IMG/VR virus record: IMGVR_UViG_3300024246_000002
Coordinates: 610-64,609 of that record
From: a virus
Taxonomy: Duplodnaviria; Caudoviricetes
DNA length: 64,000 nt
Direction: 5' to 3' (one strand)
How positions within the stretch are numbered: the stretch's first letter is position 1; every line of letters starts with the position of its first letter. Shown one piece after another: positions 1 through 64,000 of this stretch. The position numbers and the translations under genes were made by a program. Under the pieces are notes generated by a model that was not told the origin of the DNA, ran no database searches, and was given only the letters and a program-made list of their open reading frames with translations.

Positions 1-3000
1 TCAGGCCATTACTAGCATTGCTTCCGGTGTAGCCAACACCTTCACGGCCACAATCGCCAGTTCAGCGGAACTCGCTCCGGGTTGCCAAATTACCATCAAC
101 GGAACCACAAACGATGCGGAGTTTGGCGGGGTAAAAACCGTCGCCAGCGTTCCTGATGGGACGCATATCACATACACAAGTGGGGTGAACGCCGCCGTTG
201 CCATCTCTACGACCACCGCGACAGGCGGCAACGTCCGCTACTTCTTGGGCGACCATCTTGCGCTGCCAACTCCTGGTGCTGGCGGACTCCAGTACGAAAT
301 CTATCTCGGCGGAACGAAAGTTGCGGAGAGCCTAATTGCTAATTTGGGCTACACCGACACCACCTACAACACATGGGACTACTGGGGAGCGACCATCTCA
401 GGCGGCTATCCGGTTAGCTGGTGGGCACCGACGACTGCGCCAGTATCTCCTGTCAATGACACTTACACCGGCTGCATCAGCAACATCGCTGGCACGACTC
501 TTACGCTGGTAAATTGCAGTACTGGCGCGGCTCTCAATCTAGGAAATAGCGTAACGGGAGCGCAGGGAAGATTCGACAACGCTCCCAACATCGCCGCTTG
601 TGTTTCGGCCACAAACGCCAGTGCTGTAACAGGCGCGGGCGGGACTTGCCGCTTCCCAGTGGTTGTTGAGAACAACGCCTCACAAGTCTACTGCTACGAA
701 ATCAGCACCTTCCTGGACCTTACCGGCGTGAATGCCATCATCCAGGACGGTACGGTGTGCTTGCGAGACACCCTGAAATTCAACGGCAACTGGTATGGCA
801 CGGACCTGTCTGCCAAGCGAATGATTAATCCAAGCTTTGGTCTGCGTGCTCACATTCCCATTTTTGTATTCACCGCCAATCCTGGAATCTGGATGAGCGC
901 AGGAAGCAGCGGCTTAAACAAGGTGGATGTGCACGTATTCAACAATGGCGTTGTTGGGGTATTCAACACTGGTGCAAACGGCGCTCAAGTATTCGAGGAT
1001 GACAGTTTTTTCTCCGCCTCCGCCAACGATTACATGAACGTGCTCTTTTATGATTACCAGTCGAGTGCTGCGGGGGCATTCGGATTCAAATTCCGCAATT
1101 CAAGTTTCATTGCCAACAGCGTGCTTAACGGCGGTCAGGCACAGGTTGGGCAAACCACAACACCTGCGTTCATCAGCAAGTTCAACACGTTGATGAATTT
1201 CGACTACATCACAGGCAGCACCCGTGGCATTTATATCGTTCCCCATGTTTCGGGCCTATCGGGACGTTTCATCGGCGGCGAAGAGTGGCAGGGTAACATC
1301 ACGCCCATCATCACCTTTCAGCCGTACTACGCAGGGAACACGGCTGGTTTCTACTCCATCATGGATTTGTATAACGACACCGGGCCAGCCCCGATGGTGG
1401 CGTACATTCCCAGCCCGGCAGCTTCGCTCGGCGCAACGATTCAAATCAATGGCTCCGATCTGCCATCTGCGAATGGACCACTAGTCTCCGGCTCTCCCTT
1501 CGCCTCACTCATCCTGCAAAACATCAGCGCAACGAACGCCTTGCAACTCGGCCAGAACATGAACACCACATCCATCGGGCAGACGAATGGCTCCTTGCCC
1601 GGAATCAGGACGGCGAGCTTGGCGACAGCCGCCGTCAATTACACCGGGAATCACACGCTCACAAAGGCGGAGGGCGCGGTCAACGCTCAAGGCACGCTGA
1701 CCTTCACGATTGACACCACGCTTGGCGACGGGCAGATGTGGGATGTCTACAGCGAAACAGGCACAACGACGCTGACGGTTAGTGCGGGAACGCTCCACGG
1801 CAACGCGGCCACCGGCAACATCACGATTCCCAACAATTCCGGGATGCACGTGTTCCTGAAGGGTGGGAACGCCTATGCCTATGGATTGGGCGGAGGAGGC
1901 GGTGGTGGAGGCTGCACACCGGGAGGCACAACGAACGCATCGCTCTATAACGGCGGTGGTGGAACCTGTGCTGGTGTGAACTCGCCCACAGTCAATGGCA
2001 ACTATATCTTGAACTACAATGTGACAGCTTCCGCATCGGTTGCGCCAACTATTAATCTTCCTGGTGTGCCTGTGAATCCACAGACAGGCGCAACCTATAC
2101 TCTTCTCTACAGTGACCGTGGTTCATTGATTACCGCGACAAACGCGGGAGCGCAGACCTACACGCTCGTCAATCCATCCTCTACGGGATTCGGCTCCAAC
2201 TATTTTTTCGTTCTGAAAAATGCCGGGACTGGCGCAGTGACGATGGCCGCCAGTGGATTCACTATCAATGGAGCAGCATCTTTGGTTGTTCTGCCGGGTT
2301 GGACGATGTTCACGTGGTCTGACGGTGTGAACTATCTTGCATCCCGATTACTAGATTTCAGTGGCATTGTCGATTGCAAAGACGTTGGTGGAAACCATTT
2401 GAACATGGATGCAACGACTCCGCTCGGCCTTAGCTGCGGAACGAGCGCATCCGGTAATGGGCTATCTGGCATGACGACTGGACAGGTGCCCATCGCCAAT
2501 ACCGCAACATCTGTGACTTCCTCCAAGGCTCTTGCTGGGGCAGGAACTGGAATTGTTACTGGCCCCACGAGCTCAGTCAATACGGACTTAGTGGACTATA
2601 GCGGGACTGGTGGACAGACCGCTGATTCTGGCGTGCTCTTGGCAAATGTGTGGCGCAAGGATGTGGCAAATATTTCTGCTGCGGTGAATCATGATTTCTC
2701 AGCAGGGACGATTAAACTTCCCGCTGGTGCAGGCGCAACGGCCAGTGCATCTTCAAATGAAATCCTCGACACCACAAACAAGAATGTCCATGACTTCGTA
2801 AACGGGGCGGATTCGATTCGCGCCAACTTCGCATCCGCACCCACCACAGGAGATTGCATCAAGGGTATAATTACGGCGGGGAATCTCTTGCTTGCAGACG
2901 GTGGCGGCCTGAACTGCGGAATCCAGAACACCACCACCACAAATCCCACCACGGCAGTTACTGGTAACTCCTGTTCTGCTGCGGCCACAACCGTAACGAT

Positions 3001-3196
3001 GACTGGCCTAACCAGCACCATGACGATCACTTTTACGCCCAATGCGGACATCACCGCTTCAGTTGGCTGGGGTTCTACGGGCGGACTCGTAATCGTAGCG
3101 TGGCCCACGACAAATACCGTGAACTACAAAATCTGCAACCAGACCGGAAGCAGCATAACTCCGGGAGCAGTGACCTGGAATGTGAGCGCCCGATGA
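1..3196 (+). CDS. Tail fibre/adhesin-like protein, 5'-truncated (frame open from base 2)
   Basis: The reading frame is open from position 2 through the 1003-aa ORF. It is Thr/Gly/Asn/Cys-rich and beta-rich with a GGGGGGGG linker, and has a C-terminal domain (PTTNTVNYKICNQTGSSITPGAVTWNV) shared with other structural-region ORFs. Confidence 0.7.
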   Translation, partial: QAITSIASGVANTFTATIASSAELAPGCQITINGTTNDAEFGGVKTVASVPDGTHITYTSGVNAAVAISTTTATGGNVRYFLGDHLALPTPGAGGLQYEIYLGGTKVAESLIANLGYTDTTYNTWDYWGATISGGYPVSWWAPTTAPVSPVNDTYTGCISNIAGTTLTLVNCSTGAALNLGNSVTGAQGRFDNAPNIAACVSATNASAVTGAGGTCRFPVVVENNASQVYCYEISTFLDLTGVNAIIQDGTVCLRDTLKFNGNWYGTDLSAKRMINPSFGLRAHIPIFVFTANPGIWMSAGSSGLNKVDVHVFNNGVVGVFNTGANGAQVFEDDSFFSASANDYMNVLFYDYQSSAAGAFGFKFRNSSFIANSVLNGGQAQVGQTTTPAFISKFNTLMNFDYITGSTRGIYIVPHVSGLSGRFIGGEEWQGNITPIITFQPYYAGNTAGFYSIMDLYNDTGPAPMVAYIPSPAASLGATIQINGSDLPSANGPLVSGSPFASLILQNISATNALQLGQNMNTTSIGQTNGSLPGIRTASLATAAVNYTGNHTLTKAEGAVNAQGTLTFTIDTTLGDGQMWDVYSETGTTTLTVSAGTLHGNAATGNITIPNNSGMHVFLKGGNAYAYGLGGGGGGGGCTPGGTTNASLYNGGGGTCAGVNSPTVNGNYILNYNVTASASVAPTINLPGVPVNPQTGATYTLLYSDRGSLITATNAGAQTYTLVNPSSTGFGSNYFFVLKNAGTGAVTMAASGFTINGAASLVVLPGWTMFTWSDGVNYLASRLLDFSGIVDCKDVGGNHLNMDATTPLGLSCGTSASGNGLSGMTTGQVPIANTATSVTSSKALAGAGTGIVTGPTSSVNTDLVDYSGTGGQTADSGVLLANVWRKDVANISAAVNHDFSAGTIKLPAGAGATASASSNEILDTTNKNVHDFVNGADSIRANFASAPTTGDCIKGIITAGNLLLADGGGLNCGIQNTTTTNPTTAVTGNSCSAAATTVTMTGLTSTMTITFTPNADITASVGWGSTGGLVIVAWPTTNTVNYKICNQTGSSITPGAVTWNVSAR

Positions 3197-3897
3197 AATT
3201 TATTTTCTTCCTGCTCACTCTATTTCTGCCGCAAGGTCCAGCGGTTCCGGGTCACACCGGAGCGATTGGCGGCGGTGGCGGAGGATCTGCTCCATCTCTC
3301 GACGGAACTACTTGCACTGGTCAGACGTTCGGTGCAGCATCGCAGACCTGCGTGTTCAGCAGCAACCTCGTCTCTGGCCGCGGAATCCAGATGGTGTACT
3401 TTGCCGGGAGCGGCGGGACACCCACGATCAGCGGATGCGGCATCACCTGGACGACAGACACAGGCTCGCACAACATCAACACGGCAACAGGGATTGCGGC
3501 ATCGAGCGCAGCCTGCACGGTGACGATTACGGCGGCATCTGGCACACCGTCAATGGGCGTGGTTGGAGCGGAGATTCAGAATACGAGTGGGGTAGATGTA
3601 AGAAGTGGCAGCAACGTATCGGTAATTTCCGCAACGGCAACGGTTGCATTCAACTGTCCTGCGGTGACAACCACCGTAAACAATGACCTCGTGTTTTGTC
3701 TCTTATCGGATGCCAACGGCAACAACGGAACCTACACGGCAGGGACGGGTTTTACGCTTAGTAGCGTGACTTCGGGATTCAAGACTGCATTCGAGACAGA
3801 AACTCTCGCTTCGGCGGGGGCAGTGACACCGCAAGCGATCTATTCCCTTAACGCCGTGGGCGCTATGGCAACTTCTACGATTGCGTGGAAACCATGA
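3193..3897 (+). CDS. Secreted-type beta-sandwich protein (putative fibre/decoration component) with N-terminal signal peptide
   Basis: ATGA overlap with the upstream stop. The N-terminus is MKFIFFLLTLFLPQG, followed by a poly-Gly linker and a Cys/Thr-rich domain containing TTTVNNDLVF. Confidence 0.65.
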   Translation: MKFIFFLLTLFLPQGPAVPGHTGAIGGGGGGSAPSLDGTTCTGQTFGAASQTCVFSSNLVSGRGIQMVYFAGSGGTPTISGCGITWTTDTGSHNINTATGIAASSAACTVTITAASGTPSMGVVGAEIQNTSGVDVRSGSNVSVISATATVAFNCPAVTTTVNNDLVFCLLSDANGNNGTYTAGTGFTLSSVTSGFKTAFETETLASAGAVTPQAIYSLNAVGAMATSTIAWKP

Positions 3898-6800
3898 AAC
3901 GACTACTCCTATTGCTGCTCTTGCTGCCCATCGGCCTTCGTGCCCAGCACATCGCCATCATCAATTTCTCACACGGCGTTGCGGGCGCGACACTCTCCAG
4001 TGGCAATGATGGCGGCGTATCTGGGCGCATCGCTCAAAGCTGGTACGGTAGCTACGGAGGTTCCGCGCAGGGATGCAGTGGACAGGTTCCTTGCGTAACC
4101 ATTTCAAACTCTAGCGGAGGTCTGACTTACTCTAACACTCCTGTTTGTGGGCCGGTCCCAACGGTTACGGGCAGCCCTATCATGCTCGACTACAATCCAA
4201 CGCTTGCAGGTGGCTCAAGCAATCAGATTGTCGGAATGCAATTTCCATCGAGCGGAGTTTCTACGGTAGTACAGTTCGTTGTGCTGTTTTGCAGCAACAT
4301 CCCGGCAACTCAATCCTTCGGCACCACGGGCGACATGATTCAAATGGTCAGCCCCAACAATCAACTCTCTAACTATAACTGCCAACCCGGTTCTTGCTGG
4401 TTCGCTCTGGAGCATGGGGTTCTCGCCGGAACTCACCCAATGCCTTACACCGTTGGAACTTGGGTTCAACTCGCCGGACAGTACGTGATCGGTGGTACTT
4501 GCGCGGATACAACTTTCTTCACGGACTGCCAGCGCTTAGGTGAATACGATTTGGCTGGAAATCAAATTGGAACTCCTGATTATGGAAGCGGTGGCGGAGC
4601 GGGAAGTCCAGCGCAAATCACACTTGGAAATGGGAACGGAGGTAGCTTTCCAGCGGGGAACTTTCATGTGCAGTTCGCTGGCGTGAAGATGTGTTTGTTC
4701 AACTGTAATGTTGGTATGTTCCCGATGAAGTTCACCCCTGCACCTCCAACTGACGGGCTTATCCCACGCAATCGCACGACTGACTGGACGCGCGCGGGGA
4801 TCCCCGGCAATAACGCGGGCACGCTCCCGTCCTCTGCGTGGACGCAGTTCGGCTCGACGCTCACTGCGGGCAGCTACACAGGCGCGACCATCACGGCTAG
4901 TACGGTCGGCTGCAACAATCAGTTCCTTCGACTAGGCGCGGGAACCTTCACGGTCAGCGGCGGTATTAATCTGCCGTCGAACTGCGAGCTGCGTGGTCTC
5001 GGCGCGGATACCACGTCTCTCATCATGGTCGGGGCCTCCGCGACCTGTCGCACGATAACCGCTGCTGTCTGCATCAAGACGACCGGCGACGGGACGTTCA
5101 TCGGGAATATCCCGGCGGTGAGCTGCAACTGGACGGCGGGGTATGCGCAGGGTGCCACGCAGGTCACGCTCTCGGCGTGCACCGGCGCGGGAATCACGTC
5201 CATCGTCCCCGGAACCATCCTCGCACTCAATCAGTGCGGGACCGGATTCACCGGCGCGAACAACTGTACTGGTACGGCCGTCGATAACGGCGGCCTCTAC
5301 ATGTGCCTTGATAGAATCACCGCAACGCCGACCGGCTGCTCGGCAAACGGCGGCGGCACCTACGAGCGCCCGACTATCGAACTTCCCGTCGTGACCGCCA
5401 TCAACACGGGAACCGGCGTCGCGACCATCTCGCCGCCGCTGACTATGCCGAATTACGCATCAGGGCAGACGCCGCAGGCGCAAATTATCCAGCCTGCGAC
5501 GATGGCGGGCGTGAAGGACATGTCTATCGATTTGAGCGCCACCGGAGCCGACTCCGCCTGCGTCGAACTCTACGACGCATACAAGGTCTGGATTCGCGGC
5601 GTGCGCTGCCTGAATAATAAATTCGAGGCGTTCGCTATTACGCAGACCGCGAACTACATCGTCGAGGACAATTACCTCTACGGAACGACCGCGACGCCGC
5701 CTTCCGGCTATGGCATCCGCCCCTTCTACTCGGCCTACGGACTCGTCGCGAACAACATCTCGCAGAACGTCTACACGCCTATGTTTCAGGACTCGCCGAC
5801 GATGGCGACGGTCTGGGCGTACAACTTCGTCGTCAATAACAACAATCCGGGCAACACATTTATGAATCAGGCGTTCACCGACCACTGGCCGAACTGCTAC
5901 ACGCTCGCGGAAGGGAATATCGCCAACCAGTTCAACCCGGACGATGCACACGGCGCGGCCTGTGTAGACACGACGAATCGCAATCTGTTCACGGGATGGG
6001 AATCGACGCCTGCGACGCCGAAATCCTCGAACACTGTGGCGATTCAAGATCAGGCGTTCACGCGCTTTCACAATCACATTTTCGACGTGCTCGGCACGCC
6101 GGGGTATCACACGCTGTACTCGACGCTCGGGAACAACAATTCGGTGCTGTGGCTCGGGCAGGGCGTCGGCGGCGTGTCGCCGCCCGTGCCGTCCGACTCG
6201 CTGACCGCCAGCACGACGATCCGCTACGGCAGCTACAACGTGGTGCAGGCGGCGGTGCGTCTCTGCGGCACGTCGCTCAACACCGGATGGGTAGGTCTGT
6301 GTGGCAGCGCGAGTGAATCCGCGCTCACGGCGCCGACGCTACCGGGATTCGCGCCTGCCATCGGCGATGCGGCGATCGGGCAGCCGCCTGCCCCTGCGTC
6401 CTTCATCTTCACCACCCGGCCAAGCTGGTATCCGAACTCGAAGCCGTTCCCGCTTATCGGCCCGGACGTGACCGGCGGCAATCTCGGCCAGTGCTCCGGC
6501 GCGCTTAACGTCGTCGGCCAGTTCAATGGTGTTCCAGCGCTCACAAACGCGCAGTGCGGCGGTCACGGCATCACCGCGTCGGCGTGGGCTGGTCACGTAA
6601 ATTCTAATTCAGCAATGGATTGTTATCTGAACGTGATGAACGGCCCTGTAGATGGTAGTGGAGCAGTACTATCGTTCAATGCGGATAACTGCTACGCCGG
6701 AGCAGTCCCCGCCCCAATCGCCAGCTTCAGCCCTTCCACTGCCAACGTGGGCCAAGTCCCCCTCAACCTCACAAGCAATCCAAGCGGACCCTATACGCTC

Positions 6801-7304
6801 ACGAACATCGGGACAGCCAATCTCGTCAACACTTCCATCACTCTTCCTAACTCACTGTTTTCTATCGTGAGCAATACTTGCGGCTCACCAGCTACAATTA
6901 CGAGCGTTATTCTTGGCACTGGATTCACGCTGACGCCCGGCCAGTTCTGCACATTCAATGTGACCGCCACACCGACCGCCATTGGAGGCAATACCGCCAA
7001 CGCGGTCTTCACCGAGAACACCGCGGGAGGCTCTGATATCTTGGCGCTGAGTGCTACAGGGACAGGAACGCCCTCTCCATCCACTATCATGTTCGCAGGC
7101 ATCATGTCTGACCGTACACTCTGTCCTGTGGTTCCGGCCACAACTCAGCTTTGCTATTCCCTCCAGTGTGCGTGCATGTGGATTTCCATGAACGGCGGCT
7201 CTTATATCCCAATGGGCGTAAGCTCGGTGAATGGCCTATCGGGTAAAGTAGTGCTGCCGATTCCAACGAAGGCCGTGAGCACGACGACGACGGTGATTCA
7301 ATAA
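3894..7304 (+). CDS. Large signal-peptide protein: pectate-lyase-like right-handed beta-helix plus C-terminal ASH/choice-of-anchor-D-type Ig domain (putative tailspike/depolymerase)
   Basis: MKRLLLLLLLLPIGLRAQ signal; IPRNRTTDWTRAGIPG and ELRGLGADTT beta-helix cap; Asn-ladder repeats (WIRGVRCLN, YIVEDNYLY, LVANNISQN); C-terminal YTLTNIGTANL...CTFNVTATPT Ig-like domain. Confidence 0.65.
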   Translation: MKRLLLLLLLLPIGLRAQHIAIINFSHGVAGATLSSGNDGGVSGRIAQSWYGSYGGSAQGCSGQVPCVTISNSSGGLTYSNTPVCGPVPTVTGSPIMLDYNPTLAGGSSNQIVGMQFPSSGVSTVVQFVVLFCSNIPATQSFGTTGDMIQMVSPNNQLSNYNCQPGSCWFALEHGVLAGTHPMPYTVGTWVQLAGQYVIGGTCADTTFFTDCQRLGEYDLAGNQIGTPDYGSGGGAGSPAQITLGNGNGGSFPAGNFHVQFAGVKMCLFNCNVGMFPMKFTPAPPTDGLIPRNRTTDWTRAGIPGNNAGTLPSSAWTQFGSTLTAGSYTGATITASTVGCNNQFLRLGAGTFTVSGGINLPSNCELRGLGADTTSLIMVGASATCRTITAAVCIKTTGDGTFIGNIPAVSCNWTAGYAQGATQVTLSACTGAGITSIVPGTILALNQCGTGFTGANNCTGTAVDNGGLYMCLDRITATPTGCSANGGGTYERPTIELPVVTAINTGTGVATISPPLTMPNYASGQTPQAQIIQPATMAGVKDMSIDLSATGADSACVELYDAYKVWIRGVRCLNNKFEAFAITQTANYIVEDNYLYGTTATPPSGYGIRPFYSAYGLVANNISQNVYTPMFQDSPTMATVWAYNFVVNNNNPGNTFMNQAFTDHWPNCYTLAEGNIANQFNPDDAHGAACVDTTNRNLFTGWESTPATPKSSNTVAIQDQAFTRFHNHIFDVLGTPGYHTLYSTLGNNNSVLWLGQGVGGVSPPVPSDSLTASTTIRYGSYNVVQAAVRLCGTSLNTGWVGLCGSASESALTAPTLPGFAPAIGDAAIGQPPAPASFIFTTRPSWYPNSKPFPLIGPDVTGGNLGQCSGALNVVGQFNGVPALTNAQCGGHGITASAWAGHVNSNSAMDCYLNVMNGPVDGSGAVLSFNADNCYAGAVPAPIASFSPSTANVGQVPLNLTSNPSGPYTLTNIGTANLVNTSITLPNSLFSIVSNTCGSPATITSVILGTGFTLTPGQFCTFNVTATPTAIGGNTANAVFTENTAGGSDILALSATGTGTPSPSTIMFAGIMSDRTLCPVVPATTQLCYSLQCACMWISMNGGSYIPMGVSSVNGLSGKVVLPIPTKAVSTTTTVIQ

Positions 7305-8002
7305 TGGGCTGGGGCCAAGGACGATTCGGCTGGGGCACCTACAATAGCGATGCTCCACAGTTCGACGTGACCGACCAGACCATTCTCTCGTCCGTCCAGC
7401 TCTCTCTGCTCGAACCCGACACTCAGGGCGCTTTCTATCAGTCTAAAATCTGGACTCCCACTCAAGTAATCCAATACCTAAATGACCGTCAGCGGAGATT
7501 TCTGAGCGAGAGCGGCGTCTCGGTCATGGTGGCCTACCAAGCGGGTCAATCGAACCAGTTCCGCTACTCCATCCCGCAGAACGTCATCGACCTTCGCCGC
7601 GTGGCATGGGCCAATGAAACCGACCCGATGGCCTACACGGAGCTTCCGCGCGCGACTGGCTGGGAACTAGACCATGGCGTCACAGGATGGCCCACGAAAA
7701 CCGCCACACGTCCCGAGGTCTACATGGAAGACCATCTCCCGTCGCTTACGATCGCAGTGAACCCGACTCCCACCGATGCTGGAGAGATGGAGATCATCGC
7801 CAATGCCCAAGGAACTCAAGTGGACGGCTCAGGAATATTCCTATCGGTCCCGGATGACTACACTCCTTATTTGGCTTGGGGTGTTCGTGCGGATATGCTT
7901 GTGGGCGAGTATGAAGGGAATGACCCGAAACGCGCCCAGCACTGCGAGGACAGATTCAGCGAAGGGATTGAGCTTGCGCGGATCCTGACAGGGGAGATAT
8001 AG
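7304..8002 (+). CDS. Head-tail adaptor/tail ring protein (P22 gp4/T7 gp11-like)
   Basis: 232 aa with a WTPTQVIQYLNDRQRRF helix motif, immediately upstream of the nozzle gene; resembles 62481..63170. Confidence 0.6.
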   Translation: MGWGQGRFGWGTYNSDAPQFDVTDQTILSSVQLSLLEPDTQGAFYQSKIWTPTQVIQYLNDRQRRFLSESGVSVMVAYQAGQSNQFRYSIPQNVIDLRRVAWANETDPMAYTELPRATGWELDHGVTGWPTKTATRPEVYMEDHLPSLTIAVNPTPTDAGEMEIIANAQGTQVDGSGIFLSVPDDYTPYLAWGVRADMLVGEYEGNDPKRAQHCEDRFSEGIELARILTGEI

Positions 8003-8003
8003 G

Positions 8004-11000
8004 GTGGGCGTAGAAGTCCAACACGACGGTCCAGAGAAGTTCGCGCTCGCGGGCTTGGACCTGAACGTCCCAGTGGACCTCGTCCCCGTCGCCAAGTACT
8101 CCCGAGCAACGAACGTCGTCAGCAAGATTGAAGGCCAGCTCCAGACGCGCAACGGCACGGCGCTCATCACGGCGCTTCCGTCGCCCTTCGTTGGCCTTAC
8201 GTATCCGATAACGTCCGCGGTCAGGAACCTGACTCTTCCGCCACAGTGGACGGTTCCCTTCGTTCCATTTCCTGCGGGAACTGTGATTCAGACGACAGGA
8301 TGCTCCAATCCCTCTTACAACGGCACCTTCACGGTCAATCAAATTGTGTTTCCTGGAACCACATTCACCACCAGCAACGGCGCAATTCCTGCGAGCAGTA
8401 ATTCCACAGGAGGGTTAATTACCGTTCTGTCCGGGCCAACGGGACCAGTCAATACTCTATTTCTGCTCACCCAGTACGTTCCGGGAGTGGTAAGCGAGCG
8501 TCTCGCGGCGAACGCGGATGGGAATATCTACACCGCTCCGTTGCCTGGAGGGAACGTATTCACCCAGCTTCTCGGCGGCCCGACGTTCGATGGCTCACCG
8601 CTCTCTATCGTCCAGTTCCGCTTTGATTCCGACCCTGCGGTGTGGGCCATCATCGCCAACTCGAACGGGATGATGAAGCGCCGCGCTGGATACTATCAAG
8701 TGCTGGGCGTCGCGCCTCCAACGCTTCAAGCCGTGGCGACGGCTGGCGGTGCTGGGTTGCTCAATTCAAGCACCGGGACGCCCTACGATTGGCGCTACAC
8801 TTACCTGAATCCGGTCACTCAGAGCGAATCCAATCCCTCGCCTATCATGGTGACGCCAACTGTGACGCGGCCGACAGTATTCACGAACCCTGCGGTTGTG
8901 GGCGATGGAGCGTTCACGAATCCGGGGAATGCGATTGACGGAAGCACGGTGACGTTCGCTCAAGGCGTCGCCACGACGAGCACTATCGGCGCGACAGTCA
9001 CGACGGATTGTCTATGGCGCGCCGCCGCTGCTAACGCCATCGGAATCCTCCAAACCTTGACGCTCAATCTAAATCGCTCGTTCACCCTTATCCAGTCTGG
9101 ATTCGGCCAAGGGACCTACCAATCCTTCTATTCGCTCGACGGCGGTGTTACGTTCACGGGGATTGAAGGCGGCTCAGGGACGTTCGCGCAAGGAACCGCG
9201 AGTGTTAGTCTCCCACCTGGAACCGACTTCACGCAGATTGTAGTCAAGACTGTCATCACAGCGCACGTTCGCATTACTGGCGCGGGCTCCGCTACTTCCA
9301 CGGGGAAAGTGTTCGACATCAATCTCAGCGCGGTCGGCGTGAACGGCACCGTTCTCACGCTCGCTCTCACCAATCAGTCGGCGAATGTGTGTATCACGCC
9401 GCCCACGGACCCACAAGAGACCTCAGCGCGGCTCTACCGCCGCGGAGGCACTCTACCTAACAATTGGTTCTTCGTCGGCGAGTTCACAATCGCATCTCTC
9501 GTTCAGGGCTCATGCGGCGCTGGGACATTGCTCATCAACGACAATGTTCCAGACTCGGTAGCTCAGGTAGGGAACATTCTCCAGATTGATAACTTCCAGC
9601 CCATTCAGAGCGTCCAAGCGGTCAATTTCCCCTTGCCCGTCATATTCGTCTCCTCAGGCACAGGGCGTCTCCTTGGTTGTGGCGACCCGGCGCGTCCCGA
9701 CGCCGTCTACTTCTCGAACGCGGGGAACGCTGACCTGTGGGGCGCAGAGGCATGGGTCGTCGTCGCCAATCCCGGCGAGCAGTGCATGAACGGACTCGAC
9801 TACAATCTGCGGACGTTCGTCTTCTCGCGCGAGCGGATGTACATAATGCTCCCGAATATCGTCGCCGGGGTGACGTTCACTCCCGCTGAGACCGCATGTA
9901 GGCGGGGCCTCAAGGGACGCTGGGCGTTCACCGCAGGCGAGCAGGGAATCTACTTCGTCTCAAAGGACGGAATATATCGCACTCAGGGCGGTCCTGAGTC
10001 GAGCATCATCGACGATTCCATCCGCCCTCTCTTCCCCGTGAACGACGCTGAAGCGGGGACACCGACGAACGGCTACGACGCCATCGACATGGACGACGAG
10101 GATGGATTGAGGATGGCCTATCACAACGGCGAGGTGTGGTTCTTCTACACAGGGTTGACGACCGGGCTGCGGCAGATTCTCATCTACGACGAGCGCCGCT
10201 CTCGCTGGCGTCCCGCCACCTACACCAACCAGATGAACATGAACTATTCGGAGCCCAACACTGATTCGTCGCTCATCTTCGGTGGAACAGACGGCGACGT
10301 CTATCAGGTCTCGGGCTCAACGGATGAAGGGAACGCTCCAATTGCGGTCGAAATCACAACGGGAGCATTCGATCAAGGCCGCCCGCTCAACCTGAAGGAA
10401 TATCTGACGGTCAATTTCGACGTGGATCCTGGTGGGGCGTCCACTCTAAGCCCAATCATCGTTATTCCCCGCATCAATGGCGAGACCGCCTCGGAGTTCG
10501 CACTCCAGATTATCGGCTCCGGTCGCCAGCGCGTCACACTATCACTCAATCAAGCTGGAGTCGAAGTTTACGCCTATAACATGGAATTCGATATCCAGTG
10601 GCAGGGCTCAGCCACCGTCAACCCAATCTTCTACCAGTATGAGATTCTCTACCGTCACGAGCCCACTGAGACGACGCACTGGGAGTTACCTCAGACCGGG
10701 CTCGGGATGGAGGGATGGTTCCATATCCGAGACATCTATGTGGTGCTTCGGTCACAGGCTCCAGTAACGCTCACGGTGACACCCGGCGTAGCCGGCGCAA
10801 CGCCGCTGACGTTCACGCTCCCTAGTACGAACGGCGCGAAAGACACCCTTTACATCCAATTGCCGATGAACAAGGCTAATAGCTATGCGTTCGCGCTGGA
10901 TTCAACCGTCCCGTTCCGTGTCTACGCCGAGGATTGCGCAGTCCGCGTGAAGCAGTGGCTCACGAATCTCGGCTACAAGAGCGTCCCGATTCTGTCGCGC

Positions 11001-11039
11001 GAGCAGATTGGCCGACCGTTCGGCGTGGTGAACGTCTGA
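8004..11039 (+). CDS. Tail nozzle/stabilisation protein (P22 gp10/T7 gp12-like beta-propeller)
   Basis: 1011 aa. N-terminal GLDLNVPVDLV...ATNVVSKIEGQLQTRNG; propeller-like segments (VYFSNAGNADLW, GIYFVSKDGIYRTQG, LIYDERRSRW); position between adaptor and ejection genes. Confidence 0.7.
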   Translation: MGVEVQHDGPEKFALAGLDLNVPVDLVPVAKYSRATNVVSKIEGQLQTRNGTALITALPSPFVGLTYPITSAVRNLTLPPQWTVPFVPFPAGTVIQTTGCSNPSYNGTFTVNQIVFPGTTFTTSNGAIPASSNSTGGLITVLSGPTGPVNTLFLLTQYVPGVVSERLAANADGNIYTAPLPGGNVFTQLLGGPTFDGSPLSIVQFRFDSDPAVWAIIANSNGMMKRRAGYYQVLGVAPPTLQAVATAGGAGLLNSSTGTPYDWRYTYLNPVTQSESNPSPIMVTPTVTRPTVFTNPAVVGDGAFTNPGNAIDGSTVTFAQGVATTSTIGATVTTDCLWRAAAANAIGILQTLTLNLNRSFTLIQSGFGQGTYQSFYSLDGGVTFTGIEGGSGTFAQGTASVSLPPGTDFTQIVVKTVITAHVRITGAGSATSTGKVFDINLSAVGVNGTVLTLALTNQSANVCITPPTDPQETSARLYRRGGTLPNNWFFVGEFTIASLVQGSCGAGTLLINDNVPDSVAQVGNILQIDNFQPIQSVQAVNFPLPVIFVSSGTGRLLGCGDPARPDAVYFSNAGNADLWGAEAWVVVANPGEQCMNGLDYNLRTFVFSRERMYIMLPNIVAGVTFTPAETACRRGLKGRWAFTAGEQGIYFVSKDGIYRTQGGPESSIIDDSIRPLFPVNDAEAGTPTNGYDAIDMDDEDGLRMAYHNGEVWFFYTGLTTGLRQILIYDERRSRWRPATYTNQMNMNYSEPNTDSSLIFGGTDGDVYQVSGSTDEGNAPIAVEITTGAFDQGRPLNLKEYLTVNFDVDPGGASTLSPIIVIPRINGETASEFALQIIGSGRQRVTLSLNQAGVEVYAYNMEFDIQWQGSATVNPIFYQYEILYRHEPTETTHWELPQTGLGMEGWFHIRDIYVVLRSQAPVTLTVTPGVAGATPLTFTLPSTNGAKDTLYIQLPMNKANSYAFALDSTVPFRVYAEDCAVRVKQWLTNLGYKSVPILSREQIGRPFGVVNV

Positions 11040-11566
11040 TGGCGCGCAAAGGCGATAATCCCGGTCAGAACTATCCGCCGCGGCAGACTCCCGGCGGCCC
11101 TACAGGCCCGTCGAGTGGTTCCTCGTCGCCCTCATCCACTACGCTTCAGCAGGAATCTGATGGTTCGTTCGTTCAAGCCTCTACGGTGACGCTCTGGCGT
11201 CCCGCGCCGTTCAAGGACCCGGAACTCGATCTCGCGATGAAGAGTGCCTACGACAATATCTCGGGCCTCCAAGCCTCCGCTGTACAGTCGGTGGGCGCGC
11301 TTCAAGGTTCGCGGATGTCTACCGGCGCGCTCTCGGTCAAGGGGAGTGTGAAAGGGGTTGCTACCGGACTTAGTACGTTGTCCAATGTGGTAGCGAGCAT
11401 TGACAGCGGCTCAAGCCCGACGAATATGACCGTGAGCGCCACGCCTAGCCCGAATAGCCCTGGAACTTTCGACGTCTACGTCTTCGCTCCAACCAGCACC
11501 TCGAACAATACACCAATCTTAGCGTCCGCCAGCATGCTCGTCCGCTGGCACGCATGGGGGACATGA
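11039..11566 (+). CDS. Tail-associated structural protein (small fibre/needle-like)
   Basis: TGATG overlap with the nozzle gene; beta-rich C-terminus. Confidence 0.5.
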   Translation: MARKGDNPGQNYPPRQTPGGPTGPSSGSSSPSSTTLQQESDGSFVQASTVTLWRPAPFKDPELDLAMKSAYDNISGLQASAVQSVGALQGSRMSTGALSVKGSVKGVATGLSTLSNVVASIDSGSSPTNMTVSATPSPNSPGTFDVYVFAPTSTSNNTPILASASMLVRWHAWGT

Positions 11567-11567
11567 C

Positions 11568-12227
11568 ATGGCCGAACCACTCTCAAGATTACAACCACCA
11601 GATCAAATCGGAGTCTCTGAGGAGCGCGTTCGGCCATCTCCTGTCGCAGGGGCAGCGGGAGGCGAGAAGAAGCTCGAATGGGTCATCACGGACTTCGACG
11701 CCGCGCGGATGCCCGGTCTGGAGATATTCCTGCCGGGGATGTGGAAGCGGATGCACGACGATGGGACGTTCGCCATGTTCTTCCATGAGGGGCCGGATAT
11801 GAGCTTTGTGCAGTTCGGCGCGATTCTCGCGTCGCCCGCCGATAAGGTCCAGCTCATCATCGGTCACGACGCGAACGGCGACGCGAAGGAACACGCTGGG
11901 ATGGTCATTCTTAACCACGTCTTCGTGAATGACCAAGTGAAGCGCGCGGTCGGGAACTTCATGTTCTTCCGCGAGTATTGGCACCGTCACGACTCAATGG
12001 AGCTTGGGCGAGCAGTAATGGACCATTGGTTCCTCACGATGGGATTCGACGTTATCGCCGGGCTGACGCCCCGAGCGAATCGCGCTGCCATCCAGTTCAT
12101 CAAGCGCCTCGGGTTCCAAGTCGTCGGCGACGTGCCCGGATTCACAGTCTATGAAGGGAAGCCCAGCGCGAGCGTCACGAGTTTTATGACCCGTGAAATG
12201 TGGACTAAGAAGCGCGAGGAGAAGTAA
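11568..12227 (+). CDS. GNAT-family acetyltransferase
   Basis: IAGLTPRANRAAIQFIKRLGFQVVG matches the RimJ/RimL-type GNAT C-terminal motif; it sits before the ejection genes as in many podophages. Confidence 0.7.
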   Translation: MAEPLSRLQPPDQIGVSEERVRPSPVAGAAGGEKKLEWVITDFDAARMPGLEIFLPGMWKRMHDDGTFAMFFHEGPDMSFVQFGAILASPADKVQLIIGHDANGDAKEHAGMVILNHVFVNDQVKRAVGNFMFFREYWHRHDSMELGRAVMDHWFLTMGFDVIAGLTPRANRAAIQFIKRLGFQVVGDVPGFTVYEGKPSASVTSFMTREMWTKKREEK

Positions 12228-12802
12228 TGGGCAAGGGGCCTCATGTCCCTCAAAGCGCTGTCAATTCTCAGGTCAACCTCCAGAACACCGAAGCGGGGTT
12301 GCTAAAGCAATACTCCGGGATTGCGATTCCCGGCCTCCAGACCGCCTCTGACTATTGGAACGCGCTGCTCAAAGGCGGCCCCGCCGCTCAAGCTGCTACG
12401 GCTCCCTACGCTCAGACCATCGCCGCGCAGACCGCTGCCGCGCAGAAGCAGATTCAGAGCACGTTACCGATGGGTGGCGAGAAGAATCTCGCGGAGGCTC
12501 AAGCCAAGACTCAGCAGGGAGCGTCAATCGCCAATCTTTATCAAGGCCTCGGACCTACGGCCGCATCGCAGCTTCAAGCGCTATCGCTCGGCTCGGCTGG
12601 AGCGGGGACTGGCTCAGGAGGCGTGAGCGCTGGTGCCGGCGCATCCAACGAGAACCTCGCAGCGTCTCAAGCAGCCGCGAAGGGGCAGATGTGGGGCGGA
12701 ATCGGCTCTGGAGTCGGGACGCTCGCAGGCGGAGCAATGGGCTCCAAGGGCACCGGAACAGGAGTGCTCGGCAATAAGGGCGCTGGCGGCGGAGGAAAAT
12801 GA
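12227..12802 (+). CDS. DNA ejection (internal virion) protein, small, P22 gp7-like
   Basis: Ala/Gly/Gln-rich with a Gly-rich hydrophobic C-terminal tail (MWGGIGSGVGTLAGGAMG); position after GNAT. Confidence 0.6.
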   Translation: MGKGPHVPQSAVNSQVNLQNTEAGLLKQYSGIAIPGLQTASDYWNALLKGGPAAQAATAPYAQTIAAQTAAAQKQIQSTLPMGGEKNLAEAQAKTQQGASIANLYQGLGPTAASQLQALSLGSAGAGTGSGGVSAGAGASNENLAASQAAAKGQMWGGIGSGVGTLAGGAMGSKGTGTGVLGNKGAGGGGK

Positions 12803-14505
12803 GCACGTCGGGTGGCGGTTTCGCAGCTTCGGGTCTACTTCAAGGATTCGCGCAATCCTATACCCAAGCTCGCATCCGTGCTACCGAGATGGAGGTGGCG
12901 CAGCGCCATGGCCTCGCCTCCACCCTGATGCAGCTTTACCCGAATGCTCGGCCCGAGGCTCAGCAGGATATCGCCCAGCGGCTCTTGAGTATCTATTCGA
13001 CTCCGCCGGGCAAGAAGCTCGACAAGAAGATTGGGGATATCAGCTCGCTCGGGGCGAGCGCGGCGCAGGCCAATAACCCCGGCGCGTCTCCGGCAGGTCA
13101 GCAGGCCGCTCAGGGCGCGACGAACGCCCAGACCGCCTCGGCACAGGGCCAGATTAGCGCCGCTCCGCCTCCAGGAGCCGCCGCAGCCGCTCCGCCGCCC
13201 TCGACACCTGGAATCCCTCCACCTCCATATATCGCCGCTAGTGGAGCGCCGGGGCCTCAAGGCGTCCCATTGCAGGGGCAGACCATTCCTGCGCCGCCGC
13301 GCTACAGCCCATTGCTCTTGCCAGAGGAGCGCAACCAGCAGAACGCCGCCGCTACGGAGGCTGTGGAGCGCGCCAAGATCAGCGGTGAGACCAAAGCGCG
13401 TCAGGAAGCGTTCAAGCTCTGGCGCGATGCCAACCCGAACGCTCCGCTCCAAGAGTTCCTCGTGCAGAGCGGTCGTGGCTTGCCTATTGGGACGTTCATC
13501 CCACACACGCTGAGCAAGAACATCTCGGGCTCCGATATTCTCCAGTCGAATCCCGATATCGTGACGACAGGCGGCGAGAAGGTTGACCCGAAGCAGTTCT
13601 ACGACCTGACATCGATCGGCGGGCAGTCCTACGCCGTCCCCGCTGGCTTGGGCGCTCAAGTCGCTCTCTCTGGCCTGAACGCCACCCCCTTCAAATCCTA
13701 CATGAACGAGGGGCTGAAGCAGGGCATTCCGCGCGCTGATCTCATCAACGATTGGAACAGCCGCCAATCCGTTCAGCACGGCTACAAGATGGTCCCGCAG
13801 CCCGACGGTTCCATCCAGATGGTCCCCGTGACGACGGTGAGCGAGAACAAGCGCGGCCAGCTCCCGTCGCCTCCGGGAACGCCCGCTAAGGCGGGCGCAG
13901 GTGGTGGGGCAGCACCGGGCGTGGGCGGTCCCGGCCGTATCGTGGGCGGGAAGCTCCCTCCTGACGTCGCCAAGTCTCAATCCACCTATCTTAGCTCAAT
14001 CGAGCGCTACAACGTGATGAGCAGCGCGCTACCGAAGGCTCTAGGCGGCGACCAGCAGGCAATGATTAACCTGCTCTACAATCACATCGGGATGACCGTT
14101 GGCTTGCAGAAGGGCGCGCGCATCACCCAAGACATCATCAACGAAGCGCAGCACTCGGCACCATGGATGGCTACGATTCTTGCGCGCGTCGGCGTAGGGA
14201 ACGAGTTCACGATGACGCCTAATGTGCTCCGCGGCGTCGTTATCCCGCCAGAGTCCATGCACAACATGATTGGGCTGGCAGAGGACAGGGTAACCGAGGA
14301 TTACAATAACTTCCTTCAGACCAAGCAGGCTTACTCCGGCGGCGGTGTCCCGACACCAGAGGACGTGCGCGCAGGAGGCGCGGCGCGGCAGAGTGGCATC
14401 CCGACGCCGCCGAAGGCTCCATCGAAGACGAAGCCGAACGTTCCTGCTGCTGCTGCTGCGCCGACCTCCGCACCGGCGGACGCTAACAATCCTCTAGGAA
14501 TCTAG
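12799..14505 (+). CDS. DNA ejection (internal virion) protein
   Basis: 568 aa Ala/Pro/Gln-rich; N-terminus GFAASGLLQGFAQSY; position in the ejection cluster. Confidence 0.55.
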   Translation: MSTSGGGFAASGLLQGFAQSYTQARIRATEMEVAQRHGLASTLMQLYPNARPEAQQDIAQRLLSIYSTPPGKKLDKKIGDISSLGASAAQANNPGASPAGQQAAQGATNAQTASAQGQISAAPPPGAAAAAPPPSTPGIPPPPYIAASGAPGPQGVPLQGQTIPAPPRYSPLLLPEERNQQNAAATEAVERAKISGETKARQEAFKLWRDANPNAPLQEFLVQSGRGLPIGTFIPHTLSKNISGSDILQSNPDIVTTGGEKVDPKQFYDLTSIGGQSYAVPAGLGAQVALSGLNATPFKSYMNEGLKQGIPRADLINDWNSRQSVQHGYKMVPQPDGSIQMVPVTTVSENKRGQLPSPPGTPAKAGAGGGAAPGVGGPGRIVGGKLPPDVAKSQSTYLSSIERYNVMSSALPKALGGDQQAMINLLYNHIGMTVGLQKGARITQDIINEAQHSAPWMATILARVGVGNEFTMTPNVLRGVVIPPESMHNMIGLAEDRVTEDYNNFLQTKQAYSGGGVPTPEDVRAGGAARQSGIPTPPKAPSKTKPNVPAAAAAPTSAPADANNPLGI

Positions 14506-14506
14506 G

Positions 14507-16687
14507 ATGCCTCCAGACACAGCCACTCAATCACCGACCCCTCCAGCGCAGACGCCTCCGCCGCTCTCTACTATCCCTCCGCCCAATCCTGAAGCGGGGC
14601 AGCACACCATCCAATCGCTCGCCGGGCGCTTCCGTGCCAAGTTTCCCACAGGTACGACAGGCGACGGCATCCCCTACGCCAAGCTCCCCGACGACGAGAT
14701 GGTCCGCCGGGTCATCCAGAAGCAGCCCGTCTATCAGACTTGGCTCAATCAAGACTCGCTCCAGCAGCTCGCGTCAAAGGGCGCTCCCACGTTCGGCAGC
14801 ACCGTGAAGGACATTCTTGGCGGTGCCCCGAGCCCCGGCGACATCTACCGCGGCGCGAAGAACTTCTTCAGCGAGGATCCGATCACGCGAGTCTCTCGCG
14901 GCGTGGACGAAGCTATCTCTGACACTCGGACCGCTAAGGAGCGTGCAGCAGCGTCACCGCACACCTCGCTCCCGTTGCGCGCGCTCGCCAGCATCCCGGT
15001 CGTGGGACCACCGGCCGTGGGTGCGGTCGAGAATATCAACGAGGGGCTCCAAGGGCCGACGCCGCTAGCCGACCCATCCAATCCTGCTTACAAGGGAATG
15101 GGCGAGCTGGGACATCTCAGTGGTCAGGGAGCGCTCGTGCTCGGAGGCGAGAAGATTGCTCCCGAAGTCTCCAAGAACCTGAAGCCTGCGGTGAATCAGG
15201 CCACGAGCAAAGTCCGCAACGCGATTGCCCCGCCGCCCGACGTTGCCTCAGGAATGGCCTATGAGAACGCGGTCGCTCCGGGTGGACTCGGCGCTGCAGA
15301 GCAGGAATCCCTCCGCAGCGATTGGCTTCGCGCGCGGAAGTATATCGGCGCTCAGACCGATAAGATGCCTGTGCCGAAGGGTGAGGGGGCGGTGATGCGC
15401 GCCGCCACCACCACGCGCAAGGCGGCCAATGAGCTGTGGCAATCCCACGTCGAGCCCGTCATAGATAAGTTCGCCGAAGCGGGCGATTCGACGAGCGACA
15501 TCGCTCAGAAGATTCGCGAGACTCCCTCAGAGATTGACGTGGCGACGCGTCCCGCTATCCAGAAGAAGATTGACCGCCTCGCGAATGTCTTTGACCGTGA
15601 CATGACCGTCAAGGAGATGAACGCGAAGGTCACCGAGCTGAACGCTGACCCCGCCGTCAACAAGTATTACGAGATGAACGGCTCCGCGCGCGCTCAAGCT
15701 CTCAACGCCGACCCCACCCTGCACGGCAAGGTCGTCGCTCTGGATGAGCTGCGCGAGAAGATGTTCGACACCATCTCCGATAACTGGACCGATGAGGGCG
15801 GCGCGATGTTCCGCGAGGCCCGCAAGGATTATGGCTCGCTCCGCAATGTGGAACAGAACTTCCGCGAGGCAAAGGTCCCGACGCCGAAGCCTCTATCGAC
15901 GCGAATCGCCAATACCGCCCGCGTCTCCATCTCACCGCACGCCGCCACCGAGTATCTACGCAATCCAGTCAGTACGATATTCGATCTGAATAATCCGAAC
16001 CGGCTCGCTGCGAAGGCAGTCAATAAAGCCGGTAAGGTGGGTGAAGGGATTCCAGCGCCGCCCGAGCTTCCCCAGAACGTCGCGCCTTTACAGCGACCAC
16101 CACAGTATTCATCGCCGATTGGCCCTCCACCTCCGCCTGAGCAATTCCCCTACGCTCCTGCCGCGCCTATTCCTGCGCCGCCATCGACGCCGGGATTCTC
16201 GCCCATCCAACCGCCGACGCCGGGCACCACAGGTTGGAGCAACGTCGAGGCCCCAGTCAAGCAGGGCGCGGAACAGCGCAACCTCTGGGGCCGCCCAGTT
16301 GCGACGGGCTCGACCGAGACCACGCCGGGCGGGATGATTATCTCGGCGCCCCCATCAGGTCTTGTGAAGCAGGAGTTCGGCAAGATCGGTCTCTCGGACC
16401 TTGTGACGCCGCGGCAATCTACGACGCTCGAGACCCTAATGCGCGGCCCCCGGTGGAAGGACATGGACCGTGCGGAGCGCGTCGCTGCGGTGAACGATAT
16501 CTTGGGCCGGGGCACGGGCGCGGCGGGCGGAGCCATCCAGACCGAGACCGACTCCATGGGCATCCGCTGGGCCAAGTCGGGTCAGTACCGAGTCTCTATC
16601 CCAAAGAGTGTCTCGGATTCAGAGATTGAATCCTACGCACGACCGAAGCTCGAGGAGCAAGCACGAATTCATAAGGGGATTAAATAA
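14507..16687 (+). CDS. Large DNA ejection (internal virion) protein
   Basis: 726 aa, helical with Pro-rich segments; last gene before the lysis cassette. Confidence 0.55.
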   Translation: MPPDTATQSPTPPAQTPPPLSTIPPPNPEAGQHTIQSLAGRFRAKFPTGTTGDGIPYAKLPDDEMVRRVIQKQPVYQTWLNQDSLQQLASKGAPTFGSTVKDILGGAPSPGDIYRGAKNFFSEDPITRVSRGVDEAISDTRTAKERAAASPHTSLPLRALASIPVVGPPAVGAVENINEGLQGPTPLADPSNPAYKGMGELGHLSGQGALVLGGEKIAPEVSKNLKPAVNQATSKVRNAIAPPPDVASGMAYENAVAPGGLGAAEQESLRSDWLRARKYIGAQTDKMPVPKGEGAVMRAATTTRKAANELWQSHVEPVIDKFAEAGDSTSDIAQKIRETPSEIDVATRPAIQKKIDRLANVFDRDMTVKEMNAKVTELNADPAVNKYYEMNGSARAQALNADPTLHGKVVALDELREKMFDTISDNWTDEGGAMFREARKDYGSLRNVEQNFREAKVPTPKPLSTRIANTARVSISPHAATEYLRNPVSTIFDLNNPNRLAAKAVNKAGKVGEGIPAPPELPQNVAPLQRPPQYSSPIGPPPPPEQFPYAPAAPIPAPPSTPGFSPIQPPTPGTTGWSNVEAPVKQGAEQRNLWGRPVATGSTETTPGGMIISAPPSGLVKQEFGKIGLSDLVTPRQSTTLETLMRGPRWKDMDRAERVAAVNDILGRGTGAAGGAIQTETDSMGIRWAKSGQYRVSIPKSVSDSEIESYARPKLEEQARIHKGIK

Positions 16688-16699
16688 AGGGGGAACCGA

Positions 16700-17041
16700 A
16701 TGATGAAACTCAATTGGGGCACGTGGCTCTACGGACTTGTAAGCGGATTTATCGGCGGCGGAGCGTCGGCTGTAACGGCGTCGATTGTTCTGCCCGCAGT
16801 AGACGGGAAGGATTTCAATTTCGCGACCGGCTTGCACAATCTCGCTCTCGTAGCTGGAGCGCTATTCATCGTTCATGGTGGAATGACTGCCGCCGCATAT
16901 CTTGCAAAGTCTCCACTTCCATCCGTCGAGACGACAGTCACTGTGGCTACGACCACGCAAGTAGGCGAAGCTCCCAAGGTCACTACAACTGTGAGCGCAA
17001 CCACTCAAGACACGAAACCTATTGCACCCCAAGGGAGTTAG
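16700..17041 (+). CDS. Holin-like membrane protein
   Basis: Two hydrophobic segments (WLYGLVSGFIGGGASAV; LALVAGALFIVHGG); RBS GGGGAA; start of the lysis cassette. Confidence 0.6.
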   Translation: MMKLNWGTWLYGLVSGFIGGGASAVTASIVLPAVDGKDFNFATGLHNLALVAGALFIVHGGMTAAAYLAKSPLPSVETTVTVATTTQVGEAPKVTTTVSATTQDTKPIAPQGS

Positions 17042-17058
17042 CCACATAATTAACTCCA

Positions 17059-17331
17059 ATGGACCCCACGGCCCAGCAGGTAGGAATCGGTGGCACCCTG
17101 TTTCTAGCGGCTTTGGGAATGCTCCTGAAGTTCAAGCCGTGGGAGCGCAAGAATGGCAATGGGAATGGTCACGGGGTGGACAAGCTGACGGAGAAGCGCC
17201 TGACGGACTTGGAGATTGGGTTGAAGGAAGCGAAGGTGAAGCAGCACGACGTAATCATGCCGGCGCTCAGATGGCACGACCAACAGATCGTGGACTTAGG
17301 CGGAGAGCGAAGCGAGAGCCTGAAAAGGTAG
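17059..17331 (+). CDS. Single-TM plus coiled-coil protein (lysis accessory)
   Basis: N-terminal TM segment (VGIGGTLFLAALGMLL) followed by a charged helical tail. Confidence 0.5.
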   Translation: MDPTAQQVGIGGTLFLAALGMLLKFKPWERKNGNGNGHGVDKLTEKRLTDLEIGLKEAKVKQHDVIMPALRWHDQQIVDLGGERSESLKR

Positions 17332-17339
17332 GGGGCTAT

Positions 17340-17561
17340 GTGGAGACAGCAGCATGGGGAGCGGTAATCACAGCCTTTATCGGACTCATCGCTTTGATGT
17401 TCCGGTTGACGGTGAGTTCGTTCAGGCGAGAGATACACGAACTCAGGAAGCACATAGACCAGGAGAATCTTGAAGCCGATAGAAAATACTTCAAATTTTA
17501 CAAAGAGTTCATACAGCTTCGCATTAAGTTGGCGAAGCATATGGGAATCAACGGAGACTAG
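17340..17561 (+). CDS. Single-TM plus coiled-coil protein (lysis accessory)
   Basis: GTG start at 17340; AWGAVITAFIGLIALMF TM segment then a coiled coil. Confidence 0.5.
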   Translation: METAAWGAVITAFIGLIALMFRLTVSSFRREIHELRKHIDQENLEADRKYFKFYKEFIQLRIKLAKHMGINGD

Positions 17562-17726
17562 GAGGCAACATGGGCGGCGGTCATAGACCTGGAACAGCAT
17601 TCAAAGTACTGTGCTCCAGCAATGTTCAAAAGGTGGTGCGGTTCATCTCAGAGGAAGTGACGATTTCGGTTTCTTTCGACAAGCAGGAAGATGCCGACTA
17701 CTTCCAGAGCAAGATCGGAGTTGAAG

Positions 17727-17975
17727 GTGTGGTTTCTTTCAGTTTCCCTGCTGGCGGCGATATGGCTGGCGAGGCGAGCACCGAACCGCAGTCCGGCGAT
17801 TAATATCTGGTTCGAGGTTCAATTCATCGGCAACGCCGCAATCGAGGCGTGCCAGTGGATTCTCGGCTGGCAGCATCCCATCTACACGTTCATCTACATG
17901 GGATTCACGGCCCTTTTCCTCATAGCCTCCGCGATTGTAGTGTGGGAAGCATGGAACATGCCGCAATACTCGTAG
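17727..17975 (+). CDS. Hypothetical membrane protein
   Basis: GTG start after GGAG; multiple hydrophobic segments. Confidence 0.45.
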   Translation: MWFLSVSLLAAIWLARRAPNRSPAINIWFEVQFIGNAAIEACQWILGWQHPIYTFIYMGFTALFLIASAIVVWEAWNMPQYS

Positions 17976-18220
17976 AAGGGCTGTCACTGGTGCTGCTCGG
18001 CTCACTGGCGCTGCTCAAGCGAAGAAAAGGGATTGTAGCCACGCTCGGACTCTTGTGGATTGGACTGGCCCTGTTCGACTTCTCGCTCTTACTATTCCCT
18101 GGGTGGGAGACTTGGCGGGATATGGGTTCCTACTGGATATTCATCACCGCGATGCTCTGGATTAGAGTAAAATCTCGACATGGAACTCCTGCTAAGACGC
18201 TCTCTGCCAATCCTACCTGA
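17951..18220 (+). CDS. Hypothetical membrane protein (3 TM)
   Basis: Three hydrophobic stretches; overlaps the previous ORF by 25 nt. Confidence 0.45.
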   Translation: MEHAAILVEGLSLVLLGSLALLKRRKGIVATLGLLWIGLALFDFSLLLFPGWETWRDMGSYWIFITAMLWIRVKSRHGTPAKTLSANPT

Positions 18221-18560
18221 CGCCCTGCCCGGCGAGCTTACCATCGACGGCGCTCACGTCGCCTACACGCTTGAGCGAATCAGCGTCGCCATCCCTATGG
18301 GGCGCTATCAACTCGGGCTGTACAACTCCCCGCACTTCGGTCGCGTTATGCCGATACTCCGGGACGTCCCTAGCCGGAGCTTCATCGAGATTCACATGGG
18401 GAATCATCCAGCGCAGAGCGACGGATGTATTCTCGTGGGCGACCCGCAGGATCCCACGACGGGCGACGTGATGAACTCGGTGAAGACGTTCAACGCTCTA
18501 TTTCCTGTGATTGAGGGAGCGATCGAGAGCGGCGAAGGGGCATGGATAAGTGTGTCTTGA
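18180..18560 (+). CDS. DUF5675-family putative endolysin/peptidoglycan peptidase
   Basis: GELTIDG...YTLER...IPMGRY...VPSRSFIEIHMGN...SDGCILVG is the typical DUF5675 signature. Confidence 0.7.
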   Translation: MELLLRRSLPILPDALPGELTIDGAHVAYTLERISVAIPMGRYQLGLYNSPHFGRVMPILRDVPSRSFIEIHMGNHPAQSDGCILVGDPQDPTTGDVMNSVKTFNALFPVIEGAIESGEGAWISVS

Positions 18561-18618
18561 CATCCACACCCCTTTATGATAGCGTAGACATACCTCTAGT
18601 CTAACATGATTTACCTCC

Positions 18619-18660
18619 GCCCCCGGTGATGCCTCCACATCTCGGGGGCTTCCGCTTTTT
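18619..18660 (+). terminator. Intrinsic terminator between convergent transcription units
   Basis: GCCCCCG(18619-25)/CGGGGGC(18643-49) stem with internal GATG/CATC pairing, followed by TTTTT; lies between the converging + and - arms. Confidence 0.6.
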
Positions 18661-19086
18661 CTAGGACAGTTGATCCAGCCCGAAGTCCGTCACTTGCGGC
18701 GGTGGCGCCGCAAGCACTGGCACGTTGAACGTGTGGCTGATGGGCGAGCCCGCTCCGTTCACGCCCGACATGGTGACGTTGAACGATGCCGCGGTGTCGC
18801 CGGCCGCGACGGAAGCCGTAAACTGAAGATTGCTCCCTACGGCACCGAGCGATACGAGCGGGTCATCCGTCACGACGGTAGGCCCCGAGCTGAGCGGCAC
18901 ACCGTTCGGCGGGACGAGACTGATCTGGAAGGTTCCTGTGGAACCTACTTGAACTCCTGCGATTGCCATAATGAAATCTCCTTTACGTTGAAATAGCTGA
19001 AAGTCAGTTACTGCGAAAGCCCGCTCAAGTATATCCAAGACCTTGTGAAGCAGGCGAAGAATATCCTTGTCGTCGTGGCCGAACAC
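18661..19086 (-). CDS. Ig-like beta-sandwich protein with a second in-frame start at 18969
   Basis: Open frame from GTG 19086; internal AAAGGAGA RBS plus ATG at 18969. Confidence 0.55.
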   Translation of the reverse strand: MFGHDDKDILRLLHKVLDILERAFAVTDFQLFQRKGDFIMAIAGVQVGSTGTFQISLVPPNGVPLSSGPTVVTDDPLVSLGAVGSNLQFTASVAAGDTAASFNVTMSGVNGAGSPISHTFNVPVLAAPPPQVTDFGLDQLS

Positions 19087-19087
19087 G

Positions 19088-19810
19088 CTACACCGCGCTC
19101 AAGTCTTCGATAAGTCCGTTCAGGTCGAGGCCGCTGGGCGAGACGCCAGAGGCCTTAATCCAATCGGGGGTTACGATGGCGTAGGCTTCCGTAACCCATT
19201 GCTGCCAGAACTCCCACACTGTCCTATAGAGCTTTCCCCATGAATCTAGAGCGGAACCGATGGAGCCGTAGCCTTCCCAATTTACACAGTGCCCTTCGTT
19301 CGTGGGCTTGTCATTCGGCAGGAACTTGAAGGTTGGGTCTATGCCCTGATTTATCTCATCCACCATCGACTGTGGAACGGTGAAGCCCGTGTAGATTCCG
19401 CCGAAGATATCGATGACGGCCTTCACCATTTCGATGTTCTGAACGTCAACACTGGCCGCGCCAAGAATAATCCCTTTGGCCTTGTACCAGTTGATTACGT
19501 CGAGGCAAACTGCCCCATTGTCCGTTGCTTCGGTCCCATCGTATCCTGTGATGGCGGAGTAGTCGGAAATCGCTTCCGCGTCCGTGACGAGAAGTGGACT
19601 TCCCGCTCGCGCTACGGAGCGTTGGGTCATTCGCAGGTGGTACATCGCAGCTACCGTGCAAAGGCCGATCCTGTCATTGCCCAGCATCCCTAGAACGATG
19701 TCGCGCTCCCATGCCCGTACAGGGCGGGATTTGACCAGCCTCATGTTCATGTGGTTGGACATCGAAGCCATTTTGAGGCTGCGGACGGCGGGTAGCTTTC
19801 CGAACTTCAT
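19088..19810 (-). CDS. Papain-like cysteine peptidase domain protein
   Basis: MLGND..GLCTVAA (catalytic Cys), EGHCV (His) and DSWG (Asn/Asp-SWG) occur in papain order. Confidence 0.6.
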   Translation of the reverse strand: MKFGKLPAVRSLKMASMSNHMNMRLVKSRPVRAWERDIVLGMLGNDRIGLCTVAAMYHLRMTQRSVARAGSPLLVTDAEAISDYSAITGYDGTEATDNGAVCLDVINWYKAKGIILGAASVDVQNIEMVKAVIDIFGGIYTGFTVPQSMVDEINQGIDPTFKFLPNDKPTNEGHCVNWEGYGSIGSALDSWGKLYRTVWEFWQQWVTEAYAIVTPDWIKASGVSPSGLDLNGLIEDLSAV

Positions 19811-20367
19811 TATTTAACCCTCAAGGTTTGACCGTTGTCCTGCATAATCGCGTTGAACTTTTTGATGAAGTCGTTCTTGTTCTTGGCTGGAGCCACCGAG
19901 CCGATAGCCGCTTTCATCGCCGCTGGAACTGGCGCAGGCTGGAGCTTGTTGCGGATGCTGTTCAGCGTGGAGATGAGCAACGCCAAGCCGAGCTTTGCCG
20001 CCGAGAGGATTGCCGAGGGGATGCTGATGGGCAGCGCGGCGAGAGCTTGTGTGAGTCCACCGGAGAGCGCGTCGAGCGTGGCGATTACCTTGTCGAGCCG
20101 GGTTACTTGCGGGTCTGTGGAGTGCCGGTAGAGGTTGATCGCGTTCTGCACAGCGGCCCACAGGTTGTCTACCGTGGTGGCAATGGCCGTGAACGGGCCG
20201 TCCACGATAGCCGCAATGCCGTCGAACGCTGCGAGTCCTACCGGCACCCACGTAACCAGGTTGTCGAGAGCGCTGCACCCTTCGAGTGATACTGACGCAC
20301 CAGCGAGAGCGAGTCCTGCCGCACCGCCTACCAGATGGCCTCCAAATTCTCTGCGTGATATTCTCAT
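19810..20367 (-). CDS. Tat-exported lipoprotein
   Basis: MRISRREF twin-arginine motif, hydrophobic region, lipobox LEGC. Confidence 0.65.
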   Translation of the reverse strand: MRISRREFGGHLVGGAAGLALAGASVSLEGCSALDNLVTWVPVGLAAFDGIAAIVDGPFTAIATTVDNLWAAVQNAINLYRHSTDPQVTRLDKVIATLDALSGGLTQALAALPISIPSAILSAAKLGLALLISTLNSIRNKLQPAPVPAAMKAAIGSVAPAKNKNDFIKKFNAIMQDNGQTLRVK

Positions 20368-20601
20368 AAAGCTCCTTTGCGTGAAGTATGTACTTCTACT
20401 TGGCCCGGTTCAACAGCAAACTTTCTCACACTCGTTCTCCGCTCGGTGTGCCCCGGTTACTGCGCTAATCCTGAACATACGTGAGTTAGACCTTGTGGTT
20501 GTCCACATTTCCAGCATGTATTCACTTGGCACCTCCTTTCAGCCACTTCGCATATAGCGCCCCCAACCTCCACAGCAGCATCGCCCAGCCGGTCAAGGTT
20601 C

Positions 20602-20985
20602 TCACTTTGCCTCCAATTCGTGATTCACTACGATTAGCGCCGAACGCCGGCCGCCTTTTTCTACGCTGTAATTCGCGTTTGCGTGAGTCCTCTGCTGTAG
20701 TTGGAAGTCAATCGGCAATCCTGTAAGGTGTCGCCCATAATCTGAGAATACGATGCAGAGTGCTCGCCACTTCGCGTTACCGTGAGGGTTCGCTGGGTCG
20801 CCTAACTGCATCGCTTTCCACGCCTCATCATCCAGCATCAGCCGCACGTCCACATCGCGCCAGTGCGTCGTTTTCTCTGTGGTGAGCGAGGAGCCAACGT
20901 GGTACGCAACCTCTCCGCCGAACGCATCGCGCAGACGCTCGCCGAACTCGTTCAGCAGCATCCCTTGTGGCTGGCCGATGCTCAT
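20602..20985 (-). CDS. Minimal nucleotidyltransferase (Pol-beta superfamily)
   Basis: YHVGSSL...RDVDVRL (GS...DxD) and a downstream PIDFQ Asp. Confidence 0.65.
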   Translation of the reverse strand: MSIGQPQGMLLNEFGERLRDAFGGEVAYHVGSSLTTEKTTHWRDVDVRLMLDDEAWKAMQLGDPANPHGNAKWRALCIVFSDYGRHLTGLPIDFQLQQRTHANANYSVEKGGRRSALIVVNHELEAK

Positions 20986-21740
20986 TGCGGCACCTCAGGC
21001 TGTGGCTTGGGCACGCAATGCGGGTATCCACCTAGACCTACTGCTCGCACATCGCGCCAAGTGCCGCCAATCCTTTTGCACCCCGCTTCATCAGGCGCTA
21101 ATCCGGGCGTGAATACTGAACCTTGTGGCGCGGACTGTGGCTTGGGAGCGGCGGCGGGCCGACATCCGTTGAGGCAATAAAATTCCGTGAGGCCCATATC
21201 GTCTTTACAGCCTTCGCACCTGAACAAGTGCGGCTTGCTTACCTTGGCGGCTTCCTTTTCAGGGCATACGCCTGTAACTTTTTTGTTTACTAAATCCACA
21301 TGGAGATTCTGATATATCCATCCTTCCTTTAAGAACTGCACTTCAAAGGGGGTCTCGTGAGGGCGCGCCTTGCTCCCCTTGCTTGGCTTCGGGGCGGGGG
21401 CGGATGGCCACACTTGCTGGACCCATCCCGATGAATCTCCCTCTAATACACCCATGCCACTTTTGCCCAAAGAGCGTAACTGTTTGATAATGGCATCTGA
21501 AAGAAGTGTAATACTCTCATCGGAAAGTGGGACATTGCATGTCACAACCCCACCGCTTGCCATACATACGGCTTGCTTTCCAGCTAGGGGATAGTCCTTC
21601 ATCACTGGCGGCTTCGCTGCGTCGATCTTGGCTTGCTCGGCGCGGCCCGCCCTGCGCTCCATCGGCACTCGTATGATTCCCATCGCACTAGAAAGCAGTA
21701 GCAGCCCAAACAACCATCTAATTTTCTCCCTGTCGCTCAT
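20982..21740 (-). CDS. Hypothetical protein with N-terminal TM segment
   Basis: 252-aa ORF with ATGA overlaps on both sides. Confidence 0.5.
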   Translation of the reverse strand: MSDREKIRWLFGLLLLSSAMGIIRVPMERRAGRAEQAKIDAAKPPVMKDYPLAGKQAVCMASGGVVTCNVPLSDESITLLSDAIIKQLRSLGKSGMGVLEGDSSGWVQQVWPSAPAPKPSKGSKARPHETPFEVQFLKEGWIYQNLHVDLVNKKVTGVCPEKEAAKVSKPHLFRCEGCKDDMGLTEFYCLNGCRPAAAPKPQSAPQGSVFTPGLAPDEAGCKRIGGTWRDVRAVGLGGYPHCVPKPQPEVPQ

Positions 21741-21937
21741 GATTGGCCCTTTCGTTCTCGCATAGATACGGCAATCTTAGCTACGCTGTCTAGAAAAGAG
21801 GCACACTGCTTTTTGGGCAGTTTTGCAAGCTCTTCGGCGGAAATGGTTATCGTAAGTTGCGCGTCCATCCCCTGAATTTCAGGCAGAATCTTCAAGAGAT
21901 TGCGAATCTTTTCAGCGTTTACCTTGTGCTCGTTCAT
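21737..21937 (-). CDS. Hypothetical protein
   Basis: ATG at 21937 overlaps the methyltransferase stop. Confidence 0.45.
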   Translation of the reverse strand: MNEHKVNAEKIRNLLKILPEIQGMDAQLTITISAEELAKLPKKQCASFLDSVAKIAVSMRERKGQS

Positions 21938-22455
21938 TCGGACTTCCTTTCCGGCTGGCTCGCGGCACGTGCCGACTTCATAAAAACAATCCAGTGCGTC
22001 TTTGCCAGTTTGCCGCATCGCTGACCGAATAGCGGACGCTCCGGCGTGAGCGCGAGAATCTGTGACACGGGGATATCCTGCTCATTCCACTTGAACACAA
22101 GCACACCATTGGGACGCAAGACGCGGAAGCACTCGCTAAATCCCTTGCGCAACATCTCGCGCCAATCTCCTTCTAGTCGCCCATACTTCCTTGCCTGCCA
22201 GCCGTTCTTGCCTGCTCGCGTAGTGAGATGCGGCGGGTCGAAAACCACCAGCCAGAAAGTCTCATCTGCGAACTGCATCGCCGCGAAATCGCCCATTACA
22301 TCCGGCTTTACCACCAGCGAACGATGGCCGTGCTTGCTTGTGCGGTCCTTTAGCAAAAACGAGGCCTCGCGGTTGTCCATGAACACCACACGCTCATCCT
22401 CACGGTCAAACCAAAACATCCGTGAGCCACATGCCGCATCCAGAACTGGCTTCAC
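21934..22455 (-). CDS. SAM-dependent DNA methyltransferase (small phage type)
   Basis: VLDAACGSRMFWFD SAM-binding motif, VVFDPPH catalytic motif, GVLVFKWNE. Confidence 0.8.
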   Translation of the reverse strand: MKPVLDAACGSRMFWFDREDERVVFMDNREASFLLKDRTSKHGHRSLVVKPDVMGDFAAMQFADETFWLVVFDPPHLTTRAGKNGWQARKYGRLEGDWREMLRKGFSECFRVLRPNGVLVFKWNEQDIPVSQILALTPERPLFGQRCGKLAKTHWIVFMKSARAASQPERKSE

Positions 22456-22727
22456 TCGCTCCCTCCACCGTCCCGCACGGGGCCGCGCTCGGCCTTGCTG
22501 ATGGCTGTATGACAATCGGCAATCAATTCTTGCCACTGGACATAGCTGAACGGCCTGCTGTCAGCCATGCGCTTAACTAGCGCCAGCAACTCATTCCGCT
22601 GGGAACGAAGGCGGTCACGCTCGTCCAGCAGGTCGTCATACTCCGGGCGCAAATCTCGAATATATTCCTCTGAGAATCCGGCTTCGCGTAATTCCTGTAC
22701 CGCATCGCGTTCTTCTTGTGTGCTCAT
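22452..22727 (-). CDS. Hypothetical coiled-coil protein
   Basis: ATG at 22727 overlaps the upstream stop. Confidence 0.45.
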   Translation of the reverse strand: MSTQEERDAVQELREAGFSEEYIRDLRPEYDDLLDERDRLRSQRNELLALVKRMADSRPFSYVQWQELIADCHTAISKAERGPVRDGGGSE

Positions 22728-24118
22728 TTCGTCTCCTTCGCTGCGCCGCTGACTGGGGAGTCGGCCAGCGCACGCTCTAGCTCCTTGATTCGTTGCTGGT
22801 ATCCGCAATCCATGTGCTGAACTACTTTCTGCTCGCTGTCGCCCATCCAACCGCTCTCGCAGCGAGGAATCTCTTTCTCGCAAATGCTGCAAATCAACGG
22901 TGAGCCATCGTCGCGGGTCCACGGCTCCCACTTTTCCTTTTCTATCTGCGCTCGCGCCGCACGCTCGGCCTCTCGGCGGATGGCGATGGCAAATCTTCCG
23001 ATAACCCGCAATGTCTCGTCATAATCATCCAAGTCACGAAGCACAACCCAAAGGTTTTCTGCTTCGCCCAATACGTCCTCGCTTGTTGGCTCCGCTTGGA
23101 TCACTGGCGGCGCGGCGGGCGACTTGCCATGAACCCTACACCAGTAAAGCGGATTGCTCATATGACAGGTGCAGCGTTTCTCGCGGTCTAAATGTATGGT
23201 CAATTCTTCTGGCGATGCCGCTGTCTCCTTCTCCGCTTCTCCGGTGAGCAGGCGATTGATCGCGTCTGCTAGTTTTGGCCAGCGGAATTCCATCCATGCT
23301 GGAGCCAGTCCGCAGGTCACATCGGCCAAATGCCTGAGTGCTTGCCCGGTAAGCTGTGGGCGCGCCGATAGCTGTGACCGCTCGGCTGGCGTGGAGTGGT
23401 GCGGCTCTTTATGACCTTCAGACATTCCGCATATACCGATTCCGGGAGTGAACACTACGCACTCGGGCACCTTCTCCGCTTCTCCGGTGAGCAGGGCCAG
23501 CAACCCTTCCAGCACCTCACGGGCGCTCACATTGCGCTCTCCCTTAACATGCTCAATGGCTAATTCCAAGCTGTCCCTGATCGCCGATAGCTGTGACCGC
23601 TCGGCGCCCTCAACATCCAATTGATGCGAAAGTTGCTCAATCGCGTTCTTCTGGCAATCATGACATTCGCAATCCAGCTTATCCGAGTCATGCTCCCACG
23701 CTGGCCGCTCGGCGCGTTCTCGTTCAGCTTGATACGCTCGCTTCTCCCAAGCGTTGTGTAGCGTGCGCTCAGTTTGTAGCGCGATAGCAAGTTCTTTTGG
23801 CGATGGCGAGTTGCCAACGAAAGTCCCACACACCTGACAATGCATACCCCGCCACGACATTTCGTGCGTCGGGTCTTTTGGACACCTGCGCTCCTCACCA
23901 GAAACCAGCAAGTCTACTTCTCGCCAAAACGTATCGTCCGCTGGCCGCTCGGCTGGCTTCTCGGCGAGGGCGGCGGCCTGTTCAAGCGCAATACTCACCA
24001 GCGCTTCGCATTCTCGCTGTCGTGGGTCGTCAACCTGAAAGAACCATTTCGCTATAGATTCCGCATCTACGCGGTTGCCATTAACTGCTTGCCACTTCAC
24101 GCTCAGTTCTCCGCTCAT
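22724..24118 (-). CDS. Modular hypothetical protein built of short Cys/His domains joined by repeated linkers
   Basis: 464 aa with repeated AERPA, AERSQLSA and LLTGEAEK motifs. Confidence 0.6.
   Translation of the reverse strand: MSGELSVKWQAVNGNRVDAESIAKWFFQVDDPRQRECEALVSIALEQAAALAEKPAERPADDTFWREVDLLVSGEERRCPKDPTHEMSWRGMHCQVCGTFVGNSPSPKELAIALQTERTLHNAWEKRAYQAERERAERPAWEHDSDKLDCECHDCQKNAIEQLSHQLDVEGAERSQLSAIRDSLELAIEHVKGERNVSAREVLEGLLALLTGEAEKVPECVVFTPGIGICGMSEGHKEPHHSTPAERSQLSARPQLTGQALRHLADVTCGLAPAWMEFRWPKLADAINRLLTGEAEKETAASPEELTIHLDREKRCTCHMSNPLYWCRVHGKSPAAPPVIQAEPTSEDVLGEAENLWVVLRDLDDYDETLRVIGRFAIAIRREAERAARAQIEKEKWEPWTRDDGSPLICSICEKEIPRCESGWMGDSEQKVVQHMDCGYQQRIKELERALADSPVSGAAKETK
23228..23953. 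repeat. Three pairs of exact direct repeats inside one CDS
   Basis: 25-nt CTTCTCCGCTTCTCCGGTGAGCAGG at 23228 and 23471; 24-nt CGCCGATAGCTGTGACCGCTCGGC at 23363 and 23582; 15-nt CGCTGGCCGCTCGGC at 23699 and 23939. Confidence 0.85.
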
Positions 24119-24127
24119 CGTTTCACC

Positions 24128-24418
24128 TCACCCTTTCCGCGCCGCCCCGCAGCGTATACAGAATCCGCCTTCAAACTTGTGTTCTGGCCAGCGCAGATAT
24201 TTACCGACTAGCTCTGCGCCTTCCGTTACTTGGGATTCGTACAAGTAAACTACCCAGCACACTGTCACCCTTTCCGCGTCCTCGTCCCTGCGCGACGGCC
24301 CCTCAGGATGTACTAGCGTCGGCAGTTGCCTCGATTTTCTGTCGAGTACCATCTCCGCTCGCTGGAGTGACCCGATGCGACTCACTCCCCTCTGAATGGC
24401 GCTCCCCGTCCTGTTCAT
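24128..24418 (-). CDS. Hypothetical protein
   Basis: 96 aa with a C-terminal H..C..C motif; tight gene packing. Confidence 0.4.
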   Translation of the reverse strand: MNRTGSAIQRGVSRIGSLQRAEMVLDRKSRQLPTLVHPEGPSRRDEDAERVTVCWVVYLYESQVTEGAELVGKYLRWPEHKFEGGFCIRCGAARKG

Positions 24419-24421
24419 GCC

Positions 24422-24844
24422 CTAATTCCTGTAAAACCTCTCCGGCGAGAGAAACCTCTGCTCGATAACTTTCATGTATGTGTATAGCGAACTTTGATTC
24501 GGATTCCACATTTGCAAATGCCAAGACCACCATTGGGAATTTTTCCATTGGGGCCAGCCTAACTGCTCAAGTAGTGCTCCGTTTCCCATATTCGTTCGGT
24601 GGGGCATACTCAGGTTATCCGCACAGCGTATTTCGATGTCAGTGAAAAAGTGGTCAGGGCACGCTGCCGGGAATCCCGGAGGTGCAATGAAAAGAACCGT
24701 GCAGATGTTTTCCCTATACTGCTTGGGAAGATTCACGGACGGAACCACGACCAGATGATGGCCGAAACGACTCTTTTGAAAATGAGTTTGAGGCCAACGA
24801 GTCCTCAGTTGCGCTATACCACTTTCGATGTGTGGATTATTCAT
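24422..24844 (-). CDS. Prokaryotic E2/UBC-like protein (Prok-E2 family E-like)
   Basis: LVVVPSVNLP..Y....TVLFIAPPGFP...PDHF and C-terminal WWSWHLQMWNPNQSSLYTYMKVIEQRF; GGAG RBS. Confidence 0.65.
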   Translation of the reverse strand: MNNPHIESGIAQLRTRWPQTHFQKSRFGHHLVVVPSVNLPKQYRENICTVLFIAPPGFPAACPDHFFTDIEIRCADNLSMPHRTNMGNGALLEQLGWPQWKNSQWWSWHLQMWNPNQSSLYTYMKVIEQRFLSPERFYRN

Positions 24845-24976
24845 TGTTTCTCCAATCGTTGCGAATATTCAAGATGCAGAGTTTATGAGCGTAGGTACCC
24901 GGCGATAAAAAGACTCGCGCACCCGACTTTTTGCAATAGACGCATCGCCGCACCCGCCTTCCTCTACCGCGCTGGG

Positions 24977-25543
24977 TCATGGCTGGCCTCCCCACTGCTC
25001 TGCGAATGCTTCCGCAAGTCCTGGTAGGGTCCGGCTGCGATTCTTCCAGCGGTCAGGGCTTGGAGCCTCGCGCCACACTCTGCCATGCCGTCCGCTCACG
25101 ATGTTCGTTGGCTTCAAGTCAGGCAAACCTTTCTTCCAGATGCAGGTAGCCTTCGTCTCTCCATGCCCGAACATCCACGGCTGCAATATCTGGTCAGGCT
25201 TGCGATATAGCGTACTTAACACGCCGATGGGATTCTCCCCGGCCACTCTCGGTATCGGCCATTCCATCAATCGCTTGAACGCCGCCACGTCTCGGGCCTG
25301 TTCTTTCCGCTTCAAGTGAAACCATCTTGCTCCACTGACCGCCATATTCGTGCAGGGCCAGAAGAAAATCATCAGGTCCCACTTAACCCGCGAGCGCGAC
25401 AGGAAGCTGAACAAGTCGCCAACGATATGATTGGGTCCGGGCCGCTCGCTGTCCAGCAGGTCAACGGAGATGGCATCATGCCCCCGCTCAATGAAGGCAT
25501 CCCGCACAATCCCGCTGAACTCACATCCGATTATGACGTTCAC
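24977..25543 (-). CDS. Compact DNA cytosine methyltransferase-like protein
   Basis: VIIGCEFSGIVRDAF, DLMIFFWPCT (PC motif), ENPIG, QPWMFGH.E.KATC.W, RSRTLPGLAEAFAEQW. Confidence 0.75.
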   Translation of the reverse strand: MNVIIGCEFSGIVRDAFIERGHDAISVDLLDSERPGPNHIVGDLFSFLSRSRVKWDLMIFFWPCTNMAVSGARWFHLKRKEQARDVAAFKRLMEWPIPRVAGENPIGVLSTLYRKPDQILQPWMFGHGETKATCIWKKGLPDLKPTNIVSGRHGRVWREAPSPDRWKNRSRTLPGLAEAFAEQWGGQP

Positions 25544-25598
25544 GCCCCGCTCTCCTTTGCCGCTTTGCTCGGGCCGCCCGCTGCTCGTTCGCCGGTGC

Positions 25599-25832
25599 TC
25601 ATGCAACCTCCAATTCCAAGGCGCGCCCGCATTTGTAAATCCCATCGCGTTCGCTGACGAAGCAATCCATACAGGTGCGCTTGTGTTCTTCCAGCCGCAC
25701 GGCCCGGAACTCTGCGGCAACCTGCGAATCGCATTCCTCTATGTAGCCCGGATCTATCTCACCCTCACGGTCTACGTAGCGCATAACGATTCGCCGAACT
25801 TCCAGCGCCCTTTCCAAGTCTTCACTTGCCAT
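25599..25832 (-). CDS. Hypothetical protein
   Basis: 77-aa ORF in the tightly packed early arm. Confidence 0.4.
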   Translation of the reverse strand: MASEDLERALEVRRIVMRYVDREGEIDPGYIEECDSQVAAEFRAVRLEEHKRTCMDCFVSERDGIYKCGRALELEVA

Positions 25833-26004
25833 CGTCGCTCTCCTCGCTCCCGCCCAGGGCTGCGGCTAGTCGTGGATATTCAAATCCATCGCAACCGCAA
25901 AATTCGTCGTCGCGTAATTCGCATAAGCACTCGTAGGGTTGTTCTTCTGCGTGTGCTTCCCGATCATGCCCGCATACGCAAAGTGCCCGCTTCTCGTCGT
26001 TCAC
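25822..26004 (-). CDS. Small Cys-rich hypothetical protein
   Basis: CVCGH...H...C.C...C.C motif. Confidence 0.45.
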   Translation of the reverse strand: MNDEKRALCVCGHDREAHAEEQPYECLCELRDDEFCGCDGFEYPRLAAALGGSEESDDGK

Positions 26005-26309
26005 TGGGATGCCTCCGCGCCCCGCCCAGCTGGCACTTCCACTTTTTCCAGCTTGTCGATCTCCGCATACATCGCATCGCGGATTAGCTTGCTGTAGCCG
26101 TGAAGTTCCGCAACCTTCTCGCGGTACTTGGCTTCGCGCACCGAAATGATGAGTGCAGTTCCATCGCTAAATGGAAGCGAGTAAAGGCTTTTCAGCGCCT
26201 TGAGTACCTTGCTCGTTTTCGGATTGGTAATGGTCAGCACTTCGCGGTGACACACGCGGCGCTGTGAGCTTTGGTATCCAGTCCATTCACCTTCGATTAC
26301 GTATCGCAT
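26001..26309 (-). CDS. Hypothetical protein
   Basis: ATG at 26309 after GGAGG. Confidence 0.5.
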   Translation of the reverse strand: MRYVIEGEWTGYQSSQRRVCHREVLTITNPKTSKVLKALKSLYSLPFSDGTALIISVREAKYREKVAELHGYSKLIRDAMYAEIDKLEKVEVPAGRGAEASQ

Positions 26310-26396
26310 TCGCTTCCTCCTTTGTTCCACCCCGCCCCCGCCCGAAAACACTTCCTACTTAGCGCAAACCGGGCCGCCTACGTGCCTGAGCTTGTG

Positions 26397-26879
26397 CTAT
26401 CGCCAAGTCTGATGCTTTTCTGCTATGTGTTCATTCCCGTCGTACTCGTCAATTTCGTAGTCCGTTCCATCCGGGATTTCCACGATTCGCAATTCCGCAC
26501 AGCTTCCATTTGCGCTCGGTCCAAGCTCCTCCACGACTTGAACCAGGAGCGGGTTGTGGCGTTCAATCTCTCTTCCATTTGGCAAACTGTGTTTCGAGTG
26601 GCGCTCGTTGTAAGTTTTGAAAAGTCCATCCGGGTCACGGAATGCTTTGCCAATCACTTCGTCGGGATTCGGCACGTCGAAGGCTGAGAACATGCCGAGC
26701 CTGTCGTTCTTCGCCTCCAGTTCTTCGAGCGTGATTGGAAGAAGCACCTCGAAGTCGATTTTCGGCTCTCGCTGGAACACGAAGAAATAGCACTCGCGCC
26801 CGTTCAATTCAGCGAGGCGCTTCACCGCTCGCGGCGATAAGCTGAACCCTCCAAAGCAAGCATTGATTACAACTTTCAT
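26397..26879 (-). CDS. Conserved phage hypothetical protein
   Basis: MKVVINACFGGFSLS...RHNPLLVQVVEELG..ANG..AELRIVEIPD..DYEIDEYDG.E is a widespread phage family. Confidence 0.7.
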   Translation of the reverse strand: MKVVINACFGGFSLSPRAVKRLAELNGRECYFFVFQREPKIDFEVLLPITLEELEAKNDRLGMFSAFDVPNPDEVIGKAFRDPDGLFKTYNERHSKHSLPNGREIERHNPLLVQVVEELGPSANGSCAELRIVEIPDGTDYEIDEYDGNEHIAEKHQTWR

Positions 26880-27002
26880 GTGCGATAGCTCCTGTTTTTG
26901 CATTTACCGGGTTACCCCTAAAAACTCTTCCCGCCCTGAACCCTGCTACAAGAATCCAAATGGGCGGTTCCCTAATCGTCTCCTACCGCCCGCTCCCTCA
27001 TC

Positions 27003-27341
27003 TCATCCATCAACCACGCGATCGTCGCGCCGTCGTTCCGCTCCGGCTTCCGCGCTGTGAGCTTCTGCGCCGTCCACCACACTCGGAGCCTCCGCGTGAA
27101 CAGTTCGGGGTAGTACTGCTCCAGCAGCTTGCACGCCTCCACCAATAAGCTCCGCAAGTTCATAAGGTCGTTCCTCGCGCACTTGCGTCGAGAACTCGAT
27201 CTCGGGGAGGACCGTGTTGAGGATTTCCTCGACGAGGTCTTCGACCGGCGCGTGACGCCCTTGGCCCCTTTGCGCGTCATAGTGCCGCAGCGACTCCCGG
27301 ATTCTCTCGCACTGCGCGCTCGACAATCGGATCTTGGACAT
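27003..27341 (-). CDS. Hypothetical protein
   Basis: 112 aa; overlaps the 3' end of polA. Confidence 0.45.
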   Translation of the reverse strand: MSKIRLSSAQCERIRESLRHYDAQRGQGRHAPVEDLVEEILNTVLPEIEFSTQVREERPYELAELIGGGVQAAGAVLPRTVHAEAPSVVDGAEAHSAEAGAERRRDDRVVDG

Positions 27342-29973
27342 TGACGTTCACCTCTTCCCTTCCATTCGGATTCTCCGCCGACTTCGCGGCGTTGTTCTGG
27401 CCCACCGACGCCTGGACGGCGCACCACAGGCCGCCAAAAGTCGCCGAGGGCGCTTCCATCAGCGGCTTGATTGTGTGGAGGCACTCCTCGACGAGCGCAT
27501 CGCGGCAGACGAACTTCCACGCATCATGGACGTTGTTGACGAGGCCGAAGCGCTCATCTAGTCCTCGGCGCTCCATCTCACGCGCTTCTTCGCGCATCAT
27601 CCCGAAGGCGTTCGACGCCGGCAGGTAGGCAATGGCCTGCTCGGCCTGCTCGCCGTTCCGTAGCTGACCGTTCGGGCCGAAGTTGAACACATCCCAGAAC
27701 CAGCGGATGGCTCCGAACGAATTCACGAGATAGGTGTCGTAGTGTGCCTTGAACTGGATCTGCTTCCTCCACTTGACGGTCTTCGGGAACGAGGCTTCGA
27801 GGAGTTGAATCATCTGCCCGGCTTCAATTTCCGAGGCGAAGGATTCCATATATGTGTTGTAGAGGGTACGCTTCTGCATTCCGAAGCCCCATCCCAAGAT
27901 AGTTCTTTTAGCCTTGGTATCGCGTACTCCACGATGGGCACGTTTAACACCGGCGAGAAACGCGCGAAGTTCGTCGTCAGGCATACTGAGCAGCTTACTG
28001 GCCGGAGCAAGCTTGAGGAACTGACTGGCAAGGAAGCTATGAACATCGAGCCGCACCACACGCATGTAATCCTCATCCTGCGCGAGGTGCGCGAGCGTGA
28101 GCGCGTGGAATGATTTGTGGTCGAAGCTGACGATTTTATAGCCATTGGGTGCCTCTATGATGCGCTGGAACTTATCTGCTAGGCCCGTCGTGCGCCCTTC
28201 CTTCTCATGTTCTGGGGCGTTCTGGACGTTCGGGTCGCGGCTGGATAGTTGGAGCGTAGCCGGCGCGAACGTGAACGTCGTATGCACCCGGCCGTCGCGC
28301 TCACTCGGCGCCCATCCATCGACGAAGGTCGATTTCATCAACCGCACTTCGCGGTGCCAGATGACCTTCCGGTAGAGCGGGTCGTGAGTCTTCTTCGCGA
28401 GGCGCTCCAGCTCCTTCGCCTCGGAGGTCTCGCGGCCCTTCTTGATGTTCATCGGCACAGGATGGCCGCGGTGCTTCATGTACCGGATAAGTTGCTGCGA
28501 TGAGGTCTTGAAGGGTTCGAGACGGCACCAGCGCTCAACGAACGTCCCATCAGGAGTTGCCTCGAGAAACGAATCGGTCTTCTCAACCTTCGCCACGAGG
28601 AACTCGCGCTTTACTAAGCCCGTCGTGTCCTTTGGCACCTTCTTGTAGCCCTGCTTCGGATGAACGTTCTTAATCTCATCTGGCACGAGCGCTTGCATCT
28701 CGGCGTCCACCTCTGCCGCGGCGACGTCCAATTCGAGGCCGAAGGCGCGCCGACGCTCATCGTTGATTGGAATCCCCCGTTCGCTCATCCGGTCTAGGAT
28801 GGGCCTCACCGAGTAGACGAGTCTCTCGTAGCCGTCCCAGAGGCCGCGCTTCTTGAGCTGCTCGGGTAGACGCTCCAATATGCGATGAGGAGCATCCACG
28901 TCAGCGCAGCCGTAGAGGGCCAGATCGACTCCGTAAAGGTGCTTCCAGGGCGAATCCATTCCGTAAAAGCTCGCCACGAACTGTAGATTGGCAGGCAAAT
29001 CAGGCTGCATGTGATGCCACATTTCGTAAAGGTCGTGAGGAGGCGGGCCACCTAGCGCAAAGCCATTCGCACGTAAACGTGCATCGTCAAATAGATGATT
29101 GTAAAAACCAGCCTTACGGTGTTCCAGAGCCATGATTCGGCGTGCCACTTCGAGAAACTCTGGTTGAGCCGGGAACGCAATCCCCTCACCAATACCCAGA
29201 GAGAATTGAATCTGTTGGATGTCATAGCTCCGCTCCTCGTCACGTTCATCTTCGCTCATCTCAGCCGAATTGGGCGTTTCGATATCGTAGGTGAGCCATC
29301 GGCCCTGCTCGCTCCGGCAGCGCTGCTCGAAGGCGAGAGCATCGTCGAGCGAAGGATGGGTCTGGTAGGTCGTCGCAATAGGCGTAGCTGGACCGTTCTT
29401 CGCCACCTGGACCGCTCGCATCAGGTCATGCACCAGGACGCCGAAGTAAGTGGGCTTCCCTTGGCGCAGGAACGAAGGATGGAACGTCGAGACGACGGGG
29501 ACACCCTCTGCCTCTTTGAGCGCGCATGGGATGGCGTAGCCGCGGATGAACGAGACACCCTCTTTCGTCCCGCTGAATCCGGTCAGCTCCCGCGCCGCAG
29601 TGCCACCGAGTGCCAAGATTGCGCGAGGCTTGAACACTCGGAGCGTCTCCGATAGATACTGATGACAGTTCTGAATCGCGTCGAACTCGTAGTGAGCGCC
29701 GACGAGATGGTCATGTGGAGGCTGGCAGCGGACGACGTTCGTGATGTGGAACTGGTCGCGCGAGAGGCCGCAGCGCTTTAGGGCGCGCTCGAACAATGAG
29801 CCCGATTGGGCGTAGGGCCGGAAGGGAAGGCCATCTTGACGCTCATTATGTCCAGCCGCTTCACCCACGACGAGAACGCCCGATGTTCCATGGCCCTCGT
29901 TACGGCAGAATCCTTTAGCGTCGCCGTAGAGCGAGCACGAAGAGCAGGAGTCGGGTTTGGGGAGGATGGGCAT
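27277..29973 (-). CDS. polA: Family A DNA polymerase with N-terminal family-4 uracil-DNA-glycosylase-like domain and 3'-5' exonuclease
   Basis: UDG: CSSCSL, VVGEAAG, NVVRCQPP, TFHPSFL. Exo: YDIET, YN..FD, YGCAD. Pol: RVHTTF...TLQLSSRDPNVQN, motif A DHKSFH, motif B KRTILGWGFG, motif C VHDA. Start is ATG 29973 by TGATG overlap. Confidence 0.9.
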   Translation of the reverse strand: MPILPKPDSCSSCSLYGDAKGFCRNEGHGTSGVLVVGEAAGHNERQDGLPFRPYAQSGSLFERALKRCGLSRDQFHITNVVRCQPPHDHLVGAHYEFDAIQNCHQYLSETLRVFKPRAILALGGTAARELTGFSGTKEGVSFIRGYAIPCALKEAEGVPVVSTFHPSFLRQGKPTYFGVLVHDLMRAVQVAKNGPATPIATTYQTHPSLDDALAFEQRCRSEQGRWLTYDIETPNSAEMSEDERDEERSYDIQQIQFSLGIGEGIAFPAQPEFLEVARRIMALEHRKAGFYNHLFDDARLRANGFALGGPPPHDLYEMWHHMQPDLPANLQFVASFYGMDSPWKHLYGVDLALYGCADVDAPHRILERLPEQLKKRGLWDGYERLVYSVRPILDRMSERGIPINDERRRAFGLELDVAAAEVDAEMQALVPDEIKNVHPKQGYKKVPKDTTGLVKREFLVAKVEKTDSFLEATPDGTFVERWCRLEPFKTSSQQLIRYMKHRGHPVPMNIKKGRETSEAKELERLAKKTHDPLYRKVIWHREVRLMKSTFVDGWAPSERDGRVHTTFTFAPATLQLSSRDPNVQNAPEHEKEGRTTGLADKFQRIIEAPNGYKIVSFDHKSFHALTLAHLAQDEDYMRVVRLDVHSFLASQFLKLAPASKLLSMPDDELRAFLAGVKRAHRGVRDTKAKRTILGWGFGMQKRTLYNTYMESFASEIEAGQMIQLLEASFPKTVKWRKQIQFKAHYDTYLVNSFGAIRWFWDVFNFGPNGQLRNGEQAEQAIAYLPASNAFGMMREEAREMERRGLDERFGLVNNVHDAWKFVCRDALVEECLHTIKPLMEAPSATFGGLWCAVQASVGQNNAAKSAENPNGREEVNVNVQDPIVERAVRENPGVAAAL

Positions 29974-30185
29974 CAGCGCTTCCGTTTCCGCAACGTGGGA
30001 ATCTTGCGGCGAATCTGATTGAGCGTGTGTGGAATACCTGTGAAGTTCGGGCAGCCTAGCAACCTGTTCAGAGTCTGAAGTTCGTCGCGGATATCCATCA
30101 GGACCGCTACTGGAACGTGGCTCCACGATAATCCGTTCTGCGCGTTCTTCGGCAAGTCCCAATCTGCATTCTTGTGCCGCGCCAT
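29973..30185 (-). CDS. Hypothetical protein
   Basis: Translationally coupled at both ends (TGATG overlaps). Confidence 0.55.
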   Translation of the reverse strand: MARHKNADWDLPKNAQNGLSWSHVPVAVLMDIRDELQTLNRLLGCPNFTGIPHTLNQIRRKIPTLRKRKR

Positions 30186-31543
30186 CAGAGCCACCTCTTC
30201 ACTTTCTCATCCACATTACACCGCCGCGCGAGCAGCTCAGCGTTCCCAATGAGCCTCAATCCCGCCGCAGTGCGTGCTCTCGAGATGGCGACGTAGATCA
30301 TGCTCGGCTTTCCGACGAAATTATGCCGTAGGTCCACCTGGATATTGTCCAAGCTCAGGCCTTGAGACTTGTGAACGGTCGTTGCATAGGCCAAGCGCAC
30401 CGGCAGGTAACGGATGGTGCCCCTCACCCAAATCCGCTTCTCGGCGTCCCAGTAGGAGCCATCAGGCAGGCGCGTGTGATTCTTCTTCGCCTCCTGGCAA
30501 TCCTCATCCGAGAACTCTTCAGGTGAGTGTTTCTGCCCGTTCTCGCGCTCTATCGCTCGGATAGTCTCGACGGCTCCGGTGCGGACGAGCTTCACGGTGA
30601 CGCTCACTGGCCCCATCGTTTCAATATGTCCACAATCACCATTCGTCCAGCGCAGCAATGGCTCCTTCGTAACTGGGTCTCTCGACGTGTCGTTCGCGAG
30701 AATCATTACGAGAGCGCCCTCTTTCATCTCCAGCGTATCGGGGATATTCTTGACCCATTCGGAGCGCTGCTTTCCCCAGCGCTCAGTTCGGTAGCGCATC
30801 GCTGCAGACTTGAGCTTGATGAAGTGGATGTTGTTGTACCGAGCAACTTCATCGTTCGTTCCCACGATCGTCGTTCCATCGAACGCCGGATTCGCTGCTC
30901 GATCGAATTGAACACCAGCTTGGCTAAGCAGTGGCCCACCCCCGCGCCCATCCCCGCAGCGAATGCGATTAATAGCATCGATGAAAGTGGCATCCGATTG
31001 CCTCCAGATCTTCGTGAGCTTGGTCGTCGCGGCGTCGAACTTGGGCCAGCACTCAGCCTCGAAGCACCAACTCTGATTAATCGGGGGAAGCTGGCAGAGG
31101 TCGCCCACGAGCGTTATCCCTAAAGGTTCCTTCACGTCGGCGTAGACATTCGCTTCCTTCGCTGCTAGATAGATGAAGTCGAGCATCTCCCGGCCGCCGA
31201 GCATCGACATCTCATCTATGACGAGACGATGAGTGCGGAGCGCGACCCGGTGCAGGATGCGCTGGAGCTTCCCGCTCGCATAGTCGTCTTCGATTGAGTC
31301 AGGCTGGAGCCCGAGCGCGCTATGCAGAGTGACGGCGCCGAGATTTACTGCACTAATTCCTGTAGTCGCAGTTAGCAATCCCCATGAAGAATCATCTTCA
31401 ATAGCTTTACGAACTCCAAACGTTTTTCCAGTTCCAGCTACTCCGGTTATGAAAGAACAAGGAGGCTCGCATTCAGCGTCAGGACGAATCTCTACCTCTT
31501 CATCCAGAAGATTATCCGAATTTAGATCAATCTGCTCCATCAC
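30185..31543 (-). CDS. PIF1/RecD-like SF1B DNA helicase
   Basis: ITGVAGTGKT Walker A; VIDEMSM Walker B; GDLCQLPP; LAYATTVHKSQGLSLD; YVAISRAR. Confidence 0.9.
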   Translation of the reverse strand: MMEQIDLNSDNLLDEEVEIRPDAECEPPCSFITGVAGTGKTFGVRKAIEDDSSWGLLTATTGISAVNLGAVTLHSALGLQPDSIEDDYASGKLQRILHRVALRTHRLVIDEMSMLGGREMLDFIYLAAKEANVYADVKEPLGITLVGDLCQLPPINQSWCFEAECWPKFDAATTKLTKIWRQSDATFIDAINRIRCGDGRGGGPLLSQAGVQFDRAANPAFDGTTIVGTNDEVARYNNIHFIKLKSAAMRYRTERWGKQRSEWVKNIPDTLEMKEGALVMILANDTSRDPVTKEPLLRWTNGDCGHIETMGPVSVTVKLVRTGAVETIRAIERENGQKHSPEEFSDEDCQEAKKNHTRLPDGSYWDAEKRIWVRGTIRYLPVRLAYATTVHKSQGLSLDNIQVDLRHNFVGKPSMIYVAISRARTAAGLRLIGNAELLARRCNVDEKVKRWL

Positions 31544-32114
31544 CCCACCGTTTTCCTTTGTTCACCATACAAATAGTTGCGCGACTAACATTGAACTCTA
31601 AAGCTAATTTGCACTGAGATTCCCCTTCTAAAATCCTTGCTCTAATTTCATCCACGGACTTTTGCGTCAGCTTGTAGCTTCGATTCGGCGTTGTCGGATC
31701 ATAAGCTGTCGCCCACTCTTCTTGCACTGATTTCTGTTTATGAGGACAGTAGCCATAGATTCCGATTGCTTGATTGCAATTGTGGCACAGCACGCGGAAT
31801 CCTTCTGGAAAGTTGTTCCTTACAATCCAGCGCCACCATCCTGATCCTGCAATCTTTTTTCGCTGCTGGCTCCCGCCTCCATTGATATGATCCAGCGATA
31901 AGAACTCTACGAAGGTTTGTCCACAACACGCACACTTTGGTGGGTCGCCTCCGTAGTGCTTCAGTACTTGAAGTCGGAGATAGCGATTGCGTATGTTGTT
32001 CCGTTTTCGTTTGCAAAATACACATTGCGTTTCTCTCTTTATTCCTTTTCGTTCCCAACAGAATTGCTCTGACCTTCGTGGTAGGTGACAATACGTACAT
32101 ATCTTCATGTTCAC
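31527..32114 (-). mobile_element. Free-standing HNH homing endonuclease with C-terminal HTH
   Basis: CACCG...LSLDHINGGG...LCHNCN; C-terminal KLALEFNVSRATI; AT-richer than its neighbours. Confidence 0.75.
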
Positions 32115-32120
32115 AGTCTG

Positions 32121-32471
32121 CTACTGTTTGATAGCGGCTGTCAACTTTATTCGCTCCATCTCCATCACCGTCTTCACCTGAATCTCGCGTCCACTTGGTA
32201 GAACGTAGGTCCTCGTCCAGAACCTATCTCCATTCATCTCACTGCGCCCCTCGCTCACCAGACACGTTCGTAGCGGCAGGATTCTCATCACGCTCTCTAC
32301 GCTCTCTGGACCAGCCCCCGAAGGCTCCAACGGAGGGGAATCCGTAGGGGTCGGAGCCTTCTTGGGTAAGGGACTGGACTTGCTGGGACGCTCTCGGGGC
32401 TTACGCGCATTCCCGCTCTCTGAGAACTTGGCTCTTTTGGAGCTGCGCTTGGGCCTTCGTGGGCGTCCCAT
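32121..32471 (-). CDS. Hypothetical basic protein
   Basis: Fills the gap between SSB and HNH; low-complexity N-terminus. Confidence 0.35.
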   Translation of the reverse strand: MGRPRRPKRSSKRAKFSESGNARKPRERPSKSSPLPKKAPTPTDSPPLEPSGAGPESVESVMRILPLRTCLVSEGRSEMNGDRFWTRTYVLPSGREIQVKTVMEMERIKLTAAIKQ

Positions 32472-32476
32472 CTCGG

Positions 32477-33112
32477 TTAGGCCTCCGGTGGCAGAGGCTT
32501 ATAGGCCACGATCTCCGCACGAGCGTTCAGCAGAGAGCCACAATTGGGACACTCGACCTGTGCGCGATGATGCCCTCCGCCGTTCTGCGGGAACCGCTTC
32601 TCGCCGCGGAGCACAATTCCGCCCTTCTTCCCGCGCGATTTATTCGCGTCGTTCTCAGCCTTACAGTCCTGACAGTAGGCGGTCCATTGGGTCTGGACCG
32701 TGACTTCGGGCTCGCCGGCGAGCTTGTCGGCGAACTTGCGCGTGGTCTCGAGAATGGAGACGCGGCCGCCGACTGGATCTCCGAGAGCCTTGAGCACCCC
32801 GGCCATCCTCGACGTCCCTGTGTTCTGCATGACCATCGTAGAGACGTTGTCGAACAGAATGCGGTTCTCGAACTCTCCTGTCGTGACCTTGGCGTTCACA
32901 TCGGCCATGTAGAACAGTTTGCCGTCCTTTGCCTTCCCTTGGCTGACGCCGCGCTTCCCCAAGCTGAGCTTGACGCGGTAGTCGCCGTCTGTTGGGGGCG
33001 GTGGGCCTGCGAATGCATCCGCATCACCCTGCACGTCCACGAGTTCATCGGCAAGCTGGAGGTCATTTAAGTCCACCTGCTTTGCCTTCTCCTTCAGATC
33101 GATATCACTCAT
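32477..33112 (-). CDS. Single-stranded DNA-binding protein (phage OB-fold, DUF669-like) with Zn ribbon
   Basis: PPTDGDYRVKL...FENRILFDNV..., CQDC/CPNC; adjacent to the Sak4-like ATPase and nuclease. Confidence 0.55.
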   Translation of the reverse strand: MSDIDLKEKAKQVDLNDLQLADELVDVQGDADAFAGPPPPTDGDYRVKLSLGKRGVSQGKAKDGKLFYMADVNAKVTTGEFENRILFDNVSTMVMQNTGTSRMAGVLKALGDPVGGRVSILETTRKFADKLAGEPEVTVQTQWTAYCQDCKAENDANKSRGKKGGIVLRGEKRFPQNGGGHHRAQVECPNCGSLLNARAEIVAYKPLPPEA

Positions 33113-33336
33113 TGCTGTCCTCCACTTGCATCTGTCCCGCTCGCCGCTACTCCACTGGCGAGCTTGGATTTCTTCGTATAGACCCGCTTGGGCTTCGCGC
33201 TCCCGTTGGCCTTCGCGCCGATTCCGCGCTCCGCGATAATCTCTCCGGCGAGCTGGTGAGTGACGCGGACGACGTCGGGTGAGGCTTCGCGGTAGAACGA
33301 GAGCACGCGGTCAATTCCGCTTCGTTTTGCTGCCAC
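33109..33336 (-). CDS. Hypothetical protein
   Basis: GTG start after AAGGAGG. Confidence 0.5.
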   Translation of the reverse strand: MAAKRSGIDRVLSFYREASPDVVRVTHQLAGEIIAERGIGAKANGSAKPKRVYTKKSKLASGVAASGTDASGGQQ

Positions 33337-33347
33337 TTGAATCCTCC

Positions 33348-34016
33348 TTAAAATAACTCTGTGTTTACTGGTTGTGCTACTCCATTGAATCGCGGGTATT
33401 CGACAATGTTAAGCGTGCCATCCACCCACGCATGGAAATCGTTTCCCTTCAGCTTCAGTGTCTCGCCACAGCCAGAGCAATAGAAGTTTGCATAAGAGCC
33501 ACCAAATCCATTCCGAATCATGGGCACCGTACAGTAGGAGCAGTCAGGTGTCGGCCCTTCGCCATCTTTGTGAAACGCTCGACGATAAGGTTCATGTCCT
33601 GAACGGCAGTAATAGTCGAGCAGCATATGAACCCGCGCTCGTGTGTAGTTCTCTCCGTGAACACCTGAAGAATCTCCTCCATACCAAACAGATGTTACGT
33701 CGGATTGGCTTAATAGAACGAGCATCGTTCCGCACAGCTCGAGTGCAGGTCCGCGCTCATATCCTTCGCCGTAGTAGCGGCAGAACAGCTTGACTCGGAC
33801 CATGTTGGGCAAATTCACCGAAGGGCCGTCCCAGATATCTCCTTCATTTGTGGGCACAAGGAACGCTTGCGCCTGCTTTTTGTCTTTATCTACATAGCTG
33901 TCCGTCCAAAAGATGCTCCGGCCAACGCGCTCCATCAAGAGATACTGAATCTCTCGGAGCCGTTTTGGATTCGGGGTTACTGCCATCGTGAACATCATTT
34001 CTGCGTCTACGCCCAT
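33348..34016 (-). CDS. Hypothetical protein with C-terminal Zn ribbon
   Basis: ATG at 34016 after GGAGG; CSYC...CSGC. Confidence 0.55.
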   Translation of the reverse strand: MGVDAEMMFTMAVTPNPKRLREIQYLLMERVGRSIFWTDSYVDKDKKQAQAFLVPTNEGDIWDGPSVNLPNMVRVKLFCRYYGEGYERGPALELCGTMLVLLSQSDVTSVWYGGDSSGVHGENYTRARVHMLLDYYCRSGHEPYRRAFHKDGEGPTPDCSYCTVPMIRNGFGGSYANFYCSGCGETLKLKGNDFHAWVDGTLNIVEYPRFNGVAQPVNTELF

Positions 34017-34033
34017 TGCACCCTCCAGTGCTC

Positions 34034-35077
34034 TTACTTCACCGCTACAGATTCCTTCGCCTGCGGCCTCTTCTCGCTCATCCACTTCGACAAATCCGTC
34101 GCTGCCTGAGCCTGCAAATCCTCTACGGTTTCCAAGTACCTGTCGAGTCCCCACTCGCTCGTCGGCTCGTAGTAACCGCCGGGGAACTTCTCGAGCAGCT
34201 TGGGGAGCATCTCAGGCGCGACGCGGGGCTTCGCCGGGAAGATGAGCCCACTCACGGGGTCCGGGTGGCGCATGAACCACACCCTGCGCTTCACCACCTG
34301 CATCGTCCGTTGCTTCGCTCCGAGCTTGATCTGGTCCGCGCTCAGCTTATGCGTGGGGTCGGGCTCATCCACGAAGAAATCATCCGCGTGCAAAAGGTCG
34401 CCGACCCAGCTTCCCACCTGCGACGTCACAGCCTTCCCAATGACAGCCGGGCCGACGATTGTTTTCTTCGTGTCCTCCTCCTCGCCCTTCGTCTCGAGCG
34501 CCGATGTATATACGTAGGCGACGGGAAGAGAGCGATAGTTGGTGATGATGTCGTAGACCGCGCGCTGAGCGTCATTGTAATTGCCGCGGGAAGCGAAGGA
34601 GTATTTCTCGTCCTGAGTGAGTTCCTTGCCATCGACGCCCGCGACGGTGACGGTTTCCTTGAACTGAGCCTGTGGGTCGTCGCCTGCCACCTTGAGCTGA
34701 CGGTTCAGCGCATCGCGCATGATGATATTAGCGATCGACGTGAGGCCTTCGATGGCGAGCGCGCCCACTTCGTCCCAGGTCTTCGATGACGGAGCGCGGA
34801 GTAGCAGGCCGAGCTGACCGTTCTTATTGGTGACTTCGGGCCAGAAGCCTTGGCTGAGCTTCCGCAGGACCGAGCGTGGATTCTCGAGGGCGCTGATTCC
34901 CCATGGCTCAATCAGGCCGGCTTTGATTGCGCCGTCGAGAGGCTTCCACCCGCCGCCATCACACGACGCAAGCCGGAGTTTCTTACCAGTGCGCGCGAAC
35001 ACAAACTTCGCTAGGCGCAATATCTCCGCAGTCTTGCCGGCGCCGCTACTTCCATATTCGCAGATTAGTTCGGCCAT
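34034..35077 (-). CDS. AAA-family ATPase, Sak4/RecA-like single-strand annealing recombinase
   Basis: YGSSGAGKT Walker A; LAIEGLTS Walker B variant; GPAVIGKA. Confidence 0.7.
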   Translation of the reverse strand: MAELICEYGSSGAGKTAEILRLAKFVFARTGKKLRLASCDGGGWKPLDGAIKAGLIEPWGISALENPRSVLRKLSQGFWPEVTNKNGQLGLLLRAPSSKTWDEVGALAIEGLTSIANIIMRDALNRQLKVAGDDPQAQFKETVTVAGVDGKELTQDEKYSFASRGNYNDAQRAVYDIITNYRSLPVAYVYTSALETKGEEEDTKKTIVGPAVIGKAVTSQVGSWVGDLLHADDFFVDEPDPTHKLSADQIKLGAKQRTMQVVKRRVWFMRHPDPVSGLIFPAKPRVAPEMLPKLLEKFPGGYYEPTSEWGLDRYLETVEDLQAQAATDLSKWMSEKRPQAKESVAVK

Positions 35078-35099
35078 CAGATCGCCCCCTCCAGAGCGC

Positions 35100-35264
35100 T
35101 TACTTCTCTTGACTCGTCGTCGCCTCAACCGGAGCCTCGGGCTCTTGCGGCTTCTCGGGTTCCTTCTCCCACTCGTAGCGCTTACACTTCGGGCACGCTA
35201 GCGGCTTATCAGCGCGTGGAACCCAGCGGTGCTTGCAGAATCGACATTTGACTCGGTTGCTCAT
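35100..35264 (-). CDS. Small Zn-ribbon protein
   Basis: CRFCKHRW...CPKCK; directly downstream of a consensus promoter. Confidence 0.55.
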   Translation of the reverse strand: MSNRVKCRFCKHRWVPRADKPLACPKCKRYEWEKEPEKPQEPEAPVEATTSQEK

Positions 35265-35273
35265 TCTCCACCT

Positions 35274-35302
35274 ATTATAATTATATTTACTGGGAATGTC
35301 AA
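35274..35302 (-). promoter_or_regulatory. Perfect consensus sigma70 promoter
   Basis: On the - strand: TTGACA (35302-35297), 17 nt, TATAAT (35279-35274), then GGAG RBS and ATG 35264. Confidence 0.85.
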
Positions 35303-35493
35303 GCGATTTTACGCGCCTGCTTGTGCCGATACAACATTTCTTTCGTGGAACGGCGCTGCGAGTACGCGAGAGCAGCAATCGCCGCGCTCATCCCTTTCTT
35401 CGCAGCGCGCTTCATGCAATCCGTGCAGAGCACAACGCTCCCCACCTTCCAGAGCGCGGGAACTGGAGGCTTGTGACCATTTGAACATTTCAT
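35299..35493 (-). CDS. Small hypothetical protein
   Basis: 64 aa with C..H and C..C motifs. Confidence 0.4.
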   Translation of the reverse strand: MKCSNGHKPPVPALWKVGSVVLCTDCMKRAAKKGMSAAIAALAYSQRRSTKEMLYRHKQARKIA

Positions 35494-35494
35494 G

Positions 35495-35689
35495 TCAGTT
35501 CTCCCCTGCAGCAGCGTCCTCGACAGCTTCGTGATTCGATGTTACGGAACGCTCCATTTCATCGTGCCAGTCATTATGCTTTTCACGATCATTTGCAGCA
35601 ACAGCAGATCCGCACGTGCAACATGAATAGAGACTGTGGCGCTGGAGGTCGATAGCCCAAGAAAGCATAAATCGGTCATCGAGATTCAT
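35495..35689 (-). CDS. Small hypothetical protein (C2H2-like)
   Basis: CCTCGSAV...REKHNDWH. Confidence 0.45.
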   Translation of the reverse strand: MNLDDRFMLSWAIDLQRHSLYSCCTCGSAVAANDREKHNDWHDEMERSVTSNHEAVEDAAAGEN

Positions 35690-37004
35690 TTGATTCCTCC
35701 ACAACTTCGCTCTTGGCCCGGAACGCCGCCGCCTCAGCGTCGTGATGCGGTCGGCGAATCTCGTACAAGCCCGTGCTCAAGGGCGACGTGAACATGCTCG
35801 AATCGCCGAAGCACACCTCTTGGAACTGACACTTCGAGGGCCAATCACATGAGCGACGATAGCCCGGCGCCAGCGCATTGACGACGGAGCGCATCAGCTC
35901 CGATTGATTGACGCGGACTCCCTCTAGCGCCTGATGATCTTGGATGACTCGCGCTTCTTGATTCTGCGCTTGCTCAATCCAGTCCTGAACGTCCCTGTCC
36001 TGCCTGAAGTAAGGGAGAGGCATGTTCACTATAGAGTCGAAAGGGTCACCGAGGTCGCTCTGGACCGTGCCGCTGTTAAGCATGTCAATCCACGCTTTGA
36101 CACCGACATCTTGCCAGATATCAACTCGAGTCCACCCTTTTCCCAGAGTATGACCACGCAATTTTCCAGAATCGGGCCATACATCTGGACCTGCCCACTT
36201 GTATCTCCACGCATACTCCGCTTCCGTGATCCCTTCTTTCCTCCACGGATGGATGAGCGACGATTGTGTGACATATCTGCCTCCCTCTTCGCCCTGAGTG
36301 CGCTGTCCCTTGATGAGATAGACCATTTGGATGCCCATGATTCTCGCGTCGGGATCCGTAGCGCGCAGGCCACGTTCAATCACAGCGGCTTCGCTGAGCC
36401 CCTGCACATCATGCCGATTGCTCGCCTCTTGGCGATAGTCGAAGCTCGAAGCGGTCTTGAACGACAGCACATAGAGGTCCGCGGAGCCCCGCTCCTGTAG
36501 CAATCCGTCAGCGCGCGCTTGGAAATCGATTCGGGCGCCATCCTCAGCGAGCCCCGCGTGAGTGAATCCCTCCCACACGTCCTCGCGCTCCACTTCGAGC
36601 ACACGGTATTGCTCGAGGAGAGCTTGCAAGCCGGTGGGGGCGACGGCGTAAGCGCGCACGAGTCCCTCAATCAGCGCGCGTTGCTCATCGGTGACCCATT
36701 GAGCGTCCTCGCCCAGCTCAACGTCGAGACCGCGCCCAATCAGCTCCAGCTCATACTCCTCGAGCGCCGCGGCGACGGCGCCATCGACGTCGACGTGAGC
36801 CCACACTCCGGGCACGTCGCCGAGCTTTAGGATTTGGTTGAGCAGCGAAGCCATTCCCGCGTGTACTGCGGAACCGGTCACAAGCGGAATTGTTGCCCTC
36901 ACTCTGCGGAGACCGGTTCCTCCCCAACTATAAGCAAGATAACGAGATGTTGGACATTTTTGGAATTCGAGGAATCTTGACCGGTCACTGAAGTAGATTG
37001 TCAT
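35676..37004 (-). CDS. PD-(D/E)XK (Cas4/RecB-like) exonuclease
   Basis: CPTSRYL...GSAVH; RADGLL...VLSFKT (E-to-S variant); C-terminal SCDW..KCQFQEVC Fe-S-type cysteines. Confidence 0.75.
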   Translation of the reverse strand: MTIYFSDRSRFLEFQKCPTSRYLAYSWGGTGLRRVRATIPLVTGSAVHAGMASLLNQILKLGDVPGVWAHVDVDGAVAAALEEYELELIGRGLDVELGEDAQWVTDEQRALIEGLVRAYAVAPTGLQALLEQYRVLEVEREDVWEGFTHAGLAEDGARIDFQARADGLLQERGSADLYVLSFKTASSFDYRQEASNRHDVQGLSEAAVIERGLRATDPDARIMGIQMVYLIKGQRTQGEEGGRYVTQSSLIHPWRKEGITEAEYAWRYKWAGPDVWPDSGKLRGHTLGKGWTRVDIWQDVGVKAWIDMLNSGTVQSDLGDPFDSIVNMPLPYFRQDRDVQDWIEQAQNQEARVIQDHQALEGVRVNQSELMRSVVNALAPGYRRSCDWPSKCQFQEVCFGDSSMFTSPLSTGLYEIRRPHHDAEAAAFRAKSEVVEESNESR

Positions 37005-37048
37005 GCAGAGAGCCCTCCAGCTCGAATAATCATAATACACCTATTTGC

Positions 37049-37078
37049 TTGACTTGTCCAGAGAAATCGTGCTATGAC
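37049..37078 (+). promoter_or_regulatory. Putative sigma70 promoter for the AAA+ helicase gene
   Basis: TTGACT, 18 nt, TATGAC. Confidence 0.4.
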
Positions 37079-37187
37079 CTTGGAGTCCACAGGCCAGTGG
37101 ATGCCGAGATTCCCGCATGGAATCCGATCTGCCGAGGCACGGGGCGCCTGCTCTCCAGAGCGCCCCAGCTTCGGTTCTGGAGAGCTG

Positions 37188-38399
37188 ATGCCCACGCCAC
37201 CTATTGATAGTTCAGCCAGTTCCGCGACCTCAGATCAATCCATAAAGCGTTGTAAACTCCAGTGTTATCTCAATAAGCATTTCCACAAGCCGGACCTAGA
37301 AGCTCTCGACGTGGCACTCGCGGCCTATCGCGCGCACTACTTCGACGGGTGCAAGCCCATCTGGCTATGGATTGTCGGCACCTCGGGCTCCGGTAAGACC
37401 GAGATTGCTATCCGCTCTCTCGATTCCCTCCCCTATATCAAGCCCGTGGGCGAACTGACAGCCGCAGCGCTCATAAGTGCCAAAAAAGGTCAATCTGGTC
37501 TCCTCTATCGTCTCCCTAAGCGAATCAATGGCGACAAGAACTACACGGGAATCCTTACATTCAAAGACTTTACCTCATTCCTATCTATGCGCCGTGAAGA
37601 TCGCGCCGTCGTGATTGCCCAGCTCCGCGAAGTCGCAGACGGCCGCTGGTCCAAAGACACTGGCGAGCGTGGCTCTCAGGTTTGGGCCGGCAAGGTTACC
37701 GTAGTTGCAGCGTGTACGCCAGCGCTCGAAATGGCTTGGAGCGTCCACCGCTCTATGGGCGATCGATTCCTCACCATCCGCTGGCGCGACGGTGACGACG
37801 AGATGACCGCCAACAAGGCCCAAGAGCACGACGGCCTCGAAGAGGAAATGAGCCGCATCATCCAACAGCTCGCCTCGGATTATATGGGCGCTCCCTTGTT
37901 CTCTCCTCCCCCTCCACTTGAGTCTTTCTTTATTGAGCCCATCACGAAGCTCGCACTCCTCTCTTGTTGGCTCCGCACCCCAGTCCATCGCGACGAATAC
38001 ACCCACAAGATCGACGACGTAGGTCCAAAAGAGAAGCCAACGCGCATGGTCAAGGCGCTTCGAACGCTCATGTGCGGTCACTCGGCGCTACAAAACCGTC
38101 CACTAATTACCACAGACTTGAAATTAGCGTATAGGATTGCGATGGATTCGGTGCCCCTAAAACGCTTCAAAATCGTCGATTCCATGCCGGATGACACCGA
38201 ACTCTCTTTTGGCGACATTCTACTCTCCTCCGGCCTCGCACGTACTTCATTACAAAGGGAGTTAGATGATTTGCATGAGATCGGAGTCCTCACGCTCTCG
38301 ACTCGCAAGATCGAGGATAATGAGAAAACCTTCGCAACACTTAATCCCAATTTCGCACAAGCTCGCGCCCATATATTAGGCCTATTCTCAGAGACTTAG
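37188..38399 (+). CDS. AAA+ (MCM-like) replicative helicase/origin protein with C-terminal winged helix
   Basis: WLWIVGTSGSGKT Walker A; LTFKDFTS Walker B; QLREVADG; GDRF arginine finger. Start may alternatively be 37074. Confidence 0.7.
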   Translation: MPTPPIDSSASSATSDQSIKRCKLQCYLNKHFHKPDLEALDVALAAYRAHYFDGCKPIWLWIVGTSGSGKTEIAIRSLDSLPYIKPVGELTAAALISAKKGQSGLLYRLPKRINGDKNYTGILTFKDFTSFLSMRREDRAVVIAQLREVADGRWSKDTGERGSQVWAGKVTVVAACTPALEMAWSVHRSMGDRFLTIRWRDGDDEMTANKAQEHDGLEEEMSRIIQQLASDYMGAPLFSPPPPLESFFIEPITKLALLSCWLRTPVHRDEYTHKIDDVGPKEKPTRMVKALRTLMCGHSALQNRPLITTDLKLAYRIAMDSVPLKRFKIVDSMPDDTELSFGDILLSSGLARTSLQRELDDLHEIGVLTLSTRKIEDNEKTFATLNPNFAQARAHILGLFSET

Positions 38400-38547
38400 C
38401 CGAACTAACCGACATTTGACTGTTTTCCTCGTAGGGGTGCCCACGAACGTCCGGGGAGAACACGTTGAGATACTCATATTATTTATATATTTTATATGCG
38501 CTTACGGGTACAATATTGGGCAACCCCCCTCCCCAATGATGTAAAAT

Positions 38548-39120
38548 CTACCACCCTCCCTTCTGTTTCGAATATGCTAGGGCCCGCGCACTCTGCCCCG
38601 CCATAAACAGCATAGGCACCCGCTCCAATTTGTGATGGCCCCTCCGGTGGAGCGTCCACGCGCCCGCGATCGCTCCGACCTCGAAGGCCGCGGTCAGAGC
38701 GACATTGCCCGCGCACGACTGGGTCAGGTAGTCCTCATGGCACCCTCGGCTTAGGAATCGGCACGTCTGGGCCATGTCCGCGCCCGCGAGACTGAGCATA
38801 GCGACGGCGCTAGCCCGGTTGGGAGTGTCCCAGAACCTCCCTAGAGTGGTCGGATTCCTGATAGCTATGGGGGTAGGCGCTACTTTCGGCGCTGGTATCG
38901 ATGGTAGAGACTCCGCCGGGCTAAGTACGCCCATATTGCCTGCTAGGGCCAATTCCTGCCCTTTCAGGCGCGGCGCTACGAGTGTTAGGAGGATGATCCA
39001 CCCAAGCAGAATCAGGATGCACGCCAGGATCCCCTCCCTGAGCGCTTTCCGCTGCCGACGCAATTGCTCCTCGGCCGACCATTGGACAGGACGGCCGGAT
39101 TTGTCATGGTCGAGTATCAT
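38548..39120 (-). CDS. Hypothetical membrane protein
   Basis: TM segment ILACILILLGWIILLTLV; ATGA overlap with the upstream gene. Confidence 0.5.
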   Translation of the reverse strand: MILDHDKSGRPVQWSAEEQLRRQRKALREGILACILILLGWIILLTLVAPRLKGQELALAGNMGVLSPAESLPSIPAPKVAPTPIAIRNPTTLGRFWDTPNRASAVAMLSLAGADMAQTCRFLSRGCHEDYLTQSCAGNVALTAAFEVGAIAGAWTLHRRGHHKLERVPMLFMAGQSARALAYSKQKGGW

Positions 39121-39407
39121 GGCATCCTCCAGAGGCGCATTAGCCAGTTGCGGAACCGCTCCCAATCACTCATCTCTAAGGCTGGCTGTACGATAGGCGC
39201 GATAATTTCAGGGTATGTGCCGATTGTCGCGACGCTGATTCGTACGCCATTTCCCCAATCTTTTGGGCCTCCATGCATCGATTGGGCTATCTGTTTCTCC
39301 ACCCTATCGCGTGGTCCCTCGTATTGAATAATTCGCAACACTCTAACTGTGTCCACTTTGAGCCTCCTCTCGACACTTCGCGCAGAACCATCTCTTCTCG
39401 TACTCAA
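39117..39407 (-). CDS. Hypothetical early protein
   Basis: ORF in the leftward early cluster. Confidence 0.4.
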   Translation of the reverse strand: MSTRRDGSARSVERRLKVDTVRVLRIIQYEGPRDRVEKQIAQSMHGGPKDWGNGVRISVATIGTYPEIIAPIVQPALEMSDWERFRNWLMRLWRMP

Positions 39408-39527
39408 TCACGCGATTGGGGCACGGCTCAGCCTGCAAGCACACCCGGAGCTTATTGCACGATTGGCAGCGGTGAGTGTGGATTGAGGCGTGAGCCTCAG
39501 CGGCGGGCGCGCGGGCGTTTAGCTGAG

Positions 39528-39800
39528 TCATTGGCGCCACCGTTCCATGCCCTCAAATTGAGCATCTAAGTAGGCCATCTCTATGCGGGCCATCCTCACC
39601 TCAATTATCGAATCCAGGTCGAGCGAATGGGCGTAGCACGCCACGTCATCCGCGTCAACGTCCCGGAACGATTGCTCTAAGTGGACGCAATTGCGGTGAG
39701 TGTCGAACTCCCCACGCGCTATGGTGCCGCACTCATCGGTGCGCGCGCCCTCGAGAATCGCCTCTGTCGTTTCTATTTCTGTGGATAATCGTGCTGTCAT
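39528..39800 (-). CDS. Hypothetical early protein
   Basis: ATG after GGAGG. Confidence 0.45.
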   Translation of the reverse strand: MTARLSTEIETTEAILEGARTDECGTIARGEFDTHRNCVHLEQSFRDVDADDVACYAHSLDLDSIIEVRMARIEMAYLDAQFEGMERWRQ

Positions 39801-39861
39801 GCGTGCCGCACCTCCATGCGGTCTACTGAATCACACTCCACTAAGCGTTACTATTGCGTAC

Positions 39862-40236
39862 TTATGCTGGTACGCAGATTCCTTCGCGTCCCCAATCGTT
39901 CGTGAATCCATCGGGGAAGATAATCTTGAGCACACACCCGCGCGGATCGCCTCCAGTAATTACCTTGCCACCAATCGCCGCTGCGACCTGTGCCGCGCGC
40001 GCCTCAATTCGCGCTTGTTTCTTCTCCGCGCGATCCGTGCGTTTCTCGTCCCAGTTCCCTTTATAGTCCTGATACCCGTTGCAGAGTTCCTCCGCCAATC
40101 GATGCAACGTGACGCTGTACCGCATCAATAACTCGGCGTTTCGTTGGATGAACATCGGCGGATCGCTTTCCTTCCATTGATGCGGCGAGTGTTCGTACAG
40201 TATCGCGATAAACTCATGCCGTTCTTTGCGTGACAT
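39862..40236 (-). CDS. Hypothetical early protein
   Basis: ATG after GGAGG; C-terminal GGDPRG motif common in phage early proteins. Confidence 0.6.
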   Translation of the reverse strand: MSRKERHEFIAILYEHSPHQWKESDPPMFIQRNAELLMRYSVTLHRLAEELCNGYQDYKGNWDEKRTDRAEKKQARIEARAAQVAAAIGGKVITGGDPRGCVLKIIFPDGFTNDWGREGICVPA

Positions 40237-40294
40237 CGTGAAACCTCCGTGTTTAACGTCCTGACCGGACGTGATTGGAGCGATTGCACTCCCC

Positions 40295-40328
40295 GCTCGC
40301 CCGGCACGCGTGCTGTCACTGGGCGAGC
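40295..40328. promoter_or_regulatory. Intergenic hairpin (terminator or processing site)
   Basis: GCTCGCCC (40295-302) / GGGCGAGC (40321-28) inverted repeat enclosing the palindrome GCACGCGTGC. Confidence 0.4.
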
Positions 40329-40340
40329 TGGCAGGGCACT

Positions 40341-40931
40341 CTACTCGTCTACGTGCTCCACATCCTTGAACGCCTTCGCAATCGCGCGCCGGGAGAATCC
40401 GTAACTCAGCAACTCTTCCCGCAACTCGCCTAGCTGCTCCTGCTCTATCTCCGCGAAATACGATTTGTCAGAGTCAGATTCGATTCCCCACAGTCCGCCT
40501 GAGGAGAAATTCTGGATAACAGCTCCGTGACTCGCCTGTACCTGTACTTCGGCGCGAATCCCCAGATAGCACCATTGATCGTGATTCAGCCCCTCCATGC
40601 GCGAGTAATCCTGCAACACATACTTGCGGATATTCTCGGGCGTGTCGCCTTCGTAGTTGGATGAGGGATTGAAATAGCGATATTCGCGCCGATTCCAGTC
40701 GTCTCCAACACAATCGCACGTCTCCCCGTCCTGCTCCTGCCATTCCGCGTTATCCTGTCCCGTGTTGACTGGGCAGTCCAACACGTGCGCGCGGTCAATC
40801 GAATATTCACTCTCGCGCGAATTACTATACTCGCCTAGATAGGACGTGTCCGCGTCCGTGTCGTACATCCGCTTGACTACAACCTTCAGGATGCGTTTTG
40901 CCGATTTGACTTGCTTCGTTGCTATTGGCAT
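40341..40931 (-). CDS. Hypothetical early protein
   Basis: ATG at 40931 after GAGGGG; SGGLWGIESD motif. Confidence 0.6.
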   Translation of the reverse strand: MPIATKQVKSAKRILKVVVKRMYDTDADTSYLGEYSNSRESEYSIDRAHVLDCPVNTGQDNAEWQEQDGETCDCVGDDWNRREYRYFNPSSNYEGDTPENIRKYVLQDYSRMEGLNHDQWCYLGIRAEVQVQASHGAVIQNFSSGGLWGIESDSDKSYFAEIEQEQLGELREELLSYGFSRRAIAKAFKDVEHVDE

Positions 40932-41020
40932 CGTCTTTCCCCTCTCGTGTTGGATTGGAGTGTGATTACCCTCCACACGTCCCACTCTCGCGAATGGGAC
41001 GGAGCAAGGCAATCGCCCCG

Positions 41021-41245
41021 CTATGGCAGGACGGTCGCGTGATGCGCTGGCGTGGAGCTGGCGCCAAGCCTATGCGCGTCCTGTGCCTTGCGCGCGTTCC
41101 AGGACTTCGCCGTGTCCACGGCATCAGAGTCACACGCCATAGTAAACTCGGATTGGTTGGAATGTTCCAGAACGTAATAACGGTGAGCGTACAGGTCAAA
41201 CCACGCTGAGAAGTGCTTGCCGTGCCAGAGTTCTATGTGATGCAT
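41021..41245 (-). CDS. Hypothetical early protein, first gene of the leftward unit
   Basis: GGAGG plus ATG 41245, just downstream of the promoter. Confidence 0.5.
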   Translation of the reverse strand: MHHIELWHGKHFSAWFDLYAHRYYVLEHSNQSEFTMACDSDAVDTAKSWNARKAQDAHRLGASSTPAHHATVLP

Positions 41246-41268
41246 CGTGCGATACCTCCAATACGCCA

Positions 41269-41297
41269 ATCCTATTTAATATGATAATCATTGTCAA
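41269..41297 (-). promoter_or_regulatory. Leftward early sigma70 promoter with palindromic operator in the spacer
   Basis: TTGACA (41297-92), 17 nt, TAGGAT (41274-69); the spacer contains ATGAT-T-ATCAT. Confidence 0.6.
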
Positions 41298-41418
41298 GCA
41301 TTATTTGTGGGAAAATGCGTACCAGTACCAAAATAGTTGTAGAGTGTGGATATCTCACAATGAGACACTCTCGCCCTAGCCCCAGCGCCCATGCTACCCT
41401 AGATATTGGATACCAACG

Positions 41419-41760
41419 ATGGCAGCGACCTCTCAGGCACACTTGTGGGCAAACCCGCTCCCAGTAGTCCGCATACGCGGTACTATAACCTGGGTATGCC
41501 CGAAATGTAGGACAGTCCACCAGACCAAATGGAACGATGAATCGTGGGAATTGCACTGCGGCAAGTGCGAGCGAACATTCGCGCATGGATCGCGCATCCT
41601 CACGATGCCACGCGGCACTCGCCGCGCACCGTTCGATATCACTTGCGCCGAGCTCGCAGCGTATAAGTCCGGCGGCCGCGTCAATACCTTTACTGATTGT
41701 TCTGATGATACCAGCGATTGTCATTATCCTAACCCTTTCGACTTGAATACTGATAAGTAA
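41419..41760 (+). CDS. Zn-ribbon hypothetical protein
   Basis: WVCPKC...LHCGKC. Confidence 0.45.
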   Translation: MAATSQAHLWANPLPVVRIRGTITWVCPKCRTVHQTKWNDESWELHCGKCERTFAHGSRILTMPRGTRRAPFDITCAELAAYKSGGRVNTFTDCSDDTSDCHYPNPFDLNTDK

Positions 41761-41934
41761 TCCACTGTAGCGCGGTCACTCCACTCGCCCCGCAGCGCCC
41801 ACCCGCTAGTGTACTAAGTGGTAATAGTATATGGAATGGCATAATCGTTGTCATTTCCAAAGGGGGTGGGAGGGGCGGGGCTGAAACCGCGGACCGGTCG
41901 TGCGCTTTTCTATAAAAAATTTTCAAATTAGGGC

Positions 41935-41964
41935 TTGACGCAAATCAGCGAATTGAAGTATCGT
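41935..41964 (+). promoter_or_regulatory. Putative rightward promoter of the packaging/structural unit
   Basis: TTGACG, 18 nt, TATCGT upstream of ATG 41980. Confidence 0.45.
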
Positions 41965-41979
41965 TCCCTTGATAAGCGT

Positions 41980-42183
41980 ATGAGCGATAATCCCGCGATG
42001 GATAAAATTTACGCACTCTACGACGAGCACGAGTCGTGGCTTAAAGTGGCCGAGCATCTCAAAATCAGCCAATCCTATCTGAGCGACATCACAGGCGGTC
42101 GGCGCGAAATTAGCGCAAACTTGGCTAGGACGCTCGGCTTCAAGCGGAAGATAGTCTATGTGGAGGCCCATGATGAGTCTTAG
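41980..42183 (+). CDS. Cro/XRE-like helix-turn-helix regulator
   Basis: WLKVAEHLKISQSYLSDITGGRREIS. Confidence 0.75.
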   Translation: MSDNPAMDKIYALYDEHESWLKVAEHLKISQSYLSDITGGRREISANLARTLGFKRKIVYVEAHDES

Positions 42184-42364
42184 CCCCGATTTCCGCGATT
42201 ATGGGTGGCGTGAGTGCTCGAACTGCAAGCAGCGATATAGCGTCCGCGAAATCGATCCGCGCATAATTTGCTGGACTTGTGAGCGTGTTCAGGTCGGATT
42301 GGCCAAAAGCGTCCTCAAGACTCCCGAGAAGGTACAAGGATTCCCAGAGGGGGCGGAGCTATAA
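42170..42364 (+). CDS. Small Zn-finger protein
   Basis: CSNC...CWTC. Confidence 0.4.
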   Translation: MMSLSPDFRDYGWRECSNCKQRYSVREIDPRIICWTCERVQVGLAKSVLKTPEKVQGFPEGAEL

Positions 42365-43053
42365 TGGCCGGCCGCCGCGCAGTCAAGGACCCCAAGACGG
42401 GCGAGATGAAGCTCGTCCCACTCAAAGGGAAGCCCTACACCGACAAAGTCTTCCGCCGTCTAGAGGCCTCAGTGCCCCGCGCCGAGCTTGAGCGCGCGAT
42501 GGACGCCGCCCCGGATGAGCGCGCCCAGCAGCTCCTCATGCGGCTCATGGATCCCGCCTTTAGGAAGCACTCGCTCCCCAAGCTCGCTAAGGACGTCGGG
42601 CTCACTTACCCCCAGGTTCTCCACTACATCCAGCGCTATCGGCTCGACGAGGGGTTGCTCAAGATGAGCGCCCACGTCCCTCAGGTGCTCGAGGACGTCG
42701 CCATCGACTCGAAGTCCAAGGAGGTGACCTGCTCCAATTGCGAAGGGACGAAGGTCATCGCGGTCACCGAGATAGTCGAGGACCCAGATACAAAGAAGAA
42801 GGTGGTGTTGCAGAAGCTCGACGAGGAGGGCCGGGGGATGTGGAAGAAGTGCCTCGTGTGCGACGGTGCCGGCACCATCCGTCAGGTCGGCGACTCCGAC
42901 TCCCGAAAGCTCCTCTTCGAGACGATGAAGCTCACCGGGAACCGCGGGCCGCTCGTGGCCATCCAGCAGAATATGGGCGGCGCCCCGACGATGGAGGACT
43001 CTATGGCTTCGGTGCGGGATGTGCTCGACGTGAAAGCGGAGCCGGTGAAATGA
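42364..43053 (+). CDS. Putative terminase small subunit with CxxCxG Zn finger
   Basis: Helical HTH-like N-terminus; CSNCEG/CLVCDG; C-terminal ...KLTG.RGPLVAIQQN typical of TerS; upstream of TerL. Confidence 0.55.
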   Translation: MAGRRAVKDPKTGEMKLVPLKGKPYTDKVFRRLEASVPRAELERAMDAAPDERAQQLLMRLMDPAFRKHSLPKLAKDVGLTYPQVLHYIQRYRLDEGLLKMSAHVPQVLEDVAIDSKSKEVTCSNCEGTKVIAVTEIVEDPDTKKKVVLQKLDEEGRGMWKKCLVCDGAGTIRQVGDSDSRKLLFETMKLTGNRGPLVAIQQNMGGAPTMEDSMASVRDVLDVKAEPVK

Positions 43054-43175
43054 CCCACCCACTTGAGCCGCAGCACTCGACGCTCCAGAAGGTCATTATC
43101 ATCGTCGGCTTCATTCTGCTCGGGTTCGTCATCTGGGAGGTCTACGGAGTCTGGAACAACGGGGTGAGGCCATGA
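43050..43175 (+). CDS. Small membrane protein
   Basis: Single TM segment; ATGA overlap. Confidence 0.45.
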   Translation: MTHPLEPQHSTLQKVIIIVGFILLGFVIWEVYGVWNNGVRP

Positions 43176-43354
43176 GCGTCCACGTATTCCCAAAGGGCAA
43201 CGACCGAAGCTGGACACGCGAGTTCTACTACACAGTTAACCGTGTGTTCCGGTGGATGGAATACAAGAATCGACCCAGAGTAGAACGAGCGATTCTCGAA
43301 ACGTTCTGTTTCGGAAAATCATATGTGAGCCTCGACTTGGAGGACTACCAGTGA
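43172..43354 (+). CDS. Hypothetical protein
   Basis: Coupled overlaps on both sides. Confidence 0.4.
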   Translation: MSVHVFPKGNDRSWTREFYYTVNRVFRWMEYKNRPRVERAILETFCFGKSYVSLDLEDYQ

Positions 43355-43473
43355 TTGAGTTCATCGCGTGGTTTATCGTCCTAGTGGCGCTGCTGAGGAT
43401 GCTTGAGGGCTGGGCACGCGCCGTCCTAGTCGCTCTGTATGTGCTCGGCTCGGTAGTGGTGTTCCTCGCATGA
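43351..43473 (+). CDS. Small membrane protein
   Basis: Two hydrophobic segments; GGAGG plus GTG. Confidence 0.4.
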   Translation: MIEFIAWFIVLVALLRMLEGWARAVLVALYVLGSVVVFLA

Positions 43474-43721
43474 GCCTCATCGAAATCAACAGTGACGTGA
43501 AGCTCCTCGTTCGTGAGCTGAAGCGAATCGCCCACGCCCTCGAACTCCACCTAGAGTATGCCTACGGCCACCGCATCGCTCCCGTCGATTCAAAGGAACT
43601 GAAGGGCGAGCCTCCCGGCGTCACCTATAGCGATGACGAGACCACGATGAAGCGCGAGCTGGACGAGGCGCGGAAGCGCATAGAGATTGACGATAGCGAC
43701 GATGCGGAGATTGTGCCGTGA
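43470..43721 (+). CDS. Hypothetical protein
   Basis: 83-aa ORF with ATGA overlap. Confidence 0.5.
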   Translation: MSLIEINSDVKLLVRELKRIAHALELHLEYAYGHRIAPVDSKELKGEPPGVTYSDDETTMKRELDEARKRIEIDDSDDAEIVP

Positions 43722-43836
43722 AGCCTAGAATCAAACTTAGATTTCGCAGTGTCTATAAGGATTGCGTATGGGCCTACTTTCGTCCACCGTACTCATCCAA
43801 GATGTGGATTTATATTATTGGGGTGATTAGACCCTA

Positions 43837-45054
43837 ATGTACTCGACGCGACTCATCGAACGCTCGCAATCAAAAGTCGAAGCGGCCACCAAGCTGACGC
43901 TCAGGCGCTACGACATCCCCGAGGTGATGCAGCGCAAATCGGACTTGCAGCGACTCGTCAAGGAAGACGGCCAGCTCGCGCGCGACCTCAACACGGAAGA
44001 GAGAGCGTTCATCCGCAACGAGCAGCTCCTGTCGATGATCGATTTCCGCTACTGGCTCACGCGCTACGCTCACCTGCTGGTGGACCAAGGAGGCCTTGAG
44101 ACGTTCTCGTCGCCATGGGAATCTCAAGAGATTCTCCTGCGCTTCATCGCACGTCTCGAGGACGAGATGGTCGATATGGCTTCGCGCGGAGAGAGTGTCG
44201 ATGGCATTCTCATCTTCCTGCACAAGGCGCGACAACTGGGAGCGACCGCACTGGGCCGCGCCATCAGCGTCCATGCAATGACAGCGCGCCATCACACTAG
44301 GGCGATGGCCGCCTCGATCGACGACGACAAGGTACTGGAGCTTTATGACCGAGACAAACTCATCATCGACAACCTGCCATTTTATCTCCGCCCTTCCATC
44401 GGATTCGATGAGAAAGCTCAGCACATCTTTTTCGATAAGTTGGGAAGCCGTGTCATCTATCAGCTTGGAACTCAAAAGAGCGGACTCGGGCAAGGTCGTC
44501 AGTTCGACGTTACGCATCTCACTGAATGTGCTTCATGGCCCTATCCTGGAATCATTGAACATGACTGGATGCCCACAATACCGCAATCCCTCCGGGCGTT
44601 TGCGCTTCTGGAATCGACTGCTCAAGGCCGTGGGAACTGGTGGCACCAACAGGTCAAGAAGCTCTCCGAGCACAGGCTCCGCCGGTGGCATCTAGTCTTC
44701 ATTCCGTGGTACGCCGAGCTGAAGAAGTATCGGGCGACGCCGCCCACGGATTGGAAGCCCTCGGACGAAGCGATGCTCCATGCCCAACGAGTCCACGAGA
44801 CCTCGCGTAAGTACGTGGGTCGGGACGTGATGCTCACGAAGGAGCAATTATATTGGTGGCAATCGACGCGCGATGAATACTATCTGTCGAACAATCTCGC
44901 TGTGTTCTACACGAACTACTGCGCGACGATTGAGGAGTCGTTCCAGTTTAGAGTCAAGAGCGCGTTTGGTTTTGAAACTTTGGAGTACTATCGCAATCGA
45001 GTTCAGGAAGGCACATCCTACAGAATAGACACGGCGCAACTAAATGCCTCATAA
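43837..45054 (+). CDS. terL: Terminase large subunit, ATPase domain only
   Basis: WESQ Q-motif; LHKARQLGAT Walker A; HLTECA Walker B; LESTAQG motif III; FIPWY; stops before the nuclease domain. Confidence 0.85.
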   Translation: MYSTRLIERSQSKVEAATKLTLRRYDIPEVMQRKSDLQRLVKEDGQLARDLNTEERAFIRNEQLLSMIDFRYWLTRYAHLLVDQGGLETFSSPWESQEILLRFIARLEDEMVDMASRGESVDGILIFLHKARQLGATALGRAISVHAMTARHHTRAMAASIDDDKVLELYDRDKLIIDNLPFYLRPSIGFDEKAQHIFFDKLGSRVIYQLGTQKSGLGQGRQFDVTHLTECASWPYPGIIEHDWMPTIPQSLRAFALLESTAQGRGNWWHQQVKKLSEHRLRRWHLVFIPWYAELKKYRATPPTDWKPSDEAMLHAQRVHETSRKYVGRDVMLTKEQLYWWQSTRDEYYLSNNLAVFYTNYCATIEESFQFRVKSAFGFETLEYYRNRVQEGTSYRIDTAQLNAS

Positions 45055-45631
45055 GGAATCGTTGAAGAACTGGCGAATTAAGCAGCGCAAGCGCGGATTA
45101 TGTATTGATTGCGTTAATCCGGCTGTTCCAACTCTGCGTAGTAAATTGGGGTGTTTCTGTAAACACCATCTAGCCGTTCATCGAGTGAGAATGAAGGCGC
45201 GGCGATTGGAAAAGAATGGCCCTCCTGCCCCTCCATTTTCTTTAGACACCTTTGCTAATATATCCGCCGAAGATTTGTCCTACGCGGCTGGATTAATAGA
45301 CGGAGAAGGCTGCTTGAGCGTCTCTACGTATAAGGGGCACAGAAGAATAGCTGTAAAAGTCGGGATGACGAATCCTGAACCTGTCGCATTCATGGCCTAT
45401 ATATTCGGTGGGAATGTGATACCCCGCGACCCGAAAAGAGGTAATCGTAAACGTGTGTACGATTGGGCGAGAGCTTCTCGTCCCGCAGGAGCTATTGCTA
45501 AAGTCCTACTTCCCTATTTGCGTATACCTTACAAAATAAAAGCGGCTGCTGAAATGGTTCGCATTGCGGAATCAATTGAGCGCGTGGTAGAGGCTCAGGG
45601 ATATAAGATTGATGTGGAAAGGGTAGCCTAG
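45044..45631 (+). mobile_element. Free-standing single-motif LAGLIDADG endonuclease with N-terminal Zn finger
   Basis: LSYAAGLIDGEGCLSV; VGMTNPEPV; N-terminal CIDC...C..H; AT-rich. Confidence 0.8.
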
Positions 45632-46915
45632 ATGCCATTCGCTCCAGACGACTACAACATGAAAGTCCTCCTCGGCCTCCCGTTCGCCGGCCGCTACGTC
45701 CCGCCGATGTGGGCCGTCACGCTCTCCGCTCTGTGCTGGCCCATGAACATCAAGCACGCTCTCTATCCGGTGCAGGGGAAGCCTCGCGAACAGGCGCGCG
45801 AAGAGATAATCGAGAAGGCAATCGAGCTGAAATCCAAGTACGTGATGATGCTCGACGACGACGTTGTCCCGCCAGCCGACGCTCCGATGCTGATGGTCCG
45901 CGAGCTGGAGATGCACGATGAGTTCGACGTGATCGGCGGGATTGTCACGGCCAAAGGAGTGAACGCCGACCCCATGCTCTTTAAGGGCTCCTCGGGCGGT
46001 CCCTACTGGAAATGGAAGGTGGGAGAGATATTCGAGGTGGATGAAATCGCTACGGCCTGTATCGTGATTCGCACATCATTGTTCCAGACCCTCCCGAAGC
46101 CTTGGTTCCGCGACCTCAACACCTTAGAGGAGGAGAAAGAGGCGGGTGTCTACGCCGAGCCCAAGGACGTCAACGAGATCCTCCACAAGGGCGAGATGAC
46201 CGACGACATCTTCTTCTGCAAGAAAGCGAAGGCGGCAGGGCACAGAATCCTCGCGCACGGCGGAATCCTGTGCCGACACTACGACCAGTTTGGGAATGCG
46301 TTCACGCTCACTGAGGATAGCTACCCGTTCTGGCCCCCAGTCCCGCACATCATGGACATCCGCGACGCGATGAAGATTGACGGGTGGATGTCCCCGCTTG
46401 AGCTGGCGTGGCTCGCGCAGTGGGCCAAGGTCTCATCCAATATCGTCGAGATTGGCTCTTTCCAAGGGCGCTCGACGAAGGCGCTGGTGCAGAACACGAA
46501 AGGTACTGTCACGGCGATAGATTCGTGGAACGAGGACCCCACCTTGAGTCGTGAGATTGCGGTCGCCGGGAATCGCATCAACACAGTGATGCCTCCCAAT
46601 TACCTGTACGAGGAGTTCATGCGGAATCTCGGAGAGCACACGAACCTGACCGTGATGCGCGGCAAGTCCCTTGACGCAGCGGCTTCGATGAACGGCGACA
46701 AGTTCGACATGATATTCATCGACGCCTCGCACGACTACGCCGCCGTGAAGGCGGATATCGAGGCATGGAAGCCTAAGCTCGCGCCCGGCGGCGTCCTATG
46801 TGGGCATGACTTCGACCCCGTCAAGTGGCCCGACGTGGTGCGTGCGGTCAATGAGCTTCTCCCCGAGGCGAAGCTCGCGGTCGATTCGATTTGGATGTGG
46901 CAAGAAGGAAAATGA
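45632..46915 (+). CDS. GT-A glycosyltransferase fused to class I SAM methyltransferase (Methyltransf_24-like)
   Basis: YVMMLDDDV (DxD); GEMTDDIFFC; C-terminal VEIGSFQGRST, FIDASHDY, GGVLCGHDF. Confidence 0.85.
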   Translation: MPFAPDDYNMKVLLGLPFAGRYVPPMWAVTLSALCWPMNIKHALYPVQGKPREQAREEIIEKAIELKSKYVMMLDDDVVPPADAPMLMVRELEMHDEFDVIGGIVTAKGVNADPMLFKGSSGGPYWKWKVGEIFEVDEIATACIVIRTSLFQTLPKPWFRDLNTLEEEKEAGVYAEPKDVNEILHKGEMTDDIFFCKKAKAAGHRILAHGGILCRHYDQFGNAFTLTEDSYPFWPPVPHIMDIRDAMKIDGWMSPLELAWLAQWAKVSSNIVEIGSFQGRSTKALVQNTKGTVTAIDSWNEDPTLSREIAVAGNRINTVMPPNYLYEEFMRNLGEHTNLTVMRGKSLDAAASMNGDKFDMIFIDASHDYAAVKADIEAWKPKLAPGGVLCGHDFDPVKWPDVVRAVNELLPEAKLAVDSIWMWQEGK

Positions 46916-47745
46916 CAACCGAGCCTAAATCGTGGAGAGTTGGAAATAGGACCGTCACGCCCTACTCAGCGGACGACGAAGACGAACGGGGCATCCTGTT
47001 CGTCTGGGAGGAACCTCGCAATGACTCCACTTACGTCGTGTCTGTTGACCCTACAGTTGGACGTGCCGGTTGGTCCAGAGAGTTCCGAACCGAAGCCGAC
47101 CTCGACACAGATAATGCGTGTGTCGAGGTGTTTCGTGCTGGACGAGACGGACGTCAAGACGTGCAGGTGGCTGAATTCGCTGCCCCGGTTGACGCTATCG
47201 ACATCGCCCCAATTGCTGCGACTATTGGACTACTGTACGGGGGAAGCCATGAGGACGGTCAAGCTCTACTCATTGGAGAGGTTACGGGGCCTGGAGCGGT
47301 CACGCTCCGCGAACTCGTAGACCGCTACGCCTACACGAATCTGTGGCAGTGGACCCAGTGGGGCTCCGCTGCCGTCCGCCGCACCCAGCAATACTGGTGG
47401 TACTCGTCGCGCTCTGCGAATAAAGACCTGTGGATGCGCGGGCTCCATCACATCCAGAAGTATGGCGTTGTGCTCAAGTCGAAGTGGCTCGTCGAAGAGA
47501 TGGCCGATTGCGTCTCGGACCTCTGGACCCTAATCGGCGAAGCGCGCTACGGCCGCCACGATGATAGGGTGATGTCCACCCTGTTCAACCTGTGGGCGAT
47601 GCACGACTGGTCCACGCGCGAGAACCTTGAGCCCTTGGAGCGACCGTCAGAGCAGAACGCGCCGCGGTGGGAAGCCACAGATATTTCATATGATTCCATG
47701 ATAGAGAATTGGAACGAGCGGGTGGCGGCGCTCGGAGATGACTAA
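46912..47745 (+). CDS. terL: Terminase large subunit, RNase H-like nuclease domain as a separate gene
   Basis: VWEEP...YVVSVDPTVG...DNACVEVF; E..GPG; C-terminal HDDRVMS; own AAGGAAA RBS plus ATG. Confidence 0.8.
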   Translation: MTTEPKSWRVGNRTVTPYSADDEDERGILFVWEEPRNDSTYVVSVDPTVGRAGWSREFRTEADLDTDNACVEVFRAGRDGRQDVQVAEFAAPVDAIDIAPIAATIGLLYGGSHEDGQALLIGEVTGPGAVTLRELVDRYAYTNLWQWTQWGSAAVRRTQQYWWYSSRSANKDLWMRGLHHIQKYGVVLKSKWLVEEMADCVSDLWTLIGEARYGRHDDRVMSTLFNLWAMHDWSTRENLEPLERPSEQNAPRWEATDISYDSMIENWNERVAALGDD

Positions 47746-48844
47746 GGCCTATTACAACGAGAACGACCCATTCGCAGCGGCATGGCTCCGTAATCTTATT
47801 GCGGCGGGCCATATCGCCGATGGCTTCGTCGACGAGCGTTCAATCGCGGATGTAAAAGTGGAGGACTTGGATGGATTCACCCAGCATCATTTCTTCGCAG
47901 GTATTGGAGGATGGAGCTACGCCCTCAGACTCGCAGGATGGCCTGACGACAAGCCCGTGTGGACAGGCTCCTGTCCCTGCCAGCCCTTCAGCGCTGCCGG
48001 ACAACGAAAAGGATTCGGTGACGACCGCCACCTCTGGCCCGAGTTCATGCGGCTCATCCGCGAGTGCCTACCTCACGTCGTCTTTGGAGAACAGGTTGCG
48101 AGTGCGCTTGGCTGGCTCGACCTTATTTCAGGAAACTTGGAAGATGAAGATTACGCCGTCGGGTCGGCTATTGTGGGCGCACACAGCGTCGGTGCGCCGC
48201 ACATCAGGCAAAGAGTCTACTGGGTGGCCGACGCCCCAGAATCACGACGACAGACTGCGCGGCAACACGAACGCGGACCATCATTACAGACCGCACGACT
48301 TGCCGAATATGGCGATGTGGAGCACGCCTCGCTCGAACAAGCGGGGCTTCCCGGACGCGCATGGGAGCAAGGAAGCGCCAGTGGCATCGTGGGTGAGTCC
48401 GCAGAAGGGCGATGCCGACTGGGGAGGTCAGGCGAAACGCTACATAACGCCGACTCATGCGGTGAGATTGAACGACCAAGTGATGACGGCCTCATGGCCC
48501 TCCCCAATGGCGGGGACTCCAGCACAGAAGGGCTACAACGAAGCGGGGAGCACGGACTCGGGACGGAGGACACAGGAACTCGTGGGATGGGTGTCGCCGA
48601 AAGCCTCAGCGGACAAGATGGGACGCCCACACGACAAGGATTGGGGCGACTTACAGGCACAAGCTACTGGAGCGATTGCGACTGGCTCCCCTGTATCGAC
48701 GGAAAGTCCCGGCCAGTTGAACCCGGCACATTCCCGCTGGCTCATGGGATACCCAACCGAGTGGGACGACTGCGGGGCTACGGTAACGCGATTGTCCCGC
48801 AAGTCGCGCAAGCGTTCATAGAGGCCTATATGGAGGCTTGCTGA
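47738..48844 (+). CDS. C5 cytosine DNA methyltransferase, alpha chain (motifs I-VIII and X)
   Basis: FFAGIGG (I), GSCPCQPFS (IV), EQV (VI), HIRQRVYWVA (VIII), LRGYGNAIVPQVA (X). Confidence 0.9.
   Translation: MTKAYYNENDPFAAAWLRNLIAAGHIADGFVDERSIADVKVEDLDGFTQHHFFAGIGGWSYALRLAGWPDDKPVWTGSCPCQPFSAAGQRKGFGDDRHLWPEFMRLIRECLPHVVFGEQVASALGWLDLISGNLEDEDYAVGSAIVGAHSVGAPHIRQRVYWVADAPESRRQTARQHERGPSLQTARLAEYGDVEHASLEQAGLPGRAWEQGSASGIVGESAEGRCRLGRSGETLHNADSCGEIERPSDDGLMALPNGGDSSTEGLQRSGEHGLGTEDTGTRGMGVAESLSGQDGTPTRQGLGRLTGTSYWSDCDWLPCIDGKSRPVEPGTFPLAHGIPNRVGRLRGYGNAIVPQVAQAFIEAYMEAC
47871..48821 (+). CDS. Nested +1-frame ORF: probable beta chain (TRD plus motif IX) of the C5 methyltransferase
   Basis: GGAGG (47860-64) 6 nt before ATG; 316-aa open frame; W(P/S/V)(T/S)P repeats; GQLNPAHSRWLMGYP motif IX. 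Confidence 0.75.
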   Translation: MDSPSIISSQVLEDGATPSDSQDGLTTSPCGQAPVPASPSALPDNEKDSVTTATSGPSSCGSSASAYLTSSLENRLRVRLAGSTLFQETWKMKITPSGRLLWAHTASVRRTSGKESTGWPTPQNHDDRLRGNTNADHHYRPHDLPNMAMWSTPRSNKRGFPDAHGSKEAPVASWVSPQKGDADWGGQAKRYITPTHAVRLNDQVMTASWPSPMAGTPAQKGYNEAGSTDSGRRTQELVGWVSPKASADKMGRPHDKDWGDLQAQATGAIATGSPVSTESPGQLNPAHSRWLMGYPTEWDDCGATVTRLSRKSRKRS

Positions 48845-49692
48845 TGGATTCAGCAGCGAAGCAGGTAATCGTCCTCTTCAGCTACGAATACGTCAATCTC
48901 ACCGCGGTCCACACTCACCTTCAATCGCTCGCACCCGCACAGTTCCACATCGCCTCCAAGAATGGATTAGGCAGAACCATCCTCCAGCTCAATAAGTATC
49001 CGGCGGCGCCCATTAAGTGGACTCCCACCTATAACTCGTCGCATCTCGGCACTCACTTCGACTCCGCGCTCCTCTTCTGGGACGGCTCCGACCCCATCCT
49101 CCGCCCCTCAGTAGAGTTCTTCGACAAGCACCACATCCCCTATGTGATTGTCGGCCCCGAAGCGAAAGTCATTGCACCCTCGCGGTTCTATGCTACATTC
49201 CAGAATGGAGACACGAAGATGTCCTCTCATCCTCCAGCGCAAATCGTTGACCCGCCGAAGCCGCCCGATGCCTATGGGCAGTCTCAACGCGAATCGCGCA
49301 CCCGCGTCATCCTCATGCTCCCCGATTCGCTATTCCACCAGTATGAGGACCAAGCGAAATCCATAAACGTGAGCGTCGAGAAATTGCTGAGCGACCGTCT
49401 CCGCACCTGTGTCGAGCACACCTCGGGCCGGGGGCTCTACTTCGACTCCGCCACCCGCGCGGACCTTGAGCGCATTACTGGGGGCCATCTCATCCCGAAC
49501 GCCCAGATTGCGATCGAGAAGATCAAGACCGTCGTCAATCTCAAGGTCGGCGATATCACCATCGAACTCACAGAGCGGGTGCTCGCTCGCTGCGCTTCTC
49601 GTGCGAAGTCCGAGCGCAAGACCCTCGAGGATTACGTGAAGAAGGAAGTCATTCTCGGCCTTGAGCGTGTAACTGGCTTGAGGCCGTGGTAA
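48838..49692 (+). CDS. SLOG/YspA-like domain fused in frame to a ribbon-helix-helix-like domain (internal start 49219)
   Basis: ALLFWDGS...IPYVIV resembles YspA-type SLOG; GGAGA plus ATG at 49219. Confidence 0.45.
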   Translation: MLMDSAAKQVIVLFSYEYVNLTAVHTHLQSLAPAQFHIASKNGLGRTILQLNKYPAAPIKWTPTYNSSHLGTHFDSALLFWDGSDPILRPSVEFFDKHHIPYVIVGPEAKVIAPSRFYATFQNGDTKMSSHPPAQIVDPPKPPDAYGQSQRESRTRVILMLPDSLFHQYEDQAKSINVSVEKLLSDRLRTCVEHTSGRGLYFDSATRADLERITGGHLIPNAQIAIEKIKTVVNLKVGDITIELTERVLARCASRAKSERKTLEDYVKKEVILGLERVTGLRPW

Positions 49693-49702
49693 AGGAGCAA
49701 TC

Positions 49703-49948
49703 ATGGGAGATTTTAGAATCGAAGTGAATGCGACTGGTGGGCATGGCTGCCAGCGAGAAGTCAAGAGCGGTGAGTTCGTTGAGGGTTGTGGCCTTCCGAA
49801 TTGCCCTGACTGTATCGCCAGAAAGTTCGTCGCCGAACTAAAGGAGCGCGGAGTTTCATTGAAAGACGCTCTCCTAATTCACTGGCCCAATTCTGACCCT
49901 ACAATCGTAGATAACCTGCTCACAAAACGTAGAGGAGGTAGCTTCTAA
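49703..49948 (+). CDS. Conserved phage hypothetical protein
   Basis: AAGGAG RBS; GGHGCQR...CPDC. Confidence 0.55.
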   Translation: MGDFRIEVNATGGHGCQREVKSGEFVEGCGLPNCPDCIARKFVAELKERGVSLKDALLIHWPNSDPTIVDNLLTKRRGGSF

Positions 49949-50154
49949 TGGCACGTTCCAAATCCCCCATCCCCACTCCCGTTGACGAAACCACTCGCCC
50001 CGAAACCGACCTCGAGCACTCCCAGCGCTACCTCAATGACATTGATCGCGCGACGTGGCGGGGTAATCACGCTCCATCCAAAGGCGCGAAGGGAATCGTC
50101 CACAAGGTCTCTGTAGCTGAGAACGTCCCACATATCTACAAGCCCGGCTCGTAA
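49948..50154 (+). CDS. Hypothetical protein
   Basis: TAATG coupling. Confidence 0.45.
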   Translation: MARSKSPIPTPVDETTRPETDLEHSQRYLNDIDRATWRGNHAPSKGAKGIVHKVSVAENVPHIYKPGS

Positions 50155-50190
50155 TCGGAGCCCATCCCCAATCACGAAGAGGTAACCCAG

Positions 50191-50328
50191 ATGGCGACAT
50201 TCGGCGGTAAAGAGAAGCCAGAGTTCAAGTCCAAGTTCGGCAAATCAGGCGGTGAAATCGGCAAGTCCAAGCCCTTCGGCAAAGCGGAGAAGAGCGAGAA
50301 GAAGTCCGCCGGCCGCAAGAAGTATTAA
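50191..50328 (+). CDS. Very small Lys-rich protein (45 aa)
   Basis: MATFGGKEKPEFKSKFGKSGGEIGKSKPFGKAEKSEKKSAGRKKY; GAGG RBS; below the ORF-track cutoff. Confidence 0.6.
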   Translation: MATFGGKEKPEFKSKFGKSGGEIGKSKPFGKAEKSEKKSAGRKKY

Positions 50329-50339
50329 GGGAGCCAGAG

Positions 50340-50756
50340 ATGCCCAAGTATTTGGATCTTGAGTGTCCCTGTGGCGCTCAGGTCGATGACCTCTTCGTGA
50401 TGAAAGTCCCTCCGAGAATCGTCCACCTTGAATGCGGACGTGAGATGGAGCAGGTCTTCCGCCTCCGCCCATCTATCCCCGCGCTCGAGAAGAATCTCGC
50501 CGTGGTGTTCCGCGACAAGCATGGCCGGATTCGCTACCCCGGCCGTAATGACGCGCCGACGCCCTCGGGCTGCGAGCGCCTCGTGATTGCGCCCCGCGAG
50601 ATGGACCGATTCTGCCGCGAGAACAATGTCCTGCACGAGGACTCCAATTTCAACCGTGGCGGTCGGGGCTACGACGGCGGTGGGACTGACCCGCGACTCC
50701 CGAGTGAAGAGAAGCGCTACGAGCGGTTCAGGGAATCGACAAGAGGGATAATCTAA
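50340..50756 (+). CDS. FmdB-like Zn-ribbon protein preceding the portal
   Basis: MPKYLDLECPCG...HLECGREMEQV. Confidence 0.6.
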   Translation: MPKYLDLECPCGAQVDDLFVMKVPPRIVHLECGREMEQVFRLRPSIPALEKNLAVVFRDKHGRIRYPGRNDAPTPSGCERLVIAPREMDRFCRENNVLHEDSNFNRGGRGYDGGGTDPRLPSEEKRYERFRESTRGII

Positions 50757-52673
50757 GTGGCCGAGCCCCAAGCCCCCGCAGGAAGCCTCAATGATAGTGA
50801 GCAAGAGCATCTCGACGCCGTTCTAGGCTGGGCTAACGACGCGCTCGCTGAGGGCGAATCCTTCCTCAAATCCCAAGTTGGGTACTCACAGATTTCTACA
50901 TGCATCGACTACATCATGGGCGACTACTCCCGCGATATGGTCCCCGGCTCGTTCTCGAAGCTCATCGACAATCGATTCGGCAAGATCGCCCTCGACTTCG
51001 CCGGCGCGATGACCGACATCAAACCCTTCTGGAATTACACGACCCAGAACAAGCGCTACGAGCAACAAGCAGTGCTCGGCAACAAGTTCACTAAGCACTG
51101 GTGGACCTCGCGCCTCATCGACCTCAAGTTCTGCGACTGCATCAAGTACGCCGAGGTCGCGGGCTCGGGCTACGCTCACCTCTTCTACAACGAATTCACG
51201 GGGGATAATGACTGTTCGCCTGAGGATCCGCGCGATTGCCTCCCTATTCGTCCGCCGAACAACATCTCCATCCAGGATGCGATGGGGCTAATCGTCCGCC
51301 GCGAGCGTCCGCTCAATTACCTCCGTGCCAAATACCCCCGCCAATGGGACCGTGGCCTAATCAAAGCCGACCGCGACATGTCCGCAGCGATGATGGAGAA
51401 AGTCACTCGCGCTCAATCCACGATGCAGCGGATGGGCTTCAGCGGGTTCATGCAGAACCTGTGGGCGTCGCTCGGCGGGAAGCCCGCGGCGCACATGACC
51501 ATTCCCTCCGCAGACGTATTCACGCTGCACGTTCACGATCTGCGGCGGAACGAGGGCGCTTCGCGCGTGTGGGTGGGGGAGGGGACTCCCGAGAAGCATC
51601 CCAATTGGTCCTACTGGGTAGACCCCGGCGACCGTCTCTATCCTCGCGGCCGCACCATCACCTTCACTCGCACTTGTGTCCTCCGCGACGGCCCGAATAT
51701 CTACTGGCACGGACTCTTCCCTATCGTCAAGATTCCCTTGGACCCATGGCCTTGGACGTGGCTGGGCAAGCCCCCCTTGATGGACATCCTGACGCTCCAA
51801 GATGAACTCCACCGACTCCTGCGCGGCGTGAGCGACCATAATCAAAAGGTGTTCAGGCCCGACCTTATCGCTGACAAGAACGCTATCTCTCGCGCCGCGA
51901 TGGCGGCGATCGACACGCGCAAGGCCGGCTTGAAGCTCCGCACCAATCCAGTAGCCGGGAAGAACGCAGAGCTTCAGTACGCTCAGCCTCTCGACCCCTC
52001 CGTCCAACTGGCTATCCAAGACCTCCGCGACGAGATGGACAAGATCAGCGGCGTCCGCGACATGCAGCAGTTTATGAACCTCGGCCAAATTCCATCCACG
52101 GAAACGGTCGAGAAGATTCTCGAAGCGATGTCACCTGCTATCAGGATGCGCTCGCGAGTCCTCGAAGCATCGCTCCGAGAGTTCGCGATGATGTCCCTCT
52201 CGAATGTCTTCCAGTTCTACACTCTCGAAGACCGGATGGCTGTGCTCGGCGACGAAGGGATGACCTTCGAGGACGCCGACAACGACGCTGGCACGATGAT
52301 TCCCGCCTACATGAGCCAAGAGCACCAGAAGGAAGGGAAGAACGTCGAGCGCCATATCCGGGCGAAGTGGTTCCTCAAGCAATTTACGTATGACGTGGCG
52401 CCGGGCTCGCTGCTGAGCGCGTCTGAGGTGACGGACAAGCTCCTTTACATCCAGCTTATGAGAGCTGGATTGATGGACATTTGGACATTGTTCGAGAAGC
52501 TCGGCATCCCGAACGCGGGCAAGGCTCCTGATGGTGCCATCACCATCACCGACCGCCTCATCGCCCAGAACAATATGGGGCTGACGCCTCAAGTAAGCAC
52601 CACCGGCCGCAAAGCCTCCGGCGAAACGATGCCTAAAATGGGCGGAGCTGGGAAGATTACGGAGTCCAAGTGA
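50757..52673 (+). CDS. Portal protein
   Basis: 638 aa; helical N-terminus, beta-rich middle (RTITFTRTCVLRDGPNIYWHG), LQDELHRLL...DLIAD, ISGVRDM; position between terminase and scaffold. Confidence 0.85.
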   Translation: MAEPQAPAGSLNDSEQEHLDAVLGWANDALAEGESFLKSQVGYSQISTCIDYIMGDYSRDMVPGSFSKLIDNRFGKIALDFAGAMTDIKPFWNYTTQNKRYEQQAVLGNKFTKHWWTSRLIDLKFCDCIKYAEVAGSGYAHLFYNEFTGDNDCSPEDPRDCLPIRPPNNISIQDAMGLIVRRERPLNYLRAKYPRQWDRGLIKADRDMSAAMMEKVTRAQSTMQRMGFSGFMQNLWASLGGKPAAHMTIPSADVFTLHVHDLRRNEGASRVWVGEGTPEKHPNWSYWVDPGDRLYPRGRTITFTRTCVLRDGPNIYWHGLFPIVKIPLDPWPWTWLGKPPLMDILTLQDELHRLLRGVSDHNQKVFRPDLIADKNAISRAAMAAIDTRKAGLKLRTNPVAGKNAELQYAQPLDPSVQLAIQDLRDEMDKISGVRDMQQFMNLGQIPSTETVEKILEAMSPAIRMRSRVLEASLREFAMMSLSNVFQFYTLEDRMAVLGDEGMTFEDADNDAGTMIPAYMSQEHQKEGKNVERHIRAKWFLKQFTYDVAPGSLLSASEVTDKLLYIQLMRAGLMDIWTLFEKLGIPNAGKAPDGAITITDRLIAQNNMGLTPQVSTTGRKASGETMPKMGGAGKITESK

Positions 52674-52912
52674 GATACTTCATCGGTCAATCCGACATAG
52701 ATTGGAGCGACAGCCGCTGGAAGTATAAGTGCTCTCGGAATATTCCCTTGCGTCGTCGCGTCGGATTCATCGGGCTGTTTGACCGCAACCTGCAAAAGTT
52801 CATCTGGTTCCGCATCGTGCGAAAGGCGCAAAATCGGTATGGCTATATTGTTGAGCGTAACCAGCCTCCTATAGCCTATTGGAAGAACGCGATTAAGTTG
52901 GAGTCCAAGTGA
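52670..52912 (+). CDS. Hypothetical protein
   Basis: GTGA overlaps at both ends. Confidence 0.35.
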   Translation: MRYFIGQSDIDWSDSRWKYKCSRNIPLRRRVGFIGLFDRNLQKFIWFRIVRKAQNRYGYIVERNQPPIAYWKNAIKLESK

Positions 52913-53124
52913 GCGACCCCACTCGCATCGACGCAGGCAAGAACGACCTCCGTATCGAAATCGTCATCAACCCTCTCGCCAAGACCGTCTCCATCACCGA
53001 GAACGTCCACGACCCAATCCTCTTCGCCTACCTACTCGGCCAAGCTCTCCAGACCTACTCGCAGCGTCAGATGACCCGCAAGGCCGCGCTCGCAGCGCTC
53101 CCGACGAATGGCGGCTCATCGTGA
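52909..53124 (+). CDS. Hypothetical protein
   Basis: Coupled ORF. Confidence 0.45.
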   Translation: MSDPTRIDAGKNDLRIEIVINPLAKTVSITENVHDPILFAYLLGQALQTYSQRQMTRKAALAALPTNGGSS

Positions 53125-53194
53125 ACGTCGTGAACGCGGTTGATTTCCCAATTGATTCAGACCAATCTATCGATGTTAGCGGGAGGACTCCACC

Positions 53195-53494
53195 ATGCTG
53201 TATGAAGCCCAGGTAACAATTGCATCCACCGGAACCGCCGTTCAGCTCTCGACAACGCGCGCCGCCGCGACATGGGTCCAGGTCCAGTCCCCATCGACCA
53301 ACAACGCCACGGGAGTGACGCTCGGCGGATCCGATGTGACCGTCGCCTCTGGGCTGAAACCGGGCGTAGTCATCGCCCCAGGCGGCACGCAATTCCTCCC
53401 TGACGTAGGCACACCAGGGGCTTATAGCCTCTCGACTATCTGGGTGAACGGCACGACCGGCGACAAGGTCAACGTCCTCTACTTCCGAAGGTGA
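53195..53494 (+). CDS. Small beta-sandwich structural/decoration protein
   Basis: GGAGG RBS; ...IWVNGTTGDKVNVLY resembles small virion decoration proteins. Confidence 0.55.
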   Translation: MLYEAQVTIASTGTAVQLSTTRAAATWVQVQSPSTNNATGVTLGGSDVTVASGLKPGVVIAPGGTQFLPDVGTPGAYSLSTIWVNGTTGDKVNVLYFRR

Positions 53495-53500
53495 CATTAT

Positions 53501-55981
53501 ATGCGGCTACGATTCTTAATCACGGCTCTCATAGCGACAATCTGCACGCTTCCTGCGAGGGCGCAGTACACGCCTCCGGGTGGAGGCACAAGCGGTGGTG
53601 GAACAGGCTCTCCAGCACTCCCCGCTACCGCGAACCTAGTTGCCTTCAATCAATTCCTCGACGGCTCCGGCACCGTGATGACCGATTCATCCGGGGCGGG
53701 TAATACCTGCACGCTTGGCGCATCCACCGCGGCTCCGACAGTGAACTCCGTAGCCACTGGCGGAGGGTTGACATTCGCCGCTGCCAACAACCAGTTCTGT
53801 GCGTTCCCGGCAGCCCTAAACACCGCCAAGAGTTTTATGGCGGCTATAAGTTATCAGGTTGGTGTAACGCCCGGTCCACGATATGCGGGATTGATAAATG
53901 AGCAATTCCTAAGCGGCAGCGGCGCGGTTGCGAGCAGTTTGAACTGGGAGCTTTACAACCTCTACACCACGGATGCTTGGTCGCCCGGAAGTCAGGCGGC
54001 TTCTCATTTCCGTACGCAGGGAACGACCACCACTTCGTGGAACGCTTCAAGCTCCTGCAATTTTCTTGGCACGGGCATTATCGGCCTCACGCTCGACACT
54101 AGCGACACTTTTTACATCAATGGACAACCCTGCCTTAATCGAGTGACCGGCTCAAGCCTCAACCAGCAAAGTACAGGTGTGTTGCAGCTTGGCGGTTCCG
54201 GCACGCTCGCCCAGCCAGCCAGCCAGCAATTTGGCGGAACTGTTTATTGCTTCGCGGCGTGGAGCATCGTCTTAACGCCCCCGCAAGTAGCGCAGGCTTC
54301 GCAAGCCCTTCAATCTTCCTGCCTCACGCAGCGCGGCATCACGCCATTTCTAGGCGGCGCAACGAGCGCCACTGCTACGCTCCAAGACAACCACGATTCC
54401 AACGTGCTAGAGGGGGATTCGCTTTTCGCTGGCATCAACATTCCCTCGCAAGGAATCAACGGAACTCCGGTCAGTACGGCGGATACGGCCATCGCTGGGT
54501 CTGGAACATGGAGCATCCTCGCCCGATTTCCTCTCAACGACGTTCCGCTTTATCGGGCCGGGGCGAACCGCAATACGTTCATCGAATGGGCGGGAACGAA
54601 CGACCTCGCACAGTCGGTCAGCAGCGTGGCTGGAAATTTGTGTGCAACGGCTCGCGTTGCCGAGCAAGTTGGATTTAACACCTACTTTGCCACGATGATT
54701 TCGCGTACCGTGCAAGAGACATTCCGCGACAATCTAAATCCTTTCATTCGCCAGTACATTCCCTCCTGCTCCAAAACTTACACGGGCATCATGGACTTGG
54801 GCGCAAACACGCATCTTGGCTGTGATGGTTGCAACTCCAATACGACCTATTTCAACGTAGATGGCGTTCACATTACCCAGTTCAGCGCGACGAACATCGT
54901 CGGCCCTTACTACGTCTTTGCCTTCAACCGGGCGAACGGCAACCGGGTAGGCTCTCCCAGCTTCAACACCTATACCGGAACCGGCTTGGGCATCCCCACA
55001 CTCTTGCAGTCGGTGGATTGCACGGCATTGAGCGGAACGAGCGTCACCTGCACGCTTCCGTGGAACACCACAGCGGGCAGCCTGATTACGGTAGTCACGA
55101 ACTGCGTCTCCTGCGCCAGCTCTGCGATCAACACGCCAACGGACAGCCAGGCGTTGACCTATACCTCCATCACCGCACAGAGCGCCTACGTTGCCGGTGC
55201 TTTGATGCGGGCGGCATTTGCTCCAAACTCAACGGCGGCGGCAGAGACAGTCACGCAAACGCTCACGGGCGGCGCTCCCTCGAACATCGAAATGACCGTG
55301 CAGGAATGGAGCGGCGTACTGACTGCGGCTCCGCTCGACGTGTCCAGCGCCATCGCAACCGGCACCAGCACATCACCGTTGACGGTCGGCATCACAACCA
55401 CCGTATCGGGCGACCTGCTCTTTGGCTATGGGGCAATCTTCAACACCAGCACTGGCGGCCTAGCAAGTTACGGAACCTACTGGCAGCCCACCGCTCCGCT
55501 CGTTTTAGCGAACGACGTTCCTCCAGTCGCGGGAATGAGCAGGGTGACAGGTGCGGCTGGCAGCTACACCACGGGCGCTACCCTCTTCCAACTGAACGGC
55601 GCGAATCCTCAATGGGGCGCGGGCGCGGCTGCATTCAAGGCCACGACAGCGACTTCCACCTTCCAGCTTCAGGCAGCGGACATTTACGCCGAGTGCGCTC
55701 CGAACGGCACAAACAACGTAGTGCTGATTCTGCCCGATGGAACGCCCATGACGGGCGGCACCATCACCATCAAGAATGCCCAGACATCCGGCGCGGCAAC
55801 CTGCGTTGTGAATGCTCCCACACCCTATGCAACCGGCGTACAACAGACGATTGACGGCGCGACCTCTGTCACGATTGCGAACAAAGCGACAGCGGTATTC
55901 AAGAGCAAGTACAGCTTCACGGGGACACCGGGGACGAACTTGGTGCCCGTAATTACGTGGGAGCAGCTTCAGAACAATTAG
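53501..55981 (+). CDS. Signal-peptide multidomain protein: LamG-like lectin plus SGNH/GDSL esterase plus beta-sandwich
   Basis: MRLRFLITALIATICTLPARAQ signal; LEGDSL (block I), AGTNDL (block III), DGVH (block V). Confidence 0.75.
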   Translation: MRLRFLITALIATICTLPARAQYTPPGGGTSGGGTGSPALPATANLVAFNQFLDGSGTVMTDSSGAGNTCTLGASTAAPTVNSVATGGGLTFAAANNQFCAFPAALNTAKSFMAAISYQVGVTPGPRYAGLINEQFLSGSGAVASSLNWELYNLYTTDAWSPGSQAASHFRTQGTTTTSWNASSSCNFLGTGIIGLTLDTSDTFYINGQPCLNRVTGSSLNQQSTGVLQLGGSGTLAQPASQQFGGTVYCFAAWSIVLTPPQVAQASQALQSSCLTQRGITPFLGGATSATATLQDNHDSNVLEGDSLFAGINIPSQGINGTPVSTADTAIAGSGTWSILARFPLNDVPLYRAGANRNTFIEWAGTNDLAQSVSSVAGNLCATARVAEQVGFNTYFATMISRTVQETFRDNLNPFIRQYIPSCSKTYTGIMDLGANTHLGCDGCNSNTTYFNVDGVHITQFSATNIVGPYYVFAFNRANGNRVGSPSFNTYTGTGLGIPTLLQSVDCTALSGTSVTCTLPWNTTAGSLITVVTNCVSCASSAINTPTDSQALTYTSITAQSAYVAGALMRAAFAPNSTAAAETVTQTLTGGAPSNIEMTVQEWSGVLTAAPLDVSSAIATGTSTSPLTVGITTTVSGDLLFGYGAIFNTSTGGLASYGTYWQPTAPLVLANDVPPVAGMSRVTGAAGSYTTGATLFQLNGANPQWGAGAAAFKATTATSTFQLQAADIYAECAPNGTNNVVLILPDGTPMTGGTITIKNAQTSGAATCVVNAPTPYATGVQQTIDGATSVTIANKATAVFKSKYSFTGTPGTNLVPVITWEQLQNN

Positions 55982-55991
55982 GGAGAGCAAG

Positions 55992-56366
55992 ATGCGGGAA
56001 CTTACGAAGCTTAAAATCTTTTTCATCGCACTGGCTGTAATTGCGATTTCGTCCATTCTGTTCATAAACCGGGACCGCCTTTCCGCCCAAAACAACTGCT
56101 CCAGTTCTACGCTTTGTGCAACTTCCGGTAGCATTGGAGGCGGGCTTTTGGCTGTTGGCGCTTCGGCTTCTGGCACAGTCACCGTGACCGGAGCTGGAGT
56201 CGGAAGCATCTGTTTTGCTCAACCTTCGGATGGAAGCGACATGATAGCTCTGGGAGCAATCCCATCTTGCACTGTTACAGCGCCAAATACAGTGGTGGTA
56301 CGCGTCTTGGCTGTTATCACGCTCACGCCAGCCGCAAAAACGTACAACATTAGAGTGGTTCAATAG
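55992..56366 (+). CDS. Signal-peptide/TM small beta protein sharing the fibre C-terminal domain
   Basis: KIFFIALAVIAISSILF...AQ; TVTVTGA...APNTVVVRV. Confidence 0.6.
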   Translation: MRELTKLKIFFIALAVIAISSILFINRDRLSAQNNCSSSTLCATSGSIGGGLLAVGASASGTVTVTGAGVGSICFAQPSDGSDMIALGAIPSCTVTAPNTVVVRVLAVITLTPAAKTYNIRVVQ

Positions 56367-56417
56367 GATTGATGAACGGGGTTGCACTTTCTCTGGAAGT
56401 GAGGTTATCTCTAAATC

Positions 56418-56594
56418 ATGGCCAACGACCCACTATGGATGGAACATGCCGCCGCGAAGATGAAGCGGAAGGGCACCGTGGGCTCCTTTGGTAAAGCCAC
56501 CTCGAAAAACATATCGAAAGGGCTGGCCAAGGGCGGCAAGCAGGCAAAAAAGGCCGCGTTCGCCAAAGCCGCCAAATCGGTCGCATCGAAATGA
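56418..56594 (+). CDS. Small Lys/Ala-rich basic protein (58 aa)
   Basis: MANDPLWMEHAAAKMKRKG...KKAAFAKAAKSVASK; GAGG RBS. Confidence 0.6.
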   Translation: MANDPLWMEHAAAKMKRKGTVGSFGKATSKNISKGLAKGGKQAKKAAFAKAAKSVASK

Positions 56595-56767
56595 GCGACC
56601 GAGCCATCATCGAGCGCGTGGGCCACGAACTTAAATCGAATCCGCCGAAGCAGCTCGCTCGAACGGCACGTAAATTCGGAGCCTCCGATGCCGCGAAGCA
56701 ACGGACGGCCATCCTACTCTCAAAGGCTCGTAAGGCCGGGGCCAACATCCCCCGAAGGAGCAAGTAA
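56591..56767 (+). CDS. Small basic protein (58 aa)
   Basis: ATGA-coupled; ...AILLSKARKAGANIPRRSK. Confidence 0.6.
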   Translation: MSDRAIIERVGHELKSNPPKQLARTARKFGASDAAKQRTAILLSKARKAGANIPRRSK

Positions 56768-56947
56768 ATGGGCGGTCACACATACTCTCAGAAGCAATCG
56801 AAGACGGTCGTAGGCAGTTCCCCCTCCAATTCGATCGCGACGAAACATGGCAGCAAGATGCCGGGTCTCGGGAAGCGCAAGTATGGCTCAGGCGGGAAGT
56901 CCAAGAGTGCTGGCAACGCTCACGGCCCCTTCGGAAAGAAGATGTAG
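56768..56947 (+). CDS. Small Lys/Gly/Ser-rich basic protein (59 aa)
   Basis: Starts directly after the upstream TAA; ...GKRKYGSGGKSKSAG... Confidence 0.55.
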   Translation: MGGHTYSQKQSKTVVGSSPSNSIATKHGSKMPGLGKRKYGSGGKSKSAGNAHGPFGKKM

Positions 56948-56965
56948 CTCAGGACGAGACCCTAG

Positions 56966-57415
56966 ATGCCCTCAATGGAGACCGACAAGACGCGCCCTTC
57001 GCGGCTCGATTCACCACCGCCTCTACCTCCGTCTCTATCGGACAAGAAGGCGCCGGATCTGGCGACGCTCTCTGGGAACCCTCAAGGCACTCCGCCAACG
57101 GGCCAGCTCATGCAAGTCGTCTTGGAACACGCTCAGCTCGCGGAGCAGATATTGACCTCGCTCGGACACATGCTCCCCTCGTTCGTCCCCGTCGCAGCCC
57201 AATTGATAGCAAGTATGAGACTTGGGGTAATCTCATCCCTGAAGCAGAGTCAGGGCAATCCCCAGCAATCTTTGGCTTCGGGCGCAGGCCCGGCACAGCC
57301 CCCACAACCTCCGCAGGGTGCGCCGCCTCAAGCGGCCGCTCCGCCGGCGGGACCGGGCGGCGTGCCAGCTCCCCCGAGTCAAGCACCACCGATGCCAGGA
57401 GGTGGCCCTCAGTGA
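56966..57415 (+). CDS. Pro/Gln-rich head-associated protein
   Basis: Pro-rich termini with a central helix; precedes the scaffold. Confidence 0.55.
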   Translation: MPSMETDKTRPSRLDSPPPLPPSLSDKKAPDLATLSGNPQGTPPTGQLMQVVLEHAQLAEQILTSLGHMLPSFVPVAAQLIASMRLGVISSLKQSQGNPQQSLASGAGPAQPPQPPQGAPPQAAAPPAGPGGVPAPPSQAPPMPGGGPQ

Positions 57416-57461
57416 AGCACGTTCAATTACTGCGGAGCCTCTGGCGGCAGAAAGGTGACAA

Positions 57462-58214
57462 ATGAGCACGTTGCAGGAATATCTCAATGAACTGGCTAAG
57501 ACGGCGGGCCTCGATGAAGAGTCGAAGGCGAGCCTGACTAAGGTTCTTGGGAACGCTAAGTTCGCAGAAGAGTTGGAAAAGGGCGTGAAGCGGCAGTCCG
57601 ACTACTCTCGCAACATGGACGAGTTGAAGGCCGAGAAGCTCAAGGTCGATACTCAGATTGGCCAGTGGCGCGAGTGGTACAACACCGCCGTTACACGGGA
57701 CGCCGAACGCGAGGAGGAATTACAGCGGTTGAAGGGCGGGAATCCTAACCCGAATCCCAATCCCAACCCCAACCCGAATCCTGCGCCGACAGGCCTCACC
57801 CAGAAGCAACTCGACGAGGCTCAAAGCCGGATGGTTCAAATCGTAAAGCAGATGGGCCGGGTCAGTTCTCGGCACGCTGCCCAATTCCACGAGGAACTCG
57901 ATGTCGATGCAGTCGAAAAAATTGCGCTCGAAAAAGGGTTGACCGTGGACAAGGCTTACGAAGAGTTCGTTCGGCCCCGCGTCGAAGAGTTGAAGCAGAA
58001 GGACATCGACGAGAAACTCAGGCTGGCTCGCGAGGAAGGTCTCCGCGAAGGCCTATCGAAGCGCGATGTCCCCGACGAAGGCTCCAAGTCCTACCACCCG
58101 ATTTTCGGGCAGCCGAAGCAGGTCGAGGCGACGAAGGGCATGACCGACGCCCAGCGCTCCGCCAACTTCGCCGAGGCATGGACAAAGGAAGCCCTCGCGT
58201 CGAAACATCAGTAA
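57462..58214 (+). CDS. Capsid scaffolding protein
   Basis: Charged coiled coil, (NP)7 linker, RQSDYSR motif; directly upstream of the capsid gene. Confidence 0.75.
   Translation: MSTLQEYLNELAKTAGLDEESKASLTKVLGNAKFAEELEKGVKRQSDYSRNMDELKAEKLKVDTQIGQWREWYNTAVTRDAEREEELQRLKGGNPNPNPNPNPNPNPAPTGLTQKQLDEAQSRMVQIVKQMGRVSSRHAAQFHEELDVDAVEKIALEKGLTVDKAYEEFVRPRVEELKQKDIDEKLRLAREEGLREGLSKRDVPDEGSKSYHPIFGQPKQVEATKGMTDAQRSANFAEAWTKEALASKHQ
57741..57782 (+). repeat. Coding hexamer repeat AA(T/C)CC(N) x7 encoding (Asn-Pro)7
   Basis: AATCCTAACCCGAATCCCAATCCCAACCCCAACCCGAATCCT. Confidence 0.85.
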
Positions 58215-58274
58215 CCGTACGTGAAGTAGAGGCGGAAGCGCCACGAATGCGCTCAACCGCAACGATGGTATGAA

Positions 58275-59586
58275 ATGGCAGAACTGGATCAATTGAATGT
58301 GGCAACGGAACGCTACATTCAGGATACTCCGGCTCTGGTGGACAACGTTAACTAAATGGCGTTGTATAAACCGCTGGTAATTATCTGGGACGCCCCTAAG
58401 TTGGGCAATCAGAGGCAAGGGTCCACGAAAAGTGGATGACTAGCCGCAGAGACTAAACCCAGTGGCCCGTCTCAGACGGGATGTGATAGTCCGAACTGCA
58501 CTGAAAGGTGCAGAGGTCGTGGAAACAGCGACCCGCCTCGTAAGAGGTCATCAAGTAACAGAATGCTTCCAAGCAGACCCTCTATTGGCTTATCTGAAGC
58601 TGAACGTCCGCGATGATTTCGACGGCGGCACGCTCATTCAGGAAGGCTTCTTCTTTGACGGACTGATTGGTGGACCGTACGCCAAGGGCCAAGAATTTGA
58701 TATCTCGGAGAAACAGGTCGAGCAGGCCTATCAGCTCAACATGAAGTTCTTCGAGATGAACGTCACGATGTCGCTCGAAGACATCAAGGTCCTGAACAAG
58801 GGGCCTCGTGCGGCGTTCAAGCTCATCGACAGCCGCATGACCAACGCTTACATGACGCTTGGTGCCCAGATGTCCATCCTCCAGTACATCAACGGCACCA
58901 CGGCGGGCTACACCTCCAACTTCAACGGGTTCGCTGAAGCGCTGAACGACAACACGACCGTCTCATGGGACAACGCCACCTATGCGACCTACGGTGGAAT
59001 CACCCGCGGCGGCCAAGTCGGCACCGCGCTCAACTCCGCCCCTGTGAACATCAACGGGACGATCGAGTACAACCAGCTCGAAGAGAACTACGGCACCGCC
59101 TCATTCGGGAACATCGAGCCGAACTTGGGCGTGACGACCGTTCTCGGCTATTCCTACGTGAAGGAGAAGTTCCAGACACAGCAGCGCTTCAACGACACGC
59201 AGGATCCGGCGATCGGCTTCAACGGCCTCAAATTCAACTCGGCGACCATTATCAAGTCCCGCTACGCTCCGGGGACGGATATCACCACCACGTCGCCCCA
59301 GTCACAGTCGAACAGGATCGCCGTCCAAGCATTGAAGACGATGTCTCAGGGCGCCGTCACCGCCTACCCGACCCTCGCTCAATCCGGCGAGACGTTCTGG
59401 TGGATTAACGCCCGCAAGCCCTTCCTTCGGTTCTACGTCTCGGACGACCCGATGTTCGGCTTCGGCTTCACTGGCTTCAAGCCCGCTCAGGGCAACACGA
59501 AGGTCTCTGGGCAGGTTCTCGCGTCGTGCCAAATCTCAGTTCCTGGCCCGCGCTACCACAAGCAGATGTACGGGATCACATCCTAA
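58275..59586 (+). CDS. Major capsid protein, spliced: exon 1 58275-58348 plus exon 2 58566-59586 (364 aa)
   Basis: Joining gives MAELDQLNVATERYIQDTPALVDNV-FQADPLLAYLK...GGTLIQ, an uninterrupted capsid-like N-terminus; position after the scaffold. Confidence 0.85.
58349..58565 (+). ncRNA. Group I self-splicing intron without ORF (217 nt) in the major capsid gene
   Basis: P1 ACAACGU/GCGUUGU with U.G at the 5' splice site; P3 CGCUGG/CCAGUG; P4-P5 UCUG..GCCC/GGGCAAUCAGA; P6a UCCAC/GUGGA; GCAGAGACUA/GAUAGUCC (P7); P8 CCCGUC/GACGGG; three P9 hairpins; terminal G at 58565. Confidence 0.9.
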
Positions 59587-59601
59587 GGAGGGAGATGAAC
59601 C

Positions 59602-60144
59602 ATGCCACAGACAATCACTGACCAGACTGTATATCTCTCCACAGGTGACCCCGAAACCTACGGAATCACCACCGCCATCACCACGCCCTACAAGCCGGGT
59701 GAGCTTGGGAAGAAGTTCGTCGCCTCGACGGGCAAGCGCTACCAGCTCGTCCAGCTCGACTCCTCGAGTTCGACGACGGCAGCGAATCAGCTCGTGTTCT
59801 GGGCGCAACGGACTCTCTACACCGTTACAGCCGCATATCAGGACACGCGAAACTTGGCGAGTCTAAATGGTGTCGCGGGCCGCGCGCCGGGCATAGTTGC
59901 TGCTTCAGGCTATTTCGCCATGCAGATTGGTGGCTCCGCTGTTTTGAACTATGCGGGAACCACTACAGCAGGCGCAGTGGGCGGGGCAGTCATCGCGCGC
60001 GCAAGTAACAACACGGTTGGGGCTGCCGATGCGACTACGCTCGGTACGGCTCCGGTTCAAAAAGTGGTTGGATGGGTGACGACGGCAGCTACGACTACAC
60101 AAGTTACCTGTTCACTCATACTCGATGACGGCGAGGTGCTCTAA
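59602..60144 (+). CDS. Capsid cement/decoration protein
   Basis: AAGGAGG RBS; directly after the capsid gene; ...GELG...GKRYQLVQ...GYFAMQIGG pattern. Confidence 0.65.
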   Translation: MPQTITDQTVYLSTGDPETYGITTAITTPYKPGELGKKFVASTGKRYQLVQLDSSSSTTAANQLVFWAQRTLYTVTAAYQDTRNLASLNGVAGRAPGIVAASGYFAMQIGGSAVLNYAGTTTAGAVGGAVIARASNNTVGAADATTLGTAPVQKVVGWVTTAATTTQVTCSLILDDGEVL

Positions 60145-60389
60145 TGGCCGCCGTCACAGTCACCAAGCGCTACGACAACGTCATGGGCTCCCGCCGTTCC
60201 GTGGGAGCCATCATTGCAGGCACAGGCTCGGGCGACACATGGAACACGGGGCTCAAATCTATCTCCTCGTGGTCCATGGACGCCGGGAGCGCTAATCCGC
60301 CGACTGCTATTACAGCGTCGGGCGGAACACTCACAATCACGGCCGGCGGCTCCTACACGGGAGCCTCGGTCATTGTCTGGGGCTACTGA
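60144..60389 (+). CDS. Small structural protein
   Basis: TAATG coupling; beta-rich 81 aa. Confidence 0.55.
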   Translation: MAAVTVTKRYDNVMGSRRSVGAIIAGTGSGDTWNTGLKSISSWSMDAGSANPPTAITASGGTLTITAGGSYTGASVIVWGY

Positions 60390-60406
60390 AAAGGGAGCGA
60401 GCGTGA

Positions 60407-61657
60407 ATGGCACAGGAAACTTACGCCGAGCTTTGGCGGGCGCTTCAGTTGCACTCGCCAGTGCTTCCAACCACGCTCGCTCAGCAATTTATTCGCTCGC
60501 GTTTTAGGGATGTTAGAAGAAAAAGGTTATGGTCATGGCGCATCGGCCAGAACCAGTTCATCACGCCAGATGTCTACTCGGTGGGTCTCGCCTCGGCGAC
60601 GCTCAATTCCCCCGTCATCACCGGGTCTGGAACAGGTTGGACCAGCGCACTCGTCGGACGGCAATTCCGCTTCGGCGCGGTCGCCCCAATCTACACCATC
60701 ATCGAGGTTGACTCGGCGACGCAGCTCCAGATTGACCTTCCGTTCGGCGGCGTCGTCCCCGGCTCGCCCACAGGCTATCAAATCTTCCTCGCTTACCTGA
60801 CTCCGCCAGCGGACTTCCAAGACTTCATCTCGCTGAAGGACACGTTCAACAACTACCGACTGTGGCTCCACTTGAGCCAAGAGGAGCTGGATACCTATGA
60901 TGCTCAGCGCTCGTGGAGTGGAACTGCGTATGGGGTTGCTGACTACCGATACTCGACATCGCCTACGGCCGGAAGTGTGGGCGCTGCAGTCCAAGTTGTC
61001 GGCACTGTAGGCGACGCCGCTCCCGTCCTCTTCGGCACCTTCAGCGGTCGCACCAACGCCGTTTACTCCATCAATATCACCACTGGAGGCCCCGTAGGCA
61101 CCGCTCAATTCACTTGGGCGCTCAATGGCGGCGCGCCGAACGGTCCCTTCGCTACCGCTCAATCACCCTTCGCGATGTCCAACGGTGTCACGGTCCAATT
61201 CCCCTCCAACATCGGCAACTACGTCCTCAACGACGTCTTCGTCTCACCCTGCACGCCGGGATTCACTGCCCAGATCCCCATGTACGAGCTGTGGCCCTAC
61301 TGCATGTCTCAGCGTGTCTACCCCTTCATCTACGACAAGCGGTTCCCCGACCTCGACGATCCCAATGGCTTAGTCCCGCCGTTTATCGACGCCGATGTGC
61401 TCGTCAAAGGCGCTCTCGCCGACGTCTGCCGGTGGCGCGGCTCCCAGACGACGCCCAATCCGATGTACGGACTGGACACCGCCATGTCATTCGAGAAAGA
61501 ATTCCAGATGAAGGTCGCTGAGATGGAGCGCGAGGACGACGAGGTCTATCTCGTGGACGTCCGCTACCAGCTCAACTCTTGGCAGGGCTTGGGGATGGCC
61601 CCGATGCCCTTCGCAATGGGCGCAGATTGGGCGCAGTCTCACGCGGTCTCAGCATAG
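60407..61657 (+). CDS. Head-tail adaptor/ring protein with inserted beta domains
   Basis: TYAELWRALQLH...AQQFIRSRF...W.W; C-terminal LWPY...YPFIY...DLDD...VPPF.DADVLVKGALA. Confidence 0.65.
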   Translation: MAQETYAELWRALQLHSPVLPTTLAQQFIRSRFRDVRRKRLWSWRIGQNQFITPDVYSVGLASATLNSPVITGSGTGWTSALVGRQFRFGAVAPIYTIIEVDSATQLQIDLPFGGVVPGSPTGYQIFLAYLTPPADFQDFISLKDTFNNYRLWLHLSQEELDTYDAQRSWSGTAYGVADYRYSTSPTAGSVGAAVQVVGTVGDAAPVLFGTFSGRTNAVYSINITTGGPVGTAQFTWALNGGAPNGPFATAQSPFAMSNGVTVQFPSNIGNYVLNDVFVSPCTPGFTAQIPMYELWPYCMSQRVYPFIYDKRFPDLDDPNGLVPPFIDADVLVKGALADVCRWRGSQTTPNPMYGLDTAMSFEKEFQMKVAEMEREDDEVYLVDVRYQLNSWQGLGMAPMPFAMGADWAQSHAVSA

Positions 61658-61673
61658 CTAAAGGAGAACTCAG

Positions 61674-61925
61674 ATGTCCGAACACAAACCTAATTCGAAA
61701 CTGGTCGAAACTCCCGTCGAGGAAATCTGCGGGAACCCGAACGAGCGCAAGCCTTCGCTCTCGTCTGACCAGACTATCTACGGTCTCAAGGGTCCCGAGG
61801 GTCTATCGGCCAATGGCGGAGTCGAGTTCGCTCTGACCTATGACGACCTCAACCCCTCGACGAAGAGTGATACCCCGTCGGACAGTGCGACGTTCGTCGG
61901 TCGCGGCGGCAAGTCGGAGGTCTAG
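61674..61925 (+). CDS. Hypothetical structural protein
   Basis: AAGGAG RBS; 83 aa. Confidence 0.5.
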   Translation: MSEHKPNSKLVETPVEEICGNPNERKPSLSSDQTIYGLKGPEGLSANGGVEFALTYDDLNPSTKSDTPSDSATFVGRGGKSEV

Positions 61926-61931
61926 CCTTCG

Positions 61932-62480
61932 ATGGAGAAGCGATTCGGCTACTCCCAAATCCAGTCCACTGGTGCGCGCGTCGCCTCGGCGACGATAACC
62001 GTGTATCAGGCGGGAACGCTCACGCTCGCTTCAATCTTCTCGGATAACCTCGCGACGCCTCAGTCGAATCCTTTCACCTCGGACGCGAACGGCCTGTGGC
62101 TGTTCTACGCGGCGAACGGGCGCTATGATGTCCAGATGAGCGGGGGCTCCCCAACCATTTCGCCCGCCTACACTCTCTCGGATTACTTGGACCTCGACCT
62201 AGGCTCAGTGGTCAGTGCGCTCCTCATTGGCGCATCGCTATCGCTCAACTCTCTGTTCACGACCATCCCCTCAGGCTTCACCCAAGAGCAGACTATCGCG
62301 CTCTCGGGCGCTCTCACCTCAGGCGTCGCCTCCGTTTCTCCTGTAGGCGACCCAGGATTCGGTCTAATTTGGAGCGCATGGGTCAGCGCCCCGAACACGG
62401 TAAGCATCCGCCTCGCGAACGTCACGCCCAATCCCATTACGCCGAACGCCGTGGCGTGGAACGTGACGGTGGCTCAGTAA
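61932..62480 (+). CDS. Tail-fibre base/adaptor-like protein
   Basis: ATITVYQAGT...QSNPFTSDANG.W.FYAANGRYDV (tailspike head-binding-like) plus the shared C-terminal domain. Confidence 0.6.
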   Translation: MEKRFGYSQIQSTGARVASATITVYQAGTLTLASIFSDNLATPQSNPFTSDANGLWLFYAANGRYDVQMSGGSPTISPAYTLSDYLDLDLGSVVSALLIGASLSLNSLFTTIPSGFTQEQTIALSGALTSGVASVSPVGDPGFGLIWSAWVSAPNTVSIRLANVTPNPITPNAVAWNVTVAQ

Positions 62481-63170
62481 ATGTCCGCGCGCACCCAATA
62501 CACGCTCGCTCAAGTTCAGACGATGGTCTTCGCCCGATTCGAAAACTCGCCATTCTGGACTCCCGCCGAGATACAGGGCTATATCAACGAGGCCCTGCGG
62601 TGCTGGTCGTGTCTCACGGGCTACTGGAAGCAGCGCGTCGTCATGCAAACTCTACCGACGCTCCCTTACTACAGTCTCGCGGGATTCCTCACCGCAGGGA
62701 TGCGCGTCGAGTTCAACTCCACTCCACTCGCTCAAGGCTCCCTGACCAACTGGGATAAGGGCTATCCGAAGTGGGAAGGACGACTGGGGATTCCGCTTGA
62801 GTGGGCTCCCGTAGGCATCAGCCTCATCGCGCTCCGGCCGGCGGACGCTGTGGGCTACAATTCTCTCGTCATCGACGGTCTCTCCGCAGCACCGCAGCTC
62901 GTCGCCCTAGACGACACAATCGATATCGGCGCGGAGGAACTGAACACTCTCGTCAACTACTGCCAGTACCTCGGAGCGTTCAAGGAAGGCGGGGCGGAGT
63001 TCGATGCCGCAATCCCGCTCTACCAATCCTTCCTCAAGGCCGCAGCGGTGAAGAATGAGAAGCTCCTCTCGTCCAGCCTGTTCAGGAAAGCGATGGGGAT
63101 AGATATCGACCCGCCCATTCTGCGGCCACGGCGTACCAGGAGCGACCTCCAACCAGTAGGAGAGCGATGA
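62481..63170 (+). CDS. Head-tail adaptor/ring protein (paralog of 7304..8002)
   Basis: TLAQVQTMV...FWTPAEIQGYINEALR. Confidence 0.65.
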   Translation: MSARTQYTLAQVQTMVFARFENSPFWTPAEIQGYINEALRCWSCLTGYWKQRVVMQTLPTLPYYSLAGFLTAGMRVEFNSTPLAQGSLTNWDKGYPKWEGRLGIPLEWAPVGISLIALRPADAVGYNSLVIDGLSAAPQLVALDDTIDIGAEELNTLVNYCQYLGAFKEGGAEFDAAIPLYQSFLKAAAVKNEKLLSSSLFRKAMGIDIDPPILRPRRTRSDLQPVGER

Positions 63171-64000
63171 TGAGACGGACGATTCTTCTATTGCTGATGC
63201 TCGCGTGGGCTGCTGGCGCGAGCGCTCAGAACGATTTCACAACCACGCCGAATCTTGGACTCAAGAAGCCGAAGATTGGCTCCACGAACGGTGGAATCTA
63301 CATCAACCAGGATTTCGACACCCTAGACGCGGCGATCGGCGTCTTCCACGGCGGGTTCGTCTCGGTCCCGTTCAGCGCCACTCCCGTATTCGACCTGACC
63401 AAAGGGAACACGTTCGCTATCACGTTGAGTGGGAACGTCACTTCGTCTACGGTGAATCAACCCGGAATCAAATCCGGCCAGATCCTCTACCTGATTGCGT
63501 GCCAGAATGCCACGGGCGGATTCACCTTCGCGTTCCCTTCCAACTTCCAGTCTCCCTCGCCTGTGACAGTCTCGCCGAACGCCAACGTCTGCTCGGCTTC
63601 GACGTGGGTGTGGGACGGTCTTGTCGGCAAGTGGATTAACGTCAATTCCAACGGCGCGGGAGCAGGCGTGGGCGCGCCCTTGCCGTTCTCGACGGTAGCA
63701 TTCAGCGCGACTCCCTCCTTCTCTGGGACGCTCAATGCCGCCTACGGAATCACTCTCACCGGAAACGTCACGTCGTCGAGTGTGAGTGGGACACCCGTGA
63801 ACGGCGTCGTGATGAAGCTCCACATCTGCCAAGGGGCAGGTTCGCCATGGACGTTCGCATTCCCCGCTAATTTCCTCAATACGACAGCGATTCAGACAAC
63901 GGGCTGCACCGATGAGACGTTCAGCTTCGACGGGACAAATTGGAGTCAACTAACTCAACCCGCAGGTGGAGGTGGTGGCGGCGGGAATTGTTCCTCATCT
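63167..64000 (+). CDS. Signal-peptide fibre-like protein, 3'-truncated, with two tandem ~60-aa repeats
   Basis: MMRRTILLLLMLAWAAGASAQ; TTPNLGLKKP; repeats (V.FSATP.F...ITL.GNVTSS...CQ...FAFP.NF); open to the window end. Confidence 0.7.
   Translation, partial: MMRRTILLLLMLAWAAGASAQNDFTTTPNLGLKKPKIGSTNGGIYINQDFDTLDAAIGVFHGGFVSVPFSATPVFDLTKGNTFAITLSGNVTSSTVNQPGIKSGQILYLIACQNATGGFTFAFPSNFQSPSPVTVSPNANVCSASTWVWDGLVGKWINVNSNGAGAGVGAPLPFSTVAFSATPSFSGTLNAAYGITLTGNVTSSSVSGTPVNGVVMKLHICQGAGSPWTFAFPANFLNTTAIQTTGCTDETFSFDGTNWSQLTQPAGGGGGGGNCSSS

Follow-up and report, generated by a model that had tools for sequence, protein, structure and literature searches.

Five proteins (E, A, B, C and D) encoded in late structural operons of the phage probably form a set that is routed through Sec and directed at glycans, in which B, C, A and D would act as soluble or envelope enzymes and E might dock onto the virion. 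Export and oxidative folding in the periplasm, as put forward in the original prediction, are likely for the signal-bearing proteins: support came from host-tuned A|Q signals, from conservation of the signals over divergent bodies and from an enrichment in Cys with even parity. That any of the five joins the virion is doubtful, E being the best case.

Signal peptides and cysteines

Signal peptides were sought in all six frames of the window (the whole stretch of 64,000 nucleotides analysed, positions 610 to 64,609 of IMG/VR record IMGVR_UViG_3300024246_000002) using a home-made rule of the von Heijne type, and the cut sites given are predictions of this rule. The five ORFs that had been singled out for starts resembling signal peptides were all present with the starts and N-termini quoted, and scored at or near the top of the scan. 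One of them (63167) has such a start but is not a separate ORF, being the first part of E, which runs across the circular junction. The five genes are:

63167-64000, plus strand: protein E, first part; signal peptide 63167-63226 (20 aa), predicted cut ..GASA|QNDFTT; 22 mature Cys
2-3196, plus strand: protein E, continuation past the circular junction; 1503 aa in total
3193-3897, plus strand: protein A, 234 aa; atypical hydrophobic N-terminus 3193-3243, Gly6 linker, beta-sandwich domain; 6 mature Cys
3894-7304, plus strand: protein B, 1136 aa; signal peptide 3894-3944, predicted cut ..GLRA|QHIAII; 36 mature Cys
53501-55981, plus strand: protein C, 826 aa; signal peptide 53501-53563, predicted cut ..PARA|QYTPPG; 16 mature Cys
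55992-56366, plus strand: protein D, 124 aa, beginning 10 nt past C; long hydrophobic N-terminus (predicted cut ..RLSA|QNNCSS, or signal anchor), small beta-rich domain; 4 mature Cys

As claimed, four of the five signals (B, C, D and E) are predicted to end in A|Q. By the heuristic scan, E, B and C clearly combine a positively charged n-region, an h-region of 7-15 hydrophobic residues and small side chains at -3 and -1; D has a long h-region. The description of all five as classic signal peptides stood only in part for D and A. An A|Q cut is predicted in D, but its 18-residue core could be a signal anchor; the N-terminus of A is hydrophobic but the least canonical of the five, with a single Lys and a hydrophobic stretch followed by PQGPA|V, an unusual c-region.

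Conservation among homologs, the check proposed originally, was assessed heuristically, and signals were kept in relatives of B, C and E down to 27-40% identity. A signal ending in [AG]|Q was kept in 8 of 9 B relatives (27-62% identity), and a signal in 6 of 8 full-length C relatives. In the E family a signal was found in 96-110 of the best 150 representatives, depending on the heuristic, with Q at +1 in 82 of 110 signal-like ones; A20/Q21 and the motif that follows did not vary among 13 E relatives (40-99% identity). The alternative cassette of a close relative (IMGVR_UViG_3300024323_000001) holds A-like and B-like genes that also begin with hydrophobic leaders. A search of the five proteins for an outer-membrane secretion signal gave no lipobox, and no T9SS or PEP-CTERM end was seen by eye. 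The Sec route delivers to the periplasm only.

The preference for Gln after the cut was compared with that of bacterial genomes. In 400 kb of Granulicella mallensis, an acidobacterium, Q stood at +1 in 33 of 73 (45%) signal-like long ORFs, against a background of 4%. The values in the comparison genomes, which are not a clean control, were 32% (Verrucomicrobiae) and 13% (Vicinamibacterales). Glutaminyl cyclase (PF05096) was found in four of five acidobacterial genomes. The Q-rule has been described as exclusive to Bacteroidetes (PMC5837995, PMC10653852), though it seems to hold in Terriglobia also.

The claim that these proteins are Cys-rich was borne out. The five mature proteins hold 84 Cys in 3716 aa (2.26%), compared with 24 Cys in 5653 aa (0.42%) over 16 proteins encoded in the same structural modules but lacking a signal (Fisher p = 8e-16). 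All five mature counts are even, as are 81% of those in the 110 signal-like E-family representatives (p = 4e-11). Two C relatives, 70% identical, have 14-16 Cys without any signal, so Cys content alone is no proof of export.

Genome and domains of the signal-bearing proteins

The contig is 64,609 bp long with a 127-bp terminal direct repeat, which gives a circular genome of 64,482 bp. It belongs to a complete, short-tailed soil phage of the SU10/Tunturi-like kind. Its host is most likely a member of Terriglobia (Acidobacteriota), an assignment that leans on distant similarity to Tunturiibacter phages cultured on Acidobacteriota (Tunturi_1/2, 5 and 4; PP887698, PP885685, PP885688, PP885687; Microbiome 2025, PMC11924767): 22% identity (E 8e-41) between the portal and that of Tunturi_1/2, and 29.5% between C and a 'tail fiber protein' of Tunturi_5. 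The adaptor family PF24175 was detected at 37.3 bits (cut-off 27), and the portal family PF23899 at 20.2 bits, under the Pfam cut-off of 30. Further features of the window are:

2275-6650: hypervariable cassette comprising the E tip, A and the first ~920 aa of B
7304-8002, plus strand: SU10-type tail adaptor without signal peptide, 1 Cys; its start codon shares the final base of the B stop codon
8004-11039, plus strand: nozzle-like virion protein (phrog_3287) without signal peptide
60407-61657, plus strand: signal-less 'tail protein', homologous to Tunturi_1 gp11
62481-63170, plus strand: protein of 229 aa with no signal, ending in an ATGA overlap with the start of E; 94% conserved in the close relative

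Tunturi_1 gp11 also lies directly upstream of signal-bearing genes in its own genome. The five signal-bearing proteins take up 11.4 kb, 18% of the genome. The A start overlaps the E stop (ATGA), and stop and start codons also overlap at A/B and B/adaptor, an arrangement of translational coupling. The phage tail context that had been proposed thus holds, with the adjoining SU10-type adaptor, the ATGA coupling, a tailspike-like fold in B and a fibre N-terminal module in E.

At the DNA level the cassette does not resemble the close relative, while its flanks are 82-88% identical. The E tip, A and the B core are swapped as one cassette, as expected of proteins that read a variable host surface.

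B was modelled as a lectin-like beta-sandwich (aa ~20-270), a right-handed beta-helix (aa ~310-690) and an Ig-like domain (aa ~940-1050), the region between these last two being unmodelled. The model is mediocre overall (mean pLDDT 55), with pLDDT 70-90 over the beta-helix. The best PDB matches of the core by Foldseek were 7w1c, 9k4a, 4ru5, 4ru4 and 4y9v (E 1e-10 to 1e-7, probability 1.0); Pfam Beta_helix scored 16.7 bits, under its cut-off. On this model, the B core is a depolymerase beta-helix of the tailspike type. Mature B opens directly with the lectin-like beta-sandwich, which is 33-40% conserved in the close relative; no particle-binding domain was recognisable in it, and there were no Pfam or PHROG hits.

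In C, the signal is followed by a Gly-rich linker, a LamG-like domain, an SGNH/GDSL esterase and further beta-sandwich domains. The SGNH blocks (G305-D306-S307, T366-N367-D368 and D454/H457) are invariant in nine relatives, and the GDS, GTND and DxxH blocks align inside the PF13472 match of one relative, P0172 (47.6 bits). C itself gave no hit to PF13472 or PF00657 even at E <= 10, and its structure model has a pLDDT of 40. By its motifs, C carries an SGNH esterase. No particle-binding module was recognisable past the cleavage site. Two close C relatives have an unrelated 75-aa N-terminal module in place of the signal. The five acidobacterial genomes were also searched for the family, and the sole match was a 1527-aa signal-bearing C relative beside a terminase gene.

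E is the sole carrier in the genome of a fibre N-terminal module, which begins two residues past the predicted cut (NDFTTTPNLGLKKPK.GSTN..Y.N.DF.TLD) and is followed by two beta-sandwich repeats of ~100 aa. The continuation has Gly-rich linkers, a central pattern that looks beta-helix-like by eye and a hypervariable last ~310 aa. The first 1100 aa are 82-100% conserved, beside a 96% conserved adaptor, and the tip is swapped. The same module (MS..DYTTTPNLGL.KP...) is signal-less and N-terminal in 26 of 29 IMG/VR loci, where it starts 2-5 residues after Met. Among five of these signal-less proteins that were scanned, three have bodies matching PHROG tail fiber, tail spike or EPS depolymerase. 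L191, the one module locus annotated, also holds a phrog_3287 protein, like the nozzle of the phage; BLAST of the other structural proteins of the phage against those of L191 gave no similarity. No solved structure matched the E module. Cleavage at A|Q would recreate nearly the free N-terminus of signal-less tail fibres.

Proposed route and competing readings

From the sequences and how they are conserved, together with the Cys statistics, the B core fold, the SGNH motifs and the Q preference of the host group, we infer the following route. The N-terminal signals would carry E, A, B, C and D over the inner membrane, where host signal peptidase I would cleave at A|Q, a context favoured by the host group; the new N-terminal Gln would be open to cyclisation by host glutaminyl cyclase. 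Pairing of Cys in the oxidising periplasm would harden the proteins for extracellular life, and lysis by holin and endolysin would free them. B would combine a lectin with a tailspike-type beta-helix depolymerase, and C a lectin with an SGNH esterase (a glycan deacylase); A and D would be small beta-sandwich partners. These four would act on the polysaccharide coat of the host, first from inside the periplasm and, once the cell has lysed, around it. E would be a long fibre that, once cut as predicted, starts with the module that ordinary tail fibres have at their free N-terminus; it is the only candidate for docking onto released virions.

A plausible though tentative alternative is that none of the five is in the particle, and that they strip or deacylate the capsule, EPS or LPS of the infected cell from the periplasm and clear the matrix after lysis. 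The supposed benefit is that progeny are kept off debris, superinfection is blocked and a path to neighbouring cells is opened. The enzyme content fits, with a depolymerase-like helix in B, an SGNH esterase in C and lectin-like domains in both. On the C body the signal can be exchanged for an N-terminal module of another kind, and the Q-rule signal proteins of Porphyromonas phages are thought to modify the host envelope (PMC10367356). Since mature B and C have no docking module and the signal is swapped for the 75-aa module in two C relatives, free enzymes that remodel the surface, the alternative offered in the original prediction, fit B and C at least as well. Such a reading would leave the phage and Tunturi_1 without an obvious receptor-binding fibre, however, and a free enzyme needs neither the canonical fibre N-terminal module nor the long conserved shaft of E. 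Nearly a fifth of the genome is also a large outlay for accessory proteins.

It is less likely that E, and possibly B and C via E, are virion appendages, with heads and tails made in the cytoplasm together with adaptor and nozzle, and periplasmic fibres docking at lysis. E suits this role by its module, unique in the genome and found N-terminal on signal-less proteins in most of the IMG/VR loci, of which the A|Q cut would yield a near-identical copy, and by its conserved shaft with a swapped tip, the usual fibre pattern. Every fibre-sized protein of the phage that resembles a receptor binder has a signal, as do all the large tailspike-like genes of Tunturi_1, and in SU10 it is through their first residues that the fibres attach to adaptor and nozzle (PMC9509320). 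Against it, B and C are left without a docking module after the cut, and the occurrence of some C relatives with a signal and others with a different N-terminal module points to two alternative fates. Assembly after lysis would be costly under dilution, the conserved E module could serve trimerisation instead of docking, and Tunturi_3 gets by on this host with ordinary cytoplasmic fibres.

It is improbable that the hydrophobic N-termini play no part in export and are uncleaved anchors, assembly tags or leftovers of host genes on proteins folded in the cytoplasm: A and D are atypical and two signal-less C relatives have an equal Cys load, but signals persist in cassettes that were swapped independently and over bodies at 27-40% identity, the context of the cut follows the host preference, only signal-bearing proteins show the Cys excess and even parity, and the trait occurs in all three tail types on one host genus.

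On the preferred reading of a Sec-routed, glycan-targeting set with E as possible docker, every large protein of the phage that looks surface-reading is built for export, as in cultured Acidobacteriota phages of three tail types. If the proteins join the virion, an unrecognised assembly step would follow lysis; this would bear on the production and engineering of fibres, since a reducing cytoplasm would not allow fibres that depend on disulfides to fold. If they stay off the virion, secreted enzymes for remodelling the host coat would occupy about a fifth of the genome in phages that infect slime-rich soil bacteria, and many proteins of soil viromes would be wrongly annotated as 'tail fiber'. 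As cultured Tunturi relatives share the trait, the question is open to bench tests, and Tunturi_3 supplies a ready control on the host strain of Tunturi_1. Doubtful, slightly more so than a virion role in this phage, is the wider view that in many tailed phages of Acidobacteriota the fibres and spikes leave by Sec, are cut at A|Q, acquire disulfides and perhaps pyroglutamate in the periplasm and dock only at lysis, a two-compartment assembly in Caudoviricetes.

Comparison with known systems

Textbook assembly of tailed phages is entirely cytoplasmic. Other phage proteins with host export signals include o-spanin lipoproteins, Bor and Lom of lambda and Llp of T5. Lysis enzymes are exported as well, as Sec-dependent and SAR endolysins (review PMC6116005). 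All of these are factors of lysis, exclusion or conversion, in contrast to the large fibre- or tailspike-like proteins of a structural operon found here. In a literature search on export signals of phage fibre- and tailspike-like proteins, no paper describing the phenomenon was found. In Porphyromonas gingivalis phages (PMC10367356), as here, phage signals copy the host preference for Gln at +1; their Q-rule proteins are small, of unknown function and from Bacteroidota prophages, whereas ours are fibre- or tailspike-like and from a probable phage of Acidobacteriota.

The closest parallel is with the Tunturiibacter phages. Signals of the same type were found in Tunturi_1 gp12, 13, 14, 16 and 17, Tunturi_5 gp337-342 and Tunturi_4 gp113 and gp114, and thus in phages of three tail types (short, long flexible and contractile) on one host genus. 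As here, the proteins annotated as tail fibre, tailspike or virion protein in Tunturi_1, 4 and 5 have A|Q or G|Q signals and are Cys-rich. Tunturi_1 gp13 and Tunturi_5 gp337 and gp341 share with E the PNL..L..P module after the signal, and C has its match in the Tunturi_5 fibre protein. Tunturi_1/2, 4 and 5 share little sequence identity with the phage and have their genes in another order. The fibres of Tunturi_3, which grows on the same host strain as Tunturi_1, are signal-less and Cys-poor. Signal peptides are unmentioned and virion proteomics is absent in the Tunturi paper (PMC11924767).

The SU10 (Kuravirus) tail is built of adaptor gp11, long fibres gp12/13, short fibre gp16 and nozzle gp17, the fibres docking on adaptor and nozzle by their N-terminal ends (PMC9509320). 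Both genomes have a PF24175 adaptor beside a large nozzle-like protein, with fibre genes adjacent. The SU10 fibres have no signal peptides, whereas in the phage the fibre-like genes lie upstream of the adaptor and carry them; the portal match is under the Pfam cut-off. In signal-less fibres and spikes of IMG/VR contigs (L175-L201), the module MS(GS)DYTTTPNLGL.KP, as in mature E, stands straight after Met, whereas E has its 20-aa signal first.

The capsule and EPS depolymerase tailspikes of Klebsiella phages (K1 lyase, 7W1C; K64-1 S2-4, 9K4A), phi297 (gp61, 4RU5), LKA1 (gp49, 4RU4) and AP22 (gp54, 4Y9V) have a right-handed beta-helix like that of the B core. TM-scores of B against them are low (0.14-0.21 by query length) because the helix alone aligns. 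Like tailspikes, B diverges fast between near-identical phages. These tailspikes have an N-terminal particle-binding domain, lack a signal and are made in the cytoplasm, whereas B has a signal, then a lectin-like domain, and 36 Cys.

Genome completeness and gene order

The virus record is a single contig of 64,609 bp. Both ends carry the same 127 bases (a terminal direct repeat), which makes it a circularly assembled, complete genome of 64,482 bp. All five ORFs of the original prediction begin at the starts it gave, but the one at 63167 does not stand as a gene on its own: across the circular junction its frame runs on to window position 3196, and the first and last ORFs of the window are therefore one gene (E). 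The genes concerned are:

63167, across the junction, to 3196: E, fibre-like protein, 1503 aa
3193..3897: A, 234 aa
3894..7304: B, 1136 aa
7304..8002: adaptor, SU10-type
8004..11039: nozzle-like protein, phrog_3287
53501..55981: C, 826 aa
55992..56366: D, 124 aa

The gene order is a 229-aa protein, E, A, B, adaptor and nozzle-like protein, with overlapping stop and start codons at the E/A, A/B and B/adaptor junctions. C and D lie downstream of the portal gene. The adaptor was assigned by PF24175 (37 bits) and is followed immediately by the 1011-aa phrog_3287 virion protein; the portal matches the SU10 portal family weakly (20 bits, under the cut-off). A UDG-PolA fusion and a PIF1-like helicase are encoded on the minus strand, and DNA methyltransferases are also present. 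Such a gene complement is typical of a tailed phage, and the genome is that of a phage and no bacterial island. Among deposited phages, Tunturi_1 and Tunturi_2 come closest (portal 22% identity over 90%, E-value 8e-41); both are short-tailed Acidobacteriota phages of Finnish tundra soil. Two candidate relationships were rejected: the 229-aa protein shares only a weak 28-residue match with the adaptor (E-value 0.004), and a 416-aa tail protein proved unrelated to Tunturi_5 gp336 on comparison.

A GNAT acetyltransferase is encoded within the tail module (window 11568-12227); acetyltransferases are also annotated among the structural genes of Tunturi_1 (gp34) and Tunturi_3 (gp5 and gp22). Ten small ORFs of the late/lysis region were scanned against Pfam. 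Nine had no family, hence no Dsb- or thioredoxin-like protein, and the tenth was DUF5675 (window 18180-18560, E-value 3e-21, end of the presumed lysis region). Its gene adjoins a minus-strand cassette (18661-20367) that was flagged on first reading as coding for a Tat lipoprotein and a peptidase; the DUF5675 protein and the cassette could be further exported phage proteins.

Leaders, cysteines and host context

Leaders (N-terminal signal-peptide-like segments) were scanned using a von Heijne-type rule (n-region charge, hydrophobic core, small residues at -3/-1) that is blind to position +1. Of the ORFs in all six frames, E, A, B, C and D ranked highest or nearly so, in line with their description as signal-peptide proteins, and an A/Q cut (slash, predicted cleavage) was returned for four of the five. 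The leader of A is atypical. That of D has a long core and could equally be a signal anchor or a cleaved signal. Judged by eye, the sequences show no Cys at +1 and do not end in a hydrophobic helix accompanied by an Arg cluster; a lipoprotein signal, a PEP-CTERM end and a T9SS C-terminal domain were rejected on these grounds.

The claimed Cys richness was upheld. Mature E, A, B, C and D contain 22, 6, 36, 16 and 4 Cys (2.26%), every count being even. Sixteen signal-less head- and tail-module proteins contain 24 Cys in 5653 residues (0.42%), nine having none (Fisher p = 8e-16 for the excess). Under a second, looser rule, 110 of 150 E-family representatives have a signal-like start; 82 of these 110 carry Gln at +1, and the mature Cys count is even in 81% of the 110 (p = 4e-11). 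As judged from sequence, the Cys load and even parity are the signature of disulfide-bonded extracytoplasmic proteins. Export of the leader proteins and their maturation in the periplasm is probable.

The leaders are retained in homologs. An IMG/VR sister genome has an adaptor 96% identical and a 229-aa protein 94% identical, yet DNA similarity is undetectable over window 2275-6650, between flanks 82-88% identical. The swapped block comprises the last ~310 aa of E, the whole of A, and B up to about aa 920. The sister cassette has its own A-like gene, whose product begins with a different hydrophobic leader, and a gene for a B-like protein (about 40% identity to B) whose leader ends FA/Q. Distant B relatives (27-62% identity) have leaders ending [AG]/Q, and A20 and Q21 are invariant across 13 aligned E relatives of 40-99% identity. 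Leaders retained on fast-diverging bodies indicate that the leaders are kept under selection; beside this and the Cys load, leaders without any export function are improbable. One 6,340-bp NCBI contig carries P0173 and P0003, an A relative 97% identical and a B relative only 53% identical. Its cassette boundary differs from that of the IMG/VR sister, which means that A and B can be exchanged independently of each other.

Gln after the cleavage site has been published as a Bacteroidetes-only rule, and neither paper mentions Acidobacteria (PMC5837995, PMC10653852). The same blind heuristic was run on 400 kb of Granulicella mallensis X5P3, where Gln stood at +1 in 33 of 73 signal-like long ORFs (45%; background Gln 4%). 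In many of the remaining signal-like ORFs the cut was apparently placed a few residues early, just ahead of ..AQ. The share was 13% in a Vicinamibacterales genome and 32% in a Verrucomicrobiae genome; the trait is thus unevenly spread, and the comparison set is no clean control. Survey loci were L127-L146 in G. mallensis (genome G001), L163-L172 in genome G005 and L153-L162 in genome G006. Glutaminyl cyclase (PF05096) was found in four of five acidobacterial genomes. With the Granulicella preference, this makes the phage leaders resemble those of a Terriglobia host. By distant similarity and leader style, the host looks like a member of Terriglobia/Acidobacteriota.

Protein identities and fate after lysis

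The B model (mean pLDDT 55 overall, 70-90 over aa 310-690) has a predicted leader helix, lectin-like beta-sandwich, right-handed beta-helix and Ig-like domain. Its best PDB matches are phage capsule depolymerases/tailspikes: K1 lyase 7W1C, K64-1 S2-4, phi297 gp61, LKA1 gp49 and AP22 gp54. Unlike those tailspikes, B has no N-terminal particle-binding domain. B had no match in 50,697 deposited phage genomes, and neither B nor E had one in the five acidobacterial genomes. A is a small beta-sandwich protein whose nearest Atlas clusters are viral and whose fold recurs as an accessory domain in secreted bacterial enzymes.

The C model was unusable (pLDDT 40), and no PDB sequence relatives of C or E were found. 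The SGNH blocks of C (GDS, GTND, DxxH) do not vary among nine relatives and fall, when aligned, within the PF13472 match of one relative (P0172); a LamG-like domain was matched weakly. The only cellular relative in the five acidobacterial genomes is a leader-bearing, 1527-aa kin of C in an Acidobacteriaceae MAG (L151, G003:C9:655518-661741). The gene immediately downstream codes for a terminase large subunit (phrog_2, E-value 2e-24), and so this relative sits in a prophage or remnant. Six of eight full-length C relatives have the leader. In P0167 and P0168, both 70% identical to C, it is replaced by an unrelated 75-aa N-terminal module (MAEITPLN..), with 14-16 Cys kept. The same enzyme is therefore deployable with or without export, and P0167 and P0168 may be a virion-attached version of it.

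After lysis, it is quite possible that the leader proteins act purely as free or envelope-acting enzymes, as the enzyme likeness of B and C and the missing particle-binding domain of B would allow. Attachment to virions, mainly of E, is more doubtful; what remains of the probability includes a mixed fate.

The case for attachment comes from the N-terminus of E. The motif DFTTTPNLGLKKPK.GSTN..Y.N.DF.TLD starts two residues past the predicted cut and occurs once in the phage genome. A scan of IMG/VR with it returned 29 loci. In 26 of these the protein has no leader and opens with MS(GS)DYTTTPNLGL.KP, frequently in two or three genes in a row. Five leaderless proteins were compared with PHROGs, and the bodies of three matched tail fiber, tail spike or EPS depolymerase families. 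In the only annotated locus (L191), a major head protein is encoded along with a phrog_3287 protein resembling the nozzle-like one of the present genome; BLAST of this phage's structural proteins against those of L191 gave no similarity. In four high-GC phage contigs from IMG/VR (L191, L192, L185, L175), two or three consecutive fibre/spike genes share the MS..DYTTTPNLGL.KP start, which suggests several receptor-binding proteins at one docking site. The module might serve trimerisation instead. It had no Pfam match even at E-value <= 10 and no direct PHROG match; a T4 gp9/gp10-N-like assignment was dropped, having only one Atlas cluster behind it (score 0.90; 23% of members carry the family).

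Cleavage of E would recreate nearly the same free N-terminus as that of ordinary fibres of related tail types, and its conserved proximal part with a swapped tip is the classic fibre pattern. By analogy, these two features would be the best argument for E as a real virion fibre.

Comparison with cultured phages

Literature searches, most of them on export signals of phage fibre, tail and virion proteins, gave no account of signal peptides on tailed-phage fibres. The paper on the Tunturi phages, cultured on Tunturiibacter (Acidobacteriota), says nothing of signal peptides and contains no virion proteomics. In Tunturi_1, leaders such as ..AAASA/Q and ..LAGA/Q are present on gp12, gp13, gp14 ('tail spike protein'), gp16 and gp17 ('virion structural protein'), with 10-32 Cys each except gp16 (2 Cys); its portal, capsid and nozzle-like proteins have neither leaders nor such a Cys load. 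Tunturi_5, a jumbo myovirus (contractile tail), has leaders on six consecutive genes, three annotated 'tail fiber protein', and Tunturi_4, a siphovirus (long flexible tail), on one 'tail protein' and one 'virion structural protein'.

The short-tailed Tunturi_3 gp18, gp19 and gp20 (L148, 15693-22304) have 826, 1136 and 234 aa, the exact lengths of C, B and A. No sequence similarity was found between them (BLAST E-value > 0.2), and the match is probably coincidence.

Tunturi_3 was used as negative control for the leader heuristic. It has only ordinary Met-Ala/Ser starts, and its annotated tail fibre/tail proteins contain 0-0.8% Cys. Since its host strain is that of Tunturi_1, the leaders are a lineage choice and not a host requirement. 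The comparison with cultured relatives is the most useful result of the analysis. The analysis newly connects the trait to phages in culture, one of which is a control on the same host; it also adds a cleavage context in Acidobacteriota that fits the host, and sets E beside fibres that lack a signal.

Follow-up and report, generated by a model that had tools for sequence, protein, structure and literature searches.

A compact, probably self-splicing group I intron without an open reading frame in the major capsid protein gene of a metagenome-derived tailed phage

Where does the major capsid protein gene of this phage begin, and is the sequence that divides its reading frame a genuine intron, a relic of one, or a device that serves the phage? 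The stretch of DNA analyzed here (64,000 nucleotides, hereafter the window) comes from a metagenomic record of a complete 64.6-kb genome with direct terminal repeats, and the exons, the intron, and the endonuclease gene described below lie on its plus strand. At the capsid locus, a frame opening with ATG at 58275 runs through 24 codons and the GT of codon 25, translates as MAELDQLNVATERYIQDTPALVDN(V) in agreement with the N-termini of uninterrupted homologues, and is closed by a TAA at 58353 to 58355. A second long frame, from GTG 58462 to 59586 (374 amino acids), is the product expected from a gene caller; its match to the phrog_9953 profile begins with the F encoded at 58567, at profile position 34, leaving about 30 N-terminal residues absent. 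Removal of 217 nt (58349 to 58565) joins exon 1 (58275 to 58348, ending in U58348) to exon 2 (58566 to 59586, starting with C58566, which completes codon 25, and continuing through 339 codons to the stop). The insertion point thus falls after the second base of codon 25, dividing the valine codon GT|C, and the joined exons read ...ALVDNV|FQADPLL..., with GACAACGT|CTTCCAAG as the letters at the junction. The tryptic peptide predicted to cross this junction is YIQDTPALVDNVFQADPLLAYLK, which includes DNVFQADPLL. We conclude, with a probability of about 0.93, that the insert is a genuine and probably self-splicing group I intron that lacks both P2 and an open reading frame (ORF), that it is a selfish element and not a regulator, and that it interrupts the region encoding the N-terminal arm of an HK97-fold major capsid protein.

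The boundaries of the insert are set by an intron-less allele. A 364-residue homologue (P0001) equals exon 1 plus V plus exon 2 letter for letter, with exon 2 100% identical, and its DNA (L002) belongs to the 64,011-bp genome of a sister phage that also carries terminal repeats. In a blastn comparison, window and sister are collinear with a gap at precisely 58349 to 58565, and no other placement is possible, since moving the insert by a single base in either direction breaks the GTC codon. The spliced coding sequence differs from that of the sister at 74 of 1,095 bases and at none of 364 residues; exon 1 alone has 12 synonymous differences and no amino acid difference. Silent-only divergence of this kind indicates that both exons are under protein-level selection as one gene. 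Uninterrupted homologues at 68 to 89% identity all span the junction as well (VDNVFQ, VDNIFQ, or VDSWSQ), and the insertion site is conserved, D23 being nearly invariant and P30 showing no variation in the 18 close homologues in alignment A1. [quoted passage not shown] Its junction and coordinates prove exact, its expectation that capsid homologues would align across the junction holds, and it had rightly anticipated both a stop just inside the intron in unspliced RNA (GTT AAC TAA) and a false automatic N-terminus at 58462, the start of the 374-residue GTG frame.

A group I covariance-model search, proposed earlier as a check, returned the expected family. With E-value reporting, the only Rfam match in the 64-kb window was to RF00028, which aligned across the whole model (positions 1 to 253) to 58339 to 58513 with 41.6 bits (E = 2.5e-9 on 501 nt; E = 3.3e-7 on the whole window). 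This score lies below the curated gathering threshold of 50, and an Rfam search at gathering thresholds reported nothing for the intron; that threshold belongs to a single broad model and is no definition of the ribozyme class. The helices P1, P3 to P9, P9.1, and P9.2 were first laid out manually, and the unconstrained minimum-energy fold (-87.9 kcal/mol; z = -4.7; 0 of 200 shuffles equally stable) reproduces all of them except the P7 pseudoknot, which cannot be represented in such a fold.

Within this layout, P1 (58342 to 58365) pairs the end of exon 1 (58342-58348) with an internal guide (58359-58365), puts U58348.G58359 at the 5' splice site, and gains two further pairs inside the intron (58349-58350 with 58357-58358). 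P3 (58371-58377 with 58459-58465) encloses the P4-P6 domain, which comprises P4 (58385-58388/58409-58412), P5 (58392-58395/58403-58406), P6 (58414-58416/58443-58445), and P6a (58421-58426/58432-58437). Every counted pair of P3, P4, P5, and P6 shows compensatory changes, with 85 to 98% of cells paired; P6a and the innermost P5 pair (58395/58403) lie outside that count and are placed by the minimum-energy fold. P7 (G58449 and 58451-58455 with 58487-58492) carries a bulged A58450, forms a pseudoknot with P3, and is presumed to be the guanosine-binding helix; the presumed site (G58449-C58492, bulged A58450, G58451-C58491) keeps its bulge in relatives. P7 encloses P8 (58466-58471/58475-58480), which is followed by J8/7 (58481-58486). 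Three hairpins with GNRA loops complete the structure: P9 (58496-58502/58507-58513; GAAA loop), with covariation in all six pairs; P9.1 (58515-58521/58526-58533; GAAA loop), with compensatory changes relative to the homologous intron of contig L020 described below; and P9.2 (58536-58539/58544-58547; GUAA loop), taken from the minimum-energy fold. The terminal G (omega-G) is G58565, at the 3' splice site fixed by the intron-less allele. All the parts named in the original prediction (P1 with U.G, P3 to P9, and the terminal G) were therefore located, with P9.1 and P9.2 besides. There is no P2, and nothing stands between the 3' strand of P3 and P8. P10 is weak in the window, with two of five guide-exon 2 pairs compared with five of five in L020, and the second splicing step may consequently be less efficient or depend on other contacts.

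Covariation across a wider family supports these helices. Metagenome contigs were scanned with a pattern joining the R and S core elements, which gave 77 loci, and a covariance model of the core (R1; P3 to P6, P8, and P9, with P7 and P1 excluded) was made from six sequences. R1 matched the window once, at the intron (142 bits), and found 142 related introns, 134 of them distinct, among the fetched loci; by R1 score the window intron ranks second best of the 142. Over 34 pairs in seven helices of the 134 distinct sequences, 96.4% of cells are standard pairs and 33 of the 34 pairs show changes on both sides, the P3/P7 pseudoknot included, in an alignment whose fitting to R1 flatters P3 to P6, P8, and P9 and leaves P7 outside the model. 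None of 500 shuffles reached the observed values, and sliding the 3' partners by one to three columns reduced pairing to 35 to 45%. P7 pairs in 99% of cells despite its absence from R1, and its outer pair beside the bulge takes four forms (GC 61, AU 50, UA 13, CG 6). P1, likewise outside R1, was assessed by asking whether the 7 nt that immediately precede the core can pair with a segment a little farther upstream: a perfect 7-bp helix is present in 83 of 127 distinct members, compared with 7.8% after shuffling. Of these 83 helices, 81 have U.G at the loop-side end.

Other searches reached fewer members. Two short-motif scans of viral contigs gave mostly chance matches, the true relatives being only L028 (the same contig as L020) and an intron shared by L030, L032, and L038. 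The latter copy (L030 2398-2552, identical in L032 and L038) sits on an AT-rich phage contig, belongs to the same family (88 bits with R1), and is followed by further AT-rich sequence with a possible ORF. The compact intron family is therefore found in hosts whose GC contents differ widely. On L125 (9590-10996), and also on L093 and L079, five cores of this family occur per contig; those of L125 fall within about 1.4 kb, which would leave room only for very short exons unless the introns follow one another in tandem.

The interrupted gene encodes the shell protein of the virion. The exon 2 product matches the phrog_9953 major head protein (E = 3e-11), and tblastn relates the capsid protein to major head proteins annotated in Tunturiibacter phages (E = 2e-19) and in Myxococcus phage Mx8. 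An AlphaFold2 model of the spliced protein built from a 70-sequence alignment has a pLDDT of 87.8 and a pTM of 0.82; one built from 18 close sequences (pLDDT 39) was discarded. A profile search of PDB sequences with the capsid protein gave nothing useful. With Foldseek against the PDB, every match listed is a shell protein of the HK97 fold; most are phage capsids and a few are encapsulins, and they include Mic1 (E = 3.5e-12; TM 0.64 to 0.69), SU10, lambda, and HK97 itself (1ohg; E = 3.8e-8). On the predicted structure, the spliced product is an HK97-fold major capsid protein in which residues 1 to 25, encoded by exon 1, form the N-terminal arm. The gene lies downstream of a portal-like gene (50757 to 52673) and of a 250-amino-acid ORF (57462 to 58214) that is a candidate scaffold by position, with no convincing family match for its protein. 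The 250-residue protein also contains a run of seven Asn-Pro repeats (GGNPNPNPNPNPNPNPAP).

The distribution of introns among related capsid genes was surveyed in IMG/VR, where a first scan yielded 24 capsid loci on 23 contigs and a second returned largely the same contigs; a blastn search of the locus against GenBank phages found no match. About 17 of the 24 loci are uninterrupted, including the closest (L002 at 100% and L003 and L021 at about 85% protein identity). Three intron forms occur at two sites. The ORF-less form is shared by the window and L020 (60% protein identity); the L020 copy is a homologous intron of 276 nt, also free of an ORF and inserted at exactly the same position, in which P3 and P9.1 show compensatory changes and P10 comprises 5 bp. 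The two introns are 74% identical and the exons 63% identical at the nucleotide level, an excess too modest to tell horizontal from vertical descent. At the same codon 25 site, L009 (1782-2492) and L010 (about 1797-2480) have an insert of about 700 nt with a LAGLIDADG-like ORF whose start codon lies within the 3' strand of P1, and their guide changes jointly with the exon. Finally, in L018 (1884-2468), L019, and L022, codon 53/54 is the site of an intron about 690 nt long whose ORF is of the LAGLIDADG_1 type. The ORF-bearing introns of all five contigs score weakly with R1 (16 to 23 bits).

Several further features of these introns deserve mention. The ORFs of L009, L010, and L018 cross the 3' half of the ribozyme core and have a common ...AEMT(S/V)PQTI(H/Q) tail, and the window-type, L009/L010, and codon 53/54 introns begin with a nearly identical leader, UAACU(R)AAAUGG. 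The 217-nt intron of the window (58349 to 58565) holds no endonuclease ORF, its longest ORF being 27 codons (58356 to 58439). This mini-ORF starts with MALYKP, similar to the MAMFKP and MAMYKP that open the endonuclease ORFs of L009 and L010; the likeness reflects common RNA sequence, and the mini-ORF may be a remnant. Among other capsid homologues, P0011, P0074, P0080, P0093, P0108 to P0112, and P0119 start abruptly near residues 30, 40, 57, or 65 on long contigs, and one abruptly starting homologue has a foreign N-terminus. These are probably mis-called intron-containing genes and possibly point to further intron sites.

We propose the following sequence of events. In the late transcript, a ribosome on exon 1 would halt at the TAA located 5 nt into the intron, leaving the ribozyme free to fold; in-frame stops after the upstream exon are common in group I introns and have been discussed in the context of translation versus ribozyme folding (PMC3984707). 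The guide and the end of exon 1 form P1, as sequence and covariation show, with U58348.G58359 at the splice site. By analogy with the rest of the family, a free guanosine would bind in P7 beside the bulged A58450 and attack the 5' splice site, G58565 would then replace it, and the 3'-OH of exon 1 would join exon 2. Ligation would restore codon V25 (GT|C) and with it the 364-residue capsid protein. Two readings that dispense with RNA splicing are rejected: an intein, since a stop codon in frame lies 5 nt inside the insert, and translational bypassing, since the insert is a full ribozyme core. An assembly artefact is unlikely, given that L020, from an unrelated sample, has the homologous intron at this very position.

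Two readings accept the insert as a group I intron and differ on its condition or role. [quoted passage not shown] The idea in the original prediction that the intron is retained as a regulator, a GTP/Mg2+-sensitive splicing gate that times capsid output, draws on circumstantial points, namely an essential, late, and highly expressed host gene, a 26-residue peptide predicted from unspliced RNA, and the existence of bacterial allosteric group I ribozymes that act as sensors (reviewed in PMC3984707). It is highly improbable and was not borne out. The sister phage makes the identical 364-residue protein from an uninterrupted gene, most related loci are also uninterrupted, other relatives have different introns here or at the second site, and no sensor domain is seen beyond the standard helices of the family. 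The intron-less sister allele and the uninterrupted loci show instead that the intron is dispensable and patchily spread. Absence from the closest relative together with patchy spread in the clade favors a selfish element over a regulator, and patchy distribution combined with a conserved insertion site is the signature of a mobile selfish intron. The selfish intron of the window was probably gained by homing, the alternative being precise deletion elsewhere.

How an intron without an endonuclease gene might move is a separate matter. Collaborative homing, in which an ORF-less intron is served by a free-standing endonuclease targeting its insertion site, has been documented in other phages (reviewed in PMC3984707). 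The window shares with such systems an ORF-less intron and a free-standing homing-endonuclease gene in one genome. An example is psbA of phage S-PM2, and in published cases the endonuclease gene generally adjoins the intron-bearing gene; in the window it lies 13 kb away, in the terminase region. This candidate trans-acting gene (45044 to 45631) encodes a single-motif LAGLIDADG-type endonuclease (motif LSYAAGLIDGEGC; phrog_5046, E = 4.5e-18), although a Pfam search of the ORF found no domain and profile searches of the genome with PF14528, PF01844, and PF13392 found none. The earlier suggestion that mobility is supplied in trans by a free-standing LAGLIDADG or HNH enzyme thus stands in part: the LAGLIDADG gene exists, but evidence for homing in trans amounts to a weak hint, and neither PF01844 nor PF13392 revealed an HNH gene. 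In favor of this enzyme cutting intron-less capsid alleles and moving the intron, both genomes with the ORF-less intron (G000 and G003, the latter that of L020) have a P0121-like free-standing LAGLIDADG gene, whereas of 19 other related genomes only one has a strong match to the endonuclease, and G001, the near-identical sister, has neither intron nor endonuclease gene. In G003 the endonuclease gene belongs to the head module, where it comes after a portal-like gene and precedes the capsid gene by about 2.3 kb. Synonymous divergence is also raised in a patch around the insertion site (58292 to 58748, 80 to 93% identity to L002, within an identity mosaic), which lies between 100% identical blocks and resembles a co-conversion tract. 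Against it, the 13-kb distance would preclude co-conversion of gene and intron, intron-free parts of the region show comparable divergent patches, and the few, related genomes make for a weak association. Strong relatives of the 45044-45631 product occur only in G002 and G003 and in none of 15 other related genomes; these two relatives are only 30 to 33% identical to it, which suggests different target specificities, and G002 has the endonuclease gene together with an intron-less capsid gene. On balance, we regard homing by this enzyme as unlikely. It is similarly doubtful, as a broader proposal, that the capsid N-arm region is a landing pad for the three intron forms whose ORF-less copies are moved by free-standing LAGLIDADG enzymes hopping between terminase and head modules; if true, the locus would show, in nature, introns and endonucleases that are still being put together as composite mobile introns.

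Comparison of the window with the sister genome also showed local differences. Only the last 19 residues of the 45044-45631 ORF match G001 (9803-9859; 84%), where they are part of a 403-amino-acid frame, and the sequence suggests that the endonuclease gene inserted near the 3' end of an upstream gene (43837 to 45054) whose end was taken over or duplicated. Between the window and L002, blocks of 95 to 100% identity are cut by sharp patches of 50 to 80% identity at 57692-58051, 59829-60128, and 60489-60608, which affect the 250-amino-acid gene preceding the capsid gene and two structural genes that come after it. Such a pattern indicates that patchwise recombination is frequent between co-circulating phages.

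Introns in phage capsid genes are already known from LittleE, Tuc2009, and crAss-like phages, and the premise that phage introns lie mostly in DNA-metabolism genes overlooks published examples in capsid, tail, terminase, and lysin genes (PMC3706429, PMC7886860, PMC12880540). Mycobacteriophage LittleE has a group I intron with a LAGLIDADG gene in its major capsid subunit gene, with splicing demonstrated by RT-PCR and N-terminal protein sequencing; a 265-bp ORF-less intron in the minor tail gene of BAKA and Optimus was shown by RT-PCR to be spliced, and that study also refers to an intron in the capsid gene of lactococcal phage Tuc2009 (PMC3706429). Like LittleE and BAKA, the window has its intron in a structural gene of a tailed phage, with U ending exon 1, G ending the intron, and intron-less close relatives; the BAKA intron is also ORF-less and of similar size. 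The LittleE capsid intron differs in carrying a LAGLIDADG gene and belonging to another phage group, whereas that of the window lacks such a gene and is predicted from its sequence to splice. In crAss-like phages of the Delta and Zeta groups, group I introns split the major capsid protein genes (PMC7886860). These phages share with the window a split capsid gene in a metagenome-assembled genome that confounds automatic annotation, but their introns were found via endonuclease domains and reach very high density, with up to four interruptions per gene, compared with one ORF-less intron here. Jug jumbo phages contain many ORF-less group I introns of about 206 nt, part of them confirmed as spliced by metatranscriptome reads (PMC12880540). 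They resemble the window in having small endonuclease-free introns in essential genes along with free-standing homing endonuclease genes, but are gut phages of 360 to 402 kb with about 18 introns per genome, as opposed to one in 64.6 kb. The T4 td and SPO1 DNA polymerase introns belong to subgroup IA2. They have in common with the window intron a P1 with U.G, P3 to P9, the P3/P7 pseudoknot, and omega-G; the window intron is much shorter and ORF-less and has neither P2 nor P7.1/P7.2. Lacking P2, and lacking P7.1/P7.2 between the 3' strand of P3 and P8, it does not look like IA2.

The most immediate consequence is a correction to annotation: the capsid protein starts 187 bases upstream of GTG 58462 and needs RNA splicing, and the same correction of the N-terminus is probable for several relatives, for example P0108 to P0112 and P0011. 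The intron adds a well-supported compact, P2-less group I family, of which the default Rfam threshold misses at least the window copy, and is a further instance of selfish introns lodged in phage structural genes that are conserved. These capsid genes combine three intron forms, at two sites, with intron-less alleles that differ by synonymous changes only, and would lend themselves well to the study of intron gain, loss, and trans-homing in nature.
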